This document shows positions 1 through 64,000 of a stretch of DNA of 64,000 bases, piece after piece. Each line of letters starts with the position of its first letter. Position 1 is the first letter of the stretch. The notes beneath the pieces were generated by a model. It saw nothing but the letters and a program-made list of their open reading frames with translations. It was not told the DNA's origin and ran no database searches. The position numbers and the translations under genes were made by a program. Source of the stretch: a virus. Taxonomy: Duplodnaviria; Caudoviricetes. The stretch is taken from the IMG/VR virus record IMGVR_UViG_3300021364_000005; one strand, given 5' to 3'.

Positions 1-2
1 CA

Positions 3-3000
3 ACTGCTGGCTATGTTAATTCAGACGATGTTGATTATGAAATAGCAACCTACAATGATATTTTAACACTTGATGCAGCATCTATATTAATAGATCAATA
101 TGTGTGGGTCGGTTTAGATAAAGATAATGACTGGAATGTATTCAAGGTTGAAAATACTGATTTAAAAATTGGTATTAATGACTACCAAACTGATACAAGG
201 CTAACATTTTATAAAGAACATAATTTAGAAATTGGCGATATTTTTATCATAGCTACAGAAAAAAGTGGTGAAGAAAAGTTAGTTAAAGTTAAGAATATTG
301 AAAATGAATATGTCACTATTGATAAAATAGATATTACTGAAACTGACGTACCTATTAGGAAGTTTGTATCTAAAAGATATACTAATATAAGTAATTTTGC
401 AGCAGCAGTTGATAGCACTACTATTAACGATTTAGCATGGGTTGACCAAGTAGAAAATGAAAATACTTGGGGAGTTTACGAAAAAGGAAGTTATAATTAT
501 AGCAAAGTTTCCGAATTAGATAATACAGGAAAAACAGGATATTACTTTAATGATATATCTTCTGATCAAAGAAATGTTTTACTTGCTGTAGGATATACAG
601 GTGATAATCAAGTTGAGGTGTTTTCAAGAGCAACTGATACTTCTAACTTAGTAATAGAAGGTAATATACTCGAAGATACAACAGTAGCAAGTAATCAAAG
701 TTTTGGTAGTAGTGTTGCAGTTAGTCCTGACCAGAAGTATATTGCTGTAGGAAGCCCTGATGCAACAAGTATTAAAACAAACCTTATAGGTTCATGGAAT
801 CCAAACACAGCGTATGCAGTTGGTGATATTTTAAAACACAACAATAGGTATTGGACTGCGCAACGACCAATACTTGCTAGTTCAGGTCCTCAATCTTATA
901 ATACCTACGAACCATATCCTATACTTAAAGATAACTTATCCGATAGTACTGAAGCTAATTTTTTAGTTGCAGGAAACTATCCTCTTACAAATACAAGGGC
1001 TAACCATTTTTTAATTAGAGCAACAGATGTACAATTTAGAGCAATACCGGTAGGGAGTACTCTACATTTACATTGGAACAGGTTTAGCGTAAGCCATATT
1101 AATCCAACTTTACGAAGAGATCCTTTTGAAGGCACAGTAACTGGTTTAGATTATAATTGGCTTACAGGTGCTCATGTTATTTCCGATAAAGTAGATATGA
1201 TTCTTAATATTCCTTTTGCTTTGCTTTCGGTTGCAGTTGGTGATATATTGCAAACAAGCACAGGTGAAGGAGAAATAAATTATGTTTATCAAAACGGAAA
1301 TGGATTTATAGTATATCTAAAAAATACAACAGGACAATTTGCAGCTACAGGAAAAATTTATAATTCAGCTAATGACGAGATTGGCGATTATGAATACGAA
1401 ATACCAGACGATACGCATACAAGTTTAGGCGGCTATTGGATGATTAGTACTAATAGTATTAGTGCAGGCGGTGTAGACTTTATAGATGTAATAGTTGATA
1501 ATTCTCCAGGGCTTATTATTAAAGATGTAAAGCAAGCAGGAGATTTGACTGCTGTAGAAAGTTACTACAATGTTACTGAAGATGTTGGTGTCGTAGGAAC
1601 TATATCCAATGGCAACGAAAAAGTATCACTTATAGGTAAGTTTAAAGACCCAGATACAGGATATCCTGCTCCAAGCGGATACGAATATAGAAATTTATGG
1701 TTTGTAAGACTAGGGTCTACAGCTCCTACATTTAATATTGGCGATTCGATTAGATTACAAGAAAATACTTTCTTGCAAGATATAGAATGGGAAAATGAAT
1801 TTCCAATAATAAATGATAACAGTGATCCAATTTTTGATAATAACCACGAAGTTGTGGAAAAAATTGACGGTTATATAAGAATTCAATTACAACCAGATCA
1901 AGTAGGAACGCATAACTTTGTAAAGGGCGATCAATTAGAAGATGCTAACACTGGCGCAATTTTCAATATATTCCATGCTACTATTGATGCTGGGTTTTTA
2001 ACGCAGACATTGTATGTTAATATTGACGGTACAAGTCCTGTTCAAACATTTAGTAACGGTAGCGATTATGGCGACAGCACAAGAGTTATTCGCAGACGTA
2101 GCGGAGAGGTAAACAGAGACGCAGGATTTATGCAAGAATCAAGTGTAGCAACAGCAGGCGGTTCGATATCTCCTTTATATGTTTTTGATTCAAGACAGCA
2201 CCTTGCTAATCCTGCACTAATTAATTATGATTTGCCTGTCTACGGCACTGATTTATATTATGGTGCTGAATACTGGATTAGACCTCAAGGTAGAACAGAA
2301 CTAGGCGATGCTAGAGCAGCAAATGAACCTACACCAAATAATGCGGATTGGTTACTTACAACTAGCATTGATGTAATACCTACAGGCGGAACATTATATA
2401 CAGGAACAGGATTTGTAAGTGTTTATGAAAGACAAGATATAGGTGTATATGCATTAGAGAAAAGATTTGTTTTACCTTTCAATTTTGCTAATGTTGGTAA
2501 AAATTTAGATTTCAAAATTGTTAATGGTACATATGTCCTTTTCGTAGGTGCTCAAGATAAATTACTATTTGTTAAAAAAGGAACTGAAGGAAGTAGAACA
2601 TTTAATTGGGAAGTAAGTTTAGATAAAGACTTTAGAGATGTATTCTCAATGAGTGCTGAATATTATATAGGCGATGTTGTAATTTATAATGCCGAATTAT
2701 ATAGAGCAAAAACAAATATAGCAAGCGGCAGTTCATTTAATATTCTAAATTGGGACTTAATAGATAACGATATTGATTATACAGGTTATGTTCCTAGACC
2801 TACTACAGTTGCTGGTAATGATAGTAGCTTACTTTCGTTGTTTACTGATATCGATAGTGTAGCTGCTGATTATGAACTTAGCGATAACGGACAAGTCCTT
2901 GCATTATATGCAACAAGAGATGATACAGATCCAAATGTTACACAAAATGATAAAATAGCTGTTTATAGATATGTAGATAATGCATATAGACTACAAAACG

Positions 3001-6000
3001 TTATAGATATTCCAGACGATAGTGTTAACGATCAGGAGTATAAGCATAATTTTTCAATGTCTTCGGATGGATCAAAAATTGCAGTTGGATTATATAAATC
3101 CGATGCAAATGGTTTATACGATGCAGGAAAGGTTTTAGTTTACGAATATCAAAGTGCATCACTTGGTTGGATTTTAATTGACACAATTATTAGTCCATCT
3201 AACGATGATTCTGAAAACTTTGGTTATGATGTTGCTTTTGTAGGGAACAGTTTAGTAGTAAGTAGTTTGTACGGAGATAATAGAAAAGACTGGACACTAT
3301 CAGATAATACTACATTTGATAATGGATTTACAAGTTTTTATCTTAGTGATAATATTGATGTAGGCAGCGTATACGTTTATGATTTGTTACAAGGCAAATA
3401 TATATTTGCTACTAGAATTGATACAAGTGTTAATCTTACTAAAGATTTAAGGAAAAACGGATTACATCTTTACGGGCTAAACGGACACGAAACTCTTTGT
3501 GATTATAAATTTAATAATCAAACTATATGGAATAGGAAGCGCCAGCAATTAAGGGTTGTAGATATTGATAAATTTAAAGGTCCTTTCCTTTACGATAAAT
3601 CTACCAAGGAAATGATTAATTACATTGATATAGTTGATCCTATTCAAGGTAAAATTGCAGGCCCTGCAGAGCAAGAATTAAGATTTAAAAGTCATTGGGA
3701 TCCTGCAATCTTTTCTAATGCAGACGAAGCTGATACAAATATAATTGTTGACAAATTCAAGGCCTGGGGCCCAGAACAAACAGGATACTTATGGTGGGAT
3801 TTATCAACAGCAAGATTTAAAAATCCATACCAAGGCAGCGCAATTTACCAGTTAAACAATTGGAATACATTATTTACAGGTGCAAGCATTGATGTTTATG
3901 AATGGGTAGAATCAGATTATGACCCTGAAAACTGGACAGCTCTTGCAGACACAGAAGAAGGATTAAACGAAGCAATAAGTGGACAGCCTAAATACGGTAT
4001 TGACACATATTCTTTAAAGAAGAAATACGATCCAATCACTCAATCTTTTGTTAACAAATATTATTTCTGGGTAAAGAATAAAAAAACATTGCCTGCTTTA
4101 AAAGAAAGAGTTACTACTGCATTTGATGTTGCAGCGTATATTGCAGATCCTAGATCTGTCAACTATAAGTATGCTGTTTTATTGACATCATTTAGATATG
4201 CTGTACTAAATTCTAGAGCAGATATAAAAGATAGAGATACAGTTGTAAACTTTACATGGCACACTTTAGAAAATAAAGATCTTAATATTCATAATCAGTA
4301 TCAACTTATAAGTGACGGGTTATACACAAGTAAACCTAATGCAGAGCTTGTAACAAAATGGTTTGATAGCTTAGTAGGATTTGATAAAAATCTTAAAGAA
4401 GTTCCTGATCCTATGTTATCACCAAAGCTAAAATACGGCACATTGTCTAGACCAAGACAAAGTTGGTTTGTAAATAGACTTGAAGCATTAAAGGTAGTAA
4501 TTGAACGTGCAAATCTTGCTTTACGTAAAAAAGTTATTGTAGATGATTTTGATTTTACTGCTTTAAATTCTTACGATGAAGAGCCAAGTCCAAGTTCAAG
4601 AGAGTATGATTATGTAGTTGACACTGAAATAGATTTACAGTTTATAGGCGTAAATAATTTTAAACAAGCTGTTCTCACTCCTGTTTGGACTAACGGCAGA
4701 CTTACTGATGTGATCATAACAAATCCTGGATCAGGTTATATTGATCCTAGTTACACAACAGGAACAAGAAAAGGACCTCTAGTTAAAGTAGTAGGCACAG
4801 GTACTGGAGCAGAAGTAGAATGTACTATCAACTCCTTTGGAAGTATTACAAATGTAAGGATCGTTTCGTCGGGTGAAGGTTATGCTGACACAGGTGTTTT
4901 AAGCATAAGAGGGCTTACGGCATTAGTTAACGCAGATAGCACAATTAACAACAAGTGGGCGATCGCTGAATATGCTCCATCTACTCAACTTTGGAATAGA
5001 AAAAGCACACAGAATTTTGACACAAGATTGTATTGGAAGTATGTAGACTGGTTTGCATCAGGATATAATCAATTTACCGAGCCGACATTTATTTTAGAAT
5101 ATTCATACGAGTTAGAATCATTACAAGATAGAATAGGAGATGTTGTAAAGATTAACAATGTAGGAACAGGAGGATGGTTACTTCTTAAAAAGGTAGATGA
5201 TCAAGATAGTGTAGATTACAGTGTAAATTACGAAACAGTTGGTAGACAAAACGGAACTATTGAAATTGATAAAGGGTTATATGACTTCAGAGGAACAATA
5301 AGTGGGTATGATGGTTACAGTTACGATATAACAATTTATGATGGTGTACCTATTTCTGAAACAAGAATAATATTAGAAACTTTATTCAATAGTATATTTG
5401 TTGATGATTTAGCTATAGAATACAATAAAATATTCTTTGCAAGTATTAGGCATATATTCAGTGAAGGCCAAACACCTGACTGGTTATTTAAAACAAGTTT
5501 TGTTAAGGCAAAACATAATTTTGGCAGCTTAGATCAAAAAACACATTTCCAAAACGATAATCTTTCAAGTTATGAAAGCTATATTAGAGAAGTTAAGCCT
5601 TATAAAACACAAATTAGAGAATACATCAGTGCTTATAATAAAATAGATCCAAGTGCATCTAGGGTAACTGATTTTGATTTAATGCCTTGGTATGATCCTG
5701 CCAAAGGTAAAATTGCACCACAAGTGACACAAGTTAAAGATGGTGTCATAACCGTTGATAATAATTTAGAATATCCTTGGAAGAGCTGGATTGACAATGC
5801 AACTTACTATGTAGATAGTATAGAAGTTGTTGATGGCGGATCTAACTTCACCATGGAGCCTCAAATTACATTAGAAGGAGGTGGCGGAGAAGGTGCAACT
5901 GCTAGAGCCTATATTAGTAGAGGTAAAATAACTTCAATAGAAGTGTTAACAAATGGATCAGGATATGTATCAGCACCTACTGTAGTTATTAATGGTAGTC

Positions 6001-9000
6001 AAACTGAAGGCGGAACACCAGCCATAGCAGTGTCAAGAATTGAAAATGACACTGTAAGGAAAATTAAAACCACTATGAAGTTTGATAGAACTAGTGGTGA
6101 ATTTGTTTATTTAGATTTATCAAAGACAGAAACATTTACTAGTTTAACAAACCAATTTAAATTTGACTTAAAATGGCCAATTGATTTTGCTGAGGAATTA
6201 GAAATTGATATAGATGGTGCAGAAGTTTTAAGTAGTTTATATACTATAGGAAATGAACAAGATAAAACATTTAATGAGTATTATATTGAAAGAGGATTTG
6301 TTGAATTTACAGAACCGTTAGATCCAAATCAAATTGTTACTATAAAATATAATATATCTCCTGCGTTATTAAAAGCATCTGATAGAGTGCATCATTTCTA
6401 TAAACCGATATCAGGAATGCCGGGCTACGACCAAGTAGTTAAAGACCTAAGTCAAGTTATGCAAGGTATAGATTACGGTGGCGTAGAAATCACGAGTTTT
6501 GACTTTGATACTGATGCAGGATGGGATTCAGATGGTTGGTATACAAGTGCGTATGATCAGTTTGACGGGCTGTATGAAGATATTGTATTTAGAGCAGACG
6601 GATCGACAAGATCTGTAACATTGACTACACCTTTAGAATTAGGAACAGTTTACAATCTTTATCTTAATGGTGTAAAGGTTGATGATCCTAACTTTGGAAC
6701 TGCGCAACAAACAAATATAAATGCATTAGGAAGTAGTATTACAGGCGACGGAACGTCTACAGAAATTGATGTAAGTAATTATAACATCCAAGACGGCGAT
6801 GTTTTCATTATTAGAAAAATTACTAGTGACGGAACATTTATACCAGACGGAGCAAGCTACGATGCACAATTATCCGGTGGTAACTTTTCCTATGGTAATG
6901 CTAAAGGAATAACAGCAGGCGAAATAATTGTTGACGGTGACGGATTTGTTACTCCTACTACAAGCAGAAGTACAGACGAACACGTTCCAGGACAAGTTTT
7001 AGATACAGTAGATATAAAAGTTTACGAAAGAATAAGTAATGGCCAAGGGGTAATTGTTTCAAGAATACATTATTTCAACGCAGATGAAGAAGAACAAATA
7101 TTAGCAACAAAGCAGTCTGAATTAGCAAGTTTAAATGTAGATTATACAACTGAAGAATCTGATCTTGAAAGTTTTAATTCACAACTTGCTACACTTCAAA
7201 CCGAACTTGCAACTTTAGAAACAGAACGAGACAATTTACAAGCATATGCTGATAGTATTGATCTAACAACATCTGAATATCTTGCTTTACAATCAGAAAA
7301 AACAGATTTAGAAGATGATATTGCAACAGCGCAATCAGAACTTTCTTCGCTACAAAGTCAATTAAGTACTGCCCAAGGAGATCTTGCTAATTTAGAATCT
7401 CAAAAAACATCTGTAGATTCTCAGCTTGTTACAGCGCAGCAAAATTTAGCAACAGCCCAGGGTGAGCTATCAAGTTTACAGCAACAATTAAGTGCTGCAC
7501 AGGCAGACTTGCAAAATTATTTGCCCTCTGATCCTGAGTACGGGCAAATACAAGCGTTAATACAAAGTTTACAATCTCAGATTACAGCTAAAAATGGACA
7601 AATTAGTAATCTACAGTCTCAAATTTCTAGCTTACAGAGTCAGTCTAGTTCTTTAGCAAGCCAGATTGCAAGTAAACAAAGTGAGGTAACTTCGTTACAA
7701 GGACAAGTAACATCTAAGAACACTCAGATAACTAGTTTGCAAAATGATTTACAAACAGTTAACACTGAAATAAGCGATTATCAGCAAGCATATAATCTTG
7801 CATTAGCTGATGTGTCTGCTAAAGAAGGTGAAATAAGTAATAAAGAAACTGATATTAGTATTAAACAAGGACAGATAGCAACACAGAATACTTTAGTTAG
7901 CAATATTGAAAACGCAATAGCAGCAAAAGAAGTAGAAGTAGATCAAGCACAAGCTGCAATTGATGCGTTATTGGTAGATTACGATATTGGTATAACACCA
8001 TTAAAACAAGAAAACTTAATTGTAAGATTTAGTAACGGAACTGATGACAATAGAATATTAGATTATTCAGAATATACTGTTAACTACTCTGCAAAAACAA
8101 TTAGTCTTAAGAATGCACCTCCAAGTAGAACTACTATAAACACATTAGTAGTAGGTAGCAATGGTAGTGAAATATTAGACAGTGGAAGATTTATTGGTGA
8201 TGGAAGCACAACTGAATTTTTAACTAAACTTACATATCAAGAAAATTTACAAGCTGTAATTACTGTAAACGGAATTCAACGAAGTGCAAAAGCTTCAGAA
8301 GGAAAAGCAGCAGATGTAGAAATACTTATGAGCAGCGATGATTATGAATTAGAAAACGCTGTACTATTAAGTTTTGGCGCTGCACCAAAAGCAGGAGATT
8401 ACATCAATTACATAATATTTGGTAGCGATACTGAAACATTTAGTGAAGTAATTATTGATGATTTCCAAGCTGACGGAAGTACTGCAACATTTGAACTAAC
8501 GCAGCAGCCTTATAACAAGCAGCCTGCGGATATTCATACTTTAGTTCTAGTAGGAAATAACGTACTAGATACAGGATATAACACAAGATTTAATAAGACA
8601 AGTGCAAAGTTTTATCCTCTAAGTCAGCAAAACATACCTTACTACAGTAAAAATCCGCAGGAAATTATTGTTTATGCAAATGGTATTTTACAAACACATA
8701 CAGAAAGTTACAGATGGTATACTGAAAATAGTACATTAGAATTATTTGATGGAAAGTTTGCTACAGATGATGTTATAGAAGTTTATACAAAAAATGAAAA
8801 TTATGAAATTAGTAATTCATTCATTACATTAAGTAATATACCAACAGCTGGTACCATTAAAGTATTCCAATTTAGTAATCATGATTTGCTAGAAATAAAG
8901 CGTTCTACTCAAACAGTTTTGAAGAGAGCAACACTTGTTGTTGGTACAGATGATTGGAGAGAATATAGTGATGGTGCAATAGGAAGAATACGTTTAGAAA

Positions 9001-9878
9001 ATCCAGTGATAAATGAAAATTATGTATGGATTGCATTAAACGGAACACTGTTAAGTCCAAACACAGATTATGGATTGCTACCTGATTACAAAACAGTAGA
9101 AATTTATAAAGAAATACAAGAAGGTAACGAAATAGATGTAATTCACTTTAGTGGCGATGTATCAAGTGAACGTTTTGGATACAAACAATTTAAAGATATT
9201 TTAAATAGAACACACTACAAGAGAATTAATGCCCAAACTGAAACTGTTTTAGATCAACCTCTGGCGCAAAATGATTTAAGAATATATGTTAAGGATGGAA
9301 GTAAATTAGATGAACCTAATAAAAAATATAACTTACCTGGCATATTATTTGTTAATGGCGAACGTATAGAATACTTTGTAAAAGAAGGCAACGTTTTGAG
9401 ACAAATAAAAAGAGCTACGCTTGGTACTGGTATAAACAAAACTTTACCAGTAGGAACTATAGTTAGCAATTTAGGTGCTGCTGAAACAGTTCCATATCAA
9501 GATAAAACTTTGATTACTGAATTTACATCAGATGGATCGTCGGCTGACTTTGAATTAGACTTTTCAGCACAGTATGGCGTAAACCAATTTGAAGTTTTTG
9601 TTGAAGGCAAGCGTTTAAGAAAAACAGCTATTGAAGTTTTTGATCCTGCAATTGATATTGTAAGTCCGCAAGCAGATGTAACACATCCAGCAGAATTCAG
9701 TGTACATGGCACAAATGATAATATTTTAAGATTGTTAAATGTTCCAGATGCAGGAACAAAAATTAAAGTAGTGAGAAAAATAGGATCTCAATGGAGACAA
9801 GAAGGAGTCAGTATGAAAAGCAGTAAAACTTACATTACTGATTTCTTAAGAAAAGGAACAACCGGGCTACCCGAATAA
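3..9878 (+). CDS. Giant virion structural protein (baseplate/tail-associated), 5'-truncated by the window edge
   Basis: The frame is open from the window start (TAGYVNSDD...), so the ORF-track start at 102 is internal. It has beta-propeller-type repeats (FGSSVAVSPDQKYIAVGSP, FGYDVAF), two CBM5/12-like segments, GSGY-type beta repeats, several F.xDGST..F repeats and a ~300 aa coiled-coil insert. It sits directly upstream of tail-fibre genes. Confidence 0.75.
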   Translation, partial: TAGYVNSDDVDYEIATYNDILTLDAASILIDQYVWVGLDKDNDWNVFKVENTDLKIGINDYQTDTRLTFYKEHNLEIGDIFIIATEKSGEEKLVKVKNIENEYVTIDKIDITETDVPIRKFVSKRYTNISNFAAAVDSTTINDLAWVDQVENENTWGVYEKGSYNYSKVSELDNTGKTGYYFNDISSDQRNVLLAVGYTGDNQVEVFSRATDTSNLVIEGNILEDTTVASNQSFGSSVAVSPDQKYIAVGSPDATSIKTNLIGSWNPNTAYAVGDILKHNNRYWTAQRPILASSGPQSYNTYEPYPILKDNLSDSTEANFLVAGNYPLTNTRANHFLIRATDVQFRAIPVGSTLHLHWNRFSVSHINPTLRRDPFEGTVTGLDYNWLTGAHVISDKVDMILNIPFALLSVAVGDILQTSTGEGEINYVYQNGNGFIVYLKNTTGQFAATGKIYNSANDEIGDYEYEIPDDTHTSLGGYWMISTNSISAGGVDFIDVIVDNSPGLIIKDVKQAGDLTAVESYYNVTEDVGVVGTISNGNEKVSLIGKFKDPDTGYPAPSGYEYRNLWFVRLGSTAPTFNIGDSIRLQENTFLQDIEWENEFPIINDNSDPIFDNNHEVVEKIDGYIRIQLQPDQVGTHNFVKGDQLEDANTGAIFNIFHATIDAGFLTQTLYVNIDGTSPVQTFSNGSDYGDSTRVIRRRSGEVNRDAGFMQESSVATAGGSISPLYVFDSRQHLANPALINYDLPVYGTDLYYGAEYWIRPQGRTELGDARAANEPTPNNADWLLTTSIDVIPTGGTLYTGTGFVSVYERQDIGVYALEKRFVLPFNFANVGKNLDFKIVNGTYVLFVGAQDKLLFVKKGTEGSRTFNWEVSLDKDFRDVFSMSAEYYIGDVVIYNAELYRAKTNIASGSSFNILNWDLIDNDIDYTGYVPRPTTVAGNDSSLLSLFTDIDSVAADYELSDNGQVLALYATRDDTDPNVTQNDKIAVYRYVDNAYRLQNVIDIPDDSVNDQEYKHNFSMSSDGSKIAVGLYKSDANGLYDAGKVLVYEYQSASLGWILIDTIISPSNDDSENFGYDVAFVGNSLVVSSLYGDNRKDWTLSDNTTFDNGFTSFYLSDNIDVGSVYVYDLLQGKYIFATRIDTSVNLTKDLRKNGLHLYGLNGHETLCDYKFNNQTIWNRKRQQLRVVDIDKFKGPFLYDKSTKEMINYIDIVDPIQGKIAGPAEQELRFKSHWDPAIFSNADEADTNIIVDKFKAWGPEQTGYLWWDLSTARFKNPYQGSAIYQLNNWNTLFTGASIDVYEWVESDYDPENWTALADTEEGLNEAISGQPKYGIDTYSLKKKYDPITQSFVNKYYFWVKNKKTLPALKERVTTAFDVAAYIADPRSVNYKYAVLLTSFRYAVLNSRADIKDRDTVVNFTWHTLENKDLNIHNQYQLISDGLYTSKPNAELVTKWFDSLVGFDKNLKEVPDPMLSPKLKYGTLSRPRQSWFVNRLEALKVVIERANLALRKKVIVDDFDFTALNSYDEEPSPSSREYDYVVDTEIDLQFIGVNNFKQAVLTPVWTNGRLTDVIITNPGSGYIDPSYTTGTRKGPLVKVVGTGTGAEVECTINSFGSITNVRIVSSGEGYADTGVLSIRGLTALVNADSTINNKWAIAEYAPSTQLWNRKSTQNFDTRLYWKYVDWFASGYNQFTEPTFILEYSYELESLQDRIGDVVKINNVGTGGWLLLKKVDDQDSVDYSVNYETVGRQNGTIEIDKGLYDFRGTISGYDGYSYDITIYDGVPISETRIILETLFNSIFVDDLAIEYNKIFFASIRHIFSEGQTPDWLFKTSFVKAKHNFGSLDQKTHFQNDNLSSYESYIREVKPYKTQIREYISAYNKIDPSASRVTDFDLMPWYDPAKGKIAPQVTQVKDGVITVDNNLEYPWKSWIDNATYYVDSIEVVDGGSNFTMEPQITLEGGGGEGATARAYISRGKITSIEVLTNGSGYVSAPTVVINGSQTEGGTPAIAVSRIENDTVRKIKTTMKFDRTSGEFVYLDLSKTETFTSLTNQFKFDLKWPIDFAEELEIDIDGAEVLSSLYTIGNEQDKTFNEYYIERGFVEFTEPLDPNQIVTIKYNISPALLKASDRVHHFYKPISGMPGYDQVVKDLSQVMQGIDYGGVEITSFDFDTDAGWDSDGWYTSAYDQFDGLYEDIVFRADGSTRSVTLTTPLELGTVYNLYLNGVKVDDPNFGTAQQTNINALGSSITGDGTSTEIDVSNYNIQDGDVFIIRKITSDGTFIPDGASYDAQLSGGNFSYGNAKGITAGEIIVDGDGFVTPTTSRSTDEHVPGQVLDTVDIKVYERISNGQGVIVSRIHYFNADEEEQILATKQSELASLNVDYTTEESDLESFNSQLATLQTELATLETERDNLQAYADSIDLTTSEYLALQSEKTDLEDDIATAQSELSSLQSQLSTAQGDLANLESQKTSVDSQLVTAQQNLATAQGELSSLQQQLSAAQADLQNYLPSDPEYGQIQALIQSLQSQITAKNGQISNLQSQISSLQSQSSSLASQIASKQSEVTSLQGQVTSKNTQITSLQNDLQTVNTEISDYQQAYNLALADVSAKEGEISNKETDISIKQGQIATQNTLVSNIENAIAAKEVEVDQAQAAIDALLVDYDIGITPLKQENLIVRFSNGTDDNRILDYSEYTVNYSAKTISLKNAPPSRTTINTLVVGSNGSEILDSGRFIGDGSTTEFLTKLTYQENLQAVITVNGIQRSAKASEGKAADVEILMSSDDYELENAVLLSFGAAPKAGDYINYIIFGSDTETFSEVIIDDFQADGSTATFELTQQPYNKQPADIHTLVLVGNNVLDTGYNTRFNKTSAKFYPLSQQNIPYYSKNPQEIIVYANGILQTHTESYRWYTENSTLELFDGKFATDDVIEVYTKNENYEISNSFITLSNIPTAGTIKVFQFSNHDLLEIKRSTQTVLKRATLVVGTDDWREYSDGAIGRIRLENPVINENYVWIALNGTLLSPNTDYGLLPDYKTVEIYKEIQEGNEIDVIHFSGDVSSERFGYKQFKDILNRTHYKRINAQTETVLDQPLAQNDLRIYVKDGSKLDEPNKKYNLPGILFVNGERIEYFVKEGNVLRQIKRATLGTGINKTLPVGTIVSNLGAAETVPYQDKTLITEFTSDGSSADFELDFSAQYGVNQFEVFVEGKRLRKTAIEVFDPAIDIVSPQADVTHPAEFSVHGTNDNILRLLNVPDAGTKIKVVRKIGSQWRQEGVSMKSSKTYITDFLRKGTTGLPE
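7086..7973 (+). repeat. Heptad coiled-coil insert (two ~146 aa arms around a PSDP turn) in the giant structural protein
   Basis: S/Q/L/T/A-rich heptad pattern. The only prolines in the segment are in LPSDP at 7521-7535. Confidence 0.75.
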
Positions 9879-9881
9879 ATA
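9875..9881 (+). promoter_or_regulatory. T4-like late promoter motif ATAAATA
   Basis: ATAAATAC overlapping the stop of the giant gene, ~25 nt before the ATG at 9906. Confidence 0.5.
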
Positions 9882-9905
9882 CAATTACTGAAAGTGAGAT
9901 ATAGT

Positions 9906-10508
9906 ATGCTGCAAGATAAACATGGTGTAATGGTACAAGGTCATATAAAGATATTTGACCCAGAATCTGGTGAGGTTATAGTTGATAAGCGTAATGCTAT
10001 TCATTACGAAAATATGAGTATTGCTTTAGCTGAAAGTTTAGCTAATCAGGGCAATGGTTTTATTTGGAGTATGGATTTTGGCAATGGCGGCACAAATCTA
10101 GATCCTAGCGGTGTAATTACATATCTTACACCAAACTCAACAGGTACAAATGCAAGTTTGTACAATAAAACATTTTCAAAAGTTGTAGCAGATAGTCCGT
10201 CAAACACAGATAAAATTAGAAACAAAATAGAAACTCGCCATGTTAACGGGACAAATTATACTGATGTATTTGTAAGTTGTTTACTAGATTATGGAGAGCC
10301 ACAAGGCCAAGCAGCATTTGACACTACTGACAGCAACGAAAATTTGTATGTATTTGATGAATTAGGGCTAAGAAGTTACAGTGAGTCGGGCGAAGGAAAA
10401 TTAATTACTCACGTTATTTTCCATCCAGTACAAAAGTCATTAAACAGATTAGTACAAGTAGACTATACTGTGCGTATACAAAGTTTAACTGGATTTAATG
10501 AGGGGTAA
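9906..10508 (+). CDS. Conserved phage protein, probably virion/baseplate-associated
   Basis: ATG at 9906 (MLQDKHG) is preferred over the track start at 9894. Located between structural genes; no enzyme motif seen. Confidence 0.5.
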   Translation: MLQDKHGVMVQGHIKIFDPESGEVIVDKRNAIHYENMSIALAESLANQGNGFIWSMDFGNGGTNLDPSGVITYLTPNSTGTNASLYNKTFSKVVADSPSNTDKIRNKIETRHVNGTNYTDVFVSCLLDYGEPQGQAAFDTTDSNENLYVFDELGLRSYSESGEGKLITHVIFHPVQKSLNRLVQVDYTVRIQSLTGFNEG

Positions 10509-10511
10509 TAG

Positions 10512-12566
10512 ATGCCATATACTATAAGACATACTGATGAACCAAACAACGGATCTATCACAGTAGAAGATAGAACAGTTGACGAGTCAACAAGTTTAAA
10601 ATTACCTGGCAAAAATGTTACAGCATATGGCACAGTAATTGGCGAAAACTTTTTACACTTATTAGAAAATTTTGCTGCAACAACAGCACCAAGTAATCCT
10701 GTTCAAGGTCAACTTTGGTACGATAGTACTCCAAATGCAAATACATTAAAAATTTATGATGGTACAACATGGTTACCGTCAGGTGGAGTTAAAAAAGGAA
10801 ATTCAGAGCCTTTAGCAGCAAACAGTCTACTGGGCGATTTGTGGGTAAACACAGATACTCAGCAACTGTATTTGTTTACAGGATCTAACTGGATTTTAGT
10901 AGGACCTGATTTTAGTGAGGGGTTAAGCACAGGTATTAAACCGCAAACTATTCTTGGTAAGGACAATGTTTCATACACTGTAATGACAGTAGAAGTAAAA
11001 GCAAAGCCTGTAATTATTATATCATCGAATAGTTTTGAACCTAAAGCAGCTATAGGTGGATTTGCATCAATTGAACCTGGTATTAATCTTAGCACTGAAA
11101 ATATAACAAATCAAGGGATACCAGAGTATAACGGTCCTGCTAATACTGCATCGAATCTACAAATAGGTAGCTTAAAAATACCTGCATCAACATTTGTTAG
11201 AAATGACATCAGTAACACAATTTCAGAAGAACTTAAAATCAGTACAAACAACGGTATAAAGTTAGGTGAAGCACAAAATTATAGTTTGACCGTTGACGGT
11301 GCAAGTGCTAGTTTAACAAACCAAGCACCTACTTCAAGTATTGATTTAAGGATAAACACTGGCACACAAGTTACGCCTATTATGAGATTAAATTACGATA
11401 AAACTGTAGGTATAAACAGAACAGATCCTTCAGAAGCACTAGATGTAAATGGTAACATTAGAACTAATGCAAAAATGTTAGTAGCAGGTACTGACAATGC
11501 TACAGGACTTAATACAGGTGCGTTACAAACTACAGGAGGCGCCAGCATTGCAAAAGATTTTTATGTCCATCAAGATGTTGACATAAACGGTGCATTAAGT
11601 GTAGGAGGAAATATTACTCCTACTACAAATAACTCTACATTCTTAGGAAGTAATAGTTTTAAATTTGGTGGAGTTTATGCATCTACTTTTTATGGAAATT
11701 TAGTAGGAAATATTACAGGTACTGTAACAGGGGTAATGAATGGACCAGCTACTAAACTAGCTAGTCCTACAGACTTTAGTTTACAGGGAGATGTAAGCAG
11801 TAACACTATATCCTTTAACGGACAACAAACTGGAGGAGTAGCAACATTTACTACAGCTATAGACCCAGACTTTATCAACAATAAACCAGCAGCAACATCA
11901 ATAGGTGATACAGATGAAATACTTATCAATCAGCCTACCGATGTAAATGCACCTTTAAAGAAAGCAACAAAGGCAGCATTCTTAGGAAGTATTCCAAAAA
12001 CACCTCCAGGAGTTATACTTCCTTATGGCGGCGATAGTGATCCTGATCCTGCAAGTGTTGGAGGCGGTGTTTGGCTTTTATGTGACGGCAGAGAAGTTTT
12101 AATTAGTGCATATCCTGATCTATATGCACTAATAGGTTTAAAGTTTAAAGGAAATCCAGCAACAAGTTATTTTGGTCTACCTGATATGAGAGGTAGGGTA
12201 CCAATGGGGGCTGATAATCTTGGCGGTGTAAGCGCAGATAGAGTTACAGCTAATACAGCAGATATAATAGGTAATGCAGGTGGTTCTGAAAAGCACACAA
12301 TAGTACAATCTGAATTACCAGATCACGTGCATGATATGTATAATGATAATAACAATAGACAATATTATGCAGCTAGAACAACACCTGAAAGTGCAACTAC
12401 AGGAACAGTAAGTATTCCAACACCAGCAGGAGTAAACACGCAAACATCAAGTGCTATTTTAGATAGTGGCGGTATTAAAAATTATTCTGCGCAGACTGCT
12501 ATGGATATAATGAGTCCTTATATGACACTTAATTATATTATCTACACCGGTAAGGACATAACATGA
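10512..12566 (+). CDS. Tail fibre protein with C-terminal phage tail collar domain
   Basis: Collar-type motif PPGVILPYGG...WLLCDG...YPDLYALIG...FGLPDMRGRVPMG. The N-terminal ENFLHLLENFA/GQLWYD module is shared with the next two genes. Confidence 0.8.
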   Translation: MPYTIRHTDEPNNGSITVEDRTVDESTSLKLPGKNVTAYGTVIGENFLHLLENFAATTAPSNPVQGQLWYDSTPNANTLKIYDGTTWLPSGGVKKGNSEPLAANSLLGDLWVNTDTQQLYLFTGSNWILVGPDFSEGLSTGIKPQTILGKDNVSYTVMTVEVKAKPVIIISSNSFEPKAAIGGFASIEPGINLSTENITNQGIPEYNGPANTASNLQIGSLKIPASTFVRNDISNTISEELKISTNNGIKLGEAQNYSLTVDGASASLTNQAPTSSIDLRINTGTQVTPIMRLNYDKTVGINRTDPSEALDVNGNIRTNAKMLVAGTDNATGLNTGALQTTGGASIAKDFYVHQDVDINGALSVGGNITPTTNNSTFLGSNSFKFGGVYASTFYGNLVGNITGTVTGVMNGPATKLASPTDFSLQGDVSSNTISFNGQQTGGVATFTTAIDPDFINNKPAATSIGDTDEILINQPTDVNAPLKKATKAAFLGSIPKTPPGVILPYGGDSDPDPASVGGGVWLLCDGREVLISAYPDLYALIGLKFKGNPATSYFGLPDMRGRVPMGADNLGGVSADRVTANTADIIGNAGGSEKHTIVQSELPDHVHDMYNDNNNRQYYAARTTPESATTGTVSIPTPAGVNTQTSSAILDSGGIKNYSAQTAMDIMSPYMTLNYIIYTGKDIT

Positions 12567-14362
12567 GCTACAAAATAAACAAAACAGATGGCACTCTTTT
12601 AGTAGATCTAATAGATGGCGTTCAAAATGATAAAGCAACTGATATTATCTTGATCGGAAGAAATAGTACAGGATTTGGCGAAGCATTTAACGAAAATCTT
12701 GTAAAAATGTTAGAAAACTTTTCTAATACAAGTGCTCCAGCAAATCCTTTAGAAGGACAGTTATGGTTTGATACCACTACTGACACTTTGAAAGTATATG
12801 ATGGGACTGATTTTAAAAATGCTGGTGGTGCATATGTTCAAGCATCTGTGCCTAGCATGGCAAAAGGCGATTTATGGTATAACACAACAACTAATCAAAT
12901 GTTTACATTTGATGGAGATGACACACAACTTGTAGGACCGTTGTATACTAACACTCAAGGAATAACAGGCGAAGTACCTGACACAATACAAGATTTACAA
13001 GGATTTCCTAGGGCAGTAATTAAACATTATGTAGGTGGAAACTTGCTAGGTTTGTGGAGTAATTTAGAATTTAAAATTTCTGCTACAAATACTGATGATG
13101 TGATTCTTGGATTAGAACAAGATGCGTTAAACAATAGAATAGTCAGACGAGGATTTAATATCCTTGATAGCGATTATTTAATTAGAGGTACGGTTACTAA
13201 TGCTCAAGGAATTGGCGGAGTTGATATAAGTAAACTGGTTCGTACAGATGTAACTAGCACAATAGATGCAAGCCTAATAATTAGAGGCCCAGACGGCTTA
13301 AAGTTTAGTAGTGTTCATCAACAAAAGTATAATCCAGCAGAGTTTGCTATTACAAACTTAGTTGCAAATGATGACTTATCTTTAAACGTTGTAGGAAGTG
13401 CTACAGGAGCATTAACACAATCTGCTCTTTACATTGATAGCAGCACAGCACATATAGGTATGTATAATAGAGTGCCCGAAGCTATGCTTCATATAGGTAC
13501 GTCTACAAACCCTGGTAGCTTAATTGTAGAAGGCGATTTAACAGTCAAAGGAAATAGTGCATTTATCGAAGCAAGCACTTTGCGAGTAGAAGATAAACAA
13601 ATTGAGCTAGGAATGCTTGCTGATAGTACGCAAGGTAATGATGCTGCTATAGACGGCGCTGGCATAGTGGTTGCATCATCAGATGGCAGTAAAGATTTAC
13701 TTTGGGTACAAAGCACAGGTTCTTGGACATCAAACCAAGATTTTGATTTGCAAGCAGGTAAAGAATATAAAATTAACGGAGTATCGGTATTAACAGGTAC
13801 AGCATTGGGTGCAAATATTACAAGTGCTCCTGGACTAACTTCGATTGGCACACTTACAAGTTTTGGAACTAGTTTCTTAACGATTAGTGGAACTTCAATA
13901 ACAACAACTAATGGACAGCATTTAAATCTTGCTCCTGCCGGAGATGTTGTTGTTAACAATAGTGTTGTTAGAGGATTAACAGCTGGCAATACAGATGATA
14001 GTGCAGCTACAAAAGGATATGTTGATACACAAGTAAACAGCAGTGATATTGCTATTGAAATGGATGCTACCGGATTATCTAATACTGATATAAGAAATTA
14101 TTTAAATCAACTATTTCCTACAAATGCACAGAATAGAAGTTGTAGAGTATTAGCTACAAGTTATGCATTTACAGGCACAGCAGATGTAGAAACTGCTAAA
14201 CAAACAACAACAGTAACAGTAGATAGAAACGGTAATTTAGAGTCAGAAAATGTAATCAAAACTGTTTCATTTAGTGATGCTGATGTAACAGTAACAATGA
14301 CACCAACGAGGGTGGTTAAGACATTCCAGTGGGATGGAAGCACATGGCTTTTCATATCATAG
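12563..14362 (+). CDS. Tail fibre/baseplate fibre paralog
   Basis: N-terminal ENLVKMLENF...GQLWFD module; G/T/S-rich fibre-like body. Confidence 0.7.
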   Translation: MSYKINKTDGTLLVDLIDGVQNDKATDIILIGRNSTGFGEAFNENLVKMLENFSNTSAPANPLEGQLWFDTTTDTLKVYDGTDFKNAGGAYVQASVPSMAKGDLWYNTTTNQMFTFDGDDTQLVGPLYTNTQGITGEVPDTIQDLQGFPRAVIKHYVGGNLLGLWSNLEFKISATNTDDVILGLEQDALNNRIVRRGFNILDSDYLIRGTVTNAQGIGGVDISKLVRTDVTSTIDASLIIRGPDGLKFSSVHQQKYNPAEFAITNLVANDDLSLNVVGSATGALTQSALYIDSSTAHIGMYNRVPEAMLHIGTSTNPGSLIVEGDLTVKGNSAFIEASTLRVEDKQIELGMLADSTQGNDAAIDGAGIVVASSDGSKDLLWVQSTGSWTSNQDFDLQAGKEYKINGVSVLTGTALGANITSAPGLTSIGTLTSFGTSFLTISGTSITTTNGQHLNLAPAGDVVVNNSVVRGLTAGNTDDSAATKGYVDTQVNSSDIAIEMDATGLSNTDIRNYLNQLFPTNAQNRSCRVLATSYAFTGTADVETAKQTTTVTVDRNGNLESENVIKTVSFSDADVTVTMTPTRVVKTFQWDGSTWLFIS

Positions 14363-14363
14363 G

Positions 14364-14370
14364 ATAAATA
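14364..14370 (+). promoter_or_regulatory. T4-like late promoter motif ATAAATA
   Basis: ATAAATAC in the gap before the ATG at 14397; AGGGG SD-like sequence downstream. Confidence 0.5.
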
Positions 14371-14396
14371 CATTATAGTTAGGGGTAACACGAGAT

Positions 14397-15860
14397 ATGG
14401 CATACCAAATAGACAATTTTAGAGGACAATTTTTAACAACTGTTGATGATGGAACTATCAACAATGCCACCGATCTAAAACTTGTAGGTAAAAACTACGC
14501 AGGATATGGTGAAATACAAAACGAAAATTTTGTTCATTTATTAGAAAATTTTGCATCAGGCCAAGCACCAGGTAAGCCTATTCAAGGACAACTATGGTTT
14601 GATGCTACATCGGGAGCAGAGAAGTTAAAATTTTACGACGGTACTGCTTGGAGAACAGCTGGAGGCGCTGAAGTAAGCCCGCAGCCAGGCCCAACCGGAT
14701 TAGTTGAAGGTGACTTTTGGTGGGATACAACAAACGAACAGTTATATGCTAGAGGTGCAAACGGTTTTGTACTTGTAGGACCGCAAAGCACAGGCGCAGG
14801 AAATGTTACCCAAATGCGCAGTGTTACACTAAACGACAACGGAACTCCTGCCACAGCTCATAATGTAATACTTGCAACAGTTGATAATGTTGTACAATAT
14901 ATCATTAGCAATTCTACATTTACTATTTCAGCAGCTGATGCTATCGTAGGATTTGATGTTGTACATGAAGGACTAACATTAAAAAATACCCAAAATAATT
15001 ATGCAGGACAAACACAAGGTGCTCCTCGATATTGGGGTACAGCAACTAATGCTGATAGACTAGGCGGCGTTGCTGCAAATCAATACCTTACAGCTCTTAA
15101 TGCAACGTTTACACAAAATGTTCATTTTGATGATCCAGGATTTACAGTAGGCGATGATAATGATTTGCTTGTTGACATCAACGGTAACGAAGCTAGAGTT
15201 CAGCAAAAAGTAGGCGACACTATTGGTTTTTATGTTAACGACCAAGGTACATTACGCAGTGTAATGAGTGTTAAGCACAGTTCAGTAGAGCCGGGTGCTG
15301 CTACTGCTACTTTAGGGGTTGCAAATAATAGATGGGATACAGTTTTTGCTGATAACTTTGATGGAAATGCAACAAGTGCAACTGGACTTAAATTAACAGG
15401 AAACATTTATTATCCTGATTTTAACGATAATCCAAATACAGTAGCATTAAGAGATGCCAACGGCGACCTTGAAGCAAGATTTTTTAACGGAACTGCAACT
15501 GCTGCAAAATATGCAGACCTTGCAGAGATTTACAGCACTAGCGAAGAATTACCAACAGGAACAGTAGTAGCTGTAGGTGGTGAAGCAGAAGTCCGTCCAG
15601 CTAAAGTAAGTGATTTTGTAGTTGGAGTTATTTCAGCAGAACCTGCTTACTTAATGAATAGCACAGCAGATGGACAAGCTGTTGCTTTAAAAGGGCGTGT
15701 GCCTGTAAGAGTGAAAGGACCTGTTTCAAAAGGACAAGCTGTATATGCTTGGCAAGATGGTGTTTGTAGTACAATAGCATCAACTGGCATGGTAGGTATT
15801 GCTTTAGAAGGCTGTAATGATGATTCGGAATGCCTAATTGAGTGTGTTTTGAAGGTATAA
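14397..15860 (+). CDS. Tail fibre paralog with a C-terminal intramolecular-chaperone (peptidase G2-like) domain
   Basis: Shared N-terminal ENFVHLLENFA/GQLWFD module. C-terminal YADLAEIY...GVIS..PAYLMN...VALKGRVPVRV resembles autocleaving fibre chaperones. Confidence 0.7.
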   Translation: MAYQIDNFRGQFLTTVDDGTINNATDLKLVGKNYAGYGEIQNENFVHLLENFASGQAPGKPIQGQLWFDATSGAEKLKFYDGTAWRTAGGAEVSPQPGPTGLVEGDFWWDTTNEQLYARGANGFVLVGPQSTGAGNVTQMRSVTLNDNGTPATAHNVILATVDNVVQYIISNSTFTISAADAIVGFDVVHEGLTLKNTQNNYAGQTQGAPRYWGTATNADRLGGVAANQYLTALNATFTQNVHFDDPGFTVGDDNDLLVDINGNEARVQQKVGDTIGFYVNDQGTLRSVMSVKHSSVEPGAATATLGVANNRWDTVFADNFDGNATSATGLKLTGNIYYPDFNDNPNTVALRDANGDLEARFFNGTATAAKYADLAEIYSTSEELPTGTVVAVGGEAEVRPAKVSDFVVGVISAEPAYLMNSTADGQAVALKGRVPVRVKGPVSKGQAVYAWQDGVCSTIASTGMVGIALEGCNDDSECLIECVLKV

Positions 15861-15863
15861 ATA
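15856..15863 (+). promoter_or_regulatory. T4 late promoter consensus TATAAATA
   Basis: Exact TATAAATA 24 nt before the ATG at 15888. Confidence 0.6.
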
Positions 15864-15887
15864 GATTAATAAGGAAGTGTAACTGCA

Positions 15888-16868
15888 ATGACTACAGTTA
15901 GTATAGGTGACGTAATTACAGCAGCTCAGTATAATGATCTGCAAACTAGAGTACAAAAAGTTTTAGGAAACGGAACCGGTGATTTTGGTTACGGAGAAAC
16001 AGTTACGAGCAGTTCGGTTGCAATTTCAAAAATTATTGAAGCAACTGACATGAACAACCTATATACAGATATTGTTAAGTGTGCTGTGCATCAAACTGGA
16101 AGCATTCCTACAACAATTTCTCAACTTGCTGTTGCAGATATAATTGGTGCAGATGCAAGTACAACTCCTAATGAAACAGTTAAAGGTCATAATGACTATA
16201 ATAACGCTATTGGTGTAATTGAAGCAGGTAGACTTAGTGTAGCTACTGCTCAAACAAGTTACGAATCTAAATTACAAAGCCAACGAAGTTCAGCTTGGGG
16301 ACAGAATCCAGATGTAATCACACATACATTCACAGTGACTTTTCCAGGAAATTATACCACTAAAGATACAAGCGGTAATACATATACTACTACAGGTGCA
16401 GATCATATGCGCCATTTCTTTAATGCAGGTGGTCTTATAATTTTTGCTGCAAGCCTATCAGGAGGTAGCGGTGCAAAATATAATGACTGGAACAGTATGC
16501 TTACAAATATGGGAAATATTTATTTTGCTAGAACAGCAACAACTGCATCTGGTACAGGAACAACTACAACAATTGGATATGAAGATTTAACAACATCCTA
16601 TCAAACAATTTTTACAAAATCAGGCAGTGGAGTGTATGCAGAAAACGATTACAACATTGCTGCTAGATCACAAACATCAGATACCATACAATTTAGAATA
16701 CAATTTAGAGATGATGATGCTGGCGACCAACAAGGTGGATATTTACCAGGTCCTGCTGTAGACGAAAACGTTGGCGGCACTGTTACAAGTAGCATAAGCC
16801 AGCGTAGAGCAACTGGCTCGTATGTGGAAGTTATCACTCCTACTTACGCAACCGACTCTAACCTATAA
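15888..16868 (+). CDS. Putative virion structural protein (fibre-associated)
   Basis: T/S/G-rich, follows the fibre genes and has a late-promoter motif. Confidence 0.5.
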   Translation: MTTVSIGDVITAAQYNDLQTRVQKVLGNGTGDFGYGETVTSSSVAISKIIEATDMNNLYTDIVKCAVHQTGSIPTTISQLAVADIIGADASTTPNETVKGHNDYNNAIGVIEAGRLSVATAQTSYESKLQSQRSSAWGQNPDVITHTFTVTFPGNYTTKDTSGNTYTTTGADHMRHFFNAGGLIIFAASLSGGSGAKYNDWNSMLTNMGNIYFARTATTASGTGTTTTIGYEDLTTSYQTIFTKSGSGVYAENDYNIAARSQTSDTIQFRIQFRDDDAGDQQGGYLPGPAVDENVGGTVTSSISQRRATGSYVEVITPTYATDSNL

Positions 16869-16873
16869 ATCAC

Positions 16874-16902
16874 TTGACAACAACTAAGTAACGTAGTATA
16901 AT
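16874..16902 (+). promoter_or_regulatory. Consensus sigma70 promoter heading the enzyme operon
   Basis: TTGACA (16874-79), 17 bp spacer, TATAAT (16897-902). GGAGG at 16911-15 precedes the ATG at 16921. A late-like TATAAAT lies at 16864-70. Confidence 0.8.
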
Positions 16903-16920
16903 CTAATTATGGAGGATACT

Positions 16921-17241
16921 ATGAAAAAAGAATACGAAGATTTTCTCAATACATTTTCTTCTTTGTCAGCCCAACACACGGTGCAATTTAAAAATAGCTA
17001 TGTTATGTATTACGGTGGAGGAAAGTTTACACTTACCTACGGGTTTTTAGCATATTTAGATAAAGCAAAAGATGATGAAATCTTAATTGACGATAATTAC
17101 TTGCCTGTTGAAATCAGCAATATGGAAGATTTTAGAAATGAAGCTAACGATACTTTCAAAAAAGCAGTAGCAGAACATCACAAAAGATATCAAAAATTAG
17201 TTCAAAACGATAGAACGATAGGATCGCTATTTGATGACTAA
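16921..17241 (+). CDS. Hypothetical protein (weak resemblance to tail-fibre-associated small proteins)
   Basis: GGAGG SD 5 nt before the ATG at 16921; no clear motif. Confidence 0.55.
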   Translation: MKKEYEDFLNTFSSLSAQHTVQFKNSYVMYYGGGKFTLTYGFLAYLDKAKDDEILIDDNYLPVEISNMEDFRNEANDTFKKAVAEHHKRYQKLVQNDRTIGSLFDD

Positions 17242-18082
17242 AGGATTTTTGATGATTGCTATGAATAATCCTAAAGTAGATTATTTGAAGCAAGCATACT
17301 ATTCAGCGAAACGTTTATATGAATTGACTGGTTTAAAATCAGCAGTAGTAACTGATGGCGAAGGATATATCAGACGAGTATTTGAGGACTATAAAAAATA
17401 TATAGATGTTATTAACAGCAGAACTATTACAATAGATAGAAAGAACACACAAAGACGTTACTATGATGGACATCATTCTTACAAAATGTTGCCATTTCAA
17501 AACGAATTTAGAGTTGCAGCATTTGATGTGTCACCATATGATGAAACATTATTGATAGACACAGATATATTATGGAATAACAAAGATATATTTAAAGTAT
17601 TTGATGATGCATATCTAAATGACTTTGCTTTATATAAAAAATGTGTGCCTTTAAATCCTTCAGTTGATTATGACGAGTTTATGACTATCAATCATGCTGG
17701 TATAGATTTTTATTGGGCAACTTGTGTTTACTTCAAAAAAACAGATAGAGTAAAGAAATATTTTGATACTGTAAAACATTTATATGATAACTGGGACTAT
17801 TTTTCTGTAGCGTTTGATTTACGTAGAAAGGTATTTAGAAATGATTACTTGTTTAGTCTTGCGTTACATTATATGAATGATTTTACAACTAATACATTTG
17901 CAAGCGAATTGCCTGGCACACTTTATTTTACAATCGATAAAGATATTTTGCTAGAAAATACACACAAGCAATGTTTTGATTTATCTCATGGTGATGTTTA
18001 TGCGTATACAGAAGTACAGAATGAAAACATACACGTAATGAATAAATTTAGTTTAGGAAGAGTCTATGACCAGAACGGATAA
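17234..18082 (+). CDS. Glycosyltransferase-like protein (GT-A, nucleotide-diphospho-sugar transferase)
   Basis: SPYDETLLIDTD DxD motif; ND.LF acceptor-region motif. Confidence 0.65.
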   Translation: MTKGFLMIAMNNPKVDYLKQAYYSAKRLYELTGLKSAVVTDGEGYIRRVFEDYKKYIDVINSRTITIDRKNTQRRYYDGHHSYKMLPFQNEFRVAAFDVSPYDETLLIDTDILWNNKDIFKVFDDAYLNDFALYKKCVPLNPSVDYDEFMTINHAGIDFYWATCVYFKKTDRVKKYFDTVKHLYDNWDYFSVAFDLRRKVFRNDYLFSLALHYMNDFTTNTFASELPGTLYFTIDKDILLENTHKQCFDLSHGDVYAYTEVQNENIHVMNKFSLGRVYDQNG

Positions 18083-18782
18083 AGGTGTTTTAATATTCGC
18101 TCAAGGCGAGCAATATATAAATTGCGCTACCACGCTTGCCCAGAGTATAAAGCGGTTTAGCAACATATCAGTATACATTGCTAGTGACTTTGAAAACGAC
18201 CTAGCAGTCAACAGCGAATGGAAGATAGAGAATAGATGCACTGCATATGATATATCACCTTTTGATAAAACATATGTGTTTGACGCTGACACAATATTAA
18301 CTACACCGTTGCCTGAACTTGTAAATGATTTAAGTTTTTCAATGTCTCCTGTTAATTACAATGGAGAATTAGTTTTACAAGATACAAAGCATAGGAAAGT
18401 ATTTTTAGAAAACAACTTACCTAATGTTTATACAGGATTTTATTATTTTGAAAAAAATGATAAAGTGCAACAGTTCTTTAACCTAGTTAAAGATATTACT
18501 TTAAATTGGCAAGAATATTATAAAGTTTTAAATCCTCAACCTAAACATTTAAGTATGGACGTAACATTTGCACTTGCTGTAAAATTAAGTGGCGTTGATT
18601 ACGGAGATTGTAATACACAGATTAATTTTATACACGGTAAGTTTTTTAATAATGATTACAAATTAGATTTATATGATGAAGTATATGTTGATTACTATAA
18701 ACAAAAGGGCGTTCTTCATTACGTAGAAAAGTCTCAATTTACAAAATATAAGGAGTGGTTAGATGAAATTTATTCCTCCTAA
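18066..18782 (+). CDS. Glycosyltransferase-like protein, paralog of the preceding gene
   Basis: SPFDKTYVFDAD DxD motif; NVYTGFYYF aligns by eye with FYWATCVYF in the paralog. Confidence 0.65.
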   Translation: MTRTDKGVLIFAQGEQYINCATTLAQSIKRFSNISVYIASDFENDLAVNSEWKIENRCTAYDISPFDKTYVFDADTILTTPLPELVNDLSFSMSPVNYNGELVLQDTKHRKVFLENNLPNVYTGFYYFEKNDKVQQFFNLVKDITLNWQEYYKVLNPQPKHLSMDVTFALAVKLSGVDYGDCNTQINFIHGKFFNNDYKLDLYDEVYVDYYKQKGVLHYVEKSQFTKYKEWLDEIYSS

Positions 18783-19272
18783 ATTTTACGTACAGTTTGA
18801 TCCTGTTTCAAAAGAAATAACAGGATGTTACAACGTACAACCATCAGATAATTTTATAGAAATTACTGAAGATGAATATGTTGTTTTTGCTCAAGATACA
18901 TCAGTTTTTAACAAAAAGATTGCAAAACTTAACGAAGACACAAAGACTTGGATACTTACAGATAAGATTGTTGAACAGGTTAAATATGAACCTGGAGTGT
19001 TTTTGCTTAATAAAAATGATAACGATGTAAAAGTTGTTAAAAAAGAAAGCGAATGGGAGTTTCATTTTCCAGAACATTTTCCAACAGGAGTAGGTGTAGT
19101 AATTGGATTAAGTAACACAAGAAATCCGTTTAAAATATTTAAGTCGTTTTATATTTGGTGTGATGGTACAAATCCAATTCGTAAATTTTTCACTACTGAA
19201 GAGGAAAAAGGCGAAGTATTTTTGTTTGCAAATAATATTTTTAAAGATGCAAGCTATGAGGTAGAAAAATGA
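18763..19272 (+). CDS. Hypothetical protein
   Basis: Overlapping in-operon ORF; the N-terminus loosely resembles tail fibre assembly proteins. Confidence 0.5.
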   Translation: MKFIPPKFYVQFDPVSKEITGCYNVQPSDNFIEITEDEYVVFAQDTSVFNKKIAKLNEDTKTWILTDKIVEQVKYEPGVFLLNKNDNDVKVVKKESEWEFHFPEHFPTGVGVVIGLSNTRNPFKIFKSFYIWCDGTNPIRKFFTTEEEKGEVFLFANNIFKDASYEVEK

Positions 19273-20885
19273 TTTTGAATATGTTTGACTATGATGTTAT
19301 ATACCTCAGCTATGACGAGCCTAATGCTGAAGAAAACTATTACGATCTCAAACTTAAAATACCATGGGCTAAACGTGTACACGGTGTAGAAGGATCAGAT
19401 GCTGCACATAAAGCCTGTGCAGAATTAAGTTCAACACAACGATTTATAACTATTGACGGTGATAATAAAGTTAGTAAAGATTTTCTATCAACTCATGTAG
19501 AAATTGTAGAAGGTGTTGATATTAAAAAGCACGTTATAAGCTGGAGCGGTTATAATACTATAAACGGACTAACATATGGTAACGGAGGCATTAAGTGTTG
19601 GGATAAAGATACTGTTCTGAATATGCGTACACATGAAAATGCAGATCCTGATAATATTCAAGCTCAGGTAGACTTTTGCTGGGATTTAGAATATATTCAA
19701 ATTGATAAGATAATGAGTACGGTTTATAATAATTCTACACCACAGCAAGCCTGGCGTGCTGGTTTCCGTGAAGGTGTAAAAATGTCATTGATTGATGGAG
19801 CCAGGGTTGACATAGAAACTTTTAAAAAAGTGCATTGGAAAAATTTGCATAGGCTTTATGTTTGGCTAATGGTAGGTGCAGATGTTGAAAACGGCTTGTG
19901 GGCAATATACGGTGCTAGAGAAGGTTTGTACAAAACTATGTGTACAGATTGGGATTATGTAAATGTGCGTGACTTTGAATATTTAAATAACCTTTGGAAA
20001 GAAAAAATACAAACTGAAGATGATTTACTAGAAGCGTGTATAGATTACGGAGAACGTATTGTTGCAGAACTTGAACTTCCTATCGATAGTAATCCATTGG
20101 CACCTGATCAAAGTAAGTTTTTTAAAACTGTTTATAAAAGTCCTCCTAGACAAAGCCATCACTATATTGAATGGCAAGAAGCTCCTATTAGGCAAACAAA
20201 CGAATATGATATTTTTATGCTTACATACAATGAACCAAACGGAGATGAAAATTTCGAAAAGTTAAAAAGCAGATTTCCTAGAGCGCAACGTGTTCATGGT
20301 ATAAAAGGAATACATAATGCACACAAACAAGCTGCAAAAATATGTAGAACAAATATGATGTGGATAGTTGACGGTGATGCAGTAATAGCAGATGATTTTA
20401 ACTTTGATTATGTTGTAGAGAATAATGATAAGGATGCAGTTCATGTTTGGCGTAGTAAAAATCCTGTTAACGGATTAGAGTATGGATACGGCGGAGTAAA
20501 ACTCTTGCCTACAAAAGAAACTAAAATTATGCGTACAGATACTACTGACATGACTACTAGTATAAGCAGCAAATTTAAAAAGATGGATCAAGTAAGTAAC
20601 ATCACAGCATTTAACACAGATCCATTTACTACATGGCGTAGTGCATTTAGAGAGTGTTGTAAACTTGGAAGTAAAGTTATTGAAAGACAAAATGATGCTG
20701 AAACGCAAAATAGGTTAGATGTTTGGACAACTTATGTCAATGAAGATGCGCCGTTTGCTGAATATGCACTAGCAGGCGCAAGAGCTGGTAAACAGTACGG
20801 TGCTACAAATAAAAACAACGAAATGCGGCTAAGACAAATTAATGATTTTGATTGGCTGTTGGAGAAATTTAATGAGTCAGAATAA
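19269..20885 (+). CDS. Two-domain (tandem-duplicated) glycosyltransferase-like protein
   Basis: Repeated module YD(V/I)..L.Y.EPN..EN...RVHG..G...AHK..A......(I/V)DGD at about aa 7 and aa 313. Confidence 0.6.
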   Translation: MILNMFDYDVIYLSYDEPNAEENYYDLKLKIPWAKRVHGVEGSDAAHKACAELSSTQRFITIDGDNKVSKDFLSTHVEIVEGVDIKKHVISWSGYNTINGLTYGNGGIKCWDKDTVLNMRTHENADPDNIQAQVDFCWDLEYIQIDKIMSTVYNNSTPQQAWRAGFREGVKMSLIDGARVDIETFKKVHWKNLHRLYVWLMVGADVENGLWAIYGAREGLYKTMCTDWDYVNVRDFEYLNNLWKEKIQTEDDLLEACIDYGERIVAELELPIDSNPLAPDQSKFFKTVYKSPPRQSHHYIEWQEAPIRQTNEYDIFMLTYNEPNGDENFEKLKSRFPRAQRVHGIKGIHNAHKQAAKICRTNMMWIVDGDAVIADDFNFDYVVENNDKDAVHVWRSKNPVNGLEYGYGGVKLLPTKETKIMRTDTTDMTTSISSKFKKMDQVSNITAFNTDPFTTWRSAFRECCKLGSKVIERQNDAETQNRLDVWTTYVNEDAPFAEYALAGARAGKQYGATNKNNEMRLRQINDFDWLLEKFNESE

Positions 20886-21873
20886 AGAATTCTTACACGG
20901 ACTACAAGACTACTTTGACTATAAAGAAGATCAGCGTAGTAAAGATTTTATAAAAAGTATATTAGATATTTGCTATTCTCAAAATCCGAAAAATGTTTTT
21001 TGTGATACTTTTATCAAAAAACATATAATGGAAAATGATAATGCTAAAGATATTCTTTTAAATGATGTTAGTAAGATTTTGTATGCTAACGATGTAAGAG
21101 AACAGATGGTAAATTCTTTCCTGCCAAGAGATTTAGCATTTGTATATGGTAGTAACGATTTTGAAAGAGCATTAGTGTTTTGGGCTTTAGAGCAAATAGA
21201 AATTTCTACTGAAACAAAACTTACTAGATATATTTTAGATTATCTTAAAAAAGATGGAGATCCGAATATTATTAGCGATGCATTTAGTAGAAGTCAAATG
21301 CGTAGCAAAATATGGCTGGCACAAGAGCTTGCAAGGATTGGCGGAAGCAGCACATTTAAAAATATAGTTTTGTTAGCAGGGTGGTATGGACAATTTGTAG
21401 AAATTTTAACAACACAGTTTCTGTTTGAAAAATGTAGAATAATAGAATTAGATAAAGATGCTTGTTTACAAAGTGATTTTAATTTTAATCTTAATAGACT
21501 AGAAAATTATAAAGTAAAGAGTATTAACGAAGACATAAACAATCTTACATTACATACTTCAGGTTACGAATGGAATATTGAAAATTTTAAAACTGGACAA
21601 AGTTATACAGAAAAGTTTAGTCCTGATTTAATTATTAATACAAGCTCAGAACACATGGATACAGAATGGTACAATCAAATAAGATTTAAGCAGTGGGATA
21701 AAAAACCTATTGTTGCAATACAAAGTAATAACTTTTTTGACATCGAAGATCATGTAAATTGTGTACACAGTATCGATCATATGAAGAAAATTTACCCAAT
21801 GGAAAATATATTGTTTGAAGGTGAGCTACAGCTAAAAGGATATAAGCGTGTCATGCTTATTGGGAGACCATAA
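20872..21873 (+). CDS. Class I SAM-dependent methyltransferase-like protein with N-terminal extension
   Basis: IVLLAGWYG motif I, IIELD motif II, DLIINTSSEH. ATG at 20872 (MSQNK) is preferred. Confidence 0.6.
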   Translation: MSQNKEFLHGLQDYFDYKEDQRSKDFIKSILDICYSQNPKNVFCDTFIKKHIMENDNAKDILLNDVSKILYANDVREQMVNSFLPRDLAFVYGSNDFERALVFWALEQIEISTETKLTRYILDYLKKDGDPNIISDAFSRSQMRSKIWLAQELARIGGSSTFKNIVLLAGWYGQFVEILTTQFLFEKCRIIELDKDACLQSDFNFNLNRLENYKVKSINEDINNLTLHTSGYEWNIENFKTGQSYTEKFSPDLIINTSSEHMDTEWYNQIRFKQWDKKPIVAIQSNNFFDIEDHVNCVHSIDHMKKIYPMENILFEGELQLKGYKRVMLIGRP

Positions 21874-22100
21874 TGAATTTAGAAGATTTTTCAGTCAGAG
21901 AATTACAAAGAGAAAGTGCCCGTGCGCTAAGTACAATGCAGGCTACAAATAATAATATTTGGCAATTTAATAAACAGGCACATCATAATAGTTGGAACTG
22001 GTATAAAGCAGTTATTGAATGGTATGTTGGTCAATACGGAGATTTGCCAAGTAAGGTTGGCCCAGGAAAAGATGTAAAGTTAGTATCTGATGAAATTTGA
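21873..22100 (+). CDS. Small hypothetical protein (75 aa), candidate peptide substrate
   Basis: TAATG-coupled start; aromatic-rich centre including WNWYK. Confidence 0.6.
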   Translation: MNLEDFSVRELQRESARALSTMQATNNNIWQFNKQAHHNSWNWYKAVIEWYVGQYGDLPSKVGPGKDVKLVSDEI

Positions 22101-22440
22101 TAAAACATTTAAGTTGTACTTGATAAAAGGCCAAAGGGTTGATTTAAGTATTAAAATATCTGAATCTATGGTTGTTGGATATAGATTTAGGATAAAAGAG
22201 TTTGAAAATATTATAAAAGGTTGGGAAAACGGATTTGAAGGTGATACTTCTGGAGGATATGTTTTTATAGAATACAAAAAATATGGACCACGACCAGAAC
22301 GTAGATACGATCCATATGTGCGGTTTAGTATTAGCAACAATGGACTTACTAATCATCACAGGGTAACATATGATGATATGTATGACCTTACCAAAGAATG
22401 GAATCACCAAAAAACAAACAAAATGTATTGGGACGTATAA
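22090..22440 (+). CDS. Hypothetical protein
   Basis: In-operon ORF overlapping both neighbours. Confidence 0.55.
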   Translation: MKFDKTFKLYLIKGQRVDLSIKISESMVVGYRFRIKEFENIIKGWENGFEGDTSGGYVFIEYKKYGPRPERRYDPYVRFSISNNGLTNHHRVTYDDMYDLTKEWNHQKTNKMYWDV

Positions 22441-23522
22441 TGTATAGATACGAGGATATAAAGGAAGTACATTTAGAAGTTACACAACGCTGCCAAGCGG
22501 CGTGTCCTATGTGTGACCGAAATATGAATGGCGGCGCTGATAATCCTCATATCACTAATGCAGAATTGTCTTATAAAGATTGTGTTAACATATTTAAACC
22601 TGCCTTTATAAAACAGTTAAAGACAATGTATATGTGTGGTAACTTAGGAGATCCTATTGTTGCAAAAGATACATTAGAAATATTCAAATATTTTAGAGAA
22701 CACAATCCTAATATGTGGTTGAGCATGAATACAAACGCAGGAGCAAAGGATGAACAGTGGTGGCGTGACCTGGCGCAAACTTTTGGTCGTATGGGCGCAG
22801 TTATCTTTAGTGTTGACGGGCTTAGTGATACTAATCACATTTATAGACAAAATGTTGTTTGGGATAATGTAGAACGTAATATGAAAGCGTTTATCAATGC
22901 AGGCGGCAGAGCTCGTTGGGACTTTTTAATTTTTGGACATAACGAGCATCAAGTCGACGAAGCCGAAAAACTTGCAAATGAATGGGGCTGCGAAAAATTT
23001 ATTAAAAAGAAAACCGGTAGATTTATTACAGTTAAAAGCGAAGCAAAAGAACAGCACCAAGCAACAAACAGAAAAGGCGAGGATACTGCTACTCTTGTAA
23101 AGCCTAAGAAAAAAGAAAATGTAAATCTTGCACTTTTAAAACAAAAAGAAATTGAAAAAACATATGGCAGTATGAAAGACTACTATAACCAATGTTCTAT
23201 AAAATGTAAAGTTGCTGAACAAGGTAGTATTTTTGTAACAGCAGAAGGACTACTTATGCCCTGTTGTTGGACTGCCGGGCGTATGTACAAATGGTGGCAT
23301 CCAGATCCTAAAGTAGAGCAGGTATGGGATTTTATAGATGCAGCTGGAGGTAAAGAAGGTATAAGCATTATAGACAACGACATTGAAGATGTAGTTGGCG
23401 GAAAACTTATAAGCTCTATAACTGAAAGCTGGAATAAAAATAGTTTAGATGAAGGCAAGTTGGGAGTTTGTGCGCAAAAATGTGGAACAGAATTTGATCC
23501 ATTTGCGGAGCAATTTAAGTGA
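22440..23522 (+). CDS. Radical SAM protein with C-terminal SPASM/twitch-like domain
   Basis: CQAACPMC (CxxxCxxC), GNLGDP, SVDG; C-terminal C...MPCC...CAQKC. TAATG start at 22440. Confidence 0.9.
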   Translation: MYRYEDIKEVHLEVTQRCQAACPMCDRNMNGGADNPHITNAELSYKDCVNIFKPAFIKQLKTMYMCGNLGDPIVAKDTLEIFKYFREHNPNMWLSMNTNAGAKDEQWWRDLAQTFGRMGAVIFSVDGLSDTNHIYRQNVVWDNVERNMKAFINAGGRARWDFLIFGHNEHQVDEAEKLANEWGCEKFIKKKTGRFITVKSEAKEQHQATNRKGEDTATLVKPKKKENVNLALLKQKEIEKTYGSMKDYYNQCSIKCKVAEQGSIFVTAEGLLMPCCWTAGRMYKWWHPDPKVEQVWDFIDAAGGKEGISIIDNDIEDVVGGKLISSITESWNKNSLDEGKLGVCAQKCGTEFDPFAEQFK

Positions 23523-24250
23523 TATTTCCTCCTACTAAAAAATTACATCTCGGACTGACTTATAAATGCACTCTTGCTTGCTTAGAATGTTGTAGAACTA
23601 ATACTCGTAGGGATCAAATTCCACATATAACAGAAGAGTCTCATTTAAAGTGGGAGCAGTATAAAGATCTTTTACAAAGACAGTATAAGCATATTGAAAT
23701 GTGTGGTAATTGGGGAGACCCGATTTATTATCCTGATTTAATTCAATTAGTAAATTATATACACGAAGTCCAAGATGATTGTTACATAAGTCTGCATACA
23801 AACGGAAGTTATGTTAAGCCTAATACATGGCAAAGGTTAGCAGAAGCAATGTCAAAAAAAGATGAACTAATTTTTAGTTTAGACGGCACAAAGGATACTA
23901 ACCACAAATACAGGATCAACAGTGATTGGAAAAGTATTGCTGCTGGCGTGAACACAGTTTTTAATTATAAACACAGACCTTTGTTAACACAAAAAACTCT
24001 TTTATTTTCATATGTAGAACAAGATATGAAAAATGTTATACATCAAGCTATGAATATGGGATTTGATCGTATACGTTTTGATTATCCTATTACATCAGAA
24101 AAAACCGCAGATTTAAAACCTACTCGCACGGTTGAGGAAAATATTTTAGAAATGTCTAAATATGTTACCCCAACAAGGATCAGAAGATTAGGCGCTTCCT
24201 TTCCTGTTGTTTATGTTTACTTTAGGAGTGAAAATGTCTTTAAAGATTGA
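23519..24250 (+). CDS. Radical SAM protein lacking its own SPASM domain
   Basis: CTLACLEC, GNWGDP, SLDG; paralog of 22440 that ends before the auxiliary-cluster domain. Confidence 0.85.
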   Translation: MIFPPTKKLHLGLTYKCTLACLECCRTNTRRDQIPHITEESHLKWEQYKDLLQRQYKHIEMCGNWGDPIYYPDLIQLVNYIHEVQDDCYISLHTNGSYVKPNTWQRLAEAMSKKDELIFSLDGTKDTNHKYRINSDWKSIAAGVNTVFNYKHRPLLTQKTLLFSYVEQDMKNVIHQAMNMGFDRIRFDYPITSEKTADLKPTRTVEENILEMSKYVTPTRIRRLGASFPVVYVYFRSENVFKD

Positions 24251-24515
24251 TCCCGCTTGTATCAAACACCAAGGTTATTTTCTAGAATTAGATGGAACTT
24301 ATCTTCCGTGTTGCTGGTTGTTGACTGACTGGAAAGCAATAGACGAGCTGAAAGAACTTTATGGTGAAGATTGGGATAAACTTAAAATACAAAATAATTC
24401 TCCTGAAGAAATTGAAAAGCTGTGGCAGAAAATTGTAGATACTTGGTATGACAAACCTATAAGTAGGTGTGCAATTATGTGTCCTAAAAAAGGTAGGTTT
24501 GCTGAATATGAATAG
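24234..24515 (+). CDS. Stand-alone SPASM/twitch Fe-S domain protein
   Basis: AGGAG at 24224-28 before the ATG at 24234; PAC...LELDGTYLPCC...RCAIMC. Confidence 0.75.
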   Translation: MSLKIDPACIKHQGYFLELDGTYLPCCWLLTDWKAIDELKELYGEDWDKLKIQNNSPEEIEKLWQKIVDTWYDKPISRCAIMCPKKGRFAEYE

Positions 24516-25773
24516 ACTACCTTGCCACCAACCTTATAACACTATGGTATTTTTTAGTGCAACTAATGATATTAGTTGGTGTTGTAAGATGCAACCTACC
24601 ACTATAGATCCAACAACCGACGATTGGTTTTACAATAACAGGTATTTAAATTCTGTAAGATCAACTTTACAAGCAGGACATTTTCCAGATGCTTGCCACC
24701 GTTGTGCAATAGCCGAAAAAAACAATCAAAAAAGTTGGCGTCATTTAGAAGGCCAAGTTCCTCAGAAATATGCTGACGGATACTCACAAGAGCGCAAATC
24801 AGTGTTTCAGCGTATAGAGTTTTATTTTGATAATACTTGTGATTGTGCTTGTTTGTATTGTGGAGCGGGATTAAGCAGTAAATGGCAGCAAGAATATAAA
24901 AATGTTGACGAGCAAATATTTAAAGAAATTGCACCTTTCTTTAAGGTAGATGAGTTATATAAAACTGAAGAAAAAAATATTATCAAGCTATTGGACTATC
25001 TTGTATATCTAGGTAAAGAATTGCCTAAGCACGAAACAATGGTTGATTTTGCTTTTTTAGGAGGAGAACCTTTTTTAAGTCCACAAATTAAAAATGGAGA
25101 GTTTCAAAAATTTGTAGAAGCTTTTTACACTCATGCTCCTGCTGATTTCCGTATGGTTTTAAGTTTTGTAACAAATTGTAACAATCCTGATAAGGTCTGG
25201 GAACGTAATTGGAAAACTTTAGAAACTTTACGTAACAAGTATAATATAGGTTTAAACATTGCACTTAGTTTAGAAAGTATAGGCAAAGTTACTGAATATG
25301 TTAGATATGGCTCTGATTGGAATACTGTAGATAAAAACATAGACAAATGGCTTAGTAAAGATTGGACACAAGTACATTTTAACAATGCATACAATGCATT
25401 TGCGATTGAAACTTTGCCCGAGTTTGTTGAATACATGGTAAACAAAGGAAAGCAACACAACAGACAAATAGAAGTTAGTCCTAATGTTGTTTATGATCCT
25501 ATTGAACTTAGTCCTATGGTGTTGCCAAAAACATTTGACAAATATTTCGATAAAGCAATAGATCTTGTTTATCAAAACAAACAGCATTTTGTTGACAGTA
25601 ATTATAATGGTTACAGTGCATTGATCAAAACTTTTCAAGAGCTAAAAGACAAATTAGGTACACATACAGATAAAAAAGATAAAATGAACACATTTGTCCA
25701 GTATTCCAAGAAGTACCGCAATTTGGAATTAAATACAGTAGCCCCTAAAGTTGCAAAGTATTTAAATGAATGA
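24508..25773 (+). CDS. N-terminal twitch-domain radical SAM protein
   Basis: N-terminal CHQPY..WCC..CHRC; CDCACLYC; FLGGEP. Confidence 0.85.
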   Translation: MNRLPCHQPYNTMVFFSATNDISWCCKMQPTTIDPTTDDWFYNNRYLNSVRSTLQAGHFPDACHRCAIAEKNNQKSWRHLEGQVPQKYADGYSQERKSVFQRIEFYFDNTCDCACLYCGAGLSSKWQQEYKNVDEQIFKEIAPFFKVDELYKTEEKNIIKLLDYLVYLGKELPKHETMVDFAFLGGEPFLSPQIKNGEFQKFVEAFYTHAPADFRMVLSFVTNCNNPDKVWERNWKTLETLRNKYNIGLNIALSLESIGKVTEYVRYGSDWNTVDKNIDKWLSKDWTQVHFNNAYNAFAIETLPEFVEYMVNKGKQHNRQIEVSPNVVYDPIELSPMVLPKTFDKYFDKAIDLVYQNKQHFVDSNYNGYSALIKTFQELKDKLGTHTDKKDKMNTFVQYSKKYRNLELNTVAPKVAKYLNE

Positions 25774-26839
25774 ATATCTAAAACAACCTCATAAGATACA
25801 GTTTGAACTTAGTAGTATGTGTAATGCATTGTGTCTAGGTTGTGTTCGTACGGATACAAGAAACTTTAATCAGTCAAAGCCACTTATTCCTAAAAAACAA
25901 ATTGTAGAAGTTGATACATTTGTAAAGCTACTTTCAAGCGAAGAAATGTCTACAGTTAAAATACTAGAGTTTTGTGGAACTGTTGATGATCCTCTTATGC
26001 ATCCAGATTTTCTTACTCTACTTGAACGAGCATACGAAATAAATCCAAATTATAAAATAAACATTCATACAAATGCAAGTCTACGAAACGAAAATGATTT
26101 TGTAAAATTAGCACAAATTTTAAAGAAGTTTAAAGAACACGAACTATTGTTTAGTATTGATGGCATTGGAGAAACACATACTATATACAGACAGTTTACA
26201 AATTATGATAAAATAATTTCAAATGCAAAAGCATTTATAAATGAAGGCGGCAGGGCTGTATGGCAATTCTTAATTTTTCCTTGGAATGAACATCAAGTCG
26301 AGGAAGCAAAAGAAATAAGCAAAGAATTAGGATTTGCTGTATTTTTACGAAGACATGATAGATCTATTGCAACTGGGCTAGGTTTAGAAAAAATACAAGG
26401 TAAGAAAAGAAAAAATACTTTGTACGATATAGTTGAAGAACATTCCATGGAGCAACTTTTAGAAAGTTATGAAAATATTAACGAAGTAGAAATTGCTTGT
26501 AATAACCAAGAAAAAGGAATGTATTTTGTAAGTTTTGATAGTAAGTTATGGCCATGTTGTTTTATTCCTAACGGATTTTTACAACAGCAACCTCGCAAAG
26601 TAGAATATTTACAAAAAAGATTATATGATACTTACGGTAAAGATTTTAATGATCTAACAAAAAAGACTGTGAAAGAAATTGTTACCAATGACTTTTACAA
26701 AAATGATCTTGTAGAGAGCTGGGATAACCCTGTAGCTTTAGGAAAATGTGGCAAGATAACAAGATGTGCAGAAACTTGTAATGTTTATAAATTAAAAGCA
26801 TTGCCAATTGGTAAACCAAAGGTGTATAGTAATGTCTAA
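25766..26839 (+). CDS. Radical SAM protein with C-terminal SPASM/twitch-like domain
   Basis: CNALCLGC, GTVDDP, SIDG; C-terminal C...WPCC...CAETC. Confidence 0.9.
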   Translation: MNEYLKQPHKIQFELSSMCNALCLGCVRTDTRNFNQSKPLIPKKQIVEVDTFVKLLSSEEMSTVKILEFCGTVDDPLMHPDFLTLLERAYEINPNYKINIHTNASLRNENDFVKLAQILKKFKEHELLFSIDGIGETHTIYRQFTNYDKIISNAKAFINEGGRAVWQFLIFPWNEHQVEEAKEISKELGFAVFLRRHDRSIATGLGLEKIQGKKRKNTLYDIVEEHSMEQLLESYENINEVEIACNNQEKGMYFVSFDSKLWPCCFIPNGFLQQQPRKVEYLQKRLYDTYGKDFNDLTKKTVKEIVTNDFYKNDLVESWDNPVALGKCGKITRCAETCNVYKLKALPIGKPKVYSNV

Positions 26840-28154
26840 TACTTATTGTCCTATTCCTTGGATATTCCAAGCAGTTAGGAATAACGGAGATATAAGAGTT
26901 TGCTGTCAAGCAAATGTAACAAAGAATCAAGGAGTAGTAAGACACCCAGACGGAACTCCATATAACGCTGGGCGTGATAACATGGAAGAAGCACGTAATG
27001 CAGAGCTTATGAAAGAAATTCGTAAGAATATGATTGCTGGTAAATGGAGTGAAGAATGTGGCAGATGTATGAAAGAAGAAGCTAGTGGACTTAATAGTAG
27101 ACGTCAGTACGAATTAGAAAACTGGGATTATAGTTTTGAACAAGCTGTTTCTTCAACCGAGAAAGACGGCACTATAACAAATCCGCAACTACGTTACTAT
27201 GACTTACGATTTGGAAATATGTGTAATCTTGCTTGTAGAATGTGCGGACCTACTGACAGCCATACATGGTATGAACAATGGTTAGGATATCACGGCGGTG
27301 ACGGATATGACGATACTCACGGATATGTAAAACTACAAAAAAATGAAAAAGGTAGATTGTATACAAATGATTATGACTGGCATAGTAGCGAAACTTTTTG
27401 GGAACAAATAGAAAAAAACATTTCTAACATAGAACACGTTTACATGGCAGGCGGAGAGCCTATGATGATCGAACGTCATTATGAGTTTTTGCAAAAGTGT
27501 ATAGATGGCAATCATGCAAAAAATATTATTATAGAATATAATACCAACATGACAAATTTGCCTGATAGAGTTTTGGATATGTGGACACACTTTAAACAAG
27601 TGAGAGTTGGTGCAAGTATAGATGGTATGGGCGATGTTGTAGAATATCAGCGTTGGCCTTTAAAATGGAAAAGTGCATATCGTAATTTACAAAAATTAGA
27701 CGACTATGCATATAATAATAAAAATATAATTGCTTGGTTAGCGTTTACAGTTACAGCATATAATGTATGGCACGTACCAGAGTTTATGTGGTGGAAACTA
27801 AAAGAAAGTGGATTTAAGGCTATTAACAGCACAAAGAAACGTCCTATAATTACACATCATGTTGCACATGGACCAAAACGTGCAAATATAAAAATATTAG
27901 ATAAAAAAATGAAAGACCATTTAGAATATCATTATGCTAGATGGTCGGATAGATTTATTGATGATAAAGAACTTTCAATGGATGTAAAAAACAATGCTGC
28001 TTCTATTATGGAAAGTGTTTTAAAGTTTGCAAAGAGTGAAGACGCTTCAGATAAACTTCCTGAGTTTGTAAGGTTTACTAAGTACTTGGATAAGCAAAGA
28101 AATCAGTCTGTGGTAGATGTAGTACCACAATACGAGGAATTATTTAATGAGTGA
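26832..28154 (+). CDS. N-terminal twitch-domain radical SAM protein
   Basis: YCPIPW..VCC..CGRC; CNLACRMC; AGGEP. Confidence 0.9.
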   Translation: MSNTYCPIPWIFQAVRNNGDIRVCCQANVTKNQGVVRHPDGTPYNAGRDNMEEARNAELMKEIRKNMIAGKWSEECGRCMKEEASGLNSRRQYELENWDYSFEQAVSSTEKDGTITNPQLRYYDLRFGNMCNLACRMCGPTDSHTWYEQWLGYHGGDGYDDTHGYVKLQKNEKGRLYTNDYDWHSSETFWEQIEKNISNIEHVYMAGGEPMMIERHYEFLQKCIDGNHAKNIIIEYNTNMTNLPDRVLDMWTHFKQVRVGASIDGMGDVVEYQRWPLKWKSAYRNLQKLDDYAYNNKNIIAWLAFTVTAYNVWHVPEFMWWKLKESGFKAINSTKKRPIITHHVAHGPKRANIKILDKKMKDHLEYHYARWSDRFIDDKELSMDVKNNAASIMESVLKFAKSEDASDKLPEFVRFTKYLDKQRNQSVVDVVPQYEELFNE

Positions 28155-29547
28155 GAAAGTTTCAGATACCTTTTGCATTTTGCCTTGGGTACATTTAAGT
28201 ACTAGACCTGATGGTAGTATGCGTGTGTGTTGTACTGCTAATGCAAGTTCGGTAGGAGCAACTAATGATAAAGAACACGGCGGCCAAGTTGGTGTATTAA
28301 AAACTGAAGATGGCAAGCCTAACAACTTGAACGTAAGTGACTTTCTTACAAGCTGGAATAGCACATATATGAAGAATGTGCGAAAGCAAATGTTAAATGG
28401 CGAAATGCCGCCTAGTTGCTTGAAGTGTTATAAAGAAGAAGCAGCTGGACATAACTCTAAACGTATGTGGGAAACTGCCTATTGGAGTAAGCGTGTTGAT
28501 GTAGATAAGCTAATTGAAAACACAGAAGACGATGGAAGTGTACCTCCTGAGCTTACATACATAGATTTAAGATTTGGAACAAAATGTCAGCTTGCTTGTG
28601 TGATGTGTTCTCCTCATGATAGCAGCGGATGGATACCAGACTATAAAAAAATATTTCCTGATGTGCAGAATGAAAGCCTAAAGGAAACTATGCAGTGGAA
28701 AGATAAAGGTAGCTATAACGGCAGTAGTTATAATTGGCATAAACAAAACCCTAAGTTCTGGGAACAATTTTATGCACAAATACCTTATATGCAACAGATA
28801 TATTTTGCAGGTGGTGAAAGTTTAATAATTGAAGAGCATTATGAAATATTGGAAGAATGTATCCGTCAAGGTTACGCAAAAGATTTGGAACTACGTTATA
28901 ACTCAAATGGCGTTGAGTGGAGAGATGATTTATTCGAATTATGGAAAGAGTTCAAACTTGTAAGATTCCATTATAGCGTTGACAGCATCGGGAACATGAA
29001 TGATTACATACGTTACCCTAGCAAGTGGGAACGTACAAGAGAAGTATTTCATATACTTGACACACAAACAAGCAACAACGTAGAAGTTACAGTTGCTTGT
29101 GCAGTACAAGCACTAAACATTTACTACATTCCAGATTTTATTAAATGGAAACTACAAGAAGGCTTTAGTAAAATTAATATGTGGCCATTTGGTGCAGGCG
29201 GCATTAATTACCACTTTGTGTACCATCCACCGCACCTTAATGTTAAAGTATTGCCTAAATGGTTTAAAGAAGAAGTGCGTAAAAAGTATGAAGAATTTAT
29301 TCCATGGTGGGAAGAAAATTGGGAACTAGGTGTACCTAGTTGGCATAAAGGTAAAGTTGATTACGACAAATGGCGTAGTGCAAGTTATGGTGTTGATCGT
29401 TTAATGGGAATGGTGAAATTTATGGAAAGTGAGGATTGGAGCAATCGTCTGCCTGAAACAAAAGAATTTTTAGAGTTATGTGATAAGCAGCGCGGTAATA
29501 GATTTGAAGATACGTTTCCGGAAATGAAAGGAATATTTGATGGATAA
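28147..29547 (+). CDS. N-terminal twitch-domain radical SAM protein
   Basis: FCILPW..VCC..CLKC; CQLACVMC; AGGES. Confidence 0.9.
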   Translation: MSEKVSDTFCILPWVHLSTRPDGSMRVCCTANASSVGATNDKEHGGQVGVLKTEDGKPNNLNVSDFLTSWNSTYMKNVRKQMLNGEMPPSCLKCYKEEAAGHNSKRMWETAYWSKRVDVDKLIENTEDDGSVPPELTYIDLRFGTKCQLACVMCSPHDSSGWIPDYKKIFPDVQNESLKETMQWKDKGSYNGSSYNWHKQNPKFWEQFYAQIPYMQQIYFAGGESLIIEEHYEILEECIRQGYAKDLELRYNSNGVEWRDDLFELWKEFKLVRFHYSVDSIGNMNDYIRYPSKWERTREVFHILDTQTSNNVEVTVACAVQALNIYYIPDFIKWKLQEGFSKINMWPFGAGGINYHFVYHPPHLNVKVLPKWFKEEVRKKYEEFIPWWEENWELGVPSWHKGKVDYDKWRSASYGVDRLMGMVKFMESEDWSNRLPETKEFLELCDKQRGNRFEDTFPEMKGIFDG

Positions 29548-30367
29548 ATTGGAAAGACTTGAAACAGACCCTGTAATGAAAGTGCAAAATATTGTACCTG
29601 AAGAATACCATAGTGAATGGAAAAAAACTTGGGGAGATAGTTTTTCTGAAGAGAACTTTTTCGATCATGACGAATTAGAATGGCTTACAGATTTAATGTA
29701 CAAACAACATCACGCTAGGCGTGTAAAGAAAAATGGCACATTACATTACTTTGTCAATAATGAATTAATTAAAGAAAAGTTCTACGACAAAATAAAAGCA
29801 GCAGTTCCAGAACTTGACGATACTGAGTGGCACGGTAATTTTTTAATTACTGCTACACCGTACAACTTACACATTGACACAGCAGACGAAAAAGTTTATA
29901 ACGGCACAGTGCCAGGCAAACAAATTATTATACCTTTGTTTACTTGTTGGACTGGTAATAAAGACAAAGACGAGGATTGGTATCCAGAGTGTGGTACTGC
30001 TGTATTTAAAAACAGATTTTTAATGTACGGCACAAACTTTGCAAAAAGTGATAACGAATACGATACAAATGTATTTTATACGCAGCGCCAATATCAAGAC
30101 TTAGTTTGTTACGATAAGCAAGGCGAAAGAATGGATGTAGACTGGAACAAAGAATTTCCAGATGATTTGTACAAAAAGCATTTCGATCATTTTAAAAAGC
30201 GTTGGTTGGATGGATTTGAGTTTGAAGCAGTGCATAATTGGAAACGTGGTAATTTAATTGTATTTGATAGATGTCAAGCACACAGCGGTGTAAACTTTCA
30301 AAAATGCGGAGTTACACTAAAGGCAGGATTGTCCTTGATGACTACTACACGGAATAATAATGTTTAA
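29540..30367 (+). CDS. 2OG-Fe(II) oxygenase-like (double-stranded beta helix) protein
   Basis: LHID...QAHSG HxD...H triad; paralog of 40500. Confidence 0.55.
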   Translation: MDKLERLETDPVMKVQNIVPEEYHSEWKKTWGDSFSEENFFDHDELEWLTDLMYKQHHARRVKKNGTLHYFVNNELIKEKFYDKIKAAVPELDDTEWHGNFLITATPYNLHIDTADEKVYNGTVPGKQIIIPLFTCWTGNKDKDEDWYPECGTAVFKNRFLMYGTNFAKSDNEYDTNVFYTQRQYQDLVCYDKQGERMDVDWNKEFPDDLYKKHFDHFKKRWLDGFEFEAVHNWKRGNLIVFDRCQAHSGVNFQKCGVTLKAGLSLMTTTRNNNV

Positions 30368-32774
30368 ATTAGAAAATATAGAACTTGTACATTTCGAAGT
30401 GACAGGTAAATGTAATGCTAGATGTCCTATGTGTAGTAGACATACTAAAGACGGATTCTTACAGCCACATATGCCTCAGACTCATTTATCTAAAGAAATA
30501 TTCTACAAGTTTTTTACACACGAATTTTGTACTCAACTAAAACACGTTTATCTAAGTGGAGTATACGGTGATCCGTGTATGCATCCCGATCTTGTAGAAT
30601 TTTGTGCCCATTTAGCAAAGTATGATATTGAAGTTGCTATCGACACAAATGGTGGATATCGCAAAGCTGAGTTTTGGTCAGCACTTGCAAAGACGGGTGT
30701 ACAAGTTAATTTTGCTATAGATGGATTAGAGGATACAAATCATTTATATCGTAGAGGTGTGAGATGGGATGTTGTAGATCGAAATATTAGAGCTTACTCA
30801 GAAGCAGGCGGCAATGCACAATGGAACTTTATTGTTTTCGAACATAACGAGCACCAAGTTGACGAAGCAAGACGGTTTGCTGATGAGCTAGGTTTTGATT
30901 TTAGAACTAAAATTACACAAAAGTTTAGTAGCTCCAAAACTTGGGATGTATACGAAGATGGTAAAAAGTTATACGAACTAACACCACCGGAAAATGAAGA
31001 ATATAGACATCCACACATTTCAGAACGTCCGTATGCTGCAACACAAATTTTTGAATTTGATTTAAAATCTCCACGTTGGAATGAACTTGATGATGTTGAA
31101 ATTGACTGTAAAGCATTACAGCGTAAAGAAATATTTTTAAGTTATGAAGGTTATGTATTGCCTTGTTGCTACGTAGGTACGCTTTATAATGATAGCCCTG
31201 GTACATATCAAATTAACCAAAACTTAGATTTGACTAAATTTAAAATTGCTGATTTAGATTTAGAAACTATAGTAAACAACATGAATGTTATTGCTGATAC
31301 ATGGAATACTAAGAAAGTTTGTGACGGAAAATTAATCACCTGTGCAAGAACTTGCAAAAAGAATAATGCACTTAAAACTCAGTTTATTAAACAGCCAAGC
31401 AAGAGCTTTTGTGTTCTGCCATGGATTCATGCACAGACAAAACCCAATGGGCAGATTAAGCCTTGTTGTAGATTTGATCATAGACACAAAGCGTATAAAA
31501 ATGAGGACGGCTCGTATATTTGGGATAGATTTAATATTAACAAAGGAATGACATTTAAAGAAGCAGTTGAATCTCCAGAATGGCAAGAGATAAGAGACGC
31601 TATGATGGAAAACATAGAAGTGCCAGGCTGTCGTAAATGTTATGCAGAACAGTTAAGAAATCTAGAAGATAAAAAACGTGCAAGAAGTATGCGTGTAAAA
31701 GAAAATTGGTTCTGGAATAAAAACAACCAGTTTGAATTAGAACCACCTAATGAATTAGGAAAATTACGATACATAGAACTAGCATTAGGAAATTTTTGCA
31801 ATTTGAAATGTAGAACTTGCACCGCTGATCTAAGTAGCACATGGACAGAAGATGAAAATACACTTAGTGAATTTTATGATGACAGACACAAATATAAACA
31901 CATTGTTCATGTCGATCAAAATTGGAAAGTTGAAGATTTTGAATATGTAGAAGAAATAAAATTTACTGGTGGTGAGCCTATGCTGCATCCAAACTTTATT
32001 AAAGTTATGGATCTAATTATTAGCACTGGTAGAGCTGATCAAGTAAACCTAGATATTTTCACTAATGTTAGTTGGGTACCAAAAGCAAAAGTATTAGATA
32101 GGCTTAACCAATTTAAGGCTGTAAAAATTAATTTAAGTATTGACGGACTAGGTGCTGTCAACGATTATGTTAGATCACCAAGCGATTGGCCTACAGTTGA
32201 AGAATCGGTTATTGAATGGATTAAAGAAGAAGCAAAGTATCCTGATAGATATGCAATTAAATGGGCACCTTGTTTGAGTATCTATAATGTGTGGCAGTTT
32301 ACAGATATGGTAGACTGGTGGATAGATTTACAATTAAAATATAAAGGTAAAGATTTTTGGAATAGTATAACTAGAGATAATATTAGTCCTAGCGAAAGAG
32401 TCAAACAACTTAATATGATTATAAATCTTGTACATGATCCAAAATATCTTTCTCCTACACTTTATCCTGAAAAGGAAATCCTTGTAGACAAAATACAAAA
32501 ACAAAAAGATAAATTTTATAATTTACTTATGACTACGTTTAATGGTGACGACAGAGACAGATGGCTGCTTGGAATGCACTTTGATAGTTTATACGATAAA
32601 GTTATTAGCACTGTCAAACGTCCAGTTAACGAAGATGACTTGAAAACGTTTATAGAATATACAGTAGATTTAGATAAGTTACGAAATCAAGATATTAGAA
32701 CTGCTATTCCTCATGTTTGGGATAAGGTTAATGAATATTATGATTTAGAATATAAAGGAAGAATACCTGCATGA
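30360..32774 (+). CDS. Double radical SAM fusion protein (rSAM-SPASM + twitch-rSAM)
   Basis: CNARCPMC/GVYGDP, then SPASM (C..LPCC..CARTC), then FCVLPW..PCC..CRKC and a second CNLKCRTC/TGGEP. Confidence 0.9.
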   Translation: MFKLENIELVHFEVTGKCNARCPMCSRHTKDGFLQPHMPQTHLSKEIFYKFFTHEFCTQLKHVYLSGVYGDPCMHPDLVEFCAHLAKYDIEVAIDTNGGYRKAEFWSALAKTGVQVNFAIDGLEDTNHLYRRGVRWDVVDRNIRAYSEAGGNAQWNFIVFEHNEHQVDEARRFADELGFDFRTKITQKFSSSKTWDVYEDGKKLYELTPPENEEYRHPHISERPYAATQIFEFDLKSPRWNELDDVEIDCKALQRKEIFLSYEGYVLPCCYVGTLYNDSPGTYQINQNLDLTKFKIADLDLETIVNNMNVIADTWNTKKVCDGKLITCARTCKKNNALKTQFIKQPSKSFCVLPWIHAQTKPNGQIKPCCRFDHRHKAYKNEDGSYIWDRFNINKGMTFKEAVESPEWQEIRDAMMENIEVPGCRKCYAEQLRNLEDKKRARSMRVKENWFWNKNNQFELEPPNELGKLRYIELALGNFCNLKCRTCTADLSSTWTEDENTLSEFYDDRHKYKHIVHVDQNWKVEDFEYVEEIKFTGGEPMLHPNFIKVMDLIISTGRADQVNLDIFTNVSWVPKAKVLDRLNQFKAVKINLSIDGLGAVNDYVRSPSDWPTVEESVIEWIKEEAKYPDRYAIKWAPCLSIYNVWQFTDMVDWWIDLQLKYKGKDFWNSITRDNISPSERVKQLNMIINLVHDPKYLSPTLYPEKEILVDKIQKQKDKFYNLLMTTFNGDDRDRWLLGMHFDSLYDKVISTVKRPVNEDDLKTFIEYTVDLDKLRNQDIRTAIPHVWDKVNEYYDLEYKGRIPA

Positions 32775-34006
32775 GTAACTTCTGTCCTATGCCCTGGGTG
32801 CATATGAATTTAAAACAAGAAGGCAAAGTAAGTGCTTGCTGGAGATATCCTGATAGGATAGGCGACTATACACAAAGTTCATTAAAAGAAATTTGGAACG
32901 GTGAGGAAGTAGTAAAACTTAGACAAGCATTACTGGATGGAGAGCGTCCTGAAGGCTGCCGTAGTTGTTGGGATATGGAAGACAGTGGTGTAAAAAGCAC
33001 AAGGCAACAAACAACAGAAGATTATAAAAATTTTATTACTGAAATAGGTGCAGAAGTTTTAGGCACTGAATTGCCTTTCAATAACGTTCAAAGTGTTGAA
33101 GTAAGGTTTGATAATATTTGTAATTTAATGTGTAGACACTGTAGTCCTGATTACAGCAGCAAGTGGGAAGTTGCTGTGAAAAAGGATCAGGCGCTAATGG
33201 ATAAAATGGTAGAATACGGAACATATAGAAAACAAAACTACCATGTGAAACTTACCGATGAAATTATAAACGAAATTACTCAAGAGCTTGCTCCTAACCT
33301 AAAAGAGATAATGCTTGCAGGTGGTGAACCATTATACCACGAAAAGCATTATGACTTTATAAAAGACTTACTTCCTCATGCTAAAAAAATACAACTAAGT
33401 TATAACAGTAACCTTACTACTACAGAATATAAAGGTGCAAGCATTATTGATTTATGGAAAAATTTTAGACGTGTATTGTTAAGAGTTAGTATTGATGGCG
33501 ATCCAAGTTGTTATGATTATGTAAGAGTTCATAACGATTTACAAAAAATTGAAAACAATATTAAAAAAGTATTACAATTATCAAATGTTAGATTGAGTGC
33601 AACTTGTACTACTAGTATATTAAACATTACTAGACTGACAAGTATTGCAGAATATTATTTAAGTTTAGGGGCTTATTTTCATACAAGCCTAGTGCAATAT
33701 CCTCGAGCATTAAATCCAAGGCTTTTACCTCAAGAACTTAAAGATAAAACTACAAGAGATTGGAACACTTGGCTTGAAGATGTAGACTTACATATTGATC
33801 GATGTGTTAGTAAAGAGTTTCCTGGTGATAAAGAATTACATAAATCAAGAATAGTTAAGTTTGGAAATAGTGTTATAAAATATATGAACAGTAAAGATGA
33901 ACATCAGTACTGGAATGAATTTGTTGATTATACCAAAGCATTAGATGCTTATCATAAAACTAGTCTTGTTGATGTCTATCCAGAATTTCAACCATACTTT
34001 GATTAA
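32771..34006 (+). CDS. N-terminal twitch-domain radical SAM protein
   Basis: FCPMPW..ACW..CRSC; CNLMCRHC; AGGEP. Confidence 0.9.
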   Translation: MSNFCPMPWVHMNLKQEGKVSACWRYPDRIGDYTQSSLKEIWNGEEVVKLRQALLDGERPEGCRSCWDMEDSGVKSTRQQTTEDYKNFITEIGAEVLGTELPFNNVQSVEVRFDNICNLMCRHCSPDYSSKWEVAVKKDQALMDKMVEYGTYRKQNYHVKLTDEIINEITQELAPNLKEIMLAGGEPLYHEKHYDFIKDLLPHAKKIQLSYNSNLTTTEYKGASIIDLWKNFRRVLLRVSIDGDPSCYDYVRVHNDLQKIENNIKKVLQLSNVRLSATCTTSILNITRLTSIAEYYLSLGAYFHTSLVQYPRALNPRLLPQELKDKTTRDWNTWLEDVDLHIDRCVSKEFPGDKELHKSRIVKFGNSVIKYMNSKDEHQYWNEFVDYTKALDAYHKTSLVDVYPEFQPYFD

Positions 34007-35444
34007 ATGTTTCAATACTATCTAAGTATTGCATATCGTCAATAGGACTTTTGTATTCTATATACTTTATATTTGATCCTAATGTATCTATACCTGCTCT
34101 TAGTTTTTTAAGTAAGTTTTTCCTACCAAAGTTTATAGCATTAAAACTAAAGCCAGCTATATCACTAAAAGTGATAAGTGCTTTATCTTGTTCATTTAGT
34201 TTATATTTTACCTTGTACATTTCTGTAAGGCCGTTACATACAACATATTGATGATCTAAATTTTTGTAAACATTCCACGCTTCCAAAAACTTATCTTGAC
34301 CACCAAATGAATTGATTAGCTCAGTGTACATTTTATTGTCTTTACCTTCATAATCTTCTGTATAATTATTAGGTATTTGATCTGCTAAAATGTTTTTCAA
34401 GGACATAAAGTGTCCGTCCCAGTTATTATTTAGATAACGCCGAAATCTTATTATTTCATCATGATAATCGTAATGTACAATTTTTTTAATATTAGTTTTA
34501 TTGACTAAAGCAAGCTCCATTGCCTTGAAGCCGCTTGCTGTTGCAACTATTGTATTACAATCATTGTATATATTTTCATATTTCTTATTACTAAAATCGT
34601 TAGTATTGTTATCCCATACCCAAGTTGTTTCTGTATTCCAAACAAAATACGACCATGGTTCTAAATTGCTACTAAAGTCTTTTTTATGTGCAAGATGTGT
34701 TATTGCTTTTACTAAATTAGTTTCATGGATAGGATCAACTTGTTGCCACGCCTTCCAGAAATTGTTCCATTTATCTATACTTTTATCTGGATAGGTGTTA
34801 ATACATTCATTTCTTATATCTTGCGGAATGTTTTGTATTCGTAAGTTATGCTCTGCACTTGCTTGTATAAATCCACAGCCTTTGTCATTTTTTACCTTAA
34901 CAATATTCCTAGCACTTTGGTCCCAAGTTACTTCTAAAGGTGTATAATTGTCGTGTATGTTTTCGACACTAGACTTTAGTTTTCTTATTTCGATAGTGCC
35001 GCCGTCGGTAGTGTATTTAGGCGATCCTATTGATTTCCATTTTTTAAAATTTATAATCAATGTAATAGGAAAAATGTAATACTGGTTAAAGAAATGCTCT
35101 AAATGCTCTTTGTGATTAAACTTTGCCCATTCATATCTATCTATTAAGTGACCAGCAAATAACCAGTCATCGTCTTGTCTTTGTATGAACTTTATTACGT
35201 TACGTTGATATTCATACCAGCGTTGAAATATCACTCCACCGAATGTGACTAGTAAATAGTCAGGTTGGTCTTCTCTTTTTAAATATTCTTCTAGTAAAGA
35301 ATCAACATCTTTTGCGTGATGAAAGCCATAAAACGGAACATCAGCTTCGTTCATTTTACAAATTCTACTATAGAAAATATTAAAGTCTTCTTTTAAATCG
35401 TTATCGACTTCGTATTCCCAGACAAAACTGTGTGCAATTTTCAC
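33960..35444 (-). CDS. Hypothetical protein (494 aa), possible transferase
   Basis: Long ORF with a GTG start coupled to the upstream TGA; no motif recognised with confidence. Confidence 0.6.
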   Translation of the reverse strand: MKIAHSFVWEYEVDNDLKEDFNIFYSRICKMNEADVPFYGFHHAKDVDSLLEEYLKREDQPDYLLVTFGGVIFQRWYEYQRNVIKFIQRQDDDWLFAGHLIDRYEWAKFNHKEHLEHFFNQYYIFPITLIINFKKWKSIGSPKYTTDGGTIEIRKLKSSVENIHDNYTPLEVTWDQSARNIVKVKNDKGCGFIQASAEHNLRIQNIPQDIRNECINTYPDKSIDKWNNFWKAWQQVDPIHETNLVKAITHLAHKKDFSSNLEPWSYFVWNTETTWVWDNNTNDFSNKKYENIYNDCNTIVATASGFKAMELALVNKTNIKKIVHYDYHDEIIRFRRYLNNNWDGHFMSLKNILADQIPNNYTEDYEGKDNKMYTELINSFGGQDKFLEAWNVYKNLDHQYVVCNGLTEMYKVKYKLNEQDKALITFSDIAGFSFNAINFGRKNLLKKLRAGIDTLGSNIKYIEYKSPIDDMQYLDSIETFNQSMVEILDRHQQD

Positions 35445-36175
35445 CCTGTAATTCCTATTTTATGCTTTAAGTATGATCTATAAACTAACCTATTCCAGTC
35501 GTCGTTTGTAATACCGTGTACAATCATATGATATCTATATTCGTCACTATGATTGTATACACAATGTACATTGTATAAATTTAAACTAATCATAGTTCCT
35601 TGCTTCCAAGGCAATATACCATGGCCGTCCATATAAAAATGGCAACCTTCAGGGTTATTTAATGCAATATTAGTAGGACCTATATGGTTTTCTTCTATAG
35701 CTACGCTATCCTTATGAGGCCAAATATACCCGCCTGGTGCTAATCTCATTATGCGTATTCTAAAGAATTTATCATACGGCATATTTTCTGTAAAGTATTT
35801 TTTAATATTTGGAGTAAAATCGCTAATGTCTGTCCAACGCCACGGAGCGTTTTCATTTGTCATACCATAAACATGGGGTGCCTCTGTATGAATACTACTT
35901 ATTCCGTGTAATACTAAACTGCTCCAGCCGCTATGTCTTTCATGGTGTCTATGTGGTATATAGTGCCTGTCAAATTGTTTTGCTTCTTCTAGCATAGCAT
36001 TCCAATCACAATCCCAATGATTGTCCGTTTCGATTGGCAAGTAGGGAATGTCACCGTGCCGTCTTACTTCTGATCCGTTTTGCAAGTCGCCTGGCAAAAC
36101 TAGTTCTTTATGAAACTTATTTCTCTCTGCAAAGTCTATTGCTGGTTCGTCACTAATACCATATTCGTTTATCAA
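35441..36175 (-). CDS. Aspartyl/asparaginyl beta-hydroxylase family 2OG-Fe(II) oxygenase
   Basis: RIRIMRLAPGGYIWPHKD...VHCVYNHSDEYRYHMIVHG. Confidence 0.75.
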   Translation of the reverse strand: MINEYGISDEPAIDFAERNKFHKELVLPGDLQNGSEVRRHGDIPYLPIETDNHWDCDWNAMLEEAKQFDRHYIPHRHHERHSGWSSLVLHGISSIHTEAPHVYGMTNENAPWRWTDISDFTPNIKKYFTENMPYDKFFRIRIMRLAPGGYIWPHKDSVAIEENHIGPTNIALNNPEGCHFYMDGHGILPWKQGTMISLNLYNVHCVYNHSDEYRYHMIVHGITNDDWNRLVYRSYLKHKIGITG

Positions 36176-36201
36176 CGATTTCTCCTAATTTATTATATAC
36201 G

Positions 36202-36220
36202 TATTTATATGTGATAAATA
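36202..36220. promoter_or_regulatory. Back-to-back divergent late promoter motifs
   Basis: TATAAATA on the minus strand (36209-36202) and ATAAATA on the plus strand (36214-20), the latter 5 nt before the ATG at 36226. Confidence 0.55.
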
Positions 36221-36225
36221 TTGCT

Positions 36226-37395
36226 ATGCAAAGATTAGACAGTACTAAAATTTTTTGTAGTGCAGCTTGGACTGACCTAAACATAGATTTTGGTAAACGT
36301 ACAAAAACACACTGCTGTAAAGCAAAAAAAGAAACTTTTCCAGATACTATTCCTATGGAGTTTTGGAATGAAAGTGATATGATACTCGACAGGAGAGAAA
36401 AACTTGTAGAAAAAGTACCTCATGGAGATTGTAGTTATTGCTGGATTGACTATAGTAAAACAGGGTTTGCTTACAGAGACATAAAAAATAAATGGGGCAA
36501 CATTCTGCCTTATGGAAATAACCATTTAGAATATATAGAAATTAATCTTGATAATATATGTGATATGAGCTGTTTGTACTGTAGTGCTATGTGCAGTTCT
36601 CAAATTGCAGCAGAAGAAGGAGTTTTAGATAAACGTAGGGAATTCGTTAAAGAAGAAGATTTTGATAGTTTTATGACCTTTCTAGAGAATACTCTTTCTA
36701 AAACAAAAAAACAGATTACTATAAACTTCATGGGCGGTGAACCTACACTTAGTCCTTACTTTTTCAAAATAATTTACAAATTGCATGAAAAGTTTTCTAG
36801 AAAAAAAATTAATTTAAGTTTACTTACTAACGGCAATAGCAATGAAAAAACTATGCAAAAAATGAAAGATGTGTTGGATTTTGTTAATAATTGGGACTGG
36901 CATATAGGACTTAGCCAAGAAGCTACAGGGGAAGTAGCTGAGCTTACTAGATGGGGGTGTAAGTGGGAAACTTGGCAAAAGAATTATGAGTTTTATCTTT
37001 TTCATAAATCTGTAAAACTTTTAATATTAGCTCCTACTCCTAATAGATTAAGTTTGCATGACTTACCTAATTTTGTTGATTACATTACAGAAAGCATTAG
37101 GCGTGTAAATCCAAAGAAAGAAATCGCCTGGGCAGGTAATTGGGTAAGTGATCCTAAGGTGTTAGATATTGCACATTTAGATGAAAGTAACAAAAAGTAT
37201 GTGAAAAGAGCTAAAAAGAAATTAAGCCGTCATAAGAAAAATATACAAGATTGGGATGATACTATGAAATGGATAGATACTTTAGAAAAACGTATTGGAA
37301 CAATGTCTCCCGACTACAAAGAGTTAAATGAATTTATAGACAATAAAGCTAAGAATAAGAAGACTACAAGATTGGAGCGATTTAAACATGGATAA
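36226..37395 (+). CDS. N-terminal twitch-domain radical SAM protein
   Basis: FCSAAW..HCC..CSYC; CDMSCLYC; MGGEP. Confidence 0.85.
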   Translation: MQRLDSTKIFCSAAWTDLNIDFGKRTKTHCCKAKKETFPDTIPMEFWNESDMILDRREKLVEKVPHGDCSYCWIDYSKTGFAYRDIKNKWGNILPYGNNHLEYIEINLDNICDMSCLYCSAMCSSQIAAEEGVLDKRREFVKEEDFDSFMTFLENTLSKTKKQITINFMGGEPTLSPYFFKIIYKLHEKFSRKKINLSLLTNGNSNEKTMQKMKDVLDFVNNWDWHIGLSQEATGEVAELTRWGCKWETWQKNYEFYLFHKSVKLLILAPTPNRLSLHDLPNFVDYITESIRRVNPKKEIAWAGNWVSDPKVLDIAHLDESNKKYVKRAKKKLSRHKKNIQDWDDTMKWIDTLEKRIGTMSPDYKELNEFIDNKAKNKKTTRLERFKHG

Positions 37396-38116
37396 GATAG
37401 GCGAAGCAAAAAGACATCAACAAGCAAATTACTGGTTCAATTGGATGCGGAGCGGTAAAGCAATGTACGAACCAACACCAGAAGATATAAAATGCGAACT
37501 ACAACTCCAGGCTATGTCTGATATGGAACCGTTGATGTTTACGGTTGATTACAATGACTTTGAAAAAGAAATAGAAAAGTGGAACGATAAGTGGGTTCCA
37601 TATCTTCCTCGGGAAGGCGTAAGTAATGATAGACAAGGATTACTACTAGTTGGGTTAGATGGCGACAGTCCTAGTGATAGTTTAAGTTTACCAGAGGCTA
37701 GGAAACGCACAGGAGATAATACTTTAATAGAAACAAGTTTTACACAGCCTACAGAATTGTTCAATGACTTAACTTGCTTACATCCTATATTAAAACATTG
37801 GTCTCCACTTGGCAGAACTATGCTTGTAAAAACTAATGCAGGCGGCTGGTTCCCGCCACATAAAGATTGGCCTTTTTTAACCAGACATTGCTTTAGAGTA
37901 ATTATGTTTATTGGACCAAATGTTGATCATGAAAGTTACGAATGGCACATGAATGGAAAAACATGGCCTATAAAGCAAAATGCATCCTACTATGTTGATA
38001 CTAGAAAAACGCATAGAACGCATAGTTGGAATAATGATAGTATACATTTAATAATGAACATTCCTAAAACTTGGGAAAATGTTTTAAAATTAATGAGTGT
38101 AACAAGGTACTTTTGA
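37388..38116 (+). CDS. Aspartyl/asparaginyl beta-hydroxylase-like 2OG-Fe(II) oxygenase
   Basis: GRTMLVKTNAGGWFPPHKD...THRTHSW...HLIMN. Confidence 0.7.
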   Translation: MDKIGEAKRHQQANYWFNWMRSGKAMYEPTPEDIKCELQLQAMSDMEPLMFTVDYNDFEKEIEKWNDKWVPYLPREGVSNDRQGLLLVGLDGDSPSDSLSLPEARKRTGDNTLIETSFTQPTELFNDLTCLHPILKHWSPLGRTMLVKTNAGGWFPPHKDWPFLTRHCFRVIMFIGPNVDHESYEWHMNGKTWPIKQNASYYVDTRKTHRTHSWNNDSIHLIMNIPKTWENVLKLMSVTRYF

Positions 38117-38643
38117 TGTTAATATCTGGAAACCCTAATTACGGAATTGCTAAAGCATTGCATGAAATATATCCAAATGCAACTTTTGCAAGCAGAGCTT
38201 CAGGGTATGATCTTACTACTAAACAGGGTAGAGACAAGTTTGCAAATGAAGCAGTTCATCATGATGTGATAATAATTAATGCAGCACTATGGCAATTTCA
38301 ACAAACTGTTTTACTAGATGCAGTTTATAAAAATGTAAGTGTTGAAACACATATAATTGTTATAGGTAGCACTACTGATAGAGTAAAAAATGGTAAACCC
38401 TGGTTATACAATGCAGAAAAGAAAGCCCTTAGAGACTATAGTAATACACTCGCTATAGGATCTGTTTGGGGTCAACAACCAAAAGTTAATTATATAAGTT
38501 TTGGTACTTTGAGTAATAATCAAGAAAAGCATCCTGAACGCAAATGTTTAGATATTAACGAAGCAGCTGAATGGATAGCAGTTTTAATTAATGCTCCTAA
38601 ACACTTAAATATTAATGAAATAAGTATAGATCCTGTACAATAA
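38116..38643 (+). CDS. Short-chain dehydrogenase/reductase (SDR)
   Basis: LISG..YGIAK Rossmann start, IINAA, IGS, YNAEK (YxxxK). Confidence 0.75.
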   Translation: MLISGNPNYGIAKALHEIYPNATFASRASGYDLTTKQGRDKFANEAVHHDVIIINAALWQFQQTVLLDAVYKNVSVETHIIVIGSTTDRVKNGKPWLYNAEKKALRDYSNTLAIGSVWGQQPKVNYISFGTLSNNQEKHPERKCLDINEAAEWIAVLINAPKHLNINEISIDPVQ

Positions 38644-38646
38644 AAC

Positions 38647-38674
38647 TTGACAAAATTTAAAAAGGTGTTATAAT
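38647..38674 (+). promoter_or_regulatory. Sigma70 promoter with extended -10, probably producing a leaderless mRNA
   Basis: TTGACA (38647-52), 16 bp spacer, TGnTATAAT (ending 38674); the ATG follows 6 nt later at 38681. Confidence 0.7.
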
Positions 38675-38680
38675 ATAAAT

Positions 38681-39811
38681 ATGACTGAAGATTTAAAATG
38701 GAGCAATTACGATTTTACTAAGATACCATTTAATGATATTGTTGGTGTTGGTCAACGCACTTTGCTTTATCGTGATATATTTACAGTATCATGGCTACTT
38801 GGTAGATTCTGCAATTACAGATGCTCCTACTGCTGGCCCTACGCAAGAAGCGATCGTAAAGACCACCGTCCTACCGAGCTCTGCCTGCTCACAGTGGATG
38901 AAATTAAACGTCAAGCCAGAGACAACGGCTTCAATTCTTTCCACTTCTCCTTGTCGGGAGGAGAGCCTACTTTCCATCCTGGATACTTGGACATACTAAA
39001 GCATTTGGCAGATGATGTAGAAAACACAAACTACACTAGCATACACATGACGTCAAACTGTTCACGTCCAATGAAATGGTTTGAAAAGTATGTTGATTAT
39101 GCAAAGCCATTTCATAGAGCTAGTATCACAGCAAGTTTGCATACAGAACATTTAGATACACAAGAAAAAATGCAAGACTTTGCAGACAAGTTGATATTGT
39201 GTCAGGAGCATGATGTACAAGTTACAATTAATATGGTTATGGTGCCAGACTGGTTTGAACGTGATTGGGAGAATGCTTTATTCTTTCATGAGCAAGGTAT
39301 CAACGTCACCCTTAAACCGCAGTCCGACCCTACGGCGTCGAGAGTCGTTGACGGATACACAGACGAAATGCTCAAGAGACTATGGAACGGAATGCCACAA
39401 CGTGCATATACAGAAAGCAAACGGCAATGGGCGGAAAGACCTAAACCGTCATTCGAAGTACCTAAAGGAATAATGGGTAAGAATGATGCAAGTGTTCCGT
39501 GGCATATGCAAGTAGAGTTTGAAGACTCTAAAGGCAAGAAGTGGTATATGGACCAGGCAGAGCGTTTCAATGCATTTAATTTTAATAAGTTCAAGGGATG
39601 GAATTGCAATGCAGGATATCAAGGTATTATTATTAGAGAGCCTGATGGAAGCATCAAGCGTAGTTATTCTTGTCATGATGTGCCACTTGGCAACATAGAA
39701 ACAGGATTTAAATTATTTGATGCTCCGGCACCGTGTATTACAGAAAGCTGTGTGAGCTCTGCTGATAGTAAAATTCCAAAAAGGAGAGGGCAATGGAATG
39801 GACAGACATAA
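38681..39811 (+). CDS. Radical SAM protein with C-terminal Cys-containing auxiliary domain
   Basis: CNYRCSYC, SGGEP; C-terminal CNAG...C...CITESC. Confidence 0.9.
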   Translation: MTEDLKWSNYDFTKIPFNDIVGVGQRTLLYRDIFTVSWLLGRFCNYRCSYCWPYARSDRKDHRPTELCLLTVDEIKRQARDNGFNSFHFSLSGGEPTFHPGYLDILKHLADDVENTNYTSIHMTSNCSRPMKWFEKYVDYAKPFHRASITASLHTEHLDTQEKMQDFADKLILCQEHDVQVTINMVMVPDWFERDWENALFFHEQGINVTLKPQSDPTASRVVDGYTDEMLKRLWNGMPQRAYTESKRQWAERPKPSFEVPKGIMGKNDASVPWHMQVEFEDSKGKKWYMDQAERFNAFNFNKFKGWNCNAGYQGIIIREPDGSIKRSYSCHDVPLGNIETGFKLFDAPAPCITESCVSSADSKIPKRRGQWNGQT

Positions 39812-40503
39812 TACAGAAACGTCATACTACGTTTGCTTGGGACGAAACTAGAATACCATCTAAAGATGATATTATAAGTGTATTACAAGAAGTTTACCAA
39901 CACATACCAAGCAAAAATTTACAATTTCCTTACCAAGTAAGACTACTGCGTAATGATGATTATGCAATAAAAAAAGAAATCTTTTCAATCTGTAAACGTA
40001 ATGGCCATGCTACAGAAGAAGAAGATAGAGGCAATCCGCAAGTGTTAGCACCTTGGTTACTTGGTATGAATTCAAGGTATGTTTCCGATCTTGAAGTAAG
40101 ATACGAAACAGAGTCTAAACGTGGCTTGTATAACGGACTAGGTGCAGGACAAGTTAGAGACAATGATCCTAATGGTTATCAGTCTAGAAGTGAAAATTTA
40201 GAGATTGGAATTTTTCTAGGATACGTAATGCTTGCTCTTGCAAACAGAGGAATACAGTCAGGTGTATGTCAAAATATATGTAATGATTTTGAACGTGCAA
40301 GTGAAATATTTAAACTTGCAGAAGATGAAAGGGCAATGGAATTTAGATTCATTATGGGAATAGGATACGGAAAAGATTCTAGTGCAGATGCTAGATATTT
40401 TGATCCTAGGATTAACAAAATGAAAGCAATTCCTTTTCCTCCTGACAGAGTAGAGGAAGTATATCCAAGACCCGATTTTGAGGATATATTTAAAATACTA
40501 TGA
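39793..40503 (+). CDS. Nitroreductase-family flavoprotein
   Basis: IQKRHT..W, PSK, EIG.FLG.VMLA....GIQSG, MGIGY. Confidence 0.7.
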   Translation: MEWTDIIQKRHTTFAWDETRIPSKDDIISVLQEVYQHIPSKNLQFPYQVRLLRNDDYAIKKEIFSICKRNGHATEEEDRGNPQVLAPWLLGMNSRYVSDLEVRYETESKRGLYNGLGAGQVRDNDPNGYQSRSENLEIGIFLGYVMLALANRGIQSGVCQNICNDFERASEIFKLAEDERAMEFRFIMGIGYGKDSSADARYFDPRINKMKAIPFPPDRVEEVYPRPDFEDIFKIL

Positions 40504-41207
40504 GAAATAATCTACAAATACAAGAAATAAAAGATACACATTCTCATGCTGTACAACTACATAACATTGTTCCTGATTGGAAAATAGATTTTCTTAAAGA
40601 GCACTACGAAAATGCAGCTGATGTACGAAAAGTACAAAAAGAAACAGGACCTAAAGTTCTTTATGTAAGAGAAGGTGCAGAAGTTATCGATGATATTTTA
40701 ATGAGTTTACGTACAGAGTTTGGAAACTTTAGAGTGAGGTCAGCACATTTTTTCGAAGTAGAACATCCTCATGTAATACATAACGATGACGATTTTGATT
40801 ATCCTAAAGCATACAAAGCATTTACAATTCCTATTCATACAGAAGGGGCTAAGTCAGATAATGCTAAGTTAATTATGTTTAACCAATATTATTATGGAGG
40901 CCCTAGAAAGTTTATGAACGGGGGCCCTGTACAGAAAAAGAATTATTATAATAGTCATTTATACGAATATACAAAAGTTGAAAATAAAGATAACACAGGT
41001 ATTCCTGAAAAGTTTAAAAAATTTTATCTTAGTCATTTGAAAGAAAACTGGTTACAAGGATTAAGTGTAGATAGATACTTTCCTTGGCAAATTGGTTCTA
41101 TAATTGCTTTTGATAGTCTTCAGTTACATTGTGCAAGTGATTTTAGGCAAGCAGGCATAACAAAAAAATTAGGCTTGAGTATTTTTACGGAGTTAGAATG
41201 GAATTAG
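40500..41207 (+). CDS. 2OG-Fe(II) oxygenase-like protein, paralog of 29540
   Basis: IHND...QLHCA HxD...H triad; shares the HLK..WLQG...W..G..I.FD motif. Confidence 0.55.
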   Translation: MRNNLQIQEIKDTHSHAVQLHNIVPDWKIDFLKEHYENAADVRKVQKETGPKVLYVREGAEVIDDILMSLRTEFGNFRVRSAHFFEVEHPHVIHNDDDFDYPKAYKAFTIPIHTEGAKSDNAKLIMFNQYYYGGPRKFMNGGPVQKKNYYNSHLYEYTKVENKDNTGIPEKFKKFYLSHLKENWLQGLSVDRYFPWQIGSIIAFDSLQLHCASDFRQAGITKKLGLSIFTELEWN

Positions 41208-41665
41208 AAATAAGCGACTTCCAGCTTCGCAGGCCTCACTGGAGAGGACGCAATAAATTGATTGCAGGATTAATGGAGCCTAATAAATCTGTAATTGATT
41301 TAGGATGCGGAGCAAAAAATTTGTTATGGTATTACAGAAATCCTTTGAGATATCTAGGACTAGATGGTATGCCTATCGAAGAAGTTGATATGGTTGTTGA
41401 TTTGGACAGTGACTGGAGAGATACTGTAGAACATAATTGGGACTATTCTGTAAACAGTGGAATATTAGAATGGTGCAACGGCAGACGATTATTAAAGCAT
41501 CAAAAGGGCATTGCAAAAGAATATATATTTACTTGGTGGCCTGCATCAAGACCTCCTGTTAGAGCTTCTTTTGATGCTTTTGAATCCTGGGTCGAAGAAG
41601 ATTACATAATTAATGAAGTGCATGATTGGGGACCACAAAAAGTTTACAAGTGTGTTAGTTTATGA
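41198..41665 (+). CDS. Small class I SAM-dependent methyltransferase
   Basis: VIDLGCG motif I, YLGLD, SGILEW. Confidence 0.7.
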   Translation: MELEISDFQLRRPHWRGRNKLIAGLMEPNKSVIDLGCGAKNLLWYYRNPLRYLGLDGMPIEEVDMVVDLDSDWRDTVEHNWDYSVNSGILEWCNGRRLLKHQKGIAKEYIFTWWPASRPPVRASFDAFESWVEEDYIINEVHDWGPQKVYKCVSL

Positions 41666-42687
41666 AAAAATGTTTATACCCACAAAATGTTCTTATTGTA
41701 GGCAATGATGGAAGTACTATTAGTTGCCCACTTGAGTTTGCTAATGAAAAATTAGCAAATATTTCTGATGGGTTAGATAATGCGTGGAATAATCCTGCAT
41801 ATGACAACTTTAGAAATAATCTTGATACATATTTAGAAGATAAAACAAAAATTTGTTGGCAATGTAATAAGTTAGAAAAAAACGGAGCAATAAGTTTACG
41901 TACAGAAAACAAACCATTATCTGATAATGTCGAATTAAAAGCAATACAATTTAAATTAAGTAACAGATGTCAATTAGTATGTGCCCATTGCGGACCTTTA
42001 CTTAGTAGCAGTTGGGCAAAATTTATAGGAAGACCAGATATTATCGAAGATTTTGATCTTCCTGAAAGTGTTTTAGATGAACTAGCGGAAAAAATTAAAC
42101 ACTTAAAATATATTAGGTTTACAGGCGGCGAACCTTGGATGGATCCTATTCACTGGAAAATTTTAAAAAAACTTTCAACTGTTGATAAAGGAAATTGCGA
42201 ATTACATTATATTACAAACGGACTGTCGACTTATAGAAAAGAGCTATGGGAAGGTTGGAACAAAGTTCAAATAATGCTTAGTGTAGATGGGTGCAATGAA
42301 CACTATGAGTGGTTCCGTAGAGGCGCAGCTTGGGATAAATTATATCAAGCATACGAGAATTTAAAACTAATTAGTAATGTAAATATAAAAATTAATTACA
42401 GTCTCACACCTTGGACTATAGAATCGTTGGATAAAACGAGAAGTTATTTTGATGAAGAATTGGGTGTTGTGCCTATAATGTCTCCTGCTCATTGTAGTAT
42501 AGCAAGTATTACTACAGATGAATATGAATATTTGGGCTTGACAAATTATTCAGAATATAGTAATATAATAGGAAGTAATCCTAAGTCTTTGAAATCTTTA
42601 AAGTCTTGGGCAACAACATGGGATATACGATGGAAAACAAACAACTGGGCAGAACAGATTCACCCGTGGTTAAATCTTATAAATTAG
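41662..42687 (+). CDS. N-terminal twitch-domain radical SAM protein
   Basis: CLYP..SCP..CWQC; CQLVCAHC; TGGEP. Confidence 0.85.
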   Translation: MKKCLYPQNVLIVGNDGSTISCPLEFANEKLANISDGLDNAWNNPAYDNFRNNLDTYLEDKTKICWQCNKLEKNGAISLRTENKPLSDNVELKAIQFKLSNRCQLVCAHCGPLLSSSWAKFIGRPDIIEDFDLPESVLDELAEKIKHLKYIRFTGGEPWMDPIHWKILKKLSTVDKGNCELHYITNGLSTYRKELWEGWNKVQIMLSVDGCNEHYEWFRRGAAWDKLYQAYENLKLISNVNIKINYSLTPWTIESLDKTRSYFDEELGVVPIMSPAHCSIASITTDEYEYLGLTNYSEYSNIIGSNPKSLKSLKSWATTWDIRWKTNNWAEQIHPWLNLIN

Positions 42688-43259
42688 AAGATTATCCTAT
42701 GCAGGATATTTTAAAGTTTGCTGAAAGGGCAAGCTATTACAAAGAAGATCCTGCAAGTGTTAATATGTGGCATAGGCATTGGCATGACCGTCCTGAAACA
42801 TTGCCGTACTTGATTTTTTGTAGCGAACGATTTGCAAACGGAAATGGGCAATTTTTTGTAACAACCTTTGATGACAAGTTAGTTGCTATTAGTGGTATAC
42901 AGGTAAGCCCGTTCAGCAAAGAAATTGCTTTAGGTGGTGTAAGGTCTTGGGTCAATCCTGAGCTAAGAGGAAGATTTGTTATTGGTAGGCATTTATTACC
43001 TTTACAAAAACAATGGGCAATTGATAACGGTATTAAAGCAATATGTCTTACATTTAACAGTTATAATAAAAAACTAATTAATTATTTTAAACGTTCTGGT
43101 TTGGGTATAAAGAAAAACAGAAATCCTAACAGTATGTTTTTTAACGGTGTACACGAAGTACCGCATACTTGTAATATTCAATACACCGAACAATGGGTAA
43201 TTTATGATAAGATTGATTTAGATTTTGAATTCGACTGGAGTAAAATAAAACATGAATAA
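42666..43259 (+). CDS. GNAT-like acyltransferase (start uncertain)
   Basis: VRSWVNPELRGR motif A-like stretch. Start could be 42606, 42666 (GTG) or 42699. Confidence 0.55.
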   Translation: MVKSYKLEDYPMQDILKFAERASYYKEDPASVNMWHRHWHDRPETLPYLIFCSERFANGNGQFFVTTFDDKLVAISGIQVSPFSKEIALGGVRSWVNPELRGRFVIGRHLLPLQKQWAIDNGIKAICLTFNSYNKKLINYFKRSGLGIKKNRNPNSMFFNGVHEVPHTCNIQYTEQWVIYDKIDLDFEFDWSKIKHE

Positions 43260-44022
43260 ATACCATATGATGTTCCAATCTAAAACTAACACATTAAATG
43301 TAATACAAGCCGGCTGCTTAATTTTAGCACTAGCCGGTTTTCCATTTATTGAATTTACATTAGGAAATATTGTTATAGCAGTGTTATTCTTTTACGTGTT
43401 TAGTATTCTTGGTTTAAGTTTGACACTACATAGATATTATTCTCACAAAAGTTTTAAGTTTAAAAATGAAACACTTAGACAGATTTTTTCTCATATTGCT
43501 TTATTAGCAGGACGAGGAAGCCCTTTAGGCTGGGTGTATATACATAGGTTGCATCACAGATATTCTGATACAGAACAAGATCCACACGGACCTACTAGTA
43601 TGGGATTTAGATTGCTTGGGTTTGCTCCAAGAGACGAAGAGAAGGATAAAGTAAAAGTCTTTATGATTAAAGACATGATGACGCCTGAACATCTACGTTG
43701 GCATAATTATTACCTTCTATATATCCTTGGTTTTGTAATAGTTCTTGGATTAATCAATTTTGAATTGCTATATTTTATTTGGGTGCTTCCTGTTTTAGGA
43801 ATACAATTTAGTCAAAATTGTTTTAACTATTTTGCACACAAATGGGGTTATAGGAATCATGCTACAAAAGATGATAGTACAAATAATATTTGGCTATGGC
43901 CGTTCATTTGGGGCGATGCCTGGCACAATAACCATCATAACAATCTAGTAAAAATGACAACAAAGGAAAATTGGTGGGAATTTGATCCAGTAGTTCCTAT
44001 CTCTAGTATAATTAGGAAATAA
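43252..44022 (+). CDS. Membrane fatty acid desaturase (delta-9-like)
   Basis: His boxes HRYYSH, HRLHH, HNNHH; hydrophobic segments. Confidence 0.9.
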   Translation: MNKYHMMFQSKTNTLNVIQAGCLILALAGFPFIEFTLGNIVIAVLFFYVFSILGLSLTLHRYYSHKSFKFKNETLRQIFSHIALLAGRGSPLGWVYIHRLHHRYSDTEQDPHGPTSMGFRLLGFAPRDEEKDKVKVFMIKDMMTPEHLRWHNYYLLYILGFVIVLGLINFELLYFIWVLPVLGIQFSQNCFNYFAHKWGYRNHATKDDSTNNIWLWPFIWGDAWHNNHHNNLVKMTTKENWWEFDPVVPISSIIRK

Positions 44023-44025
44023 ATA
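44019..44025 (+). promoter_or_regulatory. Late promoter motif ATAAATA 4 nt before the start codon
   Basis: ATAAATACGTTATG. Confidence 0.5.
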
Positions 44026-44029
44026 CGTT

Positions 44030-44803
44030 ATGCATTTATTAAAGAGTAATACACTTATTGCACAACTTGTGCTACTAATTTCAGCTATTGGTACAGCAAT
44101 AGGTTACTATACCTATGGTTTTACTTTAGGTACAATCCTATTACCTATATTAGGATATTTTCTATATGTAGGACTTGGAATAAGTGTAACCTTCCATAGG
44201 TATTTGACACACAAAGCATATGAAACTTATCCTATTTTAGTTAAAATTGGAACTTTGTTAGGATCACTTAGCAATACTGGTAGTAGTATTGTTTGGGTTG
44301 CAATACATATGAATCATCATCGTCATGCTGATACTGAAAAAGACCCACATAGTCCTAGACACCAAGGACTTAAAACTTTTGCATTAGAATACGATTTAGA
44401 TACCAGTCGTGTTAGATGGAAAATGAAACATCTGATCGGAGATCCATTCCATATGTTTTTGCATAAGTACTACTTTGCTGTTATTGCAGCTTGGAGTTTG
44501 CTTCTGTTTTTAATTGGTGGATTTTATTTAATGGTATTTTTACATTGGTTTCCTATGATCATTAGCGGCGTAATGAGTAATATTGTAAACTATATTGGCC
44601 ATAAGCCAGACTGGTGGGGCGGTTATAGACGTTATGATACTCGTGACGATAGCATAAACAATTGGTTATGGGCAATACCAAGTTGGGGCGAAACACTACA
44701 TAATAATCATCATAAACGCCCATACAGTGCTACTCATGGAGAACGCTGGTGGGAAATTGACATCGGTGGTTATATTGTAAGGATGATTCGTACGGATGTT
44801 TAA
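44030..44803 (+). CDS. Membrane fatty acid desaturase, second paralog
   Basis: His boxes HRYLTH, HMNHH, HNNHH. Confidence 0.9.
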   Translation: MHLLKSNTLIAQLVLLISAIGTAIGYYTYGFTLGTILLPILGYFLYVGLGISVTFHRYLTHKAYETYPILVKIGTLLGSLSNTGSSIVWVAIHMNHHRHADTEKDPHSPRHQGLKTFALEYDLDTSRVRWKMKHLIGDPFHMFLHKYYFAVIAAWSLLLFLIGGFYLMVFLHWFPMIISGVMSNIVNYIGHKPDWWGGYRRYDTRDDSINNWLWAIPSWGETLHNNHHKRPYSATHGERWWEIDIGGYIVRMIRTDV

Positions 44804-46370
44804 AGGTGTTAATTGTATTCTGTTCACAGGCAGTAGTAGAACAGATCCGTTCCGCACACAAGAAAAACTAGACAGTGCATATGCTCAAGTAATACGTCCT
44901 TTGGGTGCGTATCAAATTGCAAATTTACTTAGGCAAGAAGGATATACTGTACAAGTTATAGACAGATATCCTTGGATTATTAGGAATTCTGATGATTTGT
45001 TTCCTATTCTTGAAAGGTATCTAGGTGAAGATACATTATGGATAGGGTATAGTAATACCTTTTTTGAGCATAGAATACAACAAAGTAAAATAAAAGATGG
45101 TTATCAAAGTCCTGAAGCAGACAGTATTGTTCTTAGCGACAGGGGAGTTCGCTATCTGAAAAGAAAAGCGTATGAAGCAAATCCTAATATAAAATTTTTA
45201 GTAGGCGGAGCAAAGACTTGGAGATGGAGCCAAGGCGACGAAAGGTTATTTGATTACTATGTTGAAGGCTATGCAGACGAAGCAGTCATACGCTTAACTA
45301 ATTATTTGGCAGGCAAAGGCGAAAAGCCGCCTATGAAAAAGAATGATGATGAACATAGTTATACAATTAACTATGATCAAAAAGGCAGCCTGTTTGATTT
45401 CAACAATAGTCATCACCATTGGCACGAAAGTGATCATTTAATGTGGGGAGAATCTCTTCCTATCGAAATTGCAAGGGGTTGTATTTTTAAATGTGCTTAT
45501 TGTAGTTTTCCATTAAATGGAAAGAAGAAACTAGACTTTATACGTGATCCGCAAAAACTCATAGATGAGCTAACAGAAAATTACGAAAAGTACGGAGTCT
45601 ATCAATACATTTATAGTGACGATACACACAACGATAGTGTAGAAAAGTTAGAGTTGTTATATAACAAAGTTTATAGTAAACTACCTTTTAAAATTGAATT
45701 TAGCACTTACTTAAGATTAGACCTTTTAGCTGCTCATAGCCATACTATAGAATTACTTCACGCAAGCGGATTGAGAGGAACATTTTTTGGAATTGAAAGT
45801 TTCAATCATGAAGCAAATAAAACTGTGGGCAAAGGTGCAAGTGAACAAAAAATCTGGGATAACTTATACAAATGTAAAGAAGTATGGAAAGATGACGTTG
45901 TAATACATAGTGGTTTAATAGTAGGATTGCCAAATGATAGTGCAAAAACTATTACTGCTTGGCTTGAAAAAGCAGTTGCTCCTGATAGTCCTATAGACTT
46001 TAGTATGATAGCAGAATTACAAATATTTCCAAAGTGGGGTAGAGATAGTCACTGGATGAATAAGATAGAGTTAAATCCGGATTTTTACGGTTATAAATTT
46101 GATGATCCTGAAAATGACTGGAATTGGACAAATAATACAGGACTTACAAAAATTCAAGCTATGGACATTGCACAGGTTTATAGACAAAAACAACTTCTTA
46201 ATAAACCTAATATGGGATGGATGACTTATTTACGCTGTGCAAGTGTAGGGCAAACAGTTGAGCAATATAAAAATACAACAATGAAAGAACACGTAGTTAT
46301 ACGAGATAAAGTTTTTCGTGACTACTGTGACAAACTATTAAATGCAGACGTTTCAATTCACAGAAAATAA
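44796..46370 (+). CDS. Cobalamin-binding-domain radical SAM protein
   Basis: N-terminal RPLGAYQIA..L...G..VQVID and VGG; EIARGCIFKCAYC; FFGIESF. Confidence 0.8.
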   Translation: MFKGVNCILFTGSSRTDPFRTQEKLDSAYAQVIRPLGAYQIANLLRQEGYTVQVIDRYPWIIRNSDDLFPILERYLGEDTLWIGYSNTFFEHRIQQSKIKDGYQSPEADSIVLSDRGVRYLKRKAYEANPNIKFLVGGAKTWRWSQGDERLFDYYVEGYADEAVIRLTNYLAGKGEKPPMKKNDDEHSYTINYDQKGSLFDFNNSHHHWHESDHLMWGESLPIEIARGCIFKCAYCSFPLNGKKKLDFIRDPQKLIDELTENYEKYGVYQYIYSDDTHNDSVEKLELLYNKVYSKLPFKIEFSTYLRLDLLAAHSHTIELLHASGLRGTFFGIESFNHEANKTVGKGASEQKIWDNLYKCKEVWKDDVVIHSGLIVGLPNDSAKTITAWLEKAVAPDSPIDFSMIAELQIFPKWGRDSHWMNKIELNPDFYGYKFDDPENDWNWTNNTGLTKIQAMDIAQVYRQKQLLNKPNMGWMTYLRCASVGQTVEQYKNTTMKEHVVIRDKVFRDYCDKLLNADVSIHRK

Positions 46371-47295
46371 TTGGTCAAGTTGGCGATACAACGAAGGAGA
46401 TCTGCATAGTAGAAGTCCTAGTGACGATGCAGTCTTTGAAGTTGTATACAAGCAACAGCAAGTTAAAATAGGTACACTATGGCAAGAAGCAGTAAAAGGT
46501 GCTAAAAGCACTATTGATGCTCATCCTGGAAAAAAGCCTAGTTTATTTTTTAGTGGGGGTGTTGATAGTGAAGTTATGCTTAGAGCATTTATTCATATAG
46601 GTTCTAATCCCGATGTATATATTGTTAGATATAATAATGATATAAATTTGTACGATGTAAGTTATGCTGTGTCAATTTGTAATTCTCTTGGTGTTGACTT
46701 TAAAATTATTGATATTAATTTGTTTAAGTTTTTTGAAAATGATGCAGAACAAATAAGCGAACTTGCACAATGTGATAGACCAAGAATGCTTCCACAGTTA
46801 TCCTTTGCAGATTATGTAGATGGCCTTCCAATCTTATGTATGGCAGATATTACATGGCAGCGCAGCGATTCTGATTATACCAAAAAAGGCATTTGGAAAG
46901 CATGGGAAATAGAAAGCGACTGTGCGTGTGATAGGTATAATATTGCTGTTGGCAGGGAAGCAATTTATCAATGGGGCAGATGGTCACCTGGTATATTACT
47001 AGCGCACACAAGATGGGAATGGTTTCATAAACTTATAAATGACAAGTATTACGGAAAGTTAGGAAATAGCAGCACTAAGTTTGAAGGATTTAGCAGTGAA
47101 TTTCCTGATATGATTCCTAGAAAGAAAAAAGTTGGCTTCGAAAAATGCGAAGATGTTATAAGTGAATTTGAAAGTTTTCTAAAAAAGAAATATAATGGAT
47201 TACCATTTCGTAGGCAAAGTGAATACACATTAGACGAAATGTGGTTTAAAATTACTGGTAAGAACTACGCTGCCAATAACGTTTTGGCTCTGTAG
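46342..47295 (+). CDS. PP-loop (N-type ATP pyrophosphatase) protein
   Basis: LFFSGGVDSE. Confidence 0.7.
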   Translation: MQTFQFTENNWSSWRYNEGDLHSRSPSDDAVFEVVYKQQQVKIGTLWQEAVKGAKSTIDAHPGKKPSLFFSGGVDSEVMLRAFIHIGSNPDVYIVRYNNDINLYDVSYAVSICNSLGVDFKIIDINLFKFFENDAEQISELAQCDRPRMLPQLSFADYVDGLPILCMADITWQRSDSDYTKKGIWKAWEIESDCACDRYNIAVGREAIYQWGRWSPGILLAHTRWEWFHKLINDKYYGKLGNSSTKFEGFSSEFPDMIPRKKKVGFEKCEDVISEFESFLKKKYNGLPFRRQSEYTLDEMWFKITGKNYAANNVLAL

Positions 47296-48154
47296 AGTTT
47301 GTTAAGAAATTTATTGTTTCTTCAATGTTTAAGAATACTTGATTCTCTCTGTACCTGTGTTCCATACCATTAATGATATAATCTATTTTCTCACAACCTT
47401 GATATTTTGGTACATATATTAATTCATCTTTCCAATTCTTTCCGTAAAAGATTGGTTTGATAAACAAGTCCCAATAGTTAATAACACTAATAGGTTCTTC
47501 TTCTAAGTAAGACAGCCCTTTCATTTGGTAATAGTCCCATGCATTACAAAATGCTGTTACTGTGCCGTCTTGTAAAACACTAAGCAATATATGCTCGTCT
47601 TTTTCGAAACCCACTGCTGTACGGTCGTTACACAGCGTCTTGTGTGCCCTTAAACGTGCATACTCTACACTGTTTGCTGTTTCTAGCAGGTAGTGTTTTC
47701 CATTATGTACATAAGGATCTGGACCATTAAATCCTTCTACTAGTGTTGTATTTTTTGGAAGTTTATTTAAGAAAAATGCGTGTAGTATTTGATTAGGTGG
47801 GATTTGCAGATCTTCTGATGTAGCAATTATATCATCCTTCACTTCGTATGGATCTATCTTAATTATTGTTACATCTATATTAAACTTATCTACACAAGCC
47901 TTTACGTTTTCTAGTTCATTGTCATTGTAATTAGGAAGATGTAAAAACGCACAATCTATTTGAATGCCTGCATCTTGAAAAGCTAAAAGGGTTGCTTGAC
48001 TATCCAACCCTCCGCTAAAACTTAAAATTAAATTATTGTAATTATTTTTTATAAAGTTAGCCCGCTCAGTAAACTCCTGTCTAACAGAACCTACTGGGCG
48101 GGTAACTGGGTGCAAATCTATATAGAATTTGCCATCTTCAAAACCGTATGACAT
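47252..48154 (-). CDS. PP-loop (N-type ATP pyrophosphatase) protein
   Basis: LSFSGGLDSQ; convergent paralog of 46342. Confidence 0.7.
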   Translation of the reverse strand: MSYGFEDGKFYIDLHPVTRPVGSVRQEFTERANFIKNNYNNLILSFSGGLDSQATLLAFQDAGIQIDCAFLHLPNYNDNELENVKACVDKFNIDVTIIKIDPYEVKDDIIATSEDLQIPPNQILHAFFLNKLPKNTTLVEGFNGPDPYVHNGKHYLLETANSVEYARLRAHKTLCNDRTAVGFEKDEHILLSVLQDGTVTAFCNAWDYYQMKGLSYLEEEPISVINYWDLFIKPIFYGKNWKDELIYVPKYQGCEKIDYIINGMEHRYRENQVFLNIEETINFLTNSTEPKRYWQRSSYQ

Positions 48155-48669
48155 TATGCAGTTTTGGGTTTTCTACCACGTTTCTTAGGTGCTTCCTTCT
48201 TAGGTGCTTCCTCGGCTAAGCTAGGATCCATTAGCTCTGTAACGGTTCTCATCCAAGGGAAGATATTCCATACACGTTCGTGTGCATAATACAAGAACAT
48301 ATTAATAGCTGTTGAAAGTCCAGCAAAGATTGTTGCTGATCCCCAGCTTCCTGTTACTAAGAAAGGAATAATAAAATTATTAGATGTAATGACTGCACGC
48401 CATGTAATCATTTTTAAAACTGCACGAAATTCTCTTTCGTCAAATGTCTCGTCTTTTTGCTTTCTAAGCAGCGAGAAAAAATTCCAAATTCTTTCATGTA
48501 ACCAGTACAAGAAACTATTAATAATAGTAGCAATACCAGCAATCTTAAGCCCAACTAGTAAACTACCAGTTGCTAAGAAGCCATTTACTACATGAGAGAT
48601 TGTAAGTAATACTCTCCATGAAACCATCTTAGAGATAGTTCTGTATTGTCTTTCATTGAACTTTACCAT
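48154..48669 (-). CDS. Membrane protein with two tandem DUF2061-like modules
   Basis: K(M)(V/I)(S/T)WR...Y(W/Y).HER(I/V)WN occurs twice; AAGGAG SD. Confidence 0.65.
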   Translation of the reverse strand: MVKFNERQYRTISKMVSWRVLLTISHVVNGFLATGSLLVGLKIAGIATIINSFLYWLHERIWNFFSLLRKQKDETFDEREFRAVLKMITWRAVITSNNFIIPFLVTGSWGSATIFAGLSTAINMFLYYAHERVWNIFPWMRTVTELMDPSLAEEAPKKEAPKKRGRKPKTA

Positions 48670-48697
48670 GAGATCTCCTTTTGTATAAAGTACGTAG

Positions 48698-49879
48698 TTA
48701 TTTATTGATGATTAATTTTTCAGGGATTATTTCTGAATTCATACGACCTACTTCAAATTGCTTTCCATGTATTTGTAATCCGTCTGCAAATCCGTGTTCG
48801 TAGGCTATAAAATTGCTTGCATTTTTCTTTACATAATCTAAACCTTCTAACCATATAGCGTGTTCTTTAGTTCCTTGATAGCCATTTATCCACCAATGAT
48901 CAAATTCAGAATACCAGTCTAAAGTTGCTTTATCTGCTTGCCACCAATTGTCATTCCACGTAGAATATATTAGTGGACGTAATTCTCTTTCGTGTATATG
49001 TCTATACACGTCAGCAGTCATATTTTTATGAAACCACCATTTTTGTTTGTTTGGATTAGCCTCTAACCATCGTTTAATTACGAATGCTTGTTTTGCTACA
49101 ATTGGTAATCCTTCAGGACACCAATAAAAATACTCAACTACACTGTTGTCATACTCTTTAATATGATTAGCAACGGTAATTATGTTAGTAGCTCTGTCAG
49201 CAAATCTTACGTAAAATTTACCATTTGAATGTATAAAACATCTAGGCTTTTCAATACCTAAAACAAGTGCAATTTTTTTCTCTTTATCAAAGCGTTTTCT
49301 AACTTCATTGAAATGCAAATAATTAAAACGTGTAACATTTAAAGGGTTAAGCCCTTCTTTTTTACCTTGTATCCAACTAGCATCTTTAGCAGTTAGCCAA
49401 TGTTCAAACAGGTATTCTGTCATATCAGTAACTGTAATTTTTATTTTAGGATATTTTTTATTGATTTCTTTTAATCTTGGTATAGTTTGTAAATCGTGTT
49501 CAGCTGCCGCATTCCTTGGATCTTTATTACTAGGATCTATTACAGTGTATTTTCTACTAGCAGATTCCATCGTATTACAAATTAATTCGTCAACGTGTAG
49601 TCCTTGACGTAAAAAGCTCATCAAAACATTATGGCTGTCAGCACCTCCGCTGTAACTTATCATTATATAATCGTATTCTTCTCTGAGTTGTTTTGCACGT
49701 TTATCATACAGTTGATCTAACGTCTCTTTTGGTTCTATATTCCAAGGAAACATATCCATAGCCAAATTATTAAAATGCCATTTGACTTCTGCATTTTGTG
49801 TTTGTGCATAAAAACAAGCATCTAGTTTGCTTTCAAACTCAATGCTATTAACAGAGTAATACCCTAGTTTTTTATTCAT
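48698..49879 (-). CDS. PP-loop (N-type ATP pyrophosphatase) protein
   Basis: ISYSGGADSHN; close paralog of 52571. Confidence 0.75.
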   Translation of the reverse strand: MNKKLGYYSVNSIEFESKLDACFYAQTQNAEVKWHFNNLAMDMFPWNIEPKETLDQLYDKRAKQLREEYDYIMISYSGGADSHNVLMSFLRQGLHVDELICNTMESASRKYTVIDPSNKDPRNAAAEHDLQTIPRLKEINKKYPKIKITVTDMTEYLFEHWLTAKDASWIQGKKEGLNPLNVTRFNYLHFNEVRKRFDKEKKIALVLGIEKPRCFIHSNGKFYVRFADRATNIITVANHIKEYDNSVVEYFYWCPEGLPIVAKQAFVIKRWLEANPNKQKWWFHKNMTADVYRHIHERELRPLIYSTWNDNWWQADKATLDWYSEFDHWWINGYQGTKEHAIWLEGLDYVKKNASNFIAYEHGFADGLQIHGKQFEVGRMNSEIIPEKLIINK

Positions 49880-49886
49880 CACAAGT

Positions 49887-49917
49887 TATTTACTCAAATA
49901 AAACACGTAGATAAATA
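49887..49917. promoter_or_regulatory. Divergent late promoter motifs
   Basis: TAAATA on the minus strand (49892-87) and ATAAATA on the plus strand (49911-17), the latter 6 nt before the ATG at 49924. Confidence 0.45.
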
Positions 49918-49923
49918 AAACTG

Positions 49924-50868
49924 ATGAGTAAAGTTTTTCCTTCAAAATATCCTATACTTGCTGCACCTATGAATCAAGTATCAGAGGTTAATTTAGCTGT
50001 TGCGTGTTATAACAGCGGAATTTTTCCTAGTATAAGCACATTATGTTTTGTAAATAATAGACAGATAGATTGGGAAGAATTAACTAGGCAACTTAATTTA
50101 TACAAAAGTCAAACACAAAGTAACAATTTATTGCTAAGTGTTCCTGACAAATTATTTTTCAGCGATACATTTCAGTGTTTAAAAGATCAAAAATTATTTT
50201 CTCATTTAGAGATTATTTGCACAGATCTAAGACTTAATGATAACATAACACTTAGTCAACATGATATTAACAATTTTAATAATTTAAACAATAAATTTCA
50301 ATCTTGGAAAAATAACGGCTATAAGTTTATCTATAAAAGTTTGGCTAGATTTGTAATTTATGATATCTATAAAAATTACAAAAATGATTTATTTGATGCA
50401 TTTGTTATTAAAGGTCCTGATGCAGCAGGAATGGTTATAGATAGGAAGAACGGTAATAACTTACTACAGGACTGTAATGAAGTTATTGAAAAATGTTCTG
50501 ATATAAAACTTATTGCATCGGGAGGTATAGGCTCAAAAAAAGATATAGATGATCTTTTACATATAGGAGTTGATAGTGTATCTTTAGGAACTATTTTTGC
50601 ATCTAGTAAGGAAAGTATATTGTCTGAAACAACAAAAACAAAAATGGTTAAGGCTGGCGCAAATAGTTTGAATAGATTTGCAAACTCCAATCAAAATGCA
50701 TTACAGTTTAGTGTTGTCAACAATGACGACTTTAATCATACTAATAGTTTAAAACAAGGAATATCTACTGGCAATCAAGGACATATTTTTGCAGGAAAGG
50801 GTATACAACACATAACGCAGATTCAATCTGTTAATAACATCGTTAAGGATTTAGTAAATGAAACGTAA
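49924..50868 (+). CDS. Nitronate monooxygenase / FabK-like FMN TIM-barrel oxidoreductase
   Basis: PILAAPM, IASGGIG, LGT.F..SKES. Confidence 0.7.
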   Translation: MSKVFPSKYPILAAPMNQVSEVNLAVACYNSGIFPSISTLCFVNNRQIDWEELTRQLNLYKSQTQSNNLLLSVPDKLFFSDTFQCLKDQKLFSHLEIICTDLRLNDNITLSQHDINNFNNLNNKFQSWKNNGYKFIYKSLARFVIYDIYKNYKNDLFDAFVIKGPDAAGMVIDRKNGNNLLQDCNEVIEKCSDIKLIASGGIGSKKDIDDLLHIGVDSVSLGTIFASSKESILSETTKTKMVKAGANSLNRFANSNQNALQFSVVNNDDFNHTNSLKQGISTGNQGHIFAGKGIQHITQIQSVNNIVKDLVNET

Positions 50869-52228
50869 TTTTAGTTTAGATACCTTCTGTCCAGAAGTAT
50901 ATAGTCAAATAGAGATAGATGCAGAAGGTGACTACAAAATATGTTGCCTAGCAAATTTTGATAAAGACTTTGGTATGTGTTTAGATGAAAATGGAGAAGT
51001 AATGAATGTTGCTACCCATTCTATTGAAGAAGCTATCAACAGTGAAACGCATAAGCAGCATAGATTACAACTAGCAAAAAATGAAAGACCGTTGAGGTGC
51101 AGAAGCTGCTATGATAGCGAGGATGCAACAAAAGGGTTGGCAGAATGGGGTAAAAGTGCTAAGAGGGGTAGAAGTAAGCGTCAACGTGTATTATGGCAAA
51201 CTGGTGCAAGTATACCTGAATATGTAAAGTTTGAACAAGCTGAACAAATGACAAATGCTGACGGAAGCACTTCTGCTAAAGTTGTTAATTTAGATCTACG
51301 TTTTGGTAATCTTTGTAACCAAAAATGTATCATGTGTAGTCCCCAGCACAGTAATTTATGGTACGATGATTGGGTTACGCTAGGCTATGGTGATCCTTTA
51401 TATAATAGAGATAAAGGTATCTATAAAAAAGGCGATGCAAAAACATTTAAATTTTACAAAGATGAACACGGAAAAACAAAAATGACAGGCACTGAGCGTT
51501 GGTGGGAAACTGATACTTGGTGGGAATCATTTGATAAGATTGCTCCCGACCTGCGATACATTTATTTTACTGGAGGCGAACCTTTGGTTGTTCCTGCGAT
51601 GCAAGAATGCTTAGATAGATTAATAAATGCGGGATATGCTGAAAACATACAGTTAAGATATGATACTAATTTAAGTGTAATAAACAAAAAAGTTATAGAT
51701 AAATGGAAGCATTTTAAAAAAGTTTGGTTGTGTGTTAGCATAGATGATACTGAAGAAAGATACAACCTTATAAGATTTCCTGGTAATTACGATAGAATAA
51801 AGGCAAATACTTTACAGTTAAAAGAAGCAGGAATACCTATTCATTACATAAGCACTTGTGTAGGTATTGCAAGTCCGTATAGTGTTATACGTATTAGTCA
51901 ACTTGCAAAAGAACTAGAAGTAGATACATATTTTAGATTTCTAGAAGGTCCTAACTGGTTAGATATTAGGAATTATCCTGCTAGTGCAAAACAAGAAATA
52001 ATAGAAAATTTACAAAAGCATAGCGGCGATCCACTTTATGACAAGTGGGCAAAAGGTGAAATAAAACTTTTACAAAAGTATATGGATCATAGTGAAGAAA
52101 AGTACCTAAAAGAATTCATTAGAGTAATGGATATACTCGATGAGAATCGGGGAACTAATTGGAGGTCTGTGTTAACAGATGTAGTAGATTTGTTTAAAAA
52201 TCATTGTCCTCATATATACAAAGATTAA
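50858..52228 (+). CDS. N-terminal twitch-domain radical SAM protein
   Basis: FCPEVY..ICC..CRSC; CNQKCIMC; TGGEP. Confidence 0.9.
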   Translation: MKRNFSLDTFCPEVYSQIEIDAEGDYKICCLANFDKDFGMCLDENGEVMNVATHSIEEAINSETHKQHRLQLAKNERPLRCRSCYDSEDATKGLAEWGKSAKRGRSKRQRVLWQTGASIPEYVKFEQAEQMTNADGSTSAKVVNLDLRFGNLCNQKCIMCSPQHSNLWYDDWVTLGYGDPLYNRDKGIYKKGDAKTFKFYKDEHGKTKMTGTERWWETDTWWESFDKIAPDLRYIYFTGGEPLVVPAMQECLDRLINAGYAENIQLRYDTNLSVINKKVIDKWKHFKKVWLCVSIDDTEERYNLIRFPGNYDRIKANTLQLKEAGIPIHYISTCVGIASPYSVIRISQLAKELEVDTYFRFLEGPNWLDIRNYPASAKQEIIENLQKHSGDPLYDKWAKGEIKLLQKYMDHSEEKYLKEFIRVMDILDENRGTNWRSVLTDVVDLFKNHCPHIYKD

Positions 52229-52533
52229 AGATTTTCTTCCATAGTCCTTGAAATACAAACAATTTCACAAGCTGTGTTGTATTCTAATTCTCTAGCCTGT
52301 TCGGCCATCCATTCTGCATCATTTGTTACATCATTCAAGTCTACACTATCAACCCATTCGCTCACATATTGTATAACTAATTTAGAGTCATCTAAAAAAG
52401 ATGCTTCTCTAAACTTAGTGCATAGTCCTGTGTCAATAGCAATTTCTTGAATGTGATCTAAAAAAGACTGTTGTGGTGCATAAAATTCTACCTCTGTGTG
52501 AGGACGAATAAACTGTCTTGTAAATCTTTTCAT
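52225..52533 (-). CDS. Hypothetical protein
   Basis: GGAG SD upstream of the ATG at 52533 (MKRFTRQF). Confidence 0.55.
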   Translation of the reverse strand: MKRFTRQFIRPHTEVEFYAPQQSFLDHIQEIAIDTGLCTKFREASFLDDSKLVIQYVSEWVDSVDLNDVTNDAEWMAEQARELEYNTACEIVCISRTMEENL

Positions 52534-52559
52534 TTTTAATCTATCTCCGTTTTGTTCCA

Positions 52560-52566
52560 ATAAATA
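52560..52566 (+). promoter_or_regulatory. Late promoter motif ATAAATA 4 nt before the start codon
   Basis: AATAAATACTATATG. Confidence 0.5.
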
Positions 52567-52570
52567 CTAT

Positions 52571-53773
52571 ATGTTAAAACACAAAGCACTTGGTTACTAT
52601 GTTGTTAATGGCAAAACTTTTTCTAGTAAGATTGCTGCTTGTATTTATGCAACGCAAAATCATGCAAGTATAAGATGGCATTTTAACAATGAAATATTTG
52701 ATTATTATCCCTGGCACATAGAACCTGAAGAAAGTTTAGATGAACTTTATTATCGTAGAGCTAGGCAACTGCGTGAGCAGTACGATTATATCTGTTTAGC
52801 ATTTAGCGGAGGTGGTGATAGTAACAACATACTAGAAGCATTTTTGCGTCAAGGATTATTCATTGATGAAGTTGTAACAAACATCATGGATGATAAAAAT
52901 AAACTTACTACCAATAATAGTTTACAGATTAGTAATTGGAACGAAGGTGCTGAGTATAAACTCCAAACTGTAGATAGACTTAAAGAACTACAAAGTCGAT
53001 CTCCTAATACTAAAATAAGTGTTATTGATCTAAGTAAAGGATTGTTTGAAATATTTAATTCCTACGGAGATGCAGGTTGGATAGAAAAAACTAGAGAACG
53101 AATGAACCCTAGCGGATTTATGCGTCATAATTTTTTACACATGAAAGAAATACGTAAAAGATTTGATAAAGATAAAAAGATTTGTATGTTATTAGGAATC
53201 GAAAAACCTCGCACTTTTGTAAAAGATGGTATGTTTAAAATGGCTTTTAGCGATAAGGCTGTTAATATAGCTACAGTATCAGAGTTTATTGAAGACTACG
53301 ACAATACAGAAGTAGAATATTTTTATTGGCATCCTGATGCTGCTGCAATAATTGCCAAGCAATGTCATGTTATAAAGCGTTGGTTAGAATTCAATCCTAG
53401 ATTTTTAAAGTATTGGTTGCCTAAAGACACAGGCGAAATATGGAGTAACCATAGGAAGTATCACGAAAGGATACTTAGACCTTTGATATATAATTCAACA
53501 TGGCATGAAACTTATTGGCAGGCAAATAAAAGTACTAAAGATTGGTATTCTGAAATTGACGACTGGTTTTGGAAGCAACACAGCGGAACAAAGGAACACG
53601 CTATATGGAGAGCCGGTTTAGATTATGTCAAAGAAAATGCAAAAGATTGGATGATGCCTGGTGACACCGAAGGTTTAAAAGGATTTTTGCATAGTTATGA
53701 TATTGGAAAACTAAAAACTATTAATGCAGGTCAACCCACACACCGTTCGCATATGCTTGGACTTTATTCGTAG
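52571..53773 (+). CDS. PP-loop (N-type ATP pyrophosphatase) protein
   Basis: LAFSGGGDSNN; aligns by eye over its length with 48698. Confidence 0.75.
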   Translation: MLKHKALGYYVVNGKTFSSKIAACIYATQNHASIRWHFNNEIFDYYPWHIEPEESLDELYYRRARQLREQYDYICLAFSGGGDSNNILEAFLRQGLFIDEVVTNIMDDKNKLTTNNSLQISNWNEGAEYKLQTVDRLKELQSRSPNTKISVIDLSKGLFEIFNSYGDAGWIEKTRERMNPSGFMRHNFLHMKEIRKRFDKDKKICMLLGIEKPRTFVKDGMFKMAFSDKAVNIATVSEFIEDYDNTEVEYFYWHPDAAAIIAKQCHVIKRWLEFNPRFLKYWLPKDTGEIWSNHRKYHERILRPLIYNSTWHETYWQANKSTKDWYSEIDDWFWKQHSGTKEHAIWRAGLDYVKENAKDWMMPGDTEGLKGFLHSYDIGKLKTINAGQPTHRSHMLGLYS

Positions 53774-55310
53774 TAGTATTGTAAATCATCATACCATTTT
53801 CGCCAGTCAGTGCATCTCTTGTAGTAGTATCCATATTTGCTAATTTAGCATAGTTACCGAACGTTGTTCCTTGGTCTGGTTTAAATGTAGCAGCTATTGC
53901 TGTACTACCTGCTGCATCTGTTGTGTGTATTTCTACATTAGTTGGTACTACATTAGTGCTAACTGTTCCATCTACCTTAGCTACAATTTTTGCACTATCT
54001 ATATAGTCAGTGCCGTCATGTCCTCTCCATTGGATTCTATGCAATACGTCAGTGTCTTGTACTGCTGCTGGAGCGGTAGTTGTTCCTCTACTAAATGCAA
54101 GTCCTAGTCTTGGACCAACGCCAGGAAAGTTTGTTGCGCCAATTGAATAGAAAGGCATTCCTGTTGGAGCTGATGTTATACCTGCATGAATACCAAAAGT
54201 TCTAAATGTTCCTGCACTGTCAATACTTGCTCGTGTAATTGGTGCACCTGAACTATTGTTAGTAACAAATTCAAGTAGGCCTGGTAATTGTTCGTCAGCT
54301 ACTGTGCCGTCAGGGTCAACACTTGCTTTGATACTTGCGTTAGAACTTATATCATTACCGTCCCAGCCGCCAAAGATAATTTGTCCTGTTGCGTCACCTG
54401 CTTGTACAGGTGCCGGACTGTCTATAGTGCCTCTATTGAATAGTACACTTATAGTTGCTCCGCCGTTGTCATCATAGAATCTCTCAAAACGTCCAGCTGC
54501 AAAAGCATAGTTGTCTGCTTCACTTTTAACTAGTATTCTGTCTAATGTTGCTGTTCCTTTTACAGCTTCTGCTAGTAAACTACCCGCAACACCGTCTACT
54601 AGTAATGTGCTACCGTCTGAATAAACACTACCTGTTAAGTCGCCATCTACACTACCAGTTACATCTCCAGTTAAGTTACCAGTTACATTACCAGTTACAG
54701 AACCTGTATATTGAGCAGACGCTCCATCGGCACTTGGATTTAAAACTGTTACTAGACCGTCGTTAGATTTAACAGGACCTAGTAGTTCTCCAGTTACTGT
54801 TCCGTTAACATCACCTACTAAGTCACCTTGAAAGTTTGTTGAAACAACATTTGTTGCAACAACATTACCTGTTAAATCACCAGTAACGTTACCTGTTAAG
54901 TCACCTATAAAATCGTTTGCTGTCATGGTTGACGCTGCCATTTCTAAATTGCCAGTATCTACCATTGTTGAGCTGTCGCTGCCTAAAATGTTTATTTCGT
55001 AAGAATTGCCTGCAACAACACCATCTCCTGTACCGCCTGATGGTGCCGGAACTGTTACCCATGCACTTTGTGATGCATTATATTGTAAGTACTCACCGTC
55101 GGCTACTGCTCCTGCTTCTACATCGGTAAGGTCTGTTAATACAGTAGCACCGCCACCGCCGCCACCTGTAGTATCAACTGCAACACCGCCTGCTGTTGTT
55201 CCGTCTCCTACAAATAATTTTTTGGTATCAGTTACATAAACTAATTCACCTTCTGCTGGTGTAACTAGTAAACGTTCTGCGTCTGTTCCTCTTCTTAAGC
55301 GTAATGCCAT
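53721..55310 (-). CDS. Tail fibre-like virion protein with Mtd_N/hyaluronidase-type N-terminal domain
   Basis: MALRLRRGTDAER...GEL.YVTDTKKLFVGDG; G(N/D)xT tetrapeptide repeats; an ATAAATAC motif lies upstream at 55348-42. Confidence 0.7.
   Translation of the reverse strand: MALRLRRGTDAERLLVTPAEGELVYVTDTKKLFVGDGTTAGGVAVDTTGGGGGGATVLTDLTDVEAGAVADGEYLQYNASQSAWVTVPAPSGGTGDGVVAGNSYEINILGSDSSTMVDTGNLEMAASTMTANDFIGDLTGNVTGDLTGNVVATNVVSTNFQGDLVGDVNGTVTGELLGPVKSNDGLVTVLNPSADGASAQYTGSVTGNVTGNLTGDVTGSVDGDLTGSVYSDGSTLLVDGVAGSLLAEAVKGTATLDRILVKSEADNYAFAAGRFERFYDDNGGATISVLFNRGTIDSPAPVQAGDATGQIIFGGWDGNDISSNASIKASVDPDGTVADEQLPGLLEFVTNNSSGAPITRASIDSAGTFRTFGIHAGITSAPTGMPFYSIGATNFPGVGPRLGLAFSRGTTTAPAAVQDTDVLHRIQWRGHDGTDYIDSAKIVAKVDGTVSTNVVPTNVEIHTTDAAGSTAIAATFKPDQGTTFGNYAKLANMDTTTRDALTGENGMMIYNTTTNKVQAYANGVWVDLH
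54620..54915 (-). repeat. G(N/D)(V/L)T tetrapeptide repeats in the fibre shaft
   Basis: GDLTGNVTGDLTGNVV and GSVTGNVTGNLTGDVTGSVDGDLTG. Confidence 0.6.
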
Positions 55311-55352
55311 GCTGACAACTCCTAAAATACATTCTATAATGTATTTATGCCT

Positions 55353-55667
55353 TTATCTTCTTTTCTTCATGAATAAAGCAGTGCGTTTTTGTATATCTGC
55401 TTTAACCTTTTTAGTATCTAGTCTAAAGTCAACATTGTCGATATTTTCTCCGTATTCATCAAAAAAATCACCAACAATGGTTTCTAAATCAGTTTTACCT
55501 TTGCGAGCTTTAGGACGTAAATCTACTTCCCAAATTTTGCCATCTTTAAAACTGACTCGGATAGCAGCCAAGTACTCAAGGGGTACAACTTTAACGTCAA
55601 TATCCTTGAGTACTTCTGGCCAATGCTGAACAACATCTTGGGGGAGTTTTCCTGTTTTTTTAGGCAC
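55353..55667 (-). CDS. Hypothetical protein
   Basis: Probable GTG start at 55667, coupled to the upstream stop. Confidence 0.55.
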   Translation of the reverse strand: MPKKTGKLPQDVVQHWPEVLKDIDVKVVPLEYLAAIRVSFKDGKIWEVDLRPKARKGKTDLETIVGDFFDEYGENIDNVDFRLDTKKVKADIQKRTALFMKKRR

Positions 55668-56277
55668 TGCTCTTAGTTTTACGCTTTGTAGGAACAAGTT
55701 CTTCTGCTTGTTCTCTTAGCTTTTTAGCTTCCTTAAATAGGGCGTCTGCTTGCGAACGATACTGTGCGGCAAGATCTTCATCAGTTAATACACCGTCAGT
55801 ACTAGGTTGTGCTTCGCTTACAGGTTGTTCTACTTTTTCTGGCTGTTCAGCTACAGATGGTTCTCCTAAATCTCTTTGTCTAGGGGCTTGCTCACTCATA
55901 GCAAGATCTTCAATTGAAATACCTTTTTGCTCAGCAATCAACCTGTTAAGTTCATCTAAACTTACACTTGTTTGTGTATTAGGTACCATTTCGATTTCAC
56001 TTGTTTTCATTTTAACAAGTTTTTGGCTAGCATGAAAACGTGGCAGCATTCTACTACCATCATTTAAAAGTGCTCTATCCATTGCTTGGCCAAACTCTTG
56101 TGCAGTTTGACCTGCATTACTTTCAAGAAGATTAATCACAGCATCATGATCTTCTGGTGAAAGATTTTCTGTTGGCAGTATTAAACAACTATTCGGATCG
56201 CCTGGAATAGTTCTAAATACTACTGCACATTTTCTCTGGTTGGACTTAATACGTCCAACGTGATTGAGATTAGCCAT
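55660..56277 (-). CDS. Hypothetical protein
   Basis: 205 aa ORF with an 8 nt overlap with the upstream gene. Confidence 0.6.
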   Translation of the reverse strand: MANLNHVGRIKSNQRKCAVVFRTIPGDPNSCLILPTENLSPEDHDAVINLLESNAGQTAQEFGQAMDRALLNDGSRMLPRFHASQKLVKMKTSEIEMVPNTQTSVSLDELNRLIAEQKGISIEDLAMSEQAPRQRDLGEPSVAEQPEKVEQPVSEAQPSTDGVLTDEDLAAQYRSQADALFKEAKKLREQAEELVPTKRKTKSSA

Positions 56278-56554
56278 TCACTGCTGCCTCAACTGCTGCG
56301 TCGGTAGTAGCTTCTGCTTGTGCTTCATTAGCTTGCTGTGATGCCGCAATGGCAGCTAAGAAGTTTTCTAGTTTGGTGTAGGTTTGTCCTACAACGGTCA
56401 TTTCGTTTGGTTTAAATGCACCGCGTTGGCTTGCTACATCAATAATAGTTTTTAATGCACTCAAGTCCTGTACTGTAAGATCTACAGGAGGAGCAGCAGC
56501 TTCTGTTGCTTGCTCGGTCTGAGGTGCTTGAGTTTCAGTTGTTTGTTCAGACAT
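56270..56554 (-). CDS. Hypothetical acidic, Ala/Gln-rich protein
   Basis: AAGGAG SD before the ATG at 56554; ATAAATA at 56583-77. Confidence 0.6.
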   Translation of the reverse strand: MSEQTTETQAPQTEQATEAAAPPVDLTVQDLSALKTIIDVASQRGAFKPNEMTVVGQTYTKLENFLAAIAASQQANEAQAEATTDAAVEAAVNG

Positions 56555-56593
56555 TATTTTATCTCCTTTGTGCAAATATTTATTGTGTCTAAA

Positions 56594-56872
56594 TTAGTTA
56601 TACTTTAAAAGTGGACAAGCTAACATGAAATAACTAAGTTCTTTTTGATTTTCAAATCCAACTGTAAGTTTTGTTTGCATTGTTCCATCCTTTACTACGG
56701 TTCTTGGAGTAACAAAGTATCTACCTTTTAAGTTTGTATCAATCCATCTTGTGATAGAATCTTGTAAGTTATACCTTTGTTCTAAATCAACAGTGTCAAA
56801 AAACTCCGGCAAGAAATCTACTTTCCTGTTACCGAATATATTTAATGGATTTGGTTCTTTAAGCCGCGTCAT
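56594..56872 (-). CDS. Hypothetical protein
   Basis: ATG at 56872 overlapping the end of the vWA gene. Confidence 0.55.
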   Translation of the reverse strand: MTRLKEPNPLNIFGNRKVDFLPEFFDTVDLEQRYNLQDSITRWIDTNLKGRYFVTPRTVVKDGTMQTKLTVGFENQKELSYFMLACPLLKYN

Positions 56873-58172
56873 AGTGAACTGTCTGACCAAATGGTCCTTC
56901 TAAGTTTTTATCTCTGTTGCTGTGAATTAAAAATACTGTATCGCAGTAGTCTGGGTCACCCCATGAATCCCAAGCATACCCGTCTGTAAACATAATAAAC
57001 TTTTTAGGTTGTATGTCTTGTTCTTTCATATAGTTCCAGTTGCACATAAAATCAGTGCCGCCACCGCCATAAATTTCATAATCGGTTAACGTTTCTCCGC
57101 CGTCTGCTGTAAATGTTTGTTCGTTGTATACAGCAGTATCAAAACACCATACAGTAATTTTGTAATCTTTGTATTCGTCCATAATGCCTTTAATTTCACT
57201 TAAGAAATCTTTAGCTTGTGCATCACCAATAGACCCGCTCATATCAATACTAACACAAAGATCAATAGTGTCCTCAAAGTTCATACCTGGAAGTATTGCA
57301 CCAGTATGCCATGCTTTGCGTGATGGGCGACTAAATGTATAATCATTGCGTATTGTGCTTTGAATCTGTTGACGCAAAATTTCACGCCAATTCATTTTAG
57401 GCTCAGTAAGCTCTTTAATCATACGCTGTACTTCACCAGGCGTATTGCCAGCACCTGCTGCCTGTGCAGCCTGCATTACACCTTCTTTAATTTCATCTTT
57501 AATTTTGCGAAGTTCTTCTTTAGAATACTTAGGTTTGCCTTTAGAAACAGCGTTGCCGTTGCTGTCAGTAGTTTCTTCACTACCGCCACCTTCGCCTTCG
57601 TCGTCTCCGTCTAGGTCTAGGTGCTCGTCTAACAGTTCACCTAATTGCTTAAGGTATTCTTCACCATTCTTCTTTGCTTCTTCGTAAATGTCATCATACA
57701 CATCTTCTGATGACCAGTTATCATATTTAAAGTCTTGGAAGCAATCTACAAGTTTAGGTTTTTCACCAATACGATCACGTACAAGCAAGTTGTTTACAAT
57801 ATAGTCGGCAGCAATGTTATAGATAAGTGGTATTCTATCACCTCTACGTCCTAAATGATCAAATACGCAATGTAGGATTTCGTGTGCAATAACAAACTCA
57901 ATTTCCTTGTTTGACATTGCATTAAAAAATTGTGTGTTGTAGTAAAGGTTACGCCCATCAACCGCCGCTGTAGGACACCAATCATCACCGCATACAATTC
58001 TAAGACGTGTAGCCATGTTACCAAAGAACGGATGTCGAAGCAACAAACCAACTCGTGCAACGACAATTCTGTCTAAGACTTCTACACGCATTGCTTCTAA
58101 TGCTTCTTGCGAAATATCCGGATCAGGTGTCCAGTGTTTCGTGCCCTCTAAGTTTCTCATTGGATATGCCAT
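56859..58172 (-). CDS. HEXXH metallopeptidase-like + vWA domain protein (MoxR partner)
   Basis: AHEILH; DMSGSI MIDAS motif; GGGTDF; FTDG. Confidence 0.85.
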   Translation of the reverse strand: MAYPMRNLEGTKHWTPDPDISQEALEAMRVEVLDRIVVARVGLLLRHPFFGNMATRLRIVCGDDWCPTAAVDGRNLYYNTQFFNAMSNKEIEFVIAHEILHCVFDHLGRRGDRIPLIYNIAADYIVNNLLVRDRIGEKPKLVDCFQDFKYDNWSSEDVYDDIYEEAKKNGEEYLKQLGELLDEHLDLDGDDEGEGGGSEETTDSNGNAVSKGKPKYSKEELRKIKDEIKEGVMQAAQAAGAGNTPGEVQRMIKELTEPKMNWREILRQQIQSTIRNDYTFSRPSRKAWHTGAILPGMNFEDTIDLCVSIDMSGSIGDAQAKDFLSEIKGIMDEYKDYKITVWCFDTAVYNEQTFTADGGETLTDYEIYGGGGTDFMCNWNYMKEQDIQPKKFIMFTDGYAWDSWGDPDYCDTVFLIHSNRDKNLEGPFGQTVHYDAA

Positions 58173-58200
58173 GTTCTAACCCTTTTGCTACTATACTTAT

Positions 58201-58228
58201 ATTATATAGTCTTTCAATTAAAAGTCAA
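58201..58228 (-). promoter_or_regulatory. Sigma70-type promoter for the vWA gene
   Basis: TTGACT, 16 bp spacer, TATAAT on the minus strand. Confidence 0.65.
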
Positions 58229-58230
58229 GA

Positions 58231-58258
58231 GAAAATGGGTAGTTTCCTACCCATTTTC
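58231..58258. terminator. Perfect 12 bp hairpin, probable intrinsic terminator after the AAA gene
   Basis: GAAAATGGGTAG-TTTC-CTACCCATTTTC directly after the stop at 58263. Confidence 0.7.
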
Positions 58259-58262
58259 GATA

Positions 58263-59348
58263 TTAATCAGCTTGTGCGGCAGTAATATACTTGCCAAACC
58301 GATCATGGAACTCATCAAAGCATTCAACTTCATCAGGATCGATTGGAAGTTGATATTGTGTAAGAGCAAGTTTGATACCCATTACAACAAGTTCGGTTTC
58401 AAAATTGTCCATTGCAAAGCGTAAGAAGTTGTTAACTTTATCGTCAAACTTCTTATCATTTGCATCACACGCTTCTTTTAGTTCATAGCAAAGACTCACA
58501 GTTAAGGAATACATGGCACTGATTTCTTTAGTACCGATCGTCTCTACTTTCCCGTCAAGGATGTCAGTTGGATTAGGCATACTGGCAGCAATTTTACGGT
58601 GAGCCATAAATTTAACTGCAAGTCCTTCACCGACTGCACCACTGACAAGATCTGTTGTTGTATTCTCATCATCATCGTCATCTAACAGTTCTGAAACAAA
58701 CGACCAAGAACGAGGCGTTGCAAAAGAACGGCTTGGCGACTTAGGATCAAAGTCATACAAATCTTTTTTACTAAATGTCAAATAACCAACAACATCGTTG
58801 TGAATACGGTTATCAACTGCCCACTGAAACCAATCATCAAAGTTTACAGCAAGCTCTAAGTGTACAAAACGGTTAGCCAACGGAGCAGGCATACGATATG
58901 TTACACCTTTGTCAGCTTCGCGGTTACCAGCCGCAACAATAAGAACATTGTCTGGTAGTTTGTATTGACCAACCTTACGATTAAGAATTAGCTGATATGC
59001 AGCCGCTTGTACAGCAGGCGCAGCCGAATTCATTTCGTCTAAGAATAAAATAATCCATTTATGTTGTTTTGCAGTTTCTTCGTCTGGAAGTTCTGCAGGT
59101 GCAGCCCACACCATTTTATTATCGTTTGCGGCATAATAGGGGATGCCTTTAATGTCTGTAGGTTCCCAAAGAGACAAACGAACATCAATTACAAGTGCTT
59201 CCATATCAACACCAATTTGATGAATAATGTCCGACTTACCAATACCTGGAGGACCCCAAAGAAACAGAGGACGCTTTTTCTTAAAAGCTCGTGTAATTGA
59301 TTTTTTAGCCTGGTTAGGGCTTACAGTACGTAGTGCTACGCTTTCCAT
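58263..59348 (-). CDS. MoxR-like AAA+ ATPase
   Basis: Walker A GPPGIGKS, Walker B ILFLDE, AAGN sensor, PLANRF arginine finger. Confidence 0.9.
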   Translation of the reverse strand: MESVALRTVSPNQAKKSITRAFKKKRPLFLWGPPGIGKSDIIHQIGVDMEALVIDVRLSLWEPTDIKGIPYYAANDNKMVWAAPAELPDEETAKQHKWIILFLDEMNSAAPAVQAAAYQLILNRKVGQYKLPDNVLIVAAGNREADKGVTYRMPAPLANRFVHLELAVNFDDWFQWAVDNRIHNDVVGYLTFSKKDLYDFDPKSPSRSFATPRSWSFVSELLDDDDDENTTTDLVSGAVGEGLAVKFMAHRKIAASMPNPTDILDGKVETIGTKEISAMYSLTVSLCYELKEACDANDKKFDDKVNNFLRFAMDNFETELVVMGIKLALTQYQLPIDPDEVECFDEFHDRFGKYITAAQAD

Positions 59349-59396
59349 TTTGTATTCCTTTTACTAGTGCCATTTGTTATTACTAACTATACATAT

Positions 59397-59425
59397 AATA
59401 TAGCACCGCTTTAGTAAAAGGTCAA
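59397..59425 (-). promoter_or_regulatory. Sigma70-type promoter for the AAA gene
   Basis: TTGACC, 17 bp spacer, TATATT (TG extended) on the minus strand. Confidence 0.55.
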
Positions 59426-59814
59426 CCTTTTTCTGCGTTTTTTTGTCGAGAAATTGCTTTTGTTAGTCCAAATTTTCTTACATCGCCACTAAAAAGACTA
59501 AGCTCTAATGCTTTCTTTTCGTTCGTTACACAAATACTTCTTGGACCTAAGTAATATGGACAGTCGATAAACTGATCTAACCATATAATTACATTTGTCG
59601 TAAACTCCATATCTTTGGGATATGGTACATCGTAAATCTTTAAGTCTAATTTTTCTACCAGAAAGTCATAGCCATCTTCTGTCAATCGAAGTCCACCGCT
59701 TTCCTTGTTTCTAGTATTTTTCCAAAGTCTGTGTAAGTAGTCTTTTACTGTAGCTTCATTTATAGAAATATCAGCTTGCTTCAGAAAAATTTTAGTATAA
59801 AGTTCTTTATTCAT
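59422..59814 (-). CDS. Hypothetical protein
   Basis: In-operon ORF with 8 nt overlap. Confidence 0.6.
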   Translation of the reverse strand: MNKELYTKIFLKQADISINEATVKDYLHRLWKNTRNKESGGLRLTEDGYDFLVEKLDLKIYDVPYPKDMEFTTNVIIWLDQFIDCPYYLGPRSICVTNEKKALELSLFSGDVRKFGLTKAISRQKNAEKG

Positions 59815-60103
59815 TGTTTTCTGTCACTTTTTCGCCGTCTGTTAGTTTAACAACGCAAAACTGATCAGTATTAAATAATTCATTCAGTCTAGTAGCAAGA
59901 TTAAATGCATGACCGGGATTAGAAAAACTAGTCTTCTTATACTTAGGTCCGGGGTAATTTGTTAATGCATTAGAACTTTTTAAATTAAATGGAGCATCAT
60001 TATAAAATACAGCCCAAATAGAATCTGCCTCTAAAACTTGCTCCATTCTGTAAGTTTTTTTATTTATGTACTCTAAAATTACTTTGGGCTTAGGTCTGCT
60101 CAT
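59807..60103 (-). CDS. Hypothetical protein
   Basis: ATG start; ATAAATA upstream at 60134-28. Confidence 0.6.
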   Translation of the reverse strand: MSRPKPKVILEYINKKTYRMEQVLEADSIWAVFYNDAPFNLKSSNALTNYPGPKYKKTSFSNPGHAFNLATRLNELFNTDQFCVVKLTDGEKVTENNE

Positions 60104-60141
60104 ATACGTATCCTTTATATACGTATATATTTATCTCTTTT

Positions 60142-60384
60142 TTACCAAGAATTCCCACCGTCAACGGAGATATTGACTACTTCGTTTTGTCCTGAATATT
60201 GCTTTTGAAGTAATTGTTCTAAGTCACCATTTAGTCTTGACATAACTTCACCTAAAGTAAATGCTAAACCTTTTGCTTGTTGCATTGTAAGTTTAACTTC
60301 TTTGGCATTACTTGAATCTGCTGCCTTTACATTTTGAATAAACGATGTTATAGGAAATGTATTAATTGGTTGATCTGACTGCAT
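60142..60384 (-). CDS. Hypothetical protein
   Basis: 80 aa in-operon ORF. Confidence 0.55.
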   Translation of the reverse strand: MQSDQPINTFPITSFIQNVKAADSSNAKEVKLTMQQAKGLAFTLGEVMSRLNGDLEQLLQKQYSGQNEVVNISVDGGNSW

Positions 60385-60841
60385 ATGATAACTCCTCTCT
60401 CATTACACTAGATGTTTTAAAGGGTCCTTTATAATTATACTTTTGTAAAGTTACTAGTTTCGGACAGAAACTTTTAACCCAACCTTTATCAAATTGGATA
60501 ATGTAATAACCAGCACAATACAGACTTTTAGATTTCTCACTTTTCGTAAATAAAGGAAGTTTGTTTTTTACATCATAAATGATATTATAAGGTGTAGTGC
60601 TTGTAGGGAAATCATATGCAATTTTATCTACTGACTCAGCATCACTGACAGTGTTCTGTGACCATTGTATTTTTGTTCCAAGGTCTTTAGTAAGAGCATT
60701 TTTTGTAGGATAAAGTTTTGTACCTGTATCGCAAGTGTACATATATTGTTCATCTGATACAGAAAGAGTACCGATATTACTACCGTTACTTTCTAATATC
60801 CAAAACTTGTTATCAATAATTGTTTTTGCTTTAATTGTCAT
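60362..60841 (-). CDS. Hypothetical protein
   Basis: ATG at 60841 (MTIKAKT) overlaps the rnh stop. Confidence 0.6.
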   Translation of the reverse strand: MTIKAKTIIDNKFWILESNGSNIGTLSVSDEQYMYTCDTGTKLYPTKNALTKDLGTKIQWSQNTVSDAESVDKIAYDFPTSTTPYNIIYDVKNKLPLFTKSEKSKSLYCAGYYIIQFDKGWVKSFCPKLVTLQKYNYKGPFKTSSVMREELSYAVRSTN

Positions 60842-61821
60842 ATAGGTAGCCTCGCTTGTAATGGTTCTGAAAATGTCTGTACTTGGTCTGCTACTCGTTG
60901 CATATCCCACTTAGCACAGAACTTTAATAACCGTACCCCTACGGTATTAATTTGTTTTTGTTCTACTTGATTGATAGTAGTATTAATTATCTCTCTAATA
61001 TCTTCTGGTTGTGCTGTTAAGTCGCACAATGTTACATTGCGGTTGTAGTCGTCCAAAACACGGTGCTCAACGCCATTATGATCAACCCAACGCTGTAGCA
61101 TAAGATTATTCCAGTTATAACCTTTCGTAGATTTATCTTCAAATGCTTCAATTAGTCCTACCTTATTCTTTGTGCCTTTCTTACGTACACCAGGATATGC
61201 GGAGAACACATTATCACTTGTGTCGCCACGCATACACTTTTCAAATAACATCCATTCAGGATGCGGTGCAGGCTTAGGTTCTTTAGTTTTCTTATCAATA
61301 ACCTCTTTGCCTTTGTCGTCAAAGTAACCTTCATGTGTAATAGTTGTGTTACTAACACCATTATATTGACGCACATTAGGTGCAATTAACTGTGCGAAGT
61401 CACCATCAGTTGAAATAATAACATGATTGTCATTAGGGTGTGTCTGCACCCATCCTGCAATAAGATCATCTGCTTCTAGCACCTTATTATGTAATACAGT
61501 GCAGTTAGTTTTTTCAGATACAAATGCTTTAAACTCGTCAAATACTTCAAAGAAAATTTTATCTTCTTCTGCTTCTCGTGGGCTCATAGCATCACGATGC
61601 TCTTTGCGGTTGCGTTTGTAAGGCTCATAATAGTCTTTACGCCAACTACGTCCTTCTAAGCAAAAAACAACATGATCAGCATTAAAGTCATTCCATGCTT
61701 TTCTGATACTCTGTAGAGTAACGTGTAATGCCATGCCTACTTTCGTGTCAATATCTCCACGCACTACATGACGGGCACGGAAAAACGTATTCATTGTGTC
61801 TACAAGTACATAAGTTGCCAT
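60838..61821 (-). CDS. rnh: T4-type RNase H / 5'-3' exonuclease (flap endonuclease fold)
   Basis: LVDTMN, EADDLIA, ISTDGDFAQL, GDTSDN. Confidence 0.85.
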   Translation of the reverse strand: MATYVLVDTMNTFFRARHVVRGDIDTKVGMALHVTLQSIRKAWNDFNADHVVFCLEGRSWRKDYYEPYKRNRKEHRDAMSPREAEEDKIFFEVFDEFKAFVSEKTNCTVLHNKVLEADDLIAGWVQTHPNDNHVIISTDGDFAQLIAPNVRQYNGVSNTTITHEGYFDDKGKEVIDKKTKEPKPAPHPEWMLFEKCMRGDTSDNVFSAYPGVRKKGTKNKVGLIEAFEDKSTKGYNWNNLMLQRWVDHNGVEHRVLDDYNRNVTLCDLTAQPEDIREIINTTINQVEQKQINTVGVRLLKFCAKWDMQRVADQVQTFSEPLQARLPI

Positions 61822-61854
61822 AATTATAACCTATCTATATTAATTATATGTACT

Positions 61855-61883
61855 ATTATTACATATATGTGTTAATTTGTCAA
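61855..61883 (-). promoter_or_regulatory. Sigma70-type promoter for rnh
   Basis: TTGACA, 17 bp spacer, AATAAT with TG extension on the minus strand. Confidence 0.5.
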
Positions 61884-62285
61884 GCAAAATTCTTCCTCAA
61901 TATACCGTTTTAGTTCATGATCCCCGACATTTTCAGGTAGTTCTTTTTTATAAAATAGTCTATAACTGTCTGATCCGTACTTACCAATTCCGTATAGTTC
62001 TGTTGCATCATTTCCGTCCCAGTCACCGAACTGTTCACTCATGCGATATAGTCTTTCTGCTCTTATCCTACGCATACCAAGTGGTGCAATTACTTCTTCA
62101 ATCTCTTTGCGTGTTGCATAAAGCAATGCTTCATGGGTTGGCCAGCGTTTGAAAAATTTAGGAAGTACAGATTTAACTTGTTTTCTTCCAGTTTGGTTGA
62201 GACATATGACACCTACCATATGCTGCCATATGTTATCTACCTGTTGTTGTACCATTAAATCGTCACGCATGGTTTCCTCATACAT
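61872..62285 (-). CDS. HhH-GPD DNA glycosylase, MBD4-like
   Basis: I.LNQT, PLG...RA, ELYGIGKYGSDSY HhH motif with catalytic Asp. Confidence 0.8.
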   Translation of the reverse strand: MYEETMRDDLMVQQQVDNIWQHMVGVICLNQTGRKQVKSVLPKFFKRWPTHEALLYATRKEIEEVIAPLGMRRIRAERLYRMSEQFGDWDGNDATELYGIGKYGSDSYRLFYKKELPENVGDHELKRYIEEEFCLTN

Positions 62286-62859
62286 AGCTAGTGTTGAAAC
62301 TTATTACTTGTCTTTTCTCAGTGCTTGTTTCCATTTTAGTCTCATGTTCTAACCAGCTAGGAAAGATGTAAAGCGTTAAAGGTTTTGGTTTGACATAGTG
62401 ATAGTATGTATTATGTTCATTCTCGCCATCGAATAAGTCAAACATCCTGTAAGGTTTAAGAGGGCTATGAAACATCAGTTCGGCACTATCATCTGCGCCT
62501 TGCACATACAATGCACCACTGCATACACTTCCTTCGTGTCTATGCGGCATCACTTTTGCACCTTTAGATGTTATGTTAGTCCAACAATTTGTAATGCCTA
62601 ATTTGCGCAAGTTTAATAGTTTCTCGTATTCTGCAATACAAGTAAACAAAATATCACCTAACCAATCAAAACCTTCTGCATCAGTTAATAAATTTTGATA
62701 CACAGCATAAGTGCTTACACCATCTCTTATTAAGTCGTGTGTCTCGCAAACTGATTCTAAATTTTTTAACTGTTCTATTTGGCTTTCATTTATAACTTCT
62801 TCTAAATTATATTCTAATATGCTAGTCGGAAAGACGCTATGTAAGCCAATTTGTATCAT
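62278..62859 (-). CDS. Putative 2OG-Fe(II) oxygenase (phage TIGR02466-like)
   Basis: WTN...PHRH..SVCSGALYV...IFPSWLEH...R..ISFN. Confidence 0.75.
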   Translation of the reverse strand: MIQIGLHSVFPTSILEYNLEEVINESQIEQLKNLESVCETHDLIRDGVSTYAVYQNLLTDAEGFDWLGDILFTCIAEYEKLLNLRKLGITNCWTNITSKGAKVMPHRHEGSVCSGALYVQGADDSAELMFHSPLKPYRMFDLFDGENEHNTYYHYVKPKPLTLYIFPSWLEHETKMETSTEKRQVISFNTSYV

Positions 62860-63257
62860 GAAACTTCGCTTTTGCCTTTATCAATTGGTACAACGTTAAT
62901 AAACCCTGCACCTCTATCGGTGCTTTGTCCCTCTGCTTCTAACATATTGTAAACAATATCACGGAACCAACGATCCACAATTTCTTCTTCTGGATCACCT
63001 TCACTACCGTATCCTGCTGTCATTAGTTCTTGTATAAAATATTCATTCCAATCTAATTCAAAAAAGCCATTGCGAACATTTTCTTCGTTTACTTTAACAT
63101 CAAGTACACTTACCCAAGGTTCTTTACGCTTTGTTGCATACGCTTTAGGATCTTTCTTTTTAAGAAGTTCAGCTTTTTCAGTTTCTATTTGTTTTTTTTC
63201 TGCTTCTAAACGCTCTTCTTCTTTTTTGTCTCTTACGAGTTTATTCCACCAACCCAT
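62856..63257 (-). CDS. Hypothetical protein
   Basis: 133 aa ORF with ATGA-type coupling. Confidence 0.6.
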   Translation of the reverse strand: MGWWNKLVRDKKEEERLEAEKKQIETEKAELLKKKDPKAYATKRKEPWVSVLDVKVNEENVRNGFFELDWNEYFIQELMTAGYGSEGDPEEEIVDRWFRDIVYNMLEAEGQSTDRGAGFINVVPIDKGKSEVS

Positions 63258-63412
63258 TATAGTCCTGCCTCCCTAGCACGTTTTTCTAAATCTACGTCTG
63301 CTTCTTTACGATTAACTGCATCGTATGAAGGATAACCTTTTTCAAATACAGGAGCTTCAAATGCTTGTTCATGCTTCTTTGCTTTCTCCACAGTCTTAGG
63401 TCCCCCATGCAT
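63257..63412 (-). CDS. Possible small ORF (51 aa)
   Basis: Fills the gap between queE and the next gene; it is the C-terminal part of the 185 aa track ORF. Confidence 0.25.
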   Translation of the reverse strand: MHGGPKTVEKAKKHEQAFEAPVFEKGYPSYDAVNRKEADVDLEKRAREAGL

Positions 63413-64000
63413 TTCCGAATAAGCTAATGTGGAGTCTTGGACTGAATCGCCATCCTCGCTCCATGCACGAGTTGGCCACTTCTGCCACGTTAAGATTATA
63501 CTCTTCCGAACGTCCGCCAAGCGGCATAAGATATACTGGACACTCGACGCCTGCATCACGATATTCTTGAACAGCACGACCAACTTCTTCAAAGTCGTCC
63601 ATACTAGCCACGACAAATTTAAAATACTGGCTACTGTTAGTAACACTGGCGTAATCACTAGCAACATCAGGCAAGATAGCATCACTCCAAGATTCTCCTG
63701 AAACGGAGAGTTTAGGCGAACAACTAAATGTTGTTTTGAATCTTGCATTGTCTGAAAGATATCGCTTGAAATCTTTGTGTAAAGGTTGTGTAGTGTTTGT
63801 TTCAAATGTAACATTTTTTAAGTCCCTCATTTTCGGATGTTCAAACAGCTCGACATACAGTCGTTGCCAAGCAAGTAATGGCTCACCGCCAGTAAGAATA
63901 AGATGAATGTCTTGTCCATTATCCATAGTCCATTTACCTTCTGGTAGTAAACTAATCAAATGATCAACAACTTCATCTACTTCTGCTAGTTTGTTAAAGT
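63396..64000 (-). CDS. queE: 7-carboxy-7-deazaguanine synthase-like radical SAM protein, 5'-truncated
   Basis: LILTGGEP, TFETN, SCSPK, KFVV, YLMP, FSPRLH; the frame is open to the window end, so CxxxCxxC lies outside the window. Confidence 0.8.
   Translation of the reverse strand, partial: FNKLAEVDEVVDHLISLLPEGKWTMDNGQDIHLILTGGEPLLAWQRLYVELFEHPKMRDLKNVTFETNTTQPLHKDFKRYLSDNARFKTTFSCSPKLSVSGESWSDAILPDVASDYASVTNSSQYFKFVVASMDDFEEVGRAVQEYRDAGVECPVYLMPLGGRSEEYNLNVAEVANSCMERGWRFSPRLHISLFGNAWGT

Follow-up and report, generated by a model that had tools for sequence, protein, structure and literature searches.

A phage gene predicted to encode two complete radical SAM enzymes whose counterparts in related phages and in bacteria are adjacent but unfused

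The window analysed here, a 64,000-nucleotide stretch of a marine jumbo phage (Caudoviricetes; IMG/VR record IMGVR_UViG_3300021364_000005), contains a phage array of approximately 14 radical SAM domains, in which one gene carries two such domains in a single frame (Table 1). Its first 8 nt are shared with the ORF upstream, and its stop and the ATG of the downstream gene overlap by 4 nt; in arrays of this kind neighbouring genes share 4-60 nt or are separated by 1 nt. Genes of the family to which the first half belongs (N-type) begin nearby at 22398, 23519 and 25766, the first of these being the top scorer against the N-type family model among the stand-alone N-type genes of the window, and genes of the N_Twi family, to which the second half belongs, begin at 24469, 26808, 28147, 32771, 36211, 41662 and 50858. 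The two paralogue classes joined in the fused gene are thus also present separately nearby, as a first reading of the sequence alone (the sequence-only reading) had proposed. At the array head lies a conserved 75-aa ORF (21873-22100 in the window, and also present in loci L001 and L004), in which no Cys-rich or repetitive core was found, and the radical SAM island adjoins tail-fibre genes. Glycosyltransferase or methyltransferase assignments made between 17231 and 21873 in the first-stage reading were not confirmed by Pfam or PHROGs. There was no near DNA match to the window in the reference phage collection, in which the only protein matches were distant and single-domain (Campylobacter CP220-like, Ralstonia RsoM2USA and Vibrio K566/K567 phages), and in RNA runs only approximately 0.08 of the sampled words were present.

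Table 1. Window coordinates of the fused radical SAM gene, its predicted domains and neighbouring genes of the array
Feature	Position	Strand	Description
Stand-alone N-type paralogue	22398..23522	+	374 aa; 460 bits against the N-type family model
Third N-type/N_Twi pair, N-type first	23519..25773	+	N-type core ORF 23519-24250, auxiliary-domain ORF 24207-24515 in another frame, N_Twi 24469-25773
Unfused N-type/N_Twi pair, same order	25766..28154	+	N-type 25766-26839 overlapping N_Twi 26808-28154
Upstream overlapping ORF	29537..30367	+	276 aa; no significant family match
Fused gene	30360..32774	+	804 aa; ATG start, no internal stop
First-half radical SAM core	30384..31064	+	approximately aa 9-235; CX3CX2C, YGDP
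First-half C-terminal auxiliary Fe-S domain	31107..31355	+	aa 250-332; CX13GX4C ... CX3C
Junction/linker	31356..31409	+	aa 333-350; short; length and sequence differ between fused homologues
Second-half N-terminal twitch domain	31410..31640	+	aa 351-427; CX12GX4CC ... CX2C
Second-half radical SAM core	31758..32414	+	approximately aa 467-685; CX3CX2C, GGEP
Second-half C-terminal helical extension, N_Twi family-specific	32472..32741	+	approximately aa 705-794; 4-5 helices (model)
Downstream stand-alone N_Twi radical SAM paralogue, translationally coupled	32771..34006	+	411 aa; NF033640, 327 bits

The presence of two complete radical SAM domains in one intact ORF, as originally read, was borne out by the unbroken frame and by profile matches in both halves. 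A Pfam scan of the 804-aa protein placed Radical_SAM (PF04055; 85 bits against a cutoff of 29.5) in two stretches, the best at residues 13-173, together with SPASM at 351-428 and Fer4_12 at 480-566. Residues 1-345 have the make-up of a classical radical SAM enzyme, with an auxiliary Fe-S domain at the C-terminal end, and the NCBIfam matches over residues 9-272 were to models of the classical rSAM/SPASM group (W_rSAM_matur, MoaA and ScmF), all below cutoff. Residues 347-787 matched NCBIfam NF033640 (N_Twi_rSAM) at 330.2 bits against a cutoff of 170, covering positions 1-395 of the 398 in the profile. With this family the second half shares the CX12GX4C...CX2C twitch, the CX3CX2C and GGEP motifs and the C-terminal helical extension; the members are stand-alone proteins of approximately 400-470 aa, whereas the window protein adds a complete radical SAM enzyme before the twitch. 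To our knowledge, no NF033640 member has a known reaction, the family having a curated name only.

The CX3CX2C motifs begin at residues 18 (aa 18-25, nt 30411-30434) and 480 (aa 480-487, nt 31797-31820), with YGDP at aa 69-72 in the first half and an invariant GGEP at aa 537-540 in the second. Across an alignment of 47 N-type sequences C18, C22 and C25 were nearly invariant and the auxiliary residues C250, C269, C328 and C332 were invariant, while C369, C424, C427, C480, C484, C487 and the GGE residues were invariant across 62 N_Twi sequences (alignment A4). The twitch cysteines of the second half (C351, C369 (C370), C424 and C427) all lie N-terminal to the CX3CX2C motif at 480, with C351, C369, C424 and C427 invariant or nearly so and C370 nearly invariant in the N_Twi alignment. 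Given CX3CX2C, PF04055 above cutoff and a partial TIM-barrel fold of the radical SAM type in the models, both halves are predicted to be radical SAM superfamily members that keep their catalytic motifs. A full SPASM domain (PF13186/TIGR04085) has seven cysteines and two auxiliary clusters, in the pattern CX9-15GX4C followed by CX2CX5CX3C and a final cysteine. This pattern was not found in the first half, which has CX6CX3C; the first cysteine of this motif, the extra one in 'VCDGKLITCARTC' of the window protein, is not conserved among homologues. Because only four cysteines are invariant, the extra cysteine is unconserved, and the Pfam SPASM match falls on the second-half twitch with none over residues 250-345, the first auxiliary domain is predicted to be twitch-like, with one [4Fe-4S] site, rather than a 7-Cys SPASM domain. 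The order of rSAM, SPASM, twitch and rSAM given by the sequence-only reading therefore holds as an order of domains, but not in its use of the term SPASM. Since each half has a CX3CX2C motif and four auxiliary cysteines, four [4Fe-4S] clusters in total, two per half, are plausible. The last cysteine of the first auxiliary domain is separated from the first cysteine of the second by 19 residues.

As the source sequence is metagenome-derived, and the neighbouring N-type gene (23519/24207) is broken across two frames, the fusion could in principle have arisen through a mistake in sequencing or assembly, or from a stop codon lost very recently in a decaying gene pair. The earlier suggestion to confirm continuity across position 31,380 was followed with contigs from three further runs of different studies (X5, X6 and X7), all of which crossed the region of approximately 31380-31410 without indels: the X5 contig covered 31190-31959 with 0 differences, the X6 contig 31345-31551 and the X7 contig 30412-31434. 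All 20 of the 20 substitutions in the X7 variant were at third positions and synonymous in the ORF frame, including that in linker codon 345. Further, an identical protein was found on 4 contigs, and seven fused proteins at 35-70% identity retained all motifs. The gene is intact and under purifying selection, and an artefactual origin, now extremely improbable, is effectively refuted.

The two halves were folded as separate models, because the combined alignment of fused proteins and stand-alone halves (A2) misplaced the stand-alone N-type proteins, which fell on the second-half core, and was discarded. The AF2 models had a pLDDT of 95.1 for the first half, falling to 79 and then 65 in the last two 10-residue blocks at its C-terminal end, and of 93.3 for the second half, somewhat reduced (81) at its start. 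Complex prediction with the halves as separate chains (alignments A3 and A4) returned a score of 0.00 and no verdict either way. In VIA comparisons the first half reached Z 17-18 to SuiB, DesII, BlsE, SkfB, MoaA and anSME, and ChlB and PqqE were also among the highest values in the comparisons of the two halves. Against known twitch/SPASM structures in general the values were Z 15-18 and rmsd 3.7-5.0 Å over 220-271 residues, residues 1-340 including the auxiliary domain being aligned to BlsE (7vob), BtrN (4m7t), DesII (8hzv), MoaA (1tv7), SkfB (6efn), SuiB (5v1s) and anSME (4k38). The four-Cys CX13GX4C...CX3C pattern of the first half is similar to that in BtrN, BlsE and SkfB, whose twitch has one cluster; however, sequence identity to these known structures was only 12-20% and no curated family cutoff was reached. 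The twitch follows the core in the known structures, whereas in the second half it precedes the core, so that the second half aligned by its core only, at Z of approximately 12 to SkfB, BlsE, CteB, MoaA and viperin. BlsE was the top Foldseek match for both halves. There was no convincing structural match in the PDB for the C-terminal helical extension of the second half (model helices 360-449), and in a sequence search of the PDB the first half had only marginal matches, to PqqE and BlsE, while the second half had no match. The ESM Atlas matches were only to radical SAM clusters, mostly viral.

The earlier proposal to search for other fused proteins recovered full-length homologues at 69, 68, 57, 56, 44 and 35% identity. 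In the syntenic orthologues of L004/L005, the protein is encoded as two genes of 342 and 466 aa lying 1 nt apart, the 342-aa protein being 54% identical to the first half, and the linker of the fused form lies where the split form in L004 has a stop codon, a spacer of 1 nt and a start codon. Further adjacent split orthologues were present in L009, L010, L011, L016 and L018. The N-type/N_Twi pair was also adjacent in approximately 18 bacterial loci, mostly of Bdellovibrionota and some on Mb-scale chromosomes. In IMG/VR, many N-type genes had no N_Twi gene within 4 kb, some of them on short contigs. From these comparisons the 804-residue protein is predicted to unite two complete radical SAM enzymes, each of which has a gene of its own, next to that of the other, in related phages and in bacteria. 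The topologies of the trees built for each half were largely concordant, and a single clade of all fused forms was rejected by the AU test (p = 5e-42 for the C half and 3e-5 for the N half), as was a fused clade excluding the split L004 form (p approximately 0.02-0.03). From these trees, fusion is reconstructed as having arisen at least twice, with one fission, probably, in L004/L005.

Among 1.84 billion cluster representatives, two-domain forms in the orders N-C, C-N and C-C were found in at least ten clusters at 50% identity. These comprise the same two domain families as the window protein, differing from it in paralogues, domain orders and origins, and include the N-C proteins P0026, P0128, P0137 and P0242, the C-N protein P0100, and the C-C proteins P0119, P0130, P0195 and P0240. 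Each of them has two CX3CX2C motifs except P0026 (locus L162, fused), in which the first half has lost CX3CX2C but keeps the four auxiliary cysteines, and which directly follows an intact N-type copy to which it is 45% identical. This fits a retained, non-catalytic partner role of the N-type fold, and P0026, with a first half that is catalytically dead as judged by motif loss, is a naturally occurring case in which to ask whether that partner serves structure or electron transfer.

The remark that di-domain radical SAM proteins are rare agrees with the literature, in which the search found none besides FO synthase, and does not hold inside the N-type/N_Twi family. In FO synthase (FbiC), CofG and CofH are fused in many bacteria and are two polypeptides in archaea, and a single net reaction uses a 5'-deoxyadenosyl radical from each domain (PMC11917521). 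Because it too places two radical SAM domains in one polypeptide and exists both fused and split, FbiC is the best functional analogy that we can offer for the window protein. The resemblance appears to be architectural only, as there is no homology beyond the superfamily core, the halves of the window protein belonging to the SPASM/twitch group with auxiliary clusters, and the CofG and CofH models were not among the best NCBIfam matches of either half. The literature searched held no account of N-terminal-twitch radical SAM enzymes or of this phage island.

The fusion and the split pairs together make a functional link between the two enzyme families well supported. The sequence-only reading had gone further, taking the fusion to mean that the two classes act in sequence or as a heterodimer with a relay of up to four clusters; the link itself stands, on the abutting orthologues, the approximately 18 bacterial pairs and at least two fusions, whereas sequential or cooperative action, a total of four clusters and any passage of electrons from one half to the other are inferences, a heterodimer or relay being conjectural. 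A likely explanation is that the fusion is genuine and selected, joining two adjacent genes of a single pathway into a bifunctional enzyme whose two radical SAM sites are independent. Each half would contain a SAM-cleaving cluster at CX3CX2C and a twitch-type auxiliary cluster bound by four cysteines, the two auxiliary domains being back to back in sequence. The halves would most likely catalyse two steps, acting either on one substrate or on successive intermediates, within a multi-enzyme tailoring route encoded by the phage radical SAM array. Alternatively, enzymes of one operon that work independently may have been joined neutrally, merely because their genes overlap or abut, by a small indel that removed the stop, without physical cooperation or inter-domain electron transfer. 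The short, poorly conserved and length-variable linker would suit a passive tether no less than a specific interface, the reversion to two genes in L004/L005 implies that the halves need not be covalently joined, and the existence of C-C and C-N as well as N-C proteins means that fusion in these tightly packed, overlapping arrays may be frequent and only weakly informative on a specific partnership. However, the orthologous pair stays adjacent across phage clades and bacteria whether co-directional or divergent, N-C joining occurred at least twice within it and is seen in the further proteins P0128, P0137 and P0242, and a first half that has lost its catalytic cysteines yet kept those of the auxiliary cluster, as in P0026, is hard to reconcile with a merely independent enzyme; neutral joining is therefore considered unlikely.

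The least secure part of the interpretation of a selected, bifunctional fusion concerns the substrate class, for which the bacterial neighbours and the fusions to SDR-like regions weakly favour a sugar or glycoconjugate. Beside the bacterial pairs were GT2 glycosyltransferases (L104, L139), GT-C/PMT_2 genes (L090, L139) and, in L139, a weak SDR match below the Pfam cutoff. P0102 and P0108 are N-type radical SAM proteins fused to an SDR-like C-terminal region, with adh_short matches below the Pfam cutoff, and eight more proteins of approximately 570 aa share their N-type domain and length, the SDR scan having covered P0102 and P0108. Such fusions would point to alcohol or ketone chemistry. A sugar, nucleotide-sugar or envelope or virion glycoconjugate is thus tentatively favoured over a peptide. 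SuiB, SkfB, CteB, anSME and PqqE are SPASM/twitch enzymes that modify peptides or proteins (by thioether formation, epimerisation or C-C cross-links), whereas BlsE, BtrN, DesII and MoaA are sugar- or nucleotide-acting twitch enzymes, and since Z values of 17-18 tie SuiB, DesII, BlsE, SkfB, MoaA and anSME, the structural neighbours do not separate the two. No equivalog-level match to the sugar or nucleotide enzymes was found (TIGR04466 BlsE, 49.5 bits against 400; moaA, 85.8 against 284), and the window protein may work like BlsE, BtrN, DesII or MoaA but is not a member of those families. That both halves instead mature a RiPP or protein, modifying a peptide or a phage structural protein, is rather unlikely. 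SuiB, SkfB, anSME, ChlB and PqqE are among the highest structural scores, sub-threshold NCBIfam matches extend to ScmF/ScmE and to sactipeptide and ranthipeptide maturases, and the array has both a conserved small ORF at its head and tail-fibre genes alongside. However, BlsE, DesII, BtrN and MoaA score equally well, no feature identifies the small ORF as a precursor, no RRE or PqqD-type leader-binding domain was found by Pfam in the 804-aa protein, the core of which starts at residue 9 (the first half begins at the core, and SuiB aligns from its residue 101), the genes beside the bacterial pairs are of the GT2, GT-C and SDR types and not for peptide export or proteolysis, and the SDR-like fusions suggest alcohol or ketone chemistry.

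The fused and split orthologues pair the N-terminal-twitch family with a specific partner family, and the pair represents a minimal two-enzyme unit, fused or split, within arrays whose 10-14 radical SAM genes are otherwise difficult to take apart. Because many uncultured marine phages, and predatory bacteria too, have the pair, one solved member would annotate thousands of proteins. A distinctly unlikely but more far-reaching extension is a four-cluster heteromeric machine, in which a back-to-back twitch conduit would couple two radical steps on a glycan or nucleotide-sugar of the virion or of the infected cell's envelope. One reducing input, or an oxidation in one half, would then drive the other half, and the module of two families would lie at the centre of a radical glycan-tailoring pathway, as yet undescribed, that marine jumbo phages and Bdellovibrionota have in common. 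Among the N-C proteins, P0128 adjoins ABC-transporter genes, which suggests that it is of cellular rather than phage origin.

The gene carrying the two radical SAM domains is confirmed as a single uninterrupted reading frame of 804 codons opening with ATG, and its domain order (radical SAM core, auxiliary domain, twitch, radical SAM core) is exactly that of the sequence-only reading, as judged from Pfam, NCBIfam and the CX3CX2C motifs starting at residues 18 and 480. In Pfam, Radical_SAM matches two stretches of the protein, residues 351-428 match a SPASM-type Fe-S motif and residues 480-566 match Fer4_12. NCBIfam assigns residues 347-787 to NF033640 (N_Twi_rSAM, 'twitch domain-containing radical SAM protein'); they score 330 bits, where the cutoff is 170 bits, and cover positions 1-395 of the 398 in the profile. 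The second half is thus a member of this family, for which, to our knowledge, there is no characterised member. Matches to residues 9-272 were obtained from the classical SPASM/twitch-group enzymes W_rSAM_matur (106 bits), MoaA (86) and ScmF (77), each far under its cutoff, and the first half, of the class termed N-type here, whose auxiliary domain is C-terminal, falls in the twitch/SPASM group outside every curated family.

Two of the checks proposed in that reading bore the fusion out. Logan contigs from four sequencing runs, including the probable source run, were compared over 30300-32800; those of runs X5 (31190-31959), X6 (31345-31551) and X7 (30412-31434) span the junction free of insertions and deletions. 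The X5 contig is identical to the window, and the X7 variant differs by 20 substitutions along the fused gene, all 20 being synonymous third-position changes in the fused frame, including that at codon 345 in the linker. Fused homologues of full length, P0002-P0006 and P0026, were recovered from 5.8 billion proteins at 69, 68, 57, 56, 44 and 35% identity, and all but P0026 keep both motif sets. Because of the intact contigs, the wholly synonymous variation and the depth of the homologues, an assembly artefact or newly decayed stop codon at the junction is excluded for practical purposes.

Among 47 aligned N-type sequences, C250, C269, C328 and C332 (fused-protein numbering) are invariant and C18, C22 and C25 nearly invariant, and the extra cysteine in the window's 'VCDGKLITCARTC' is not conserved. 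Since these auxiliary cysteines are four in number, the canonical SPASM motif CX2CX5CX3C is missing from the first half and the Pfam SPASM match falls only on the second, the first auxiliary domain is a four-cysteine domain with one predicted cluster, and its earlier label of SPASM should read twitch-like. In 62 N_Twi sequences, C369, C424, C427, C480, C484, C487 and a GGE motif are invariant, with C351 and C370 nearly so. The conserved CX3CX2C and auxiliary cysteines in each half predict four [4Fe-4S] sites, and only 19 residues lie between the final cysteine of the first auxiliary domain and the initial cysteine of the second. Modelled separately, both halves are confident (pLDDT 95.1 and 93.3), with a fall at the C-terminal end of the first (79, then 65) and somewhat lower values at the start of the second (81); these low-confidence ends together form the linker. 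First-half residues 1-340 align to SuiB, DesII, BlsE, SkfB, MoaA and anSME in a tie at Z 17-18, and the second half aligns by its core alone (Z ~12), since the twitch of this half lies ahead of its core. The top Foldseek match of both halves is BlsE.

Contigs L004 and L005, which come from separate archives, carry split orthologues at the syntenic position, as genes of 342 and 466 aa lying 1 nt apart (TAA-A-ATG), and the 342-aa protein matches the first half at 54% identity along its full length. Classification of IMG/VR loci with half-specific HMMs revealed one additional fused locus (L006) and five additional split adjacent orthologous pairs (L009, L010, L011, L016, L018). In L012, L014, L015, L017, L021 and L022 the N-type orthologue adjoins an N_Twi protein of 670-710 aa with a differing N-terminal extension of 215-255 residues, for which no Pfam match was found in the L022 protein, and more distant paralogues in IMG/VR also form adjacent pairs (L023-L032, L047). 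Trees of the two halves are largely concordant: the window, P0002-P0006 and L006 are fused in one clade with split L004 nested within, and a second clade holds split L009, L011 and L018 with fused P0026 nested within. A single clade of all fused forms was rejected (p-AU 5e-42 in the second-half tree and 3e-5 in the first-half tree), as was a group of the clade-one fused forms without L004 (p 0.02-0.03, the grouping having been chosen after the tree was seen). Two or more fusions thus took place, and probably a single fission. The junction DNA is short and variable in length, and in L004 holds a stop, a 1-nt spacer and a start.

In P0026 (865 aa, on contigs L162 and L163), all three CX3CX2C cysteines of the first half are replaced, with the four auxiliary cysteines and most other invariant positions kept; the gene lies directly downstream of an intact N-type gene 45% identical to its dead half. 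Retention of this dead copy, fused and with its auxiliary-cluster cysteines intact, suggests that the N-type fold, apart from any catalysis of its own, may serve the N_Twi enzyme, a role that could be scaffolding, substrate delivery or electron transfer.

Most second-half relatives in GTDB, searched with one genome per species, come from Bdellovibrionota; their identity is 23-38%, and a locus often carries several of them. An N-type gene adjoins such a relative in ~18 loci, some on Mb-scale chromosomes, including co-directional (L085, L098, L100, L104, L106, L136) and divergent (L094, L105, L113, L114, L140) pairs, and no fusion was present among them. Bdellovibrionota loci L098, L104, L113 and L139 share a trio of N-type, N_Twi and a 385-394-aa radical SAM protein of another type, and GT2 glycosyltransferases come next in L104 and L139; L104 further contains a weak QueC-like PP-loop gene, comparable to the PP-loop enzymes of the phage island. 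Two-domain proteins built from these families recur among 1.84 billion cluster representatives, as N-C (P0002, P0026, P0128, P0137, P0242), C-N (P0100) and C-C (P0119, P0130, P0195, P0240) forms, P0128 adjoining ABC-transporter genes. The earlier statement that di-domain radical SAM proteins are rare thus holds for the literature and not within this family. Given this recurrence, fusion is a repeated outcome in tightly packed radical SAM arrays, which makes any single fusion less special, yet confirms that array members are co-functional. The original interpretation, that the two classes act in sequence or as a heterodimer, is supported in part, as regards their functional linkage; a heterodimer, a defined interface between the halves or a relay of clusters is hypothetical.

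It is likely that the protein is bifunctional and arose when two partner genes, coupled in translation, were joined; each half would rely on a SAM-cleaving cluster of its own plus one auxiliary cluster, and the halves would perform two radical steps on a single substrate or on successive intermediates. The closest analogy in function is FO synthase, in which two radical SAM domains, either fused (FbiC) or separate (CofG and CofH), perform one transformation (PMC11917521), although homology to the fused gene is limited to the superfamily core. No paper was found on the fused architecture, the chemistry of the N-terminal-twitch family or the phage island, and the fused gene offers a Rosetta stone for two uncharacterised radical SAM families. 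A sugar or glycoconjugate substrate is favoured on weak evidence: genes beside the bacterial pairs encode, among others, GT2 glycosyltransferases, GT-C/PMT_2 and an SDR with a weak match, SDR-like fusions occur, and BlsE is the best structural match. In P0102 and P0108 (572-577 aa), the two proteins scanned for it, an N-type domain is joined to an SDR-like C-terminal region with adh_short matches under the Pfam cutoff, hinting at alcohol or ketone (sugar) chemistry; P0101, P0103-P0107, P0109 and P0110 (569-573 aa), grouped with them by length and N-type domain only, have that domain in the same place. The sugar reading has a serious rival in a peptide or protein substrate, as SuiB, SkfB and anSME score as well as BlsE and a conserved 75-aa ORF stands at the head of the radical SAM array.

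The window comes from an uncultured marine jumbo phage without a near match among deposited phages, and a protein identical to the fused product was found on a 304-kb contig. Family HMMs built here identified four N-type and eight N_Twi domains in the window, with the order N-type then N_Twi occurring three times consecutively. One N-type gene is split into two ORFs in different frames with a 44-nt overlap, which could reflect a frameshift, a genuine split or an assembly error, and the following N_Twi gene overlaps its end. The 74-75-aa ORF upstream of the array, conserved in three related phages with the motif WYKAVIxWY(V/I)...G(D/G)(L/M)PS(K/R)xGPG, gave no family match and could be a carrier, regulator or substrate. 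The 2OG oxygenase and desaturase genes of the island adjoin GNAT and B12-binding radical SAM genes, and a very long ORF lies upstream of the tail-collar fibre gene.

Coordinates of the fused gene, the radical SAM array and neighbouring features (window positions unless another contig is named)
Feature	Position	Strand	Remarks
Long ORF	3-9878		>3,258 aa; extends past window start
Tail-collar fibre gene	10512-12566		
Conserved 74-75-aa ORF	21873-22100; L001 2202-2426; L004 519-743		
N-type domains	22398, 23519, 25766, first half of fused gene		
N_Twi domains	24469, 26808, 28147, second half of fused gene, 32771, 36211, 41662, 50858		
Consecutive N-type/N_Twi pairs	23519/24469, 25766/26808, fused gene		
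Split N-type gene	23519-24515		
Core ORF of split gene	23519-24250		243 aa
Auxiliary-domain ORF of split gene	24207-24515		102 aa; CX11GX4CC...CX3C
Fused gene	30360-32774	+	
Asp/Asn beta-hydroxylase-like 2OG oxygenase	35441-36175	-	within island
Further radical SAM genes	38681, 44796		
Two tandem fatty-acid desaturase genes	43252-44803	+	within island
B12-binding radical SAM gene	44796-46370		
P0026	L162 3402-7066
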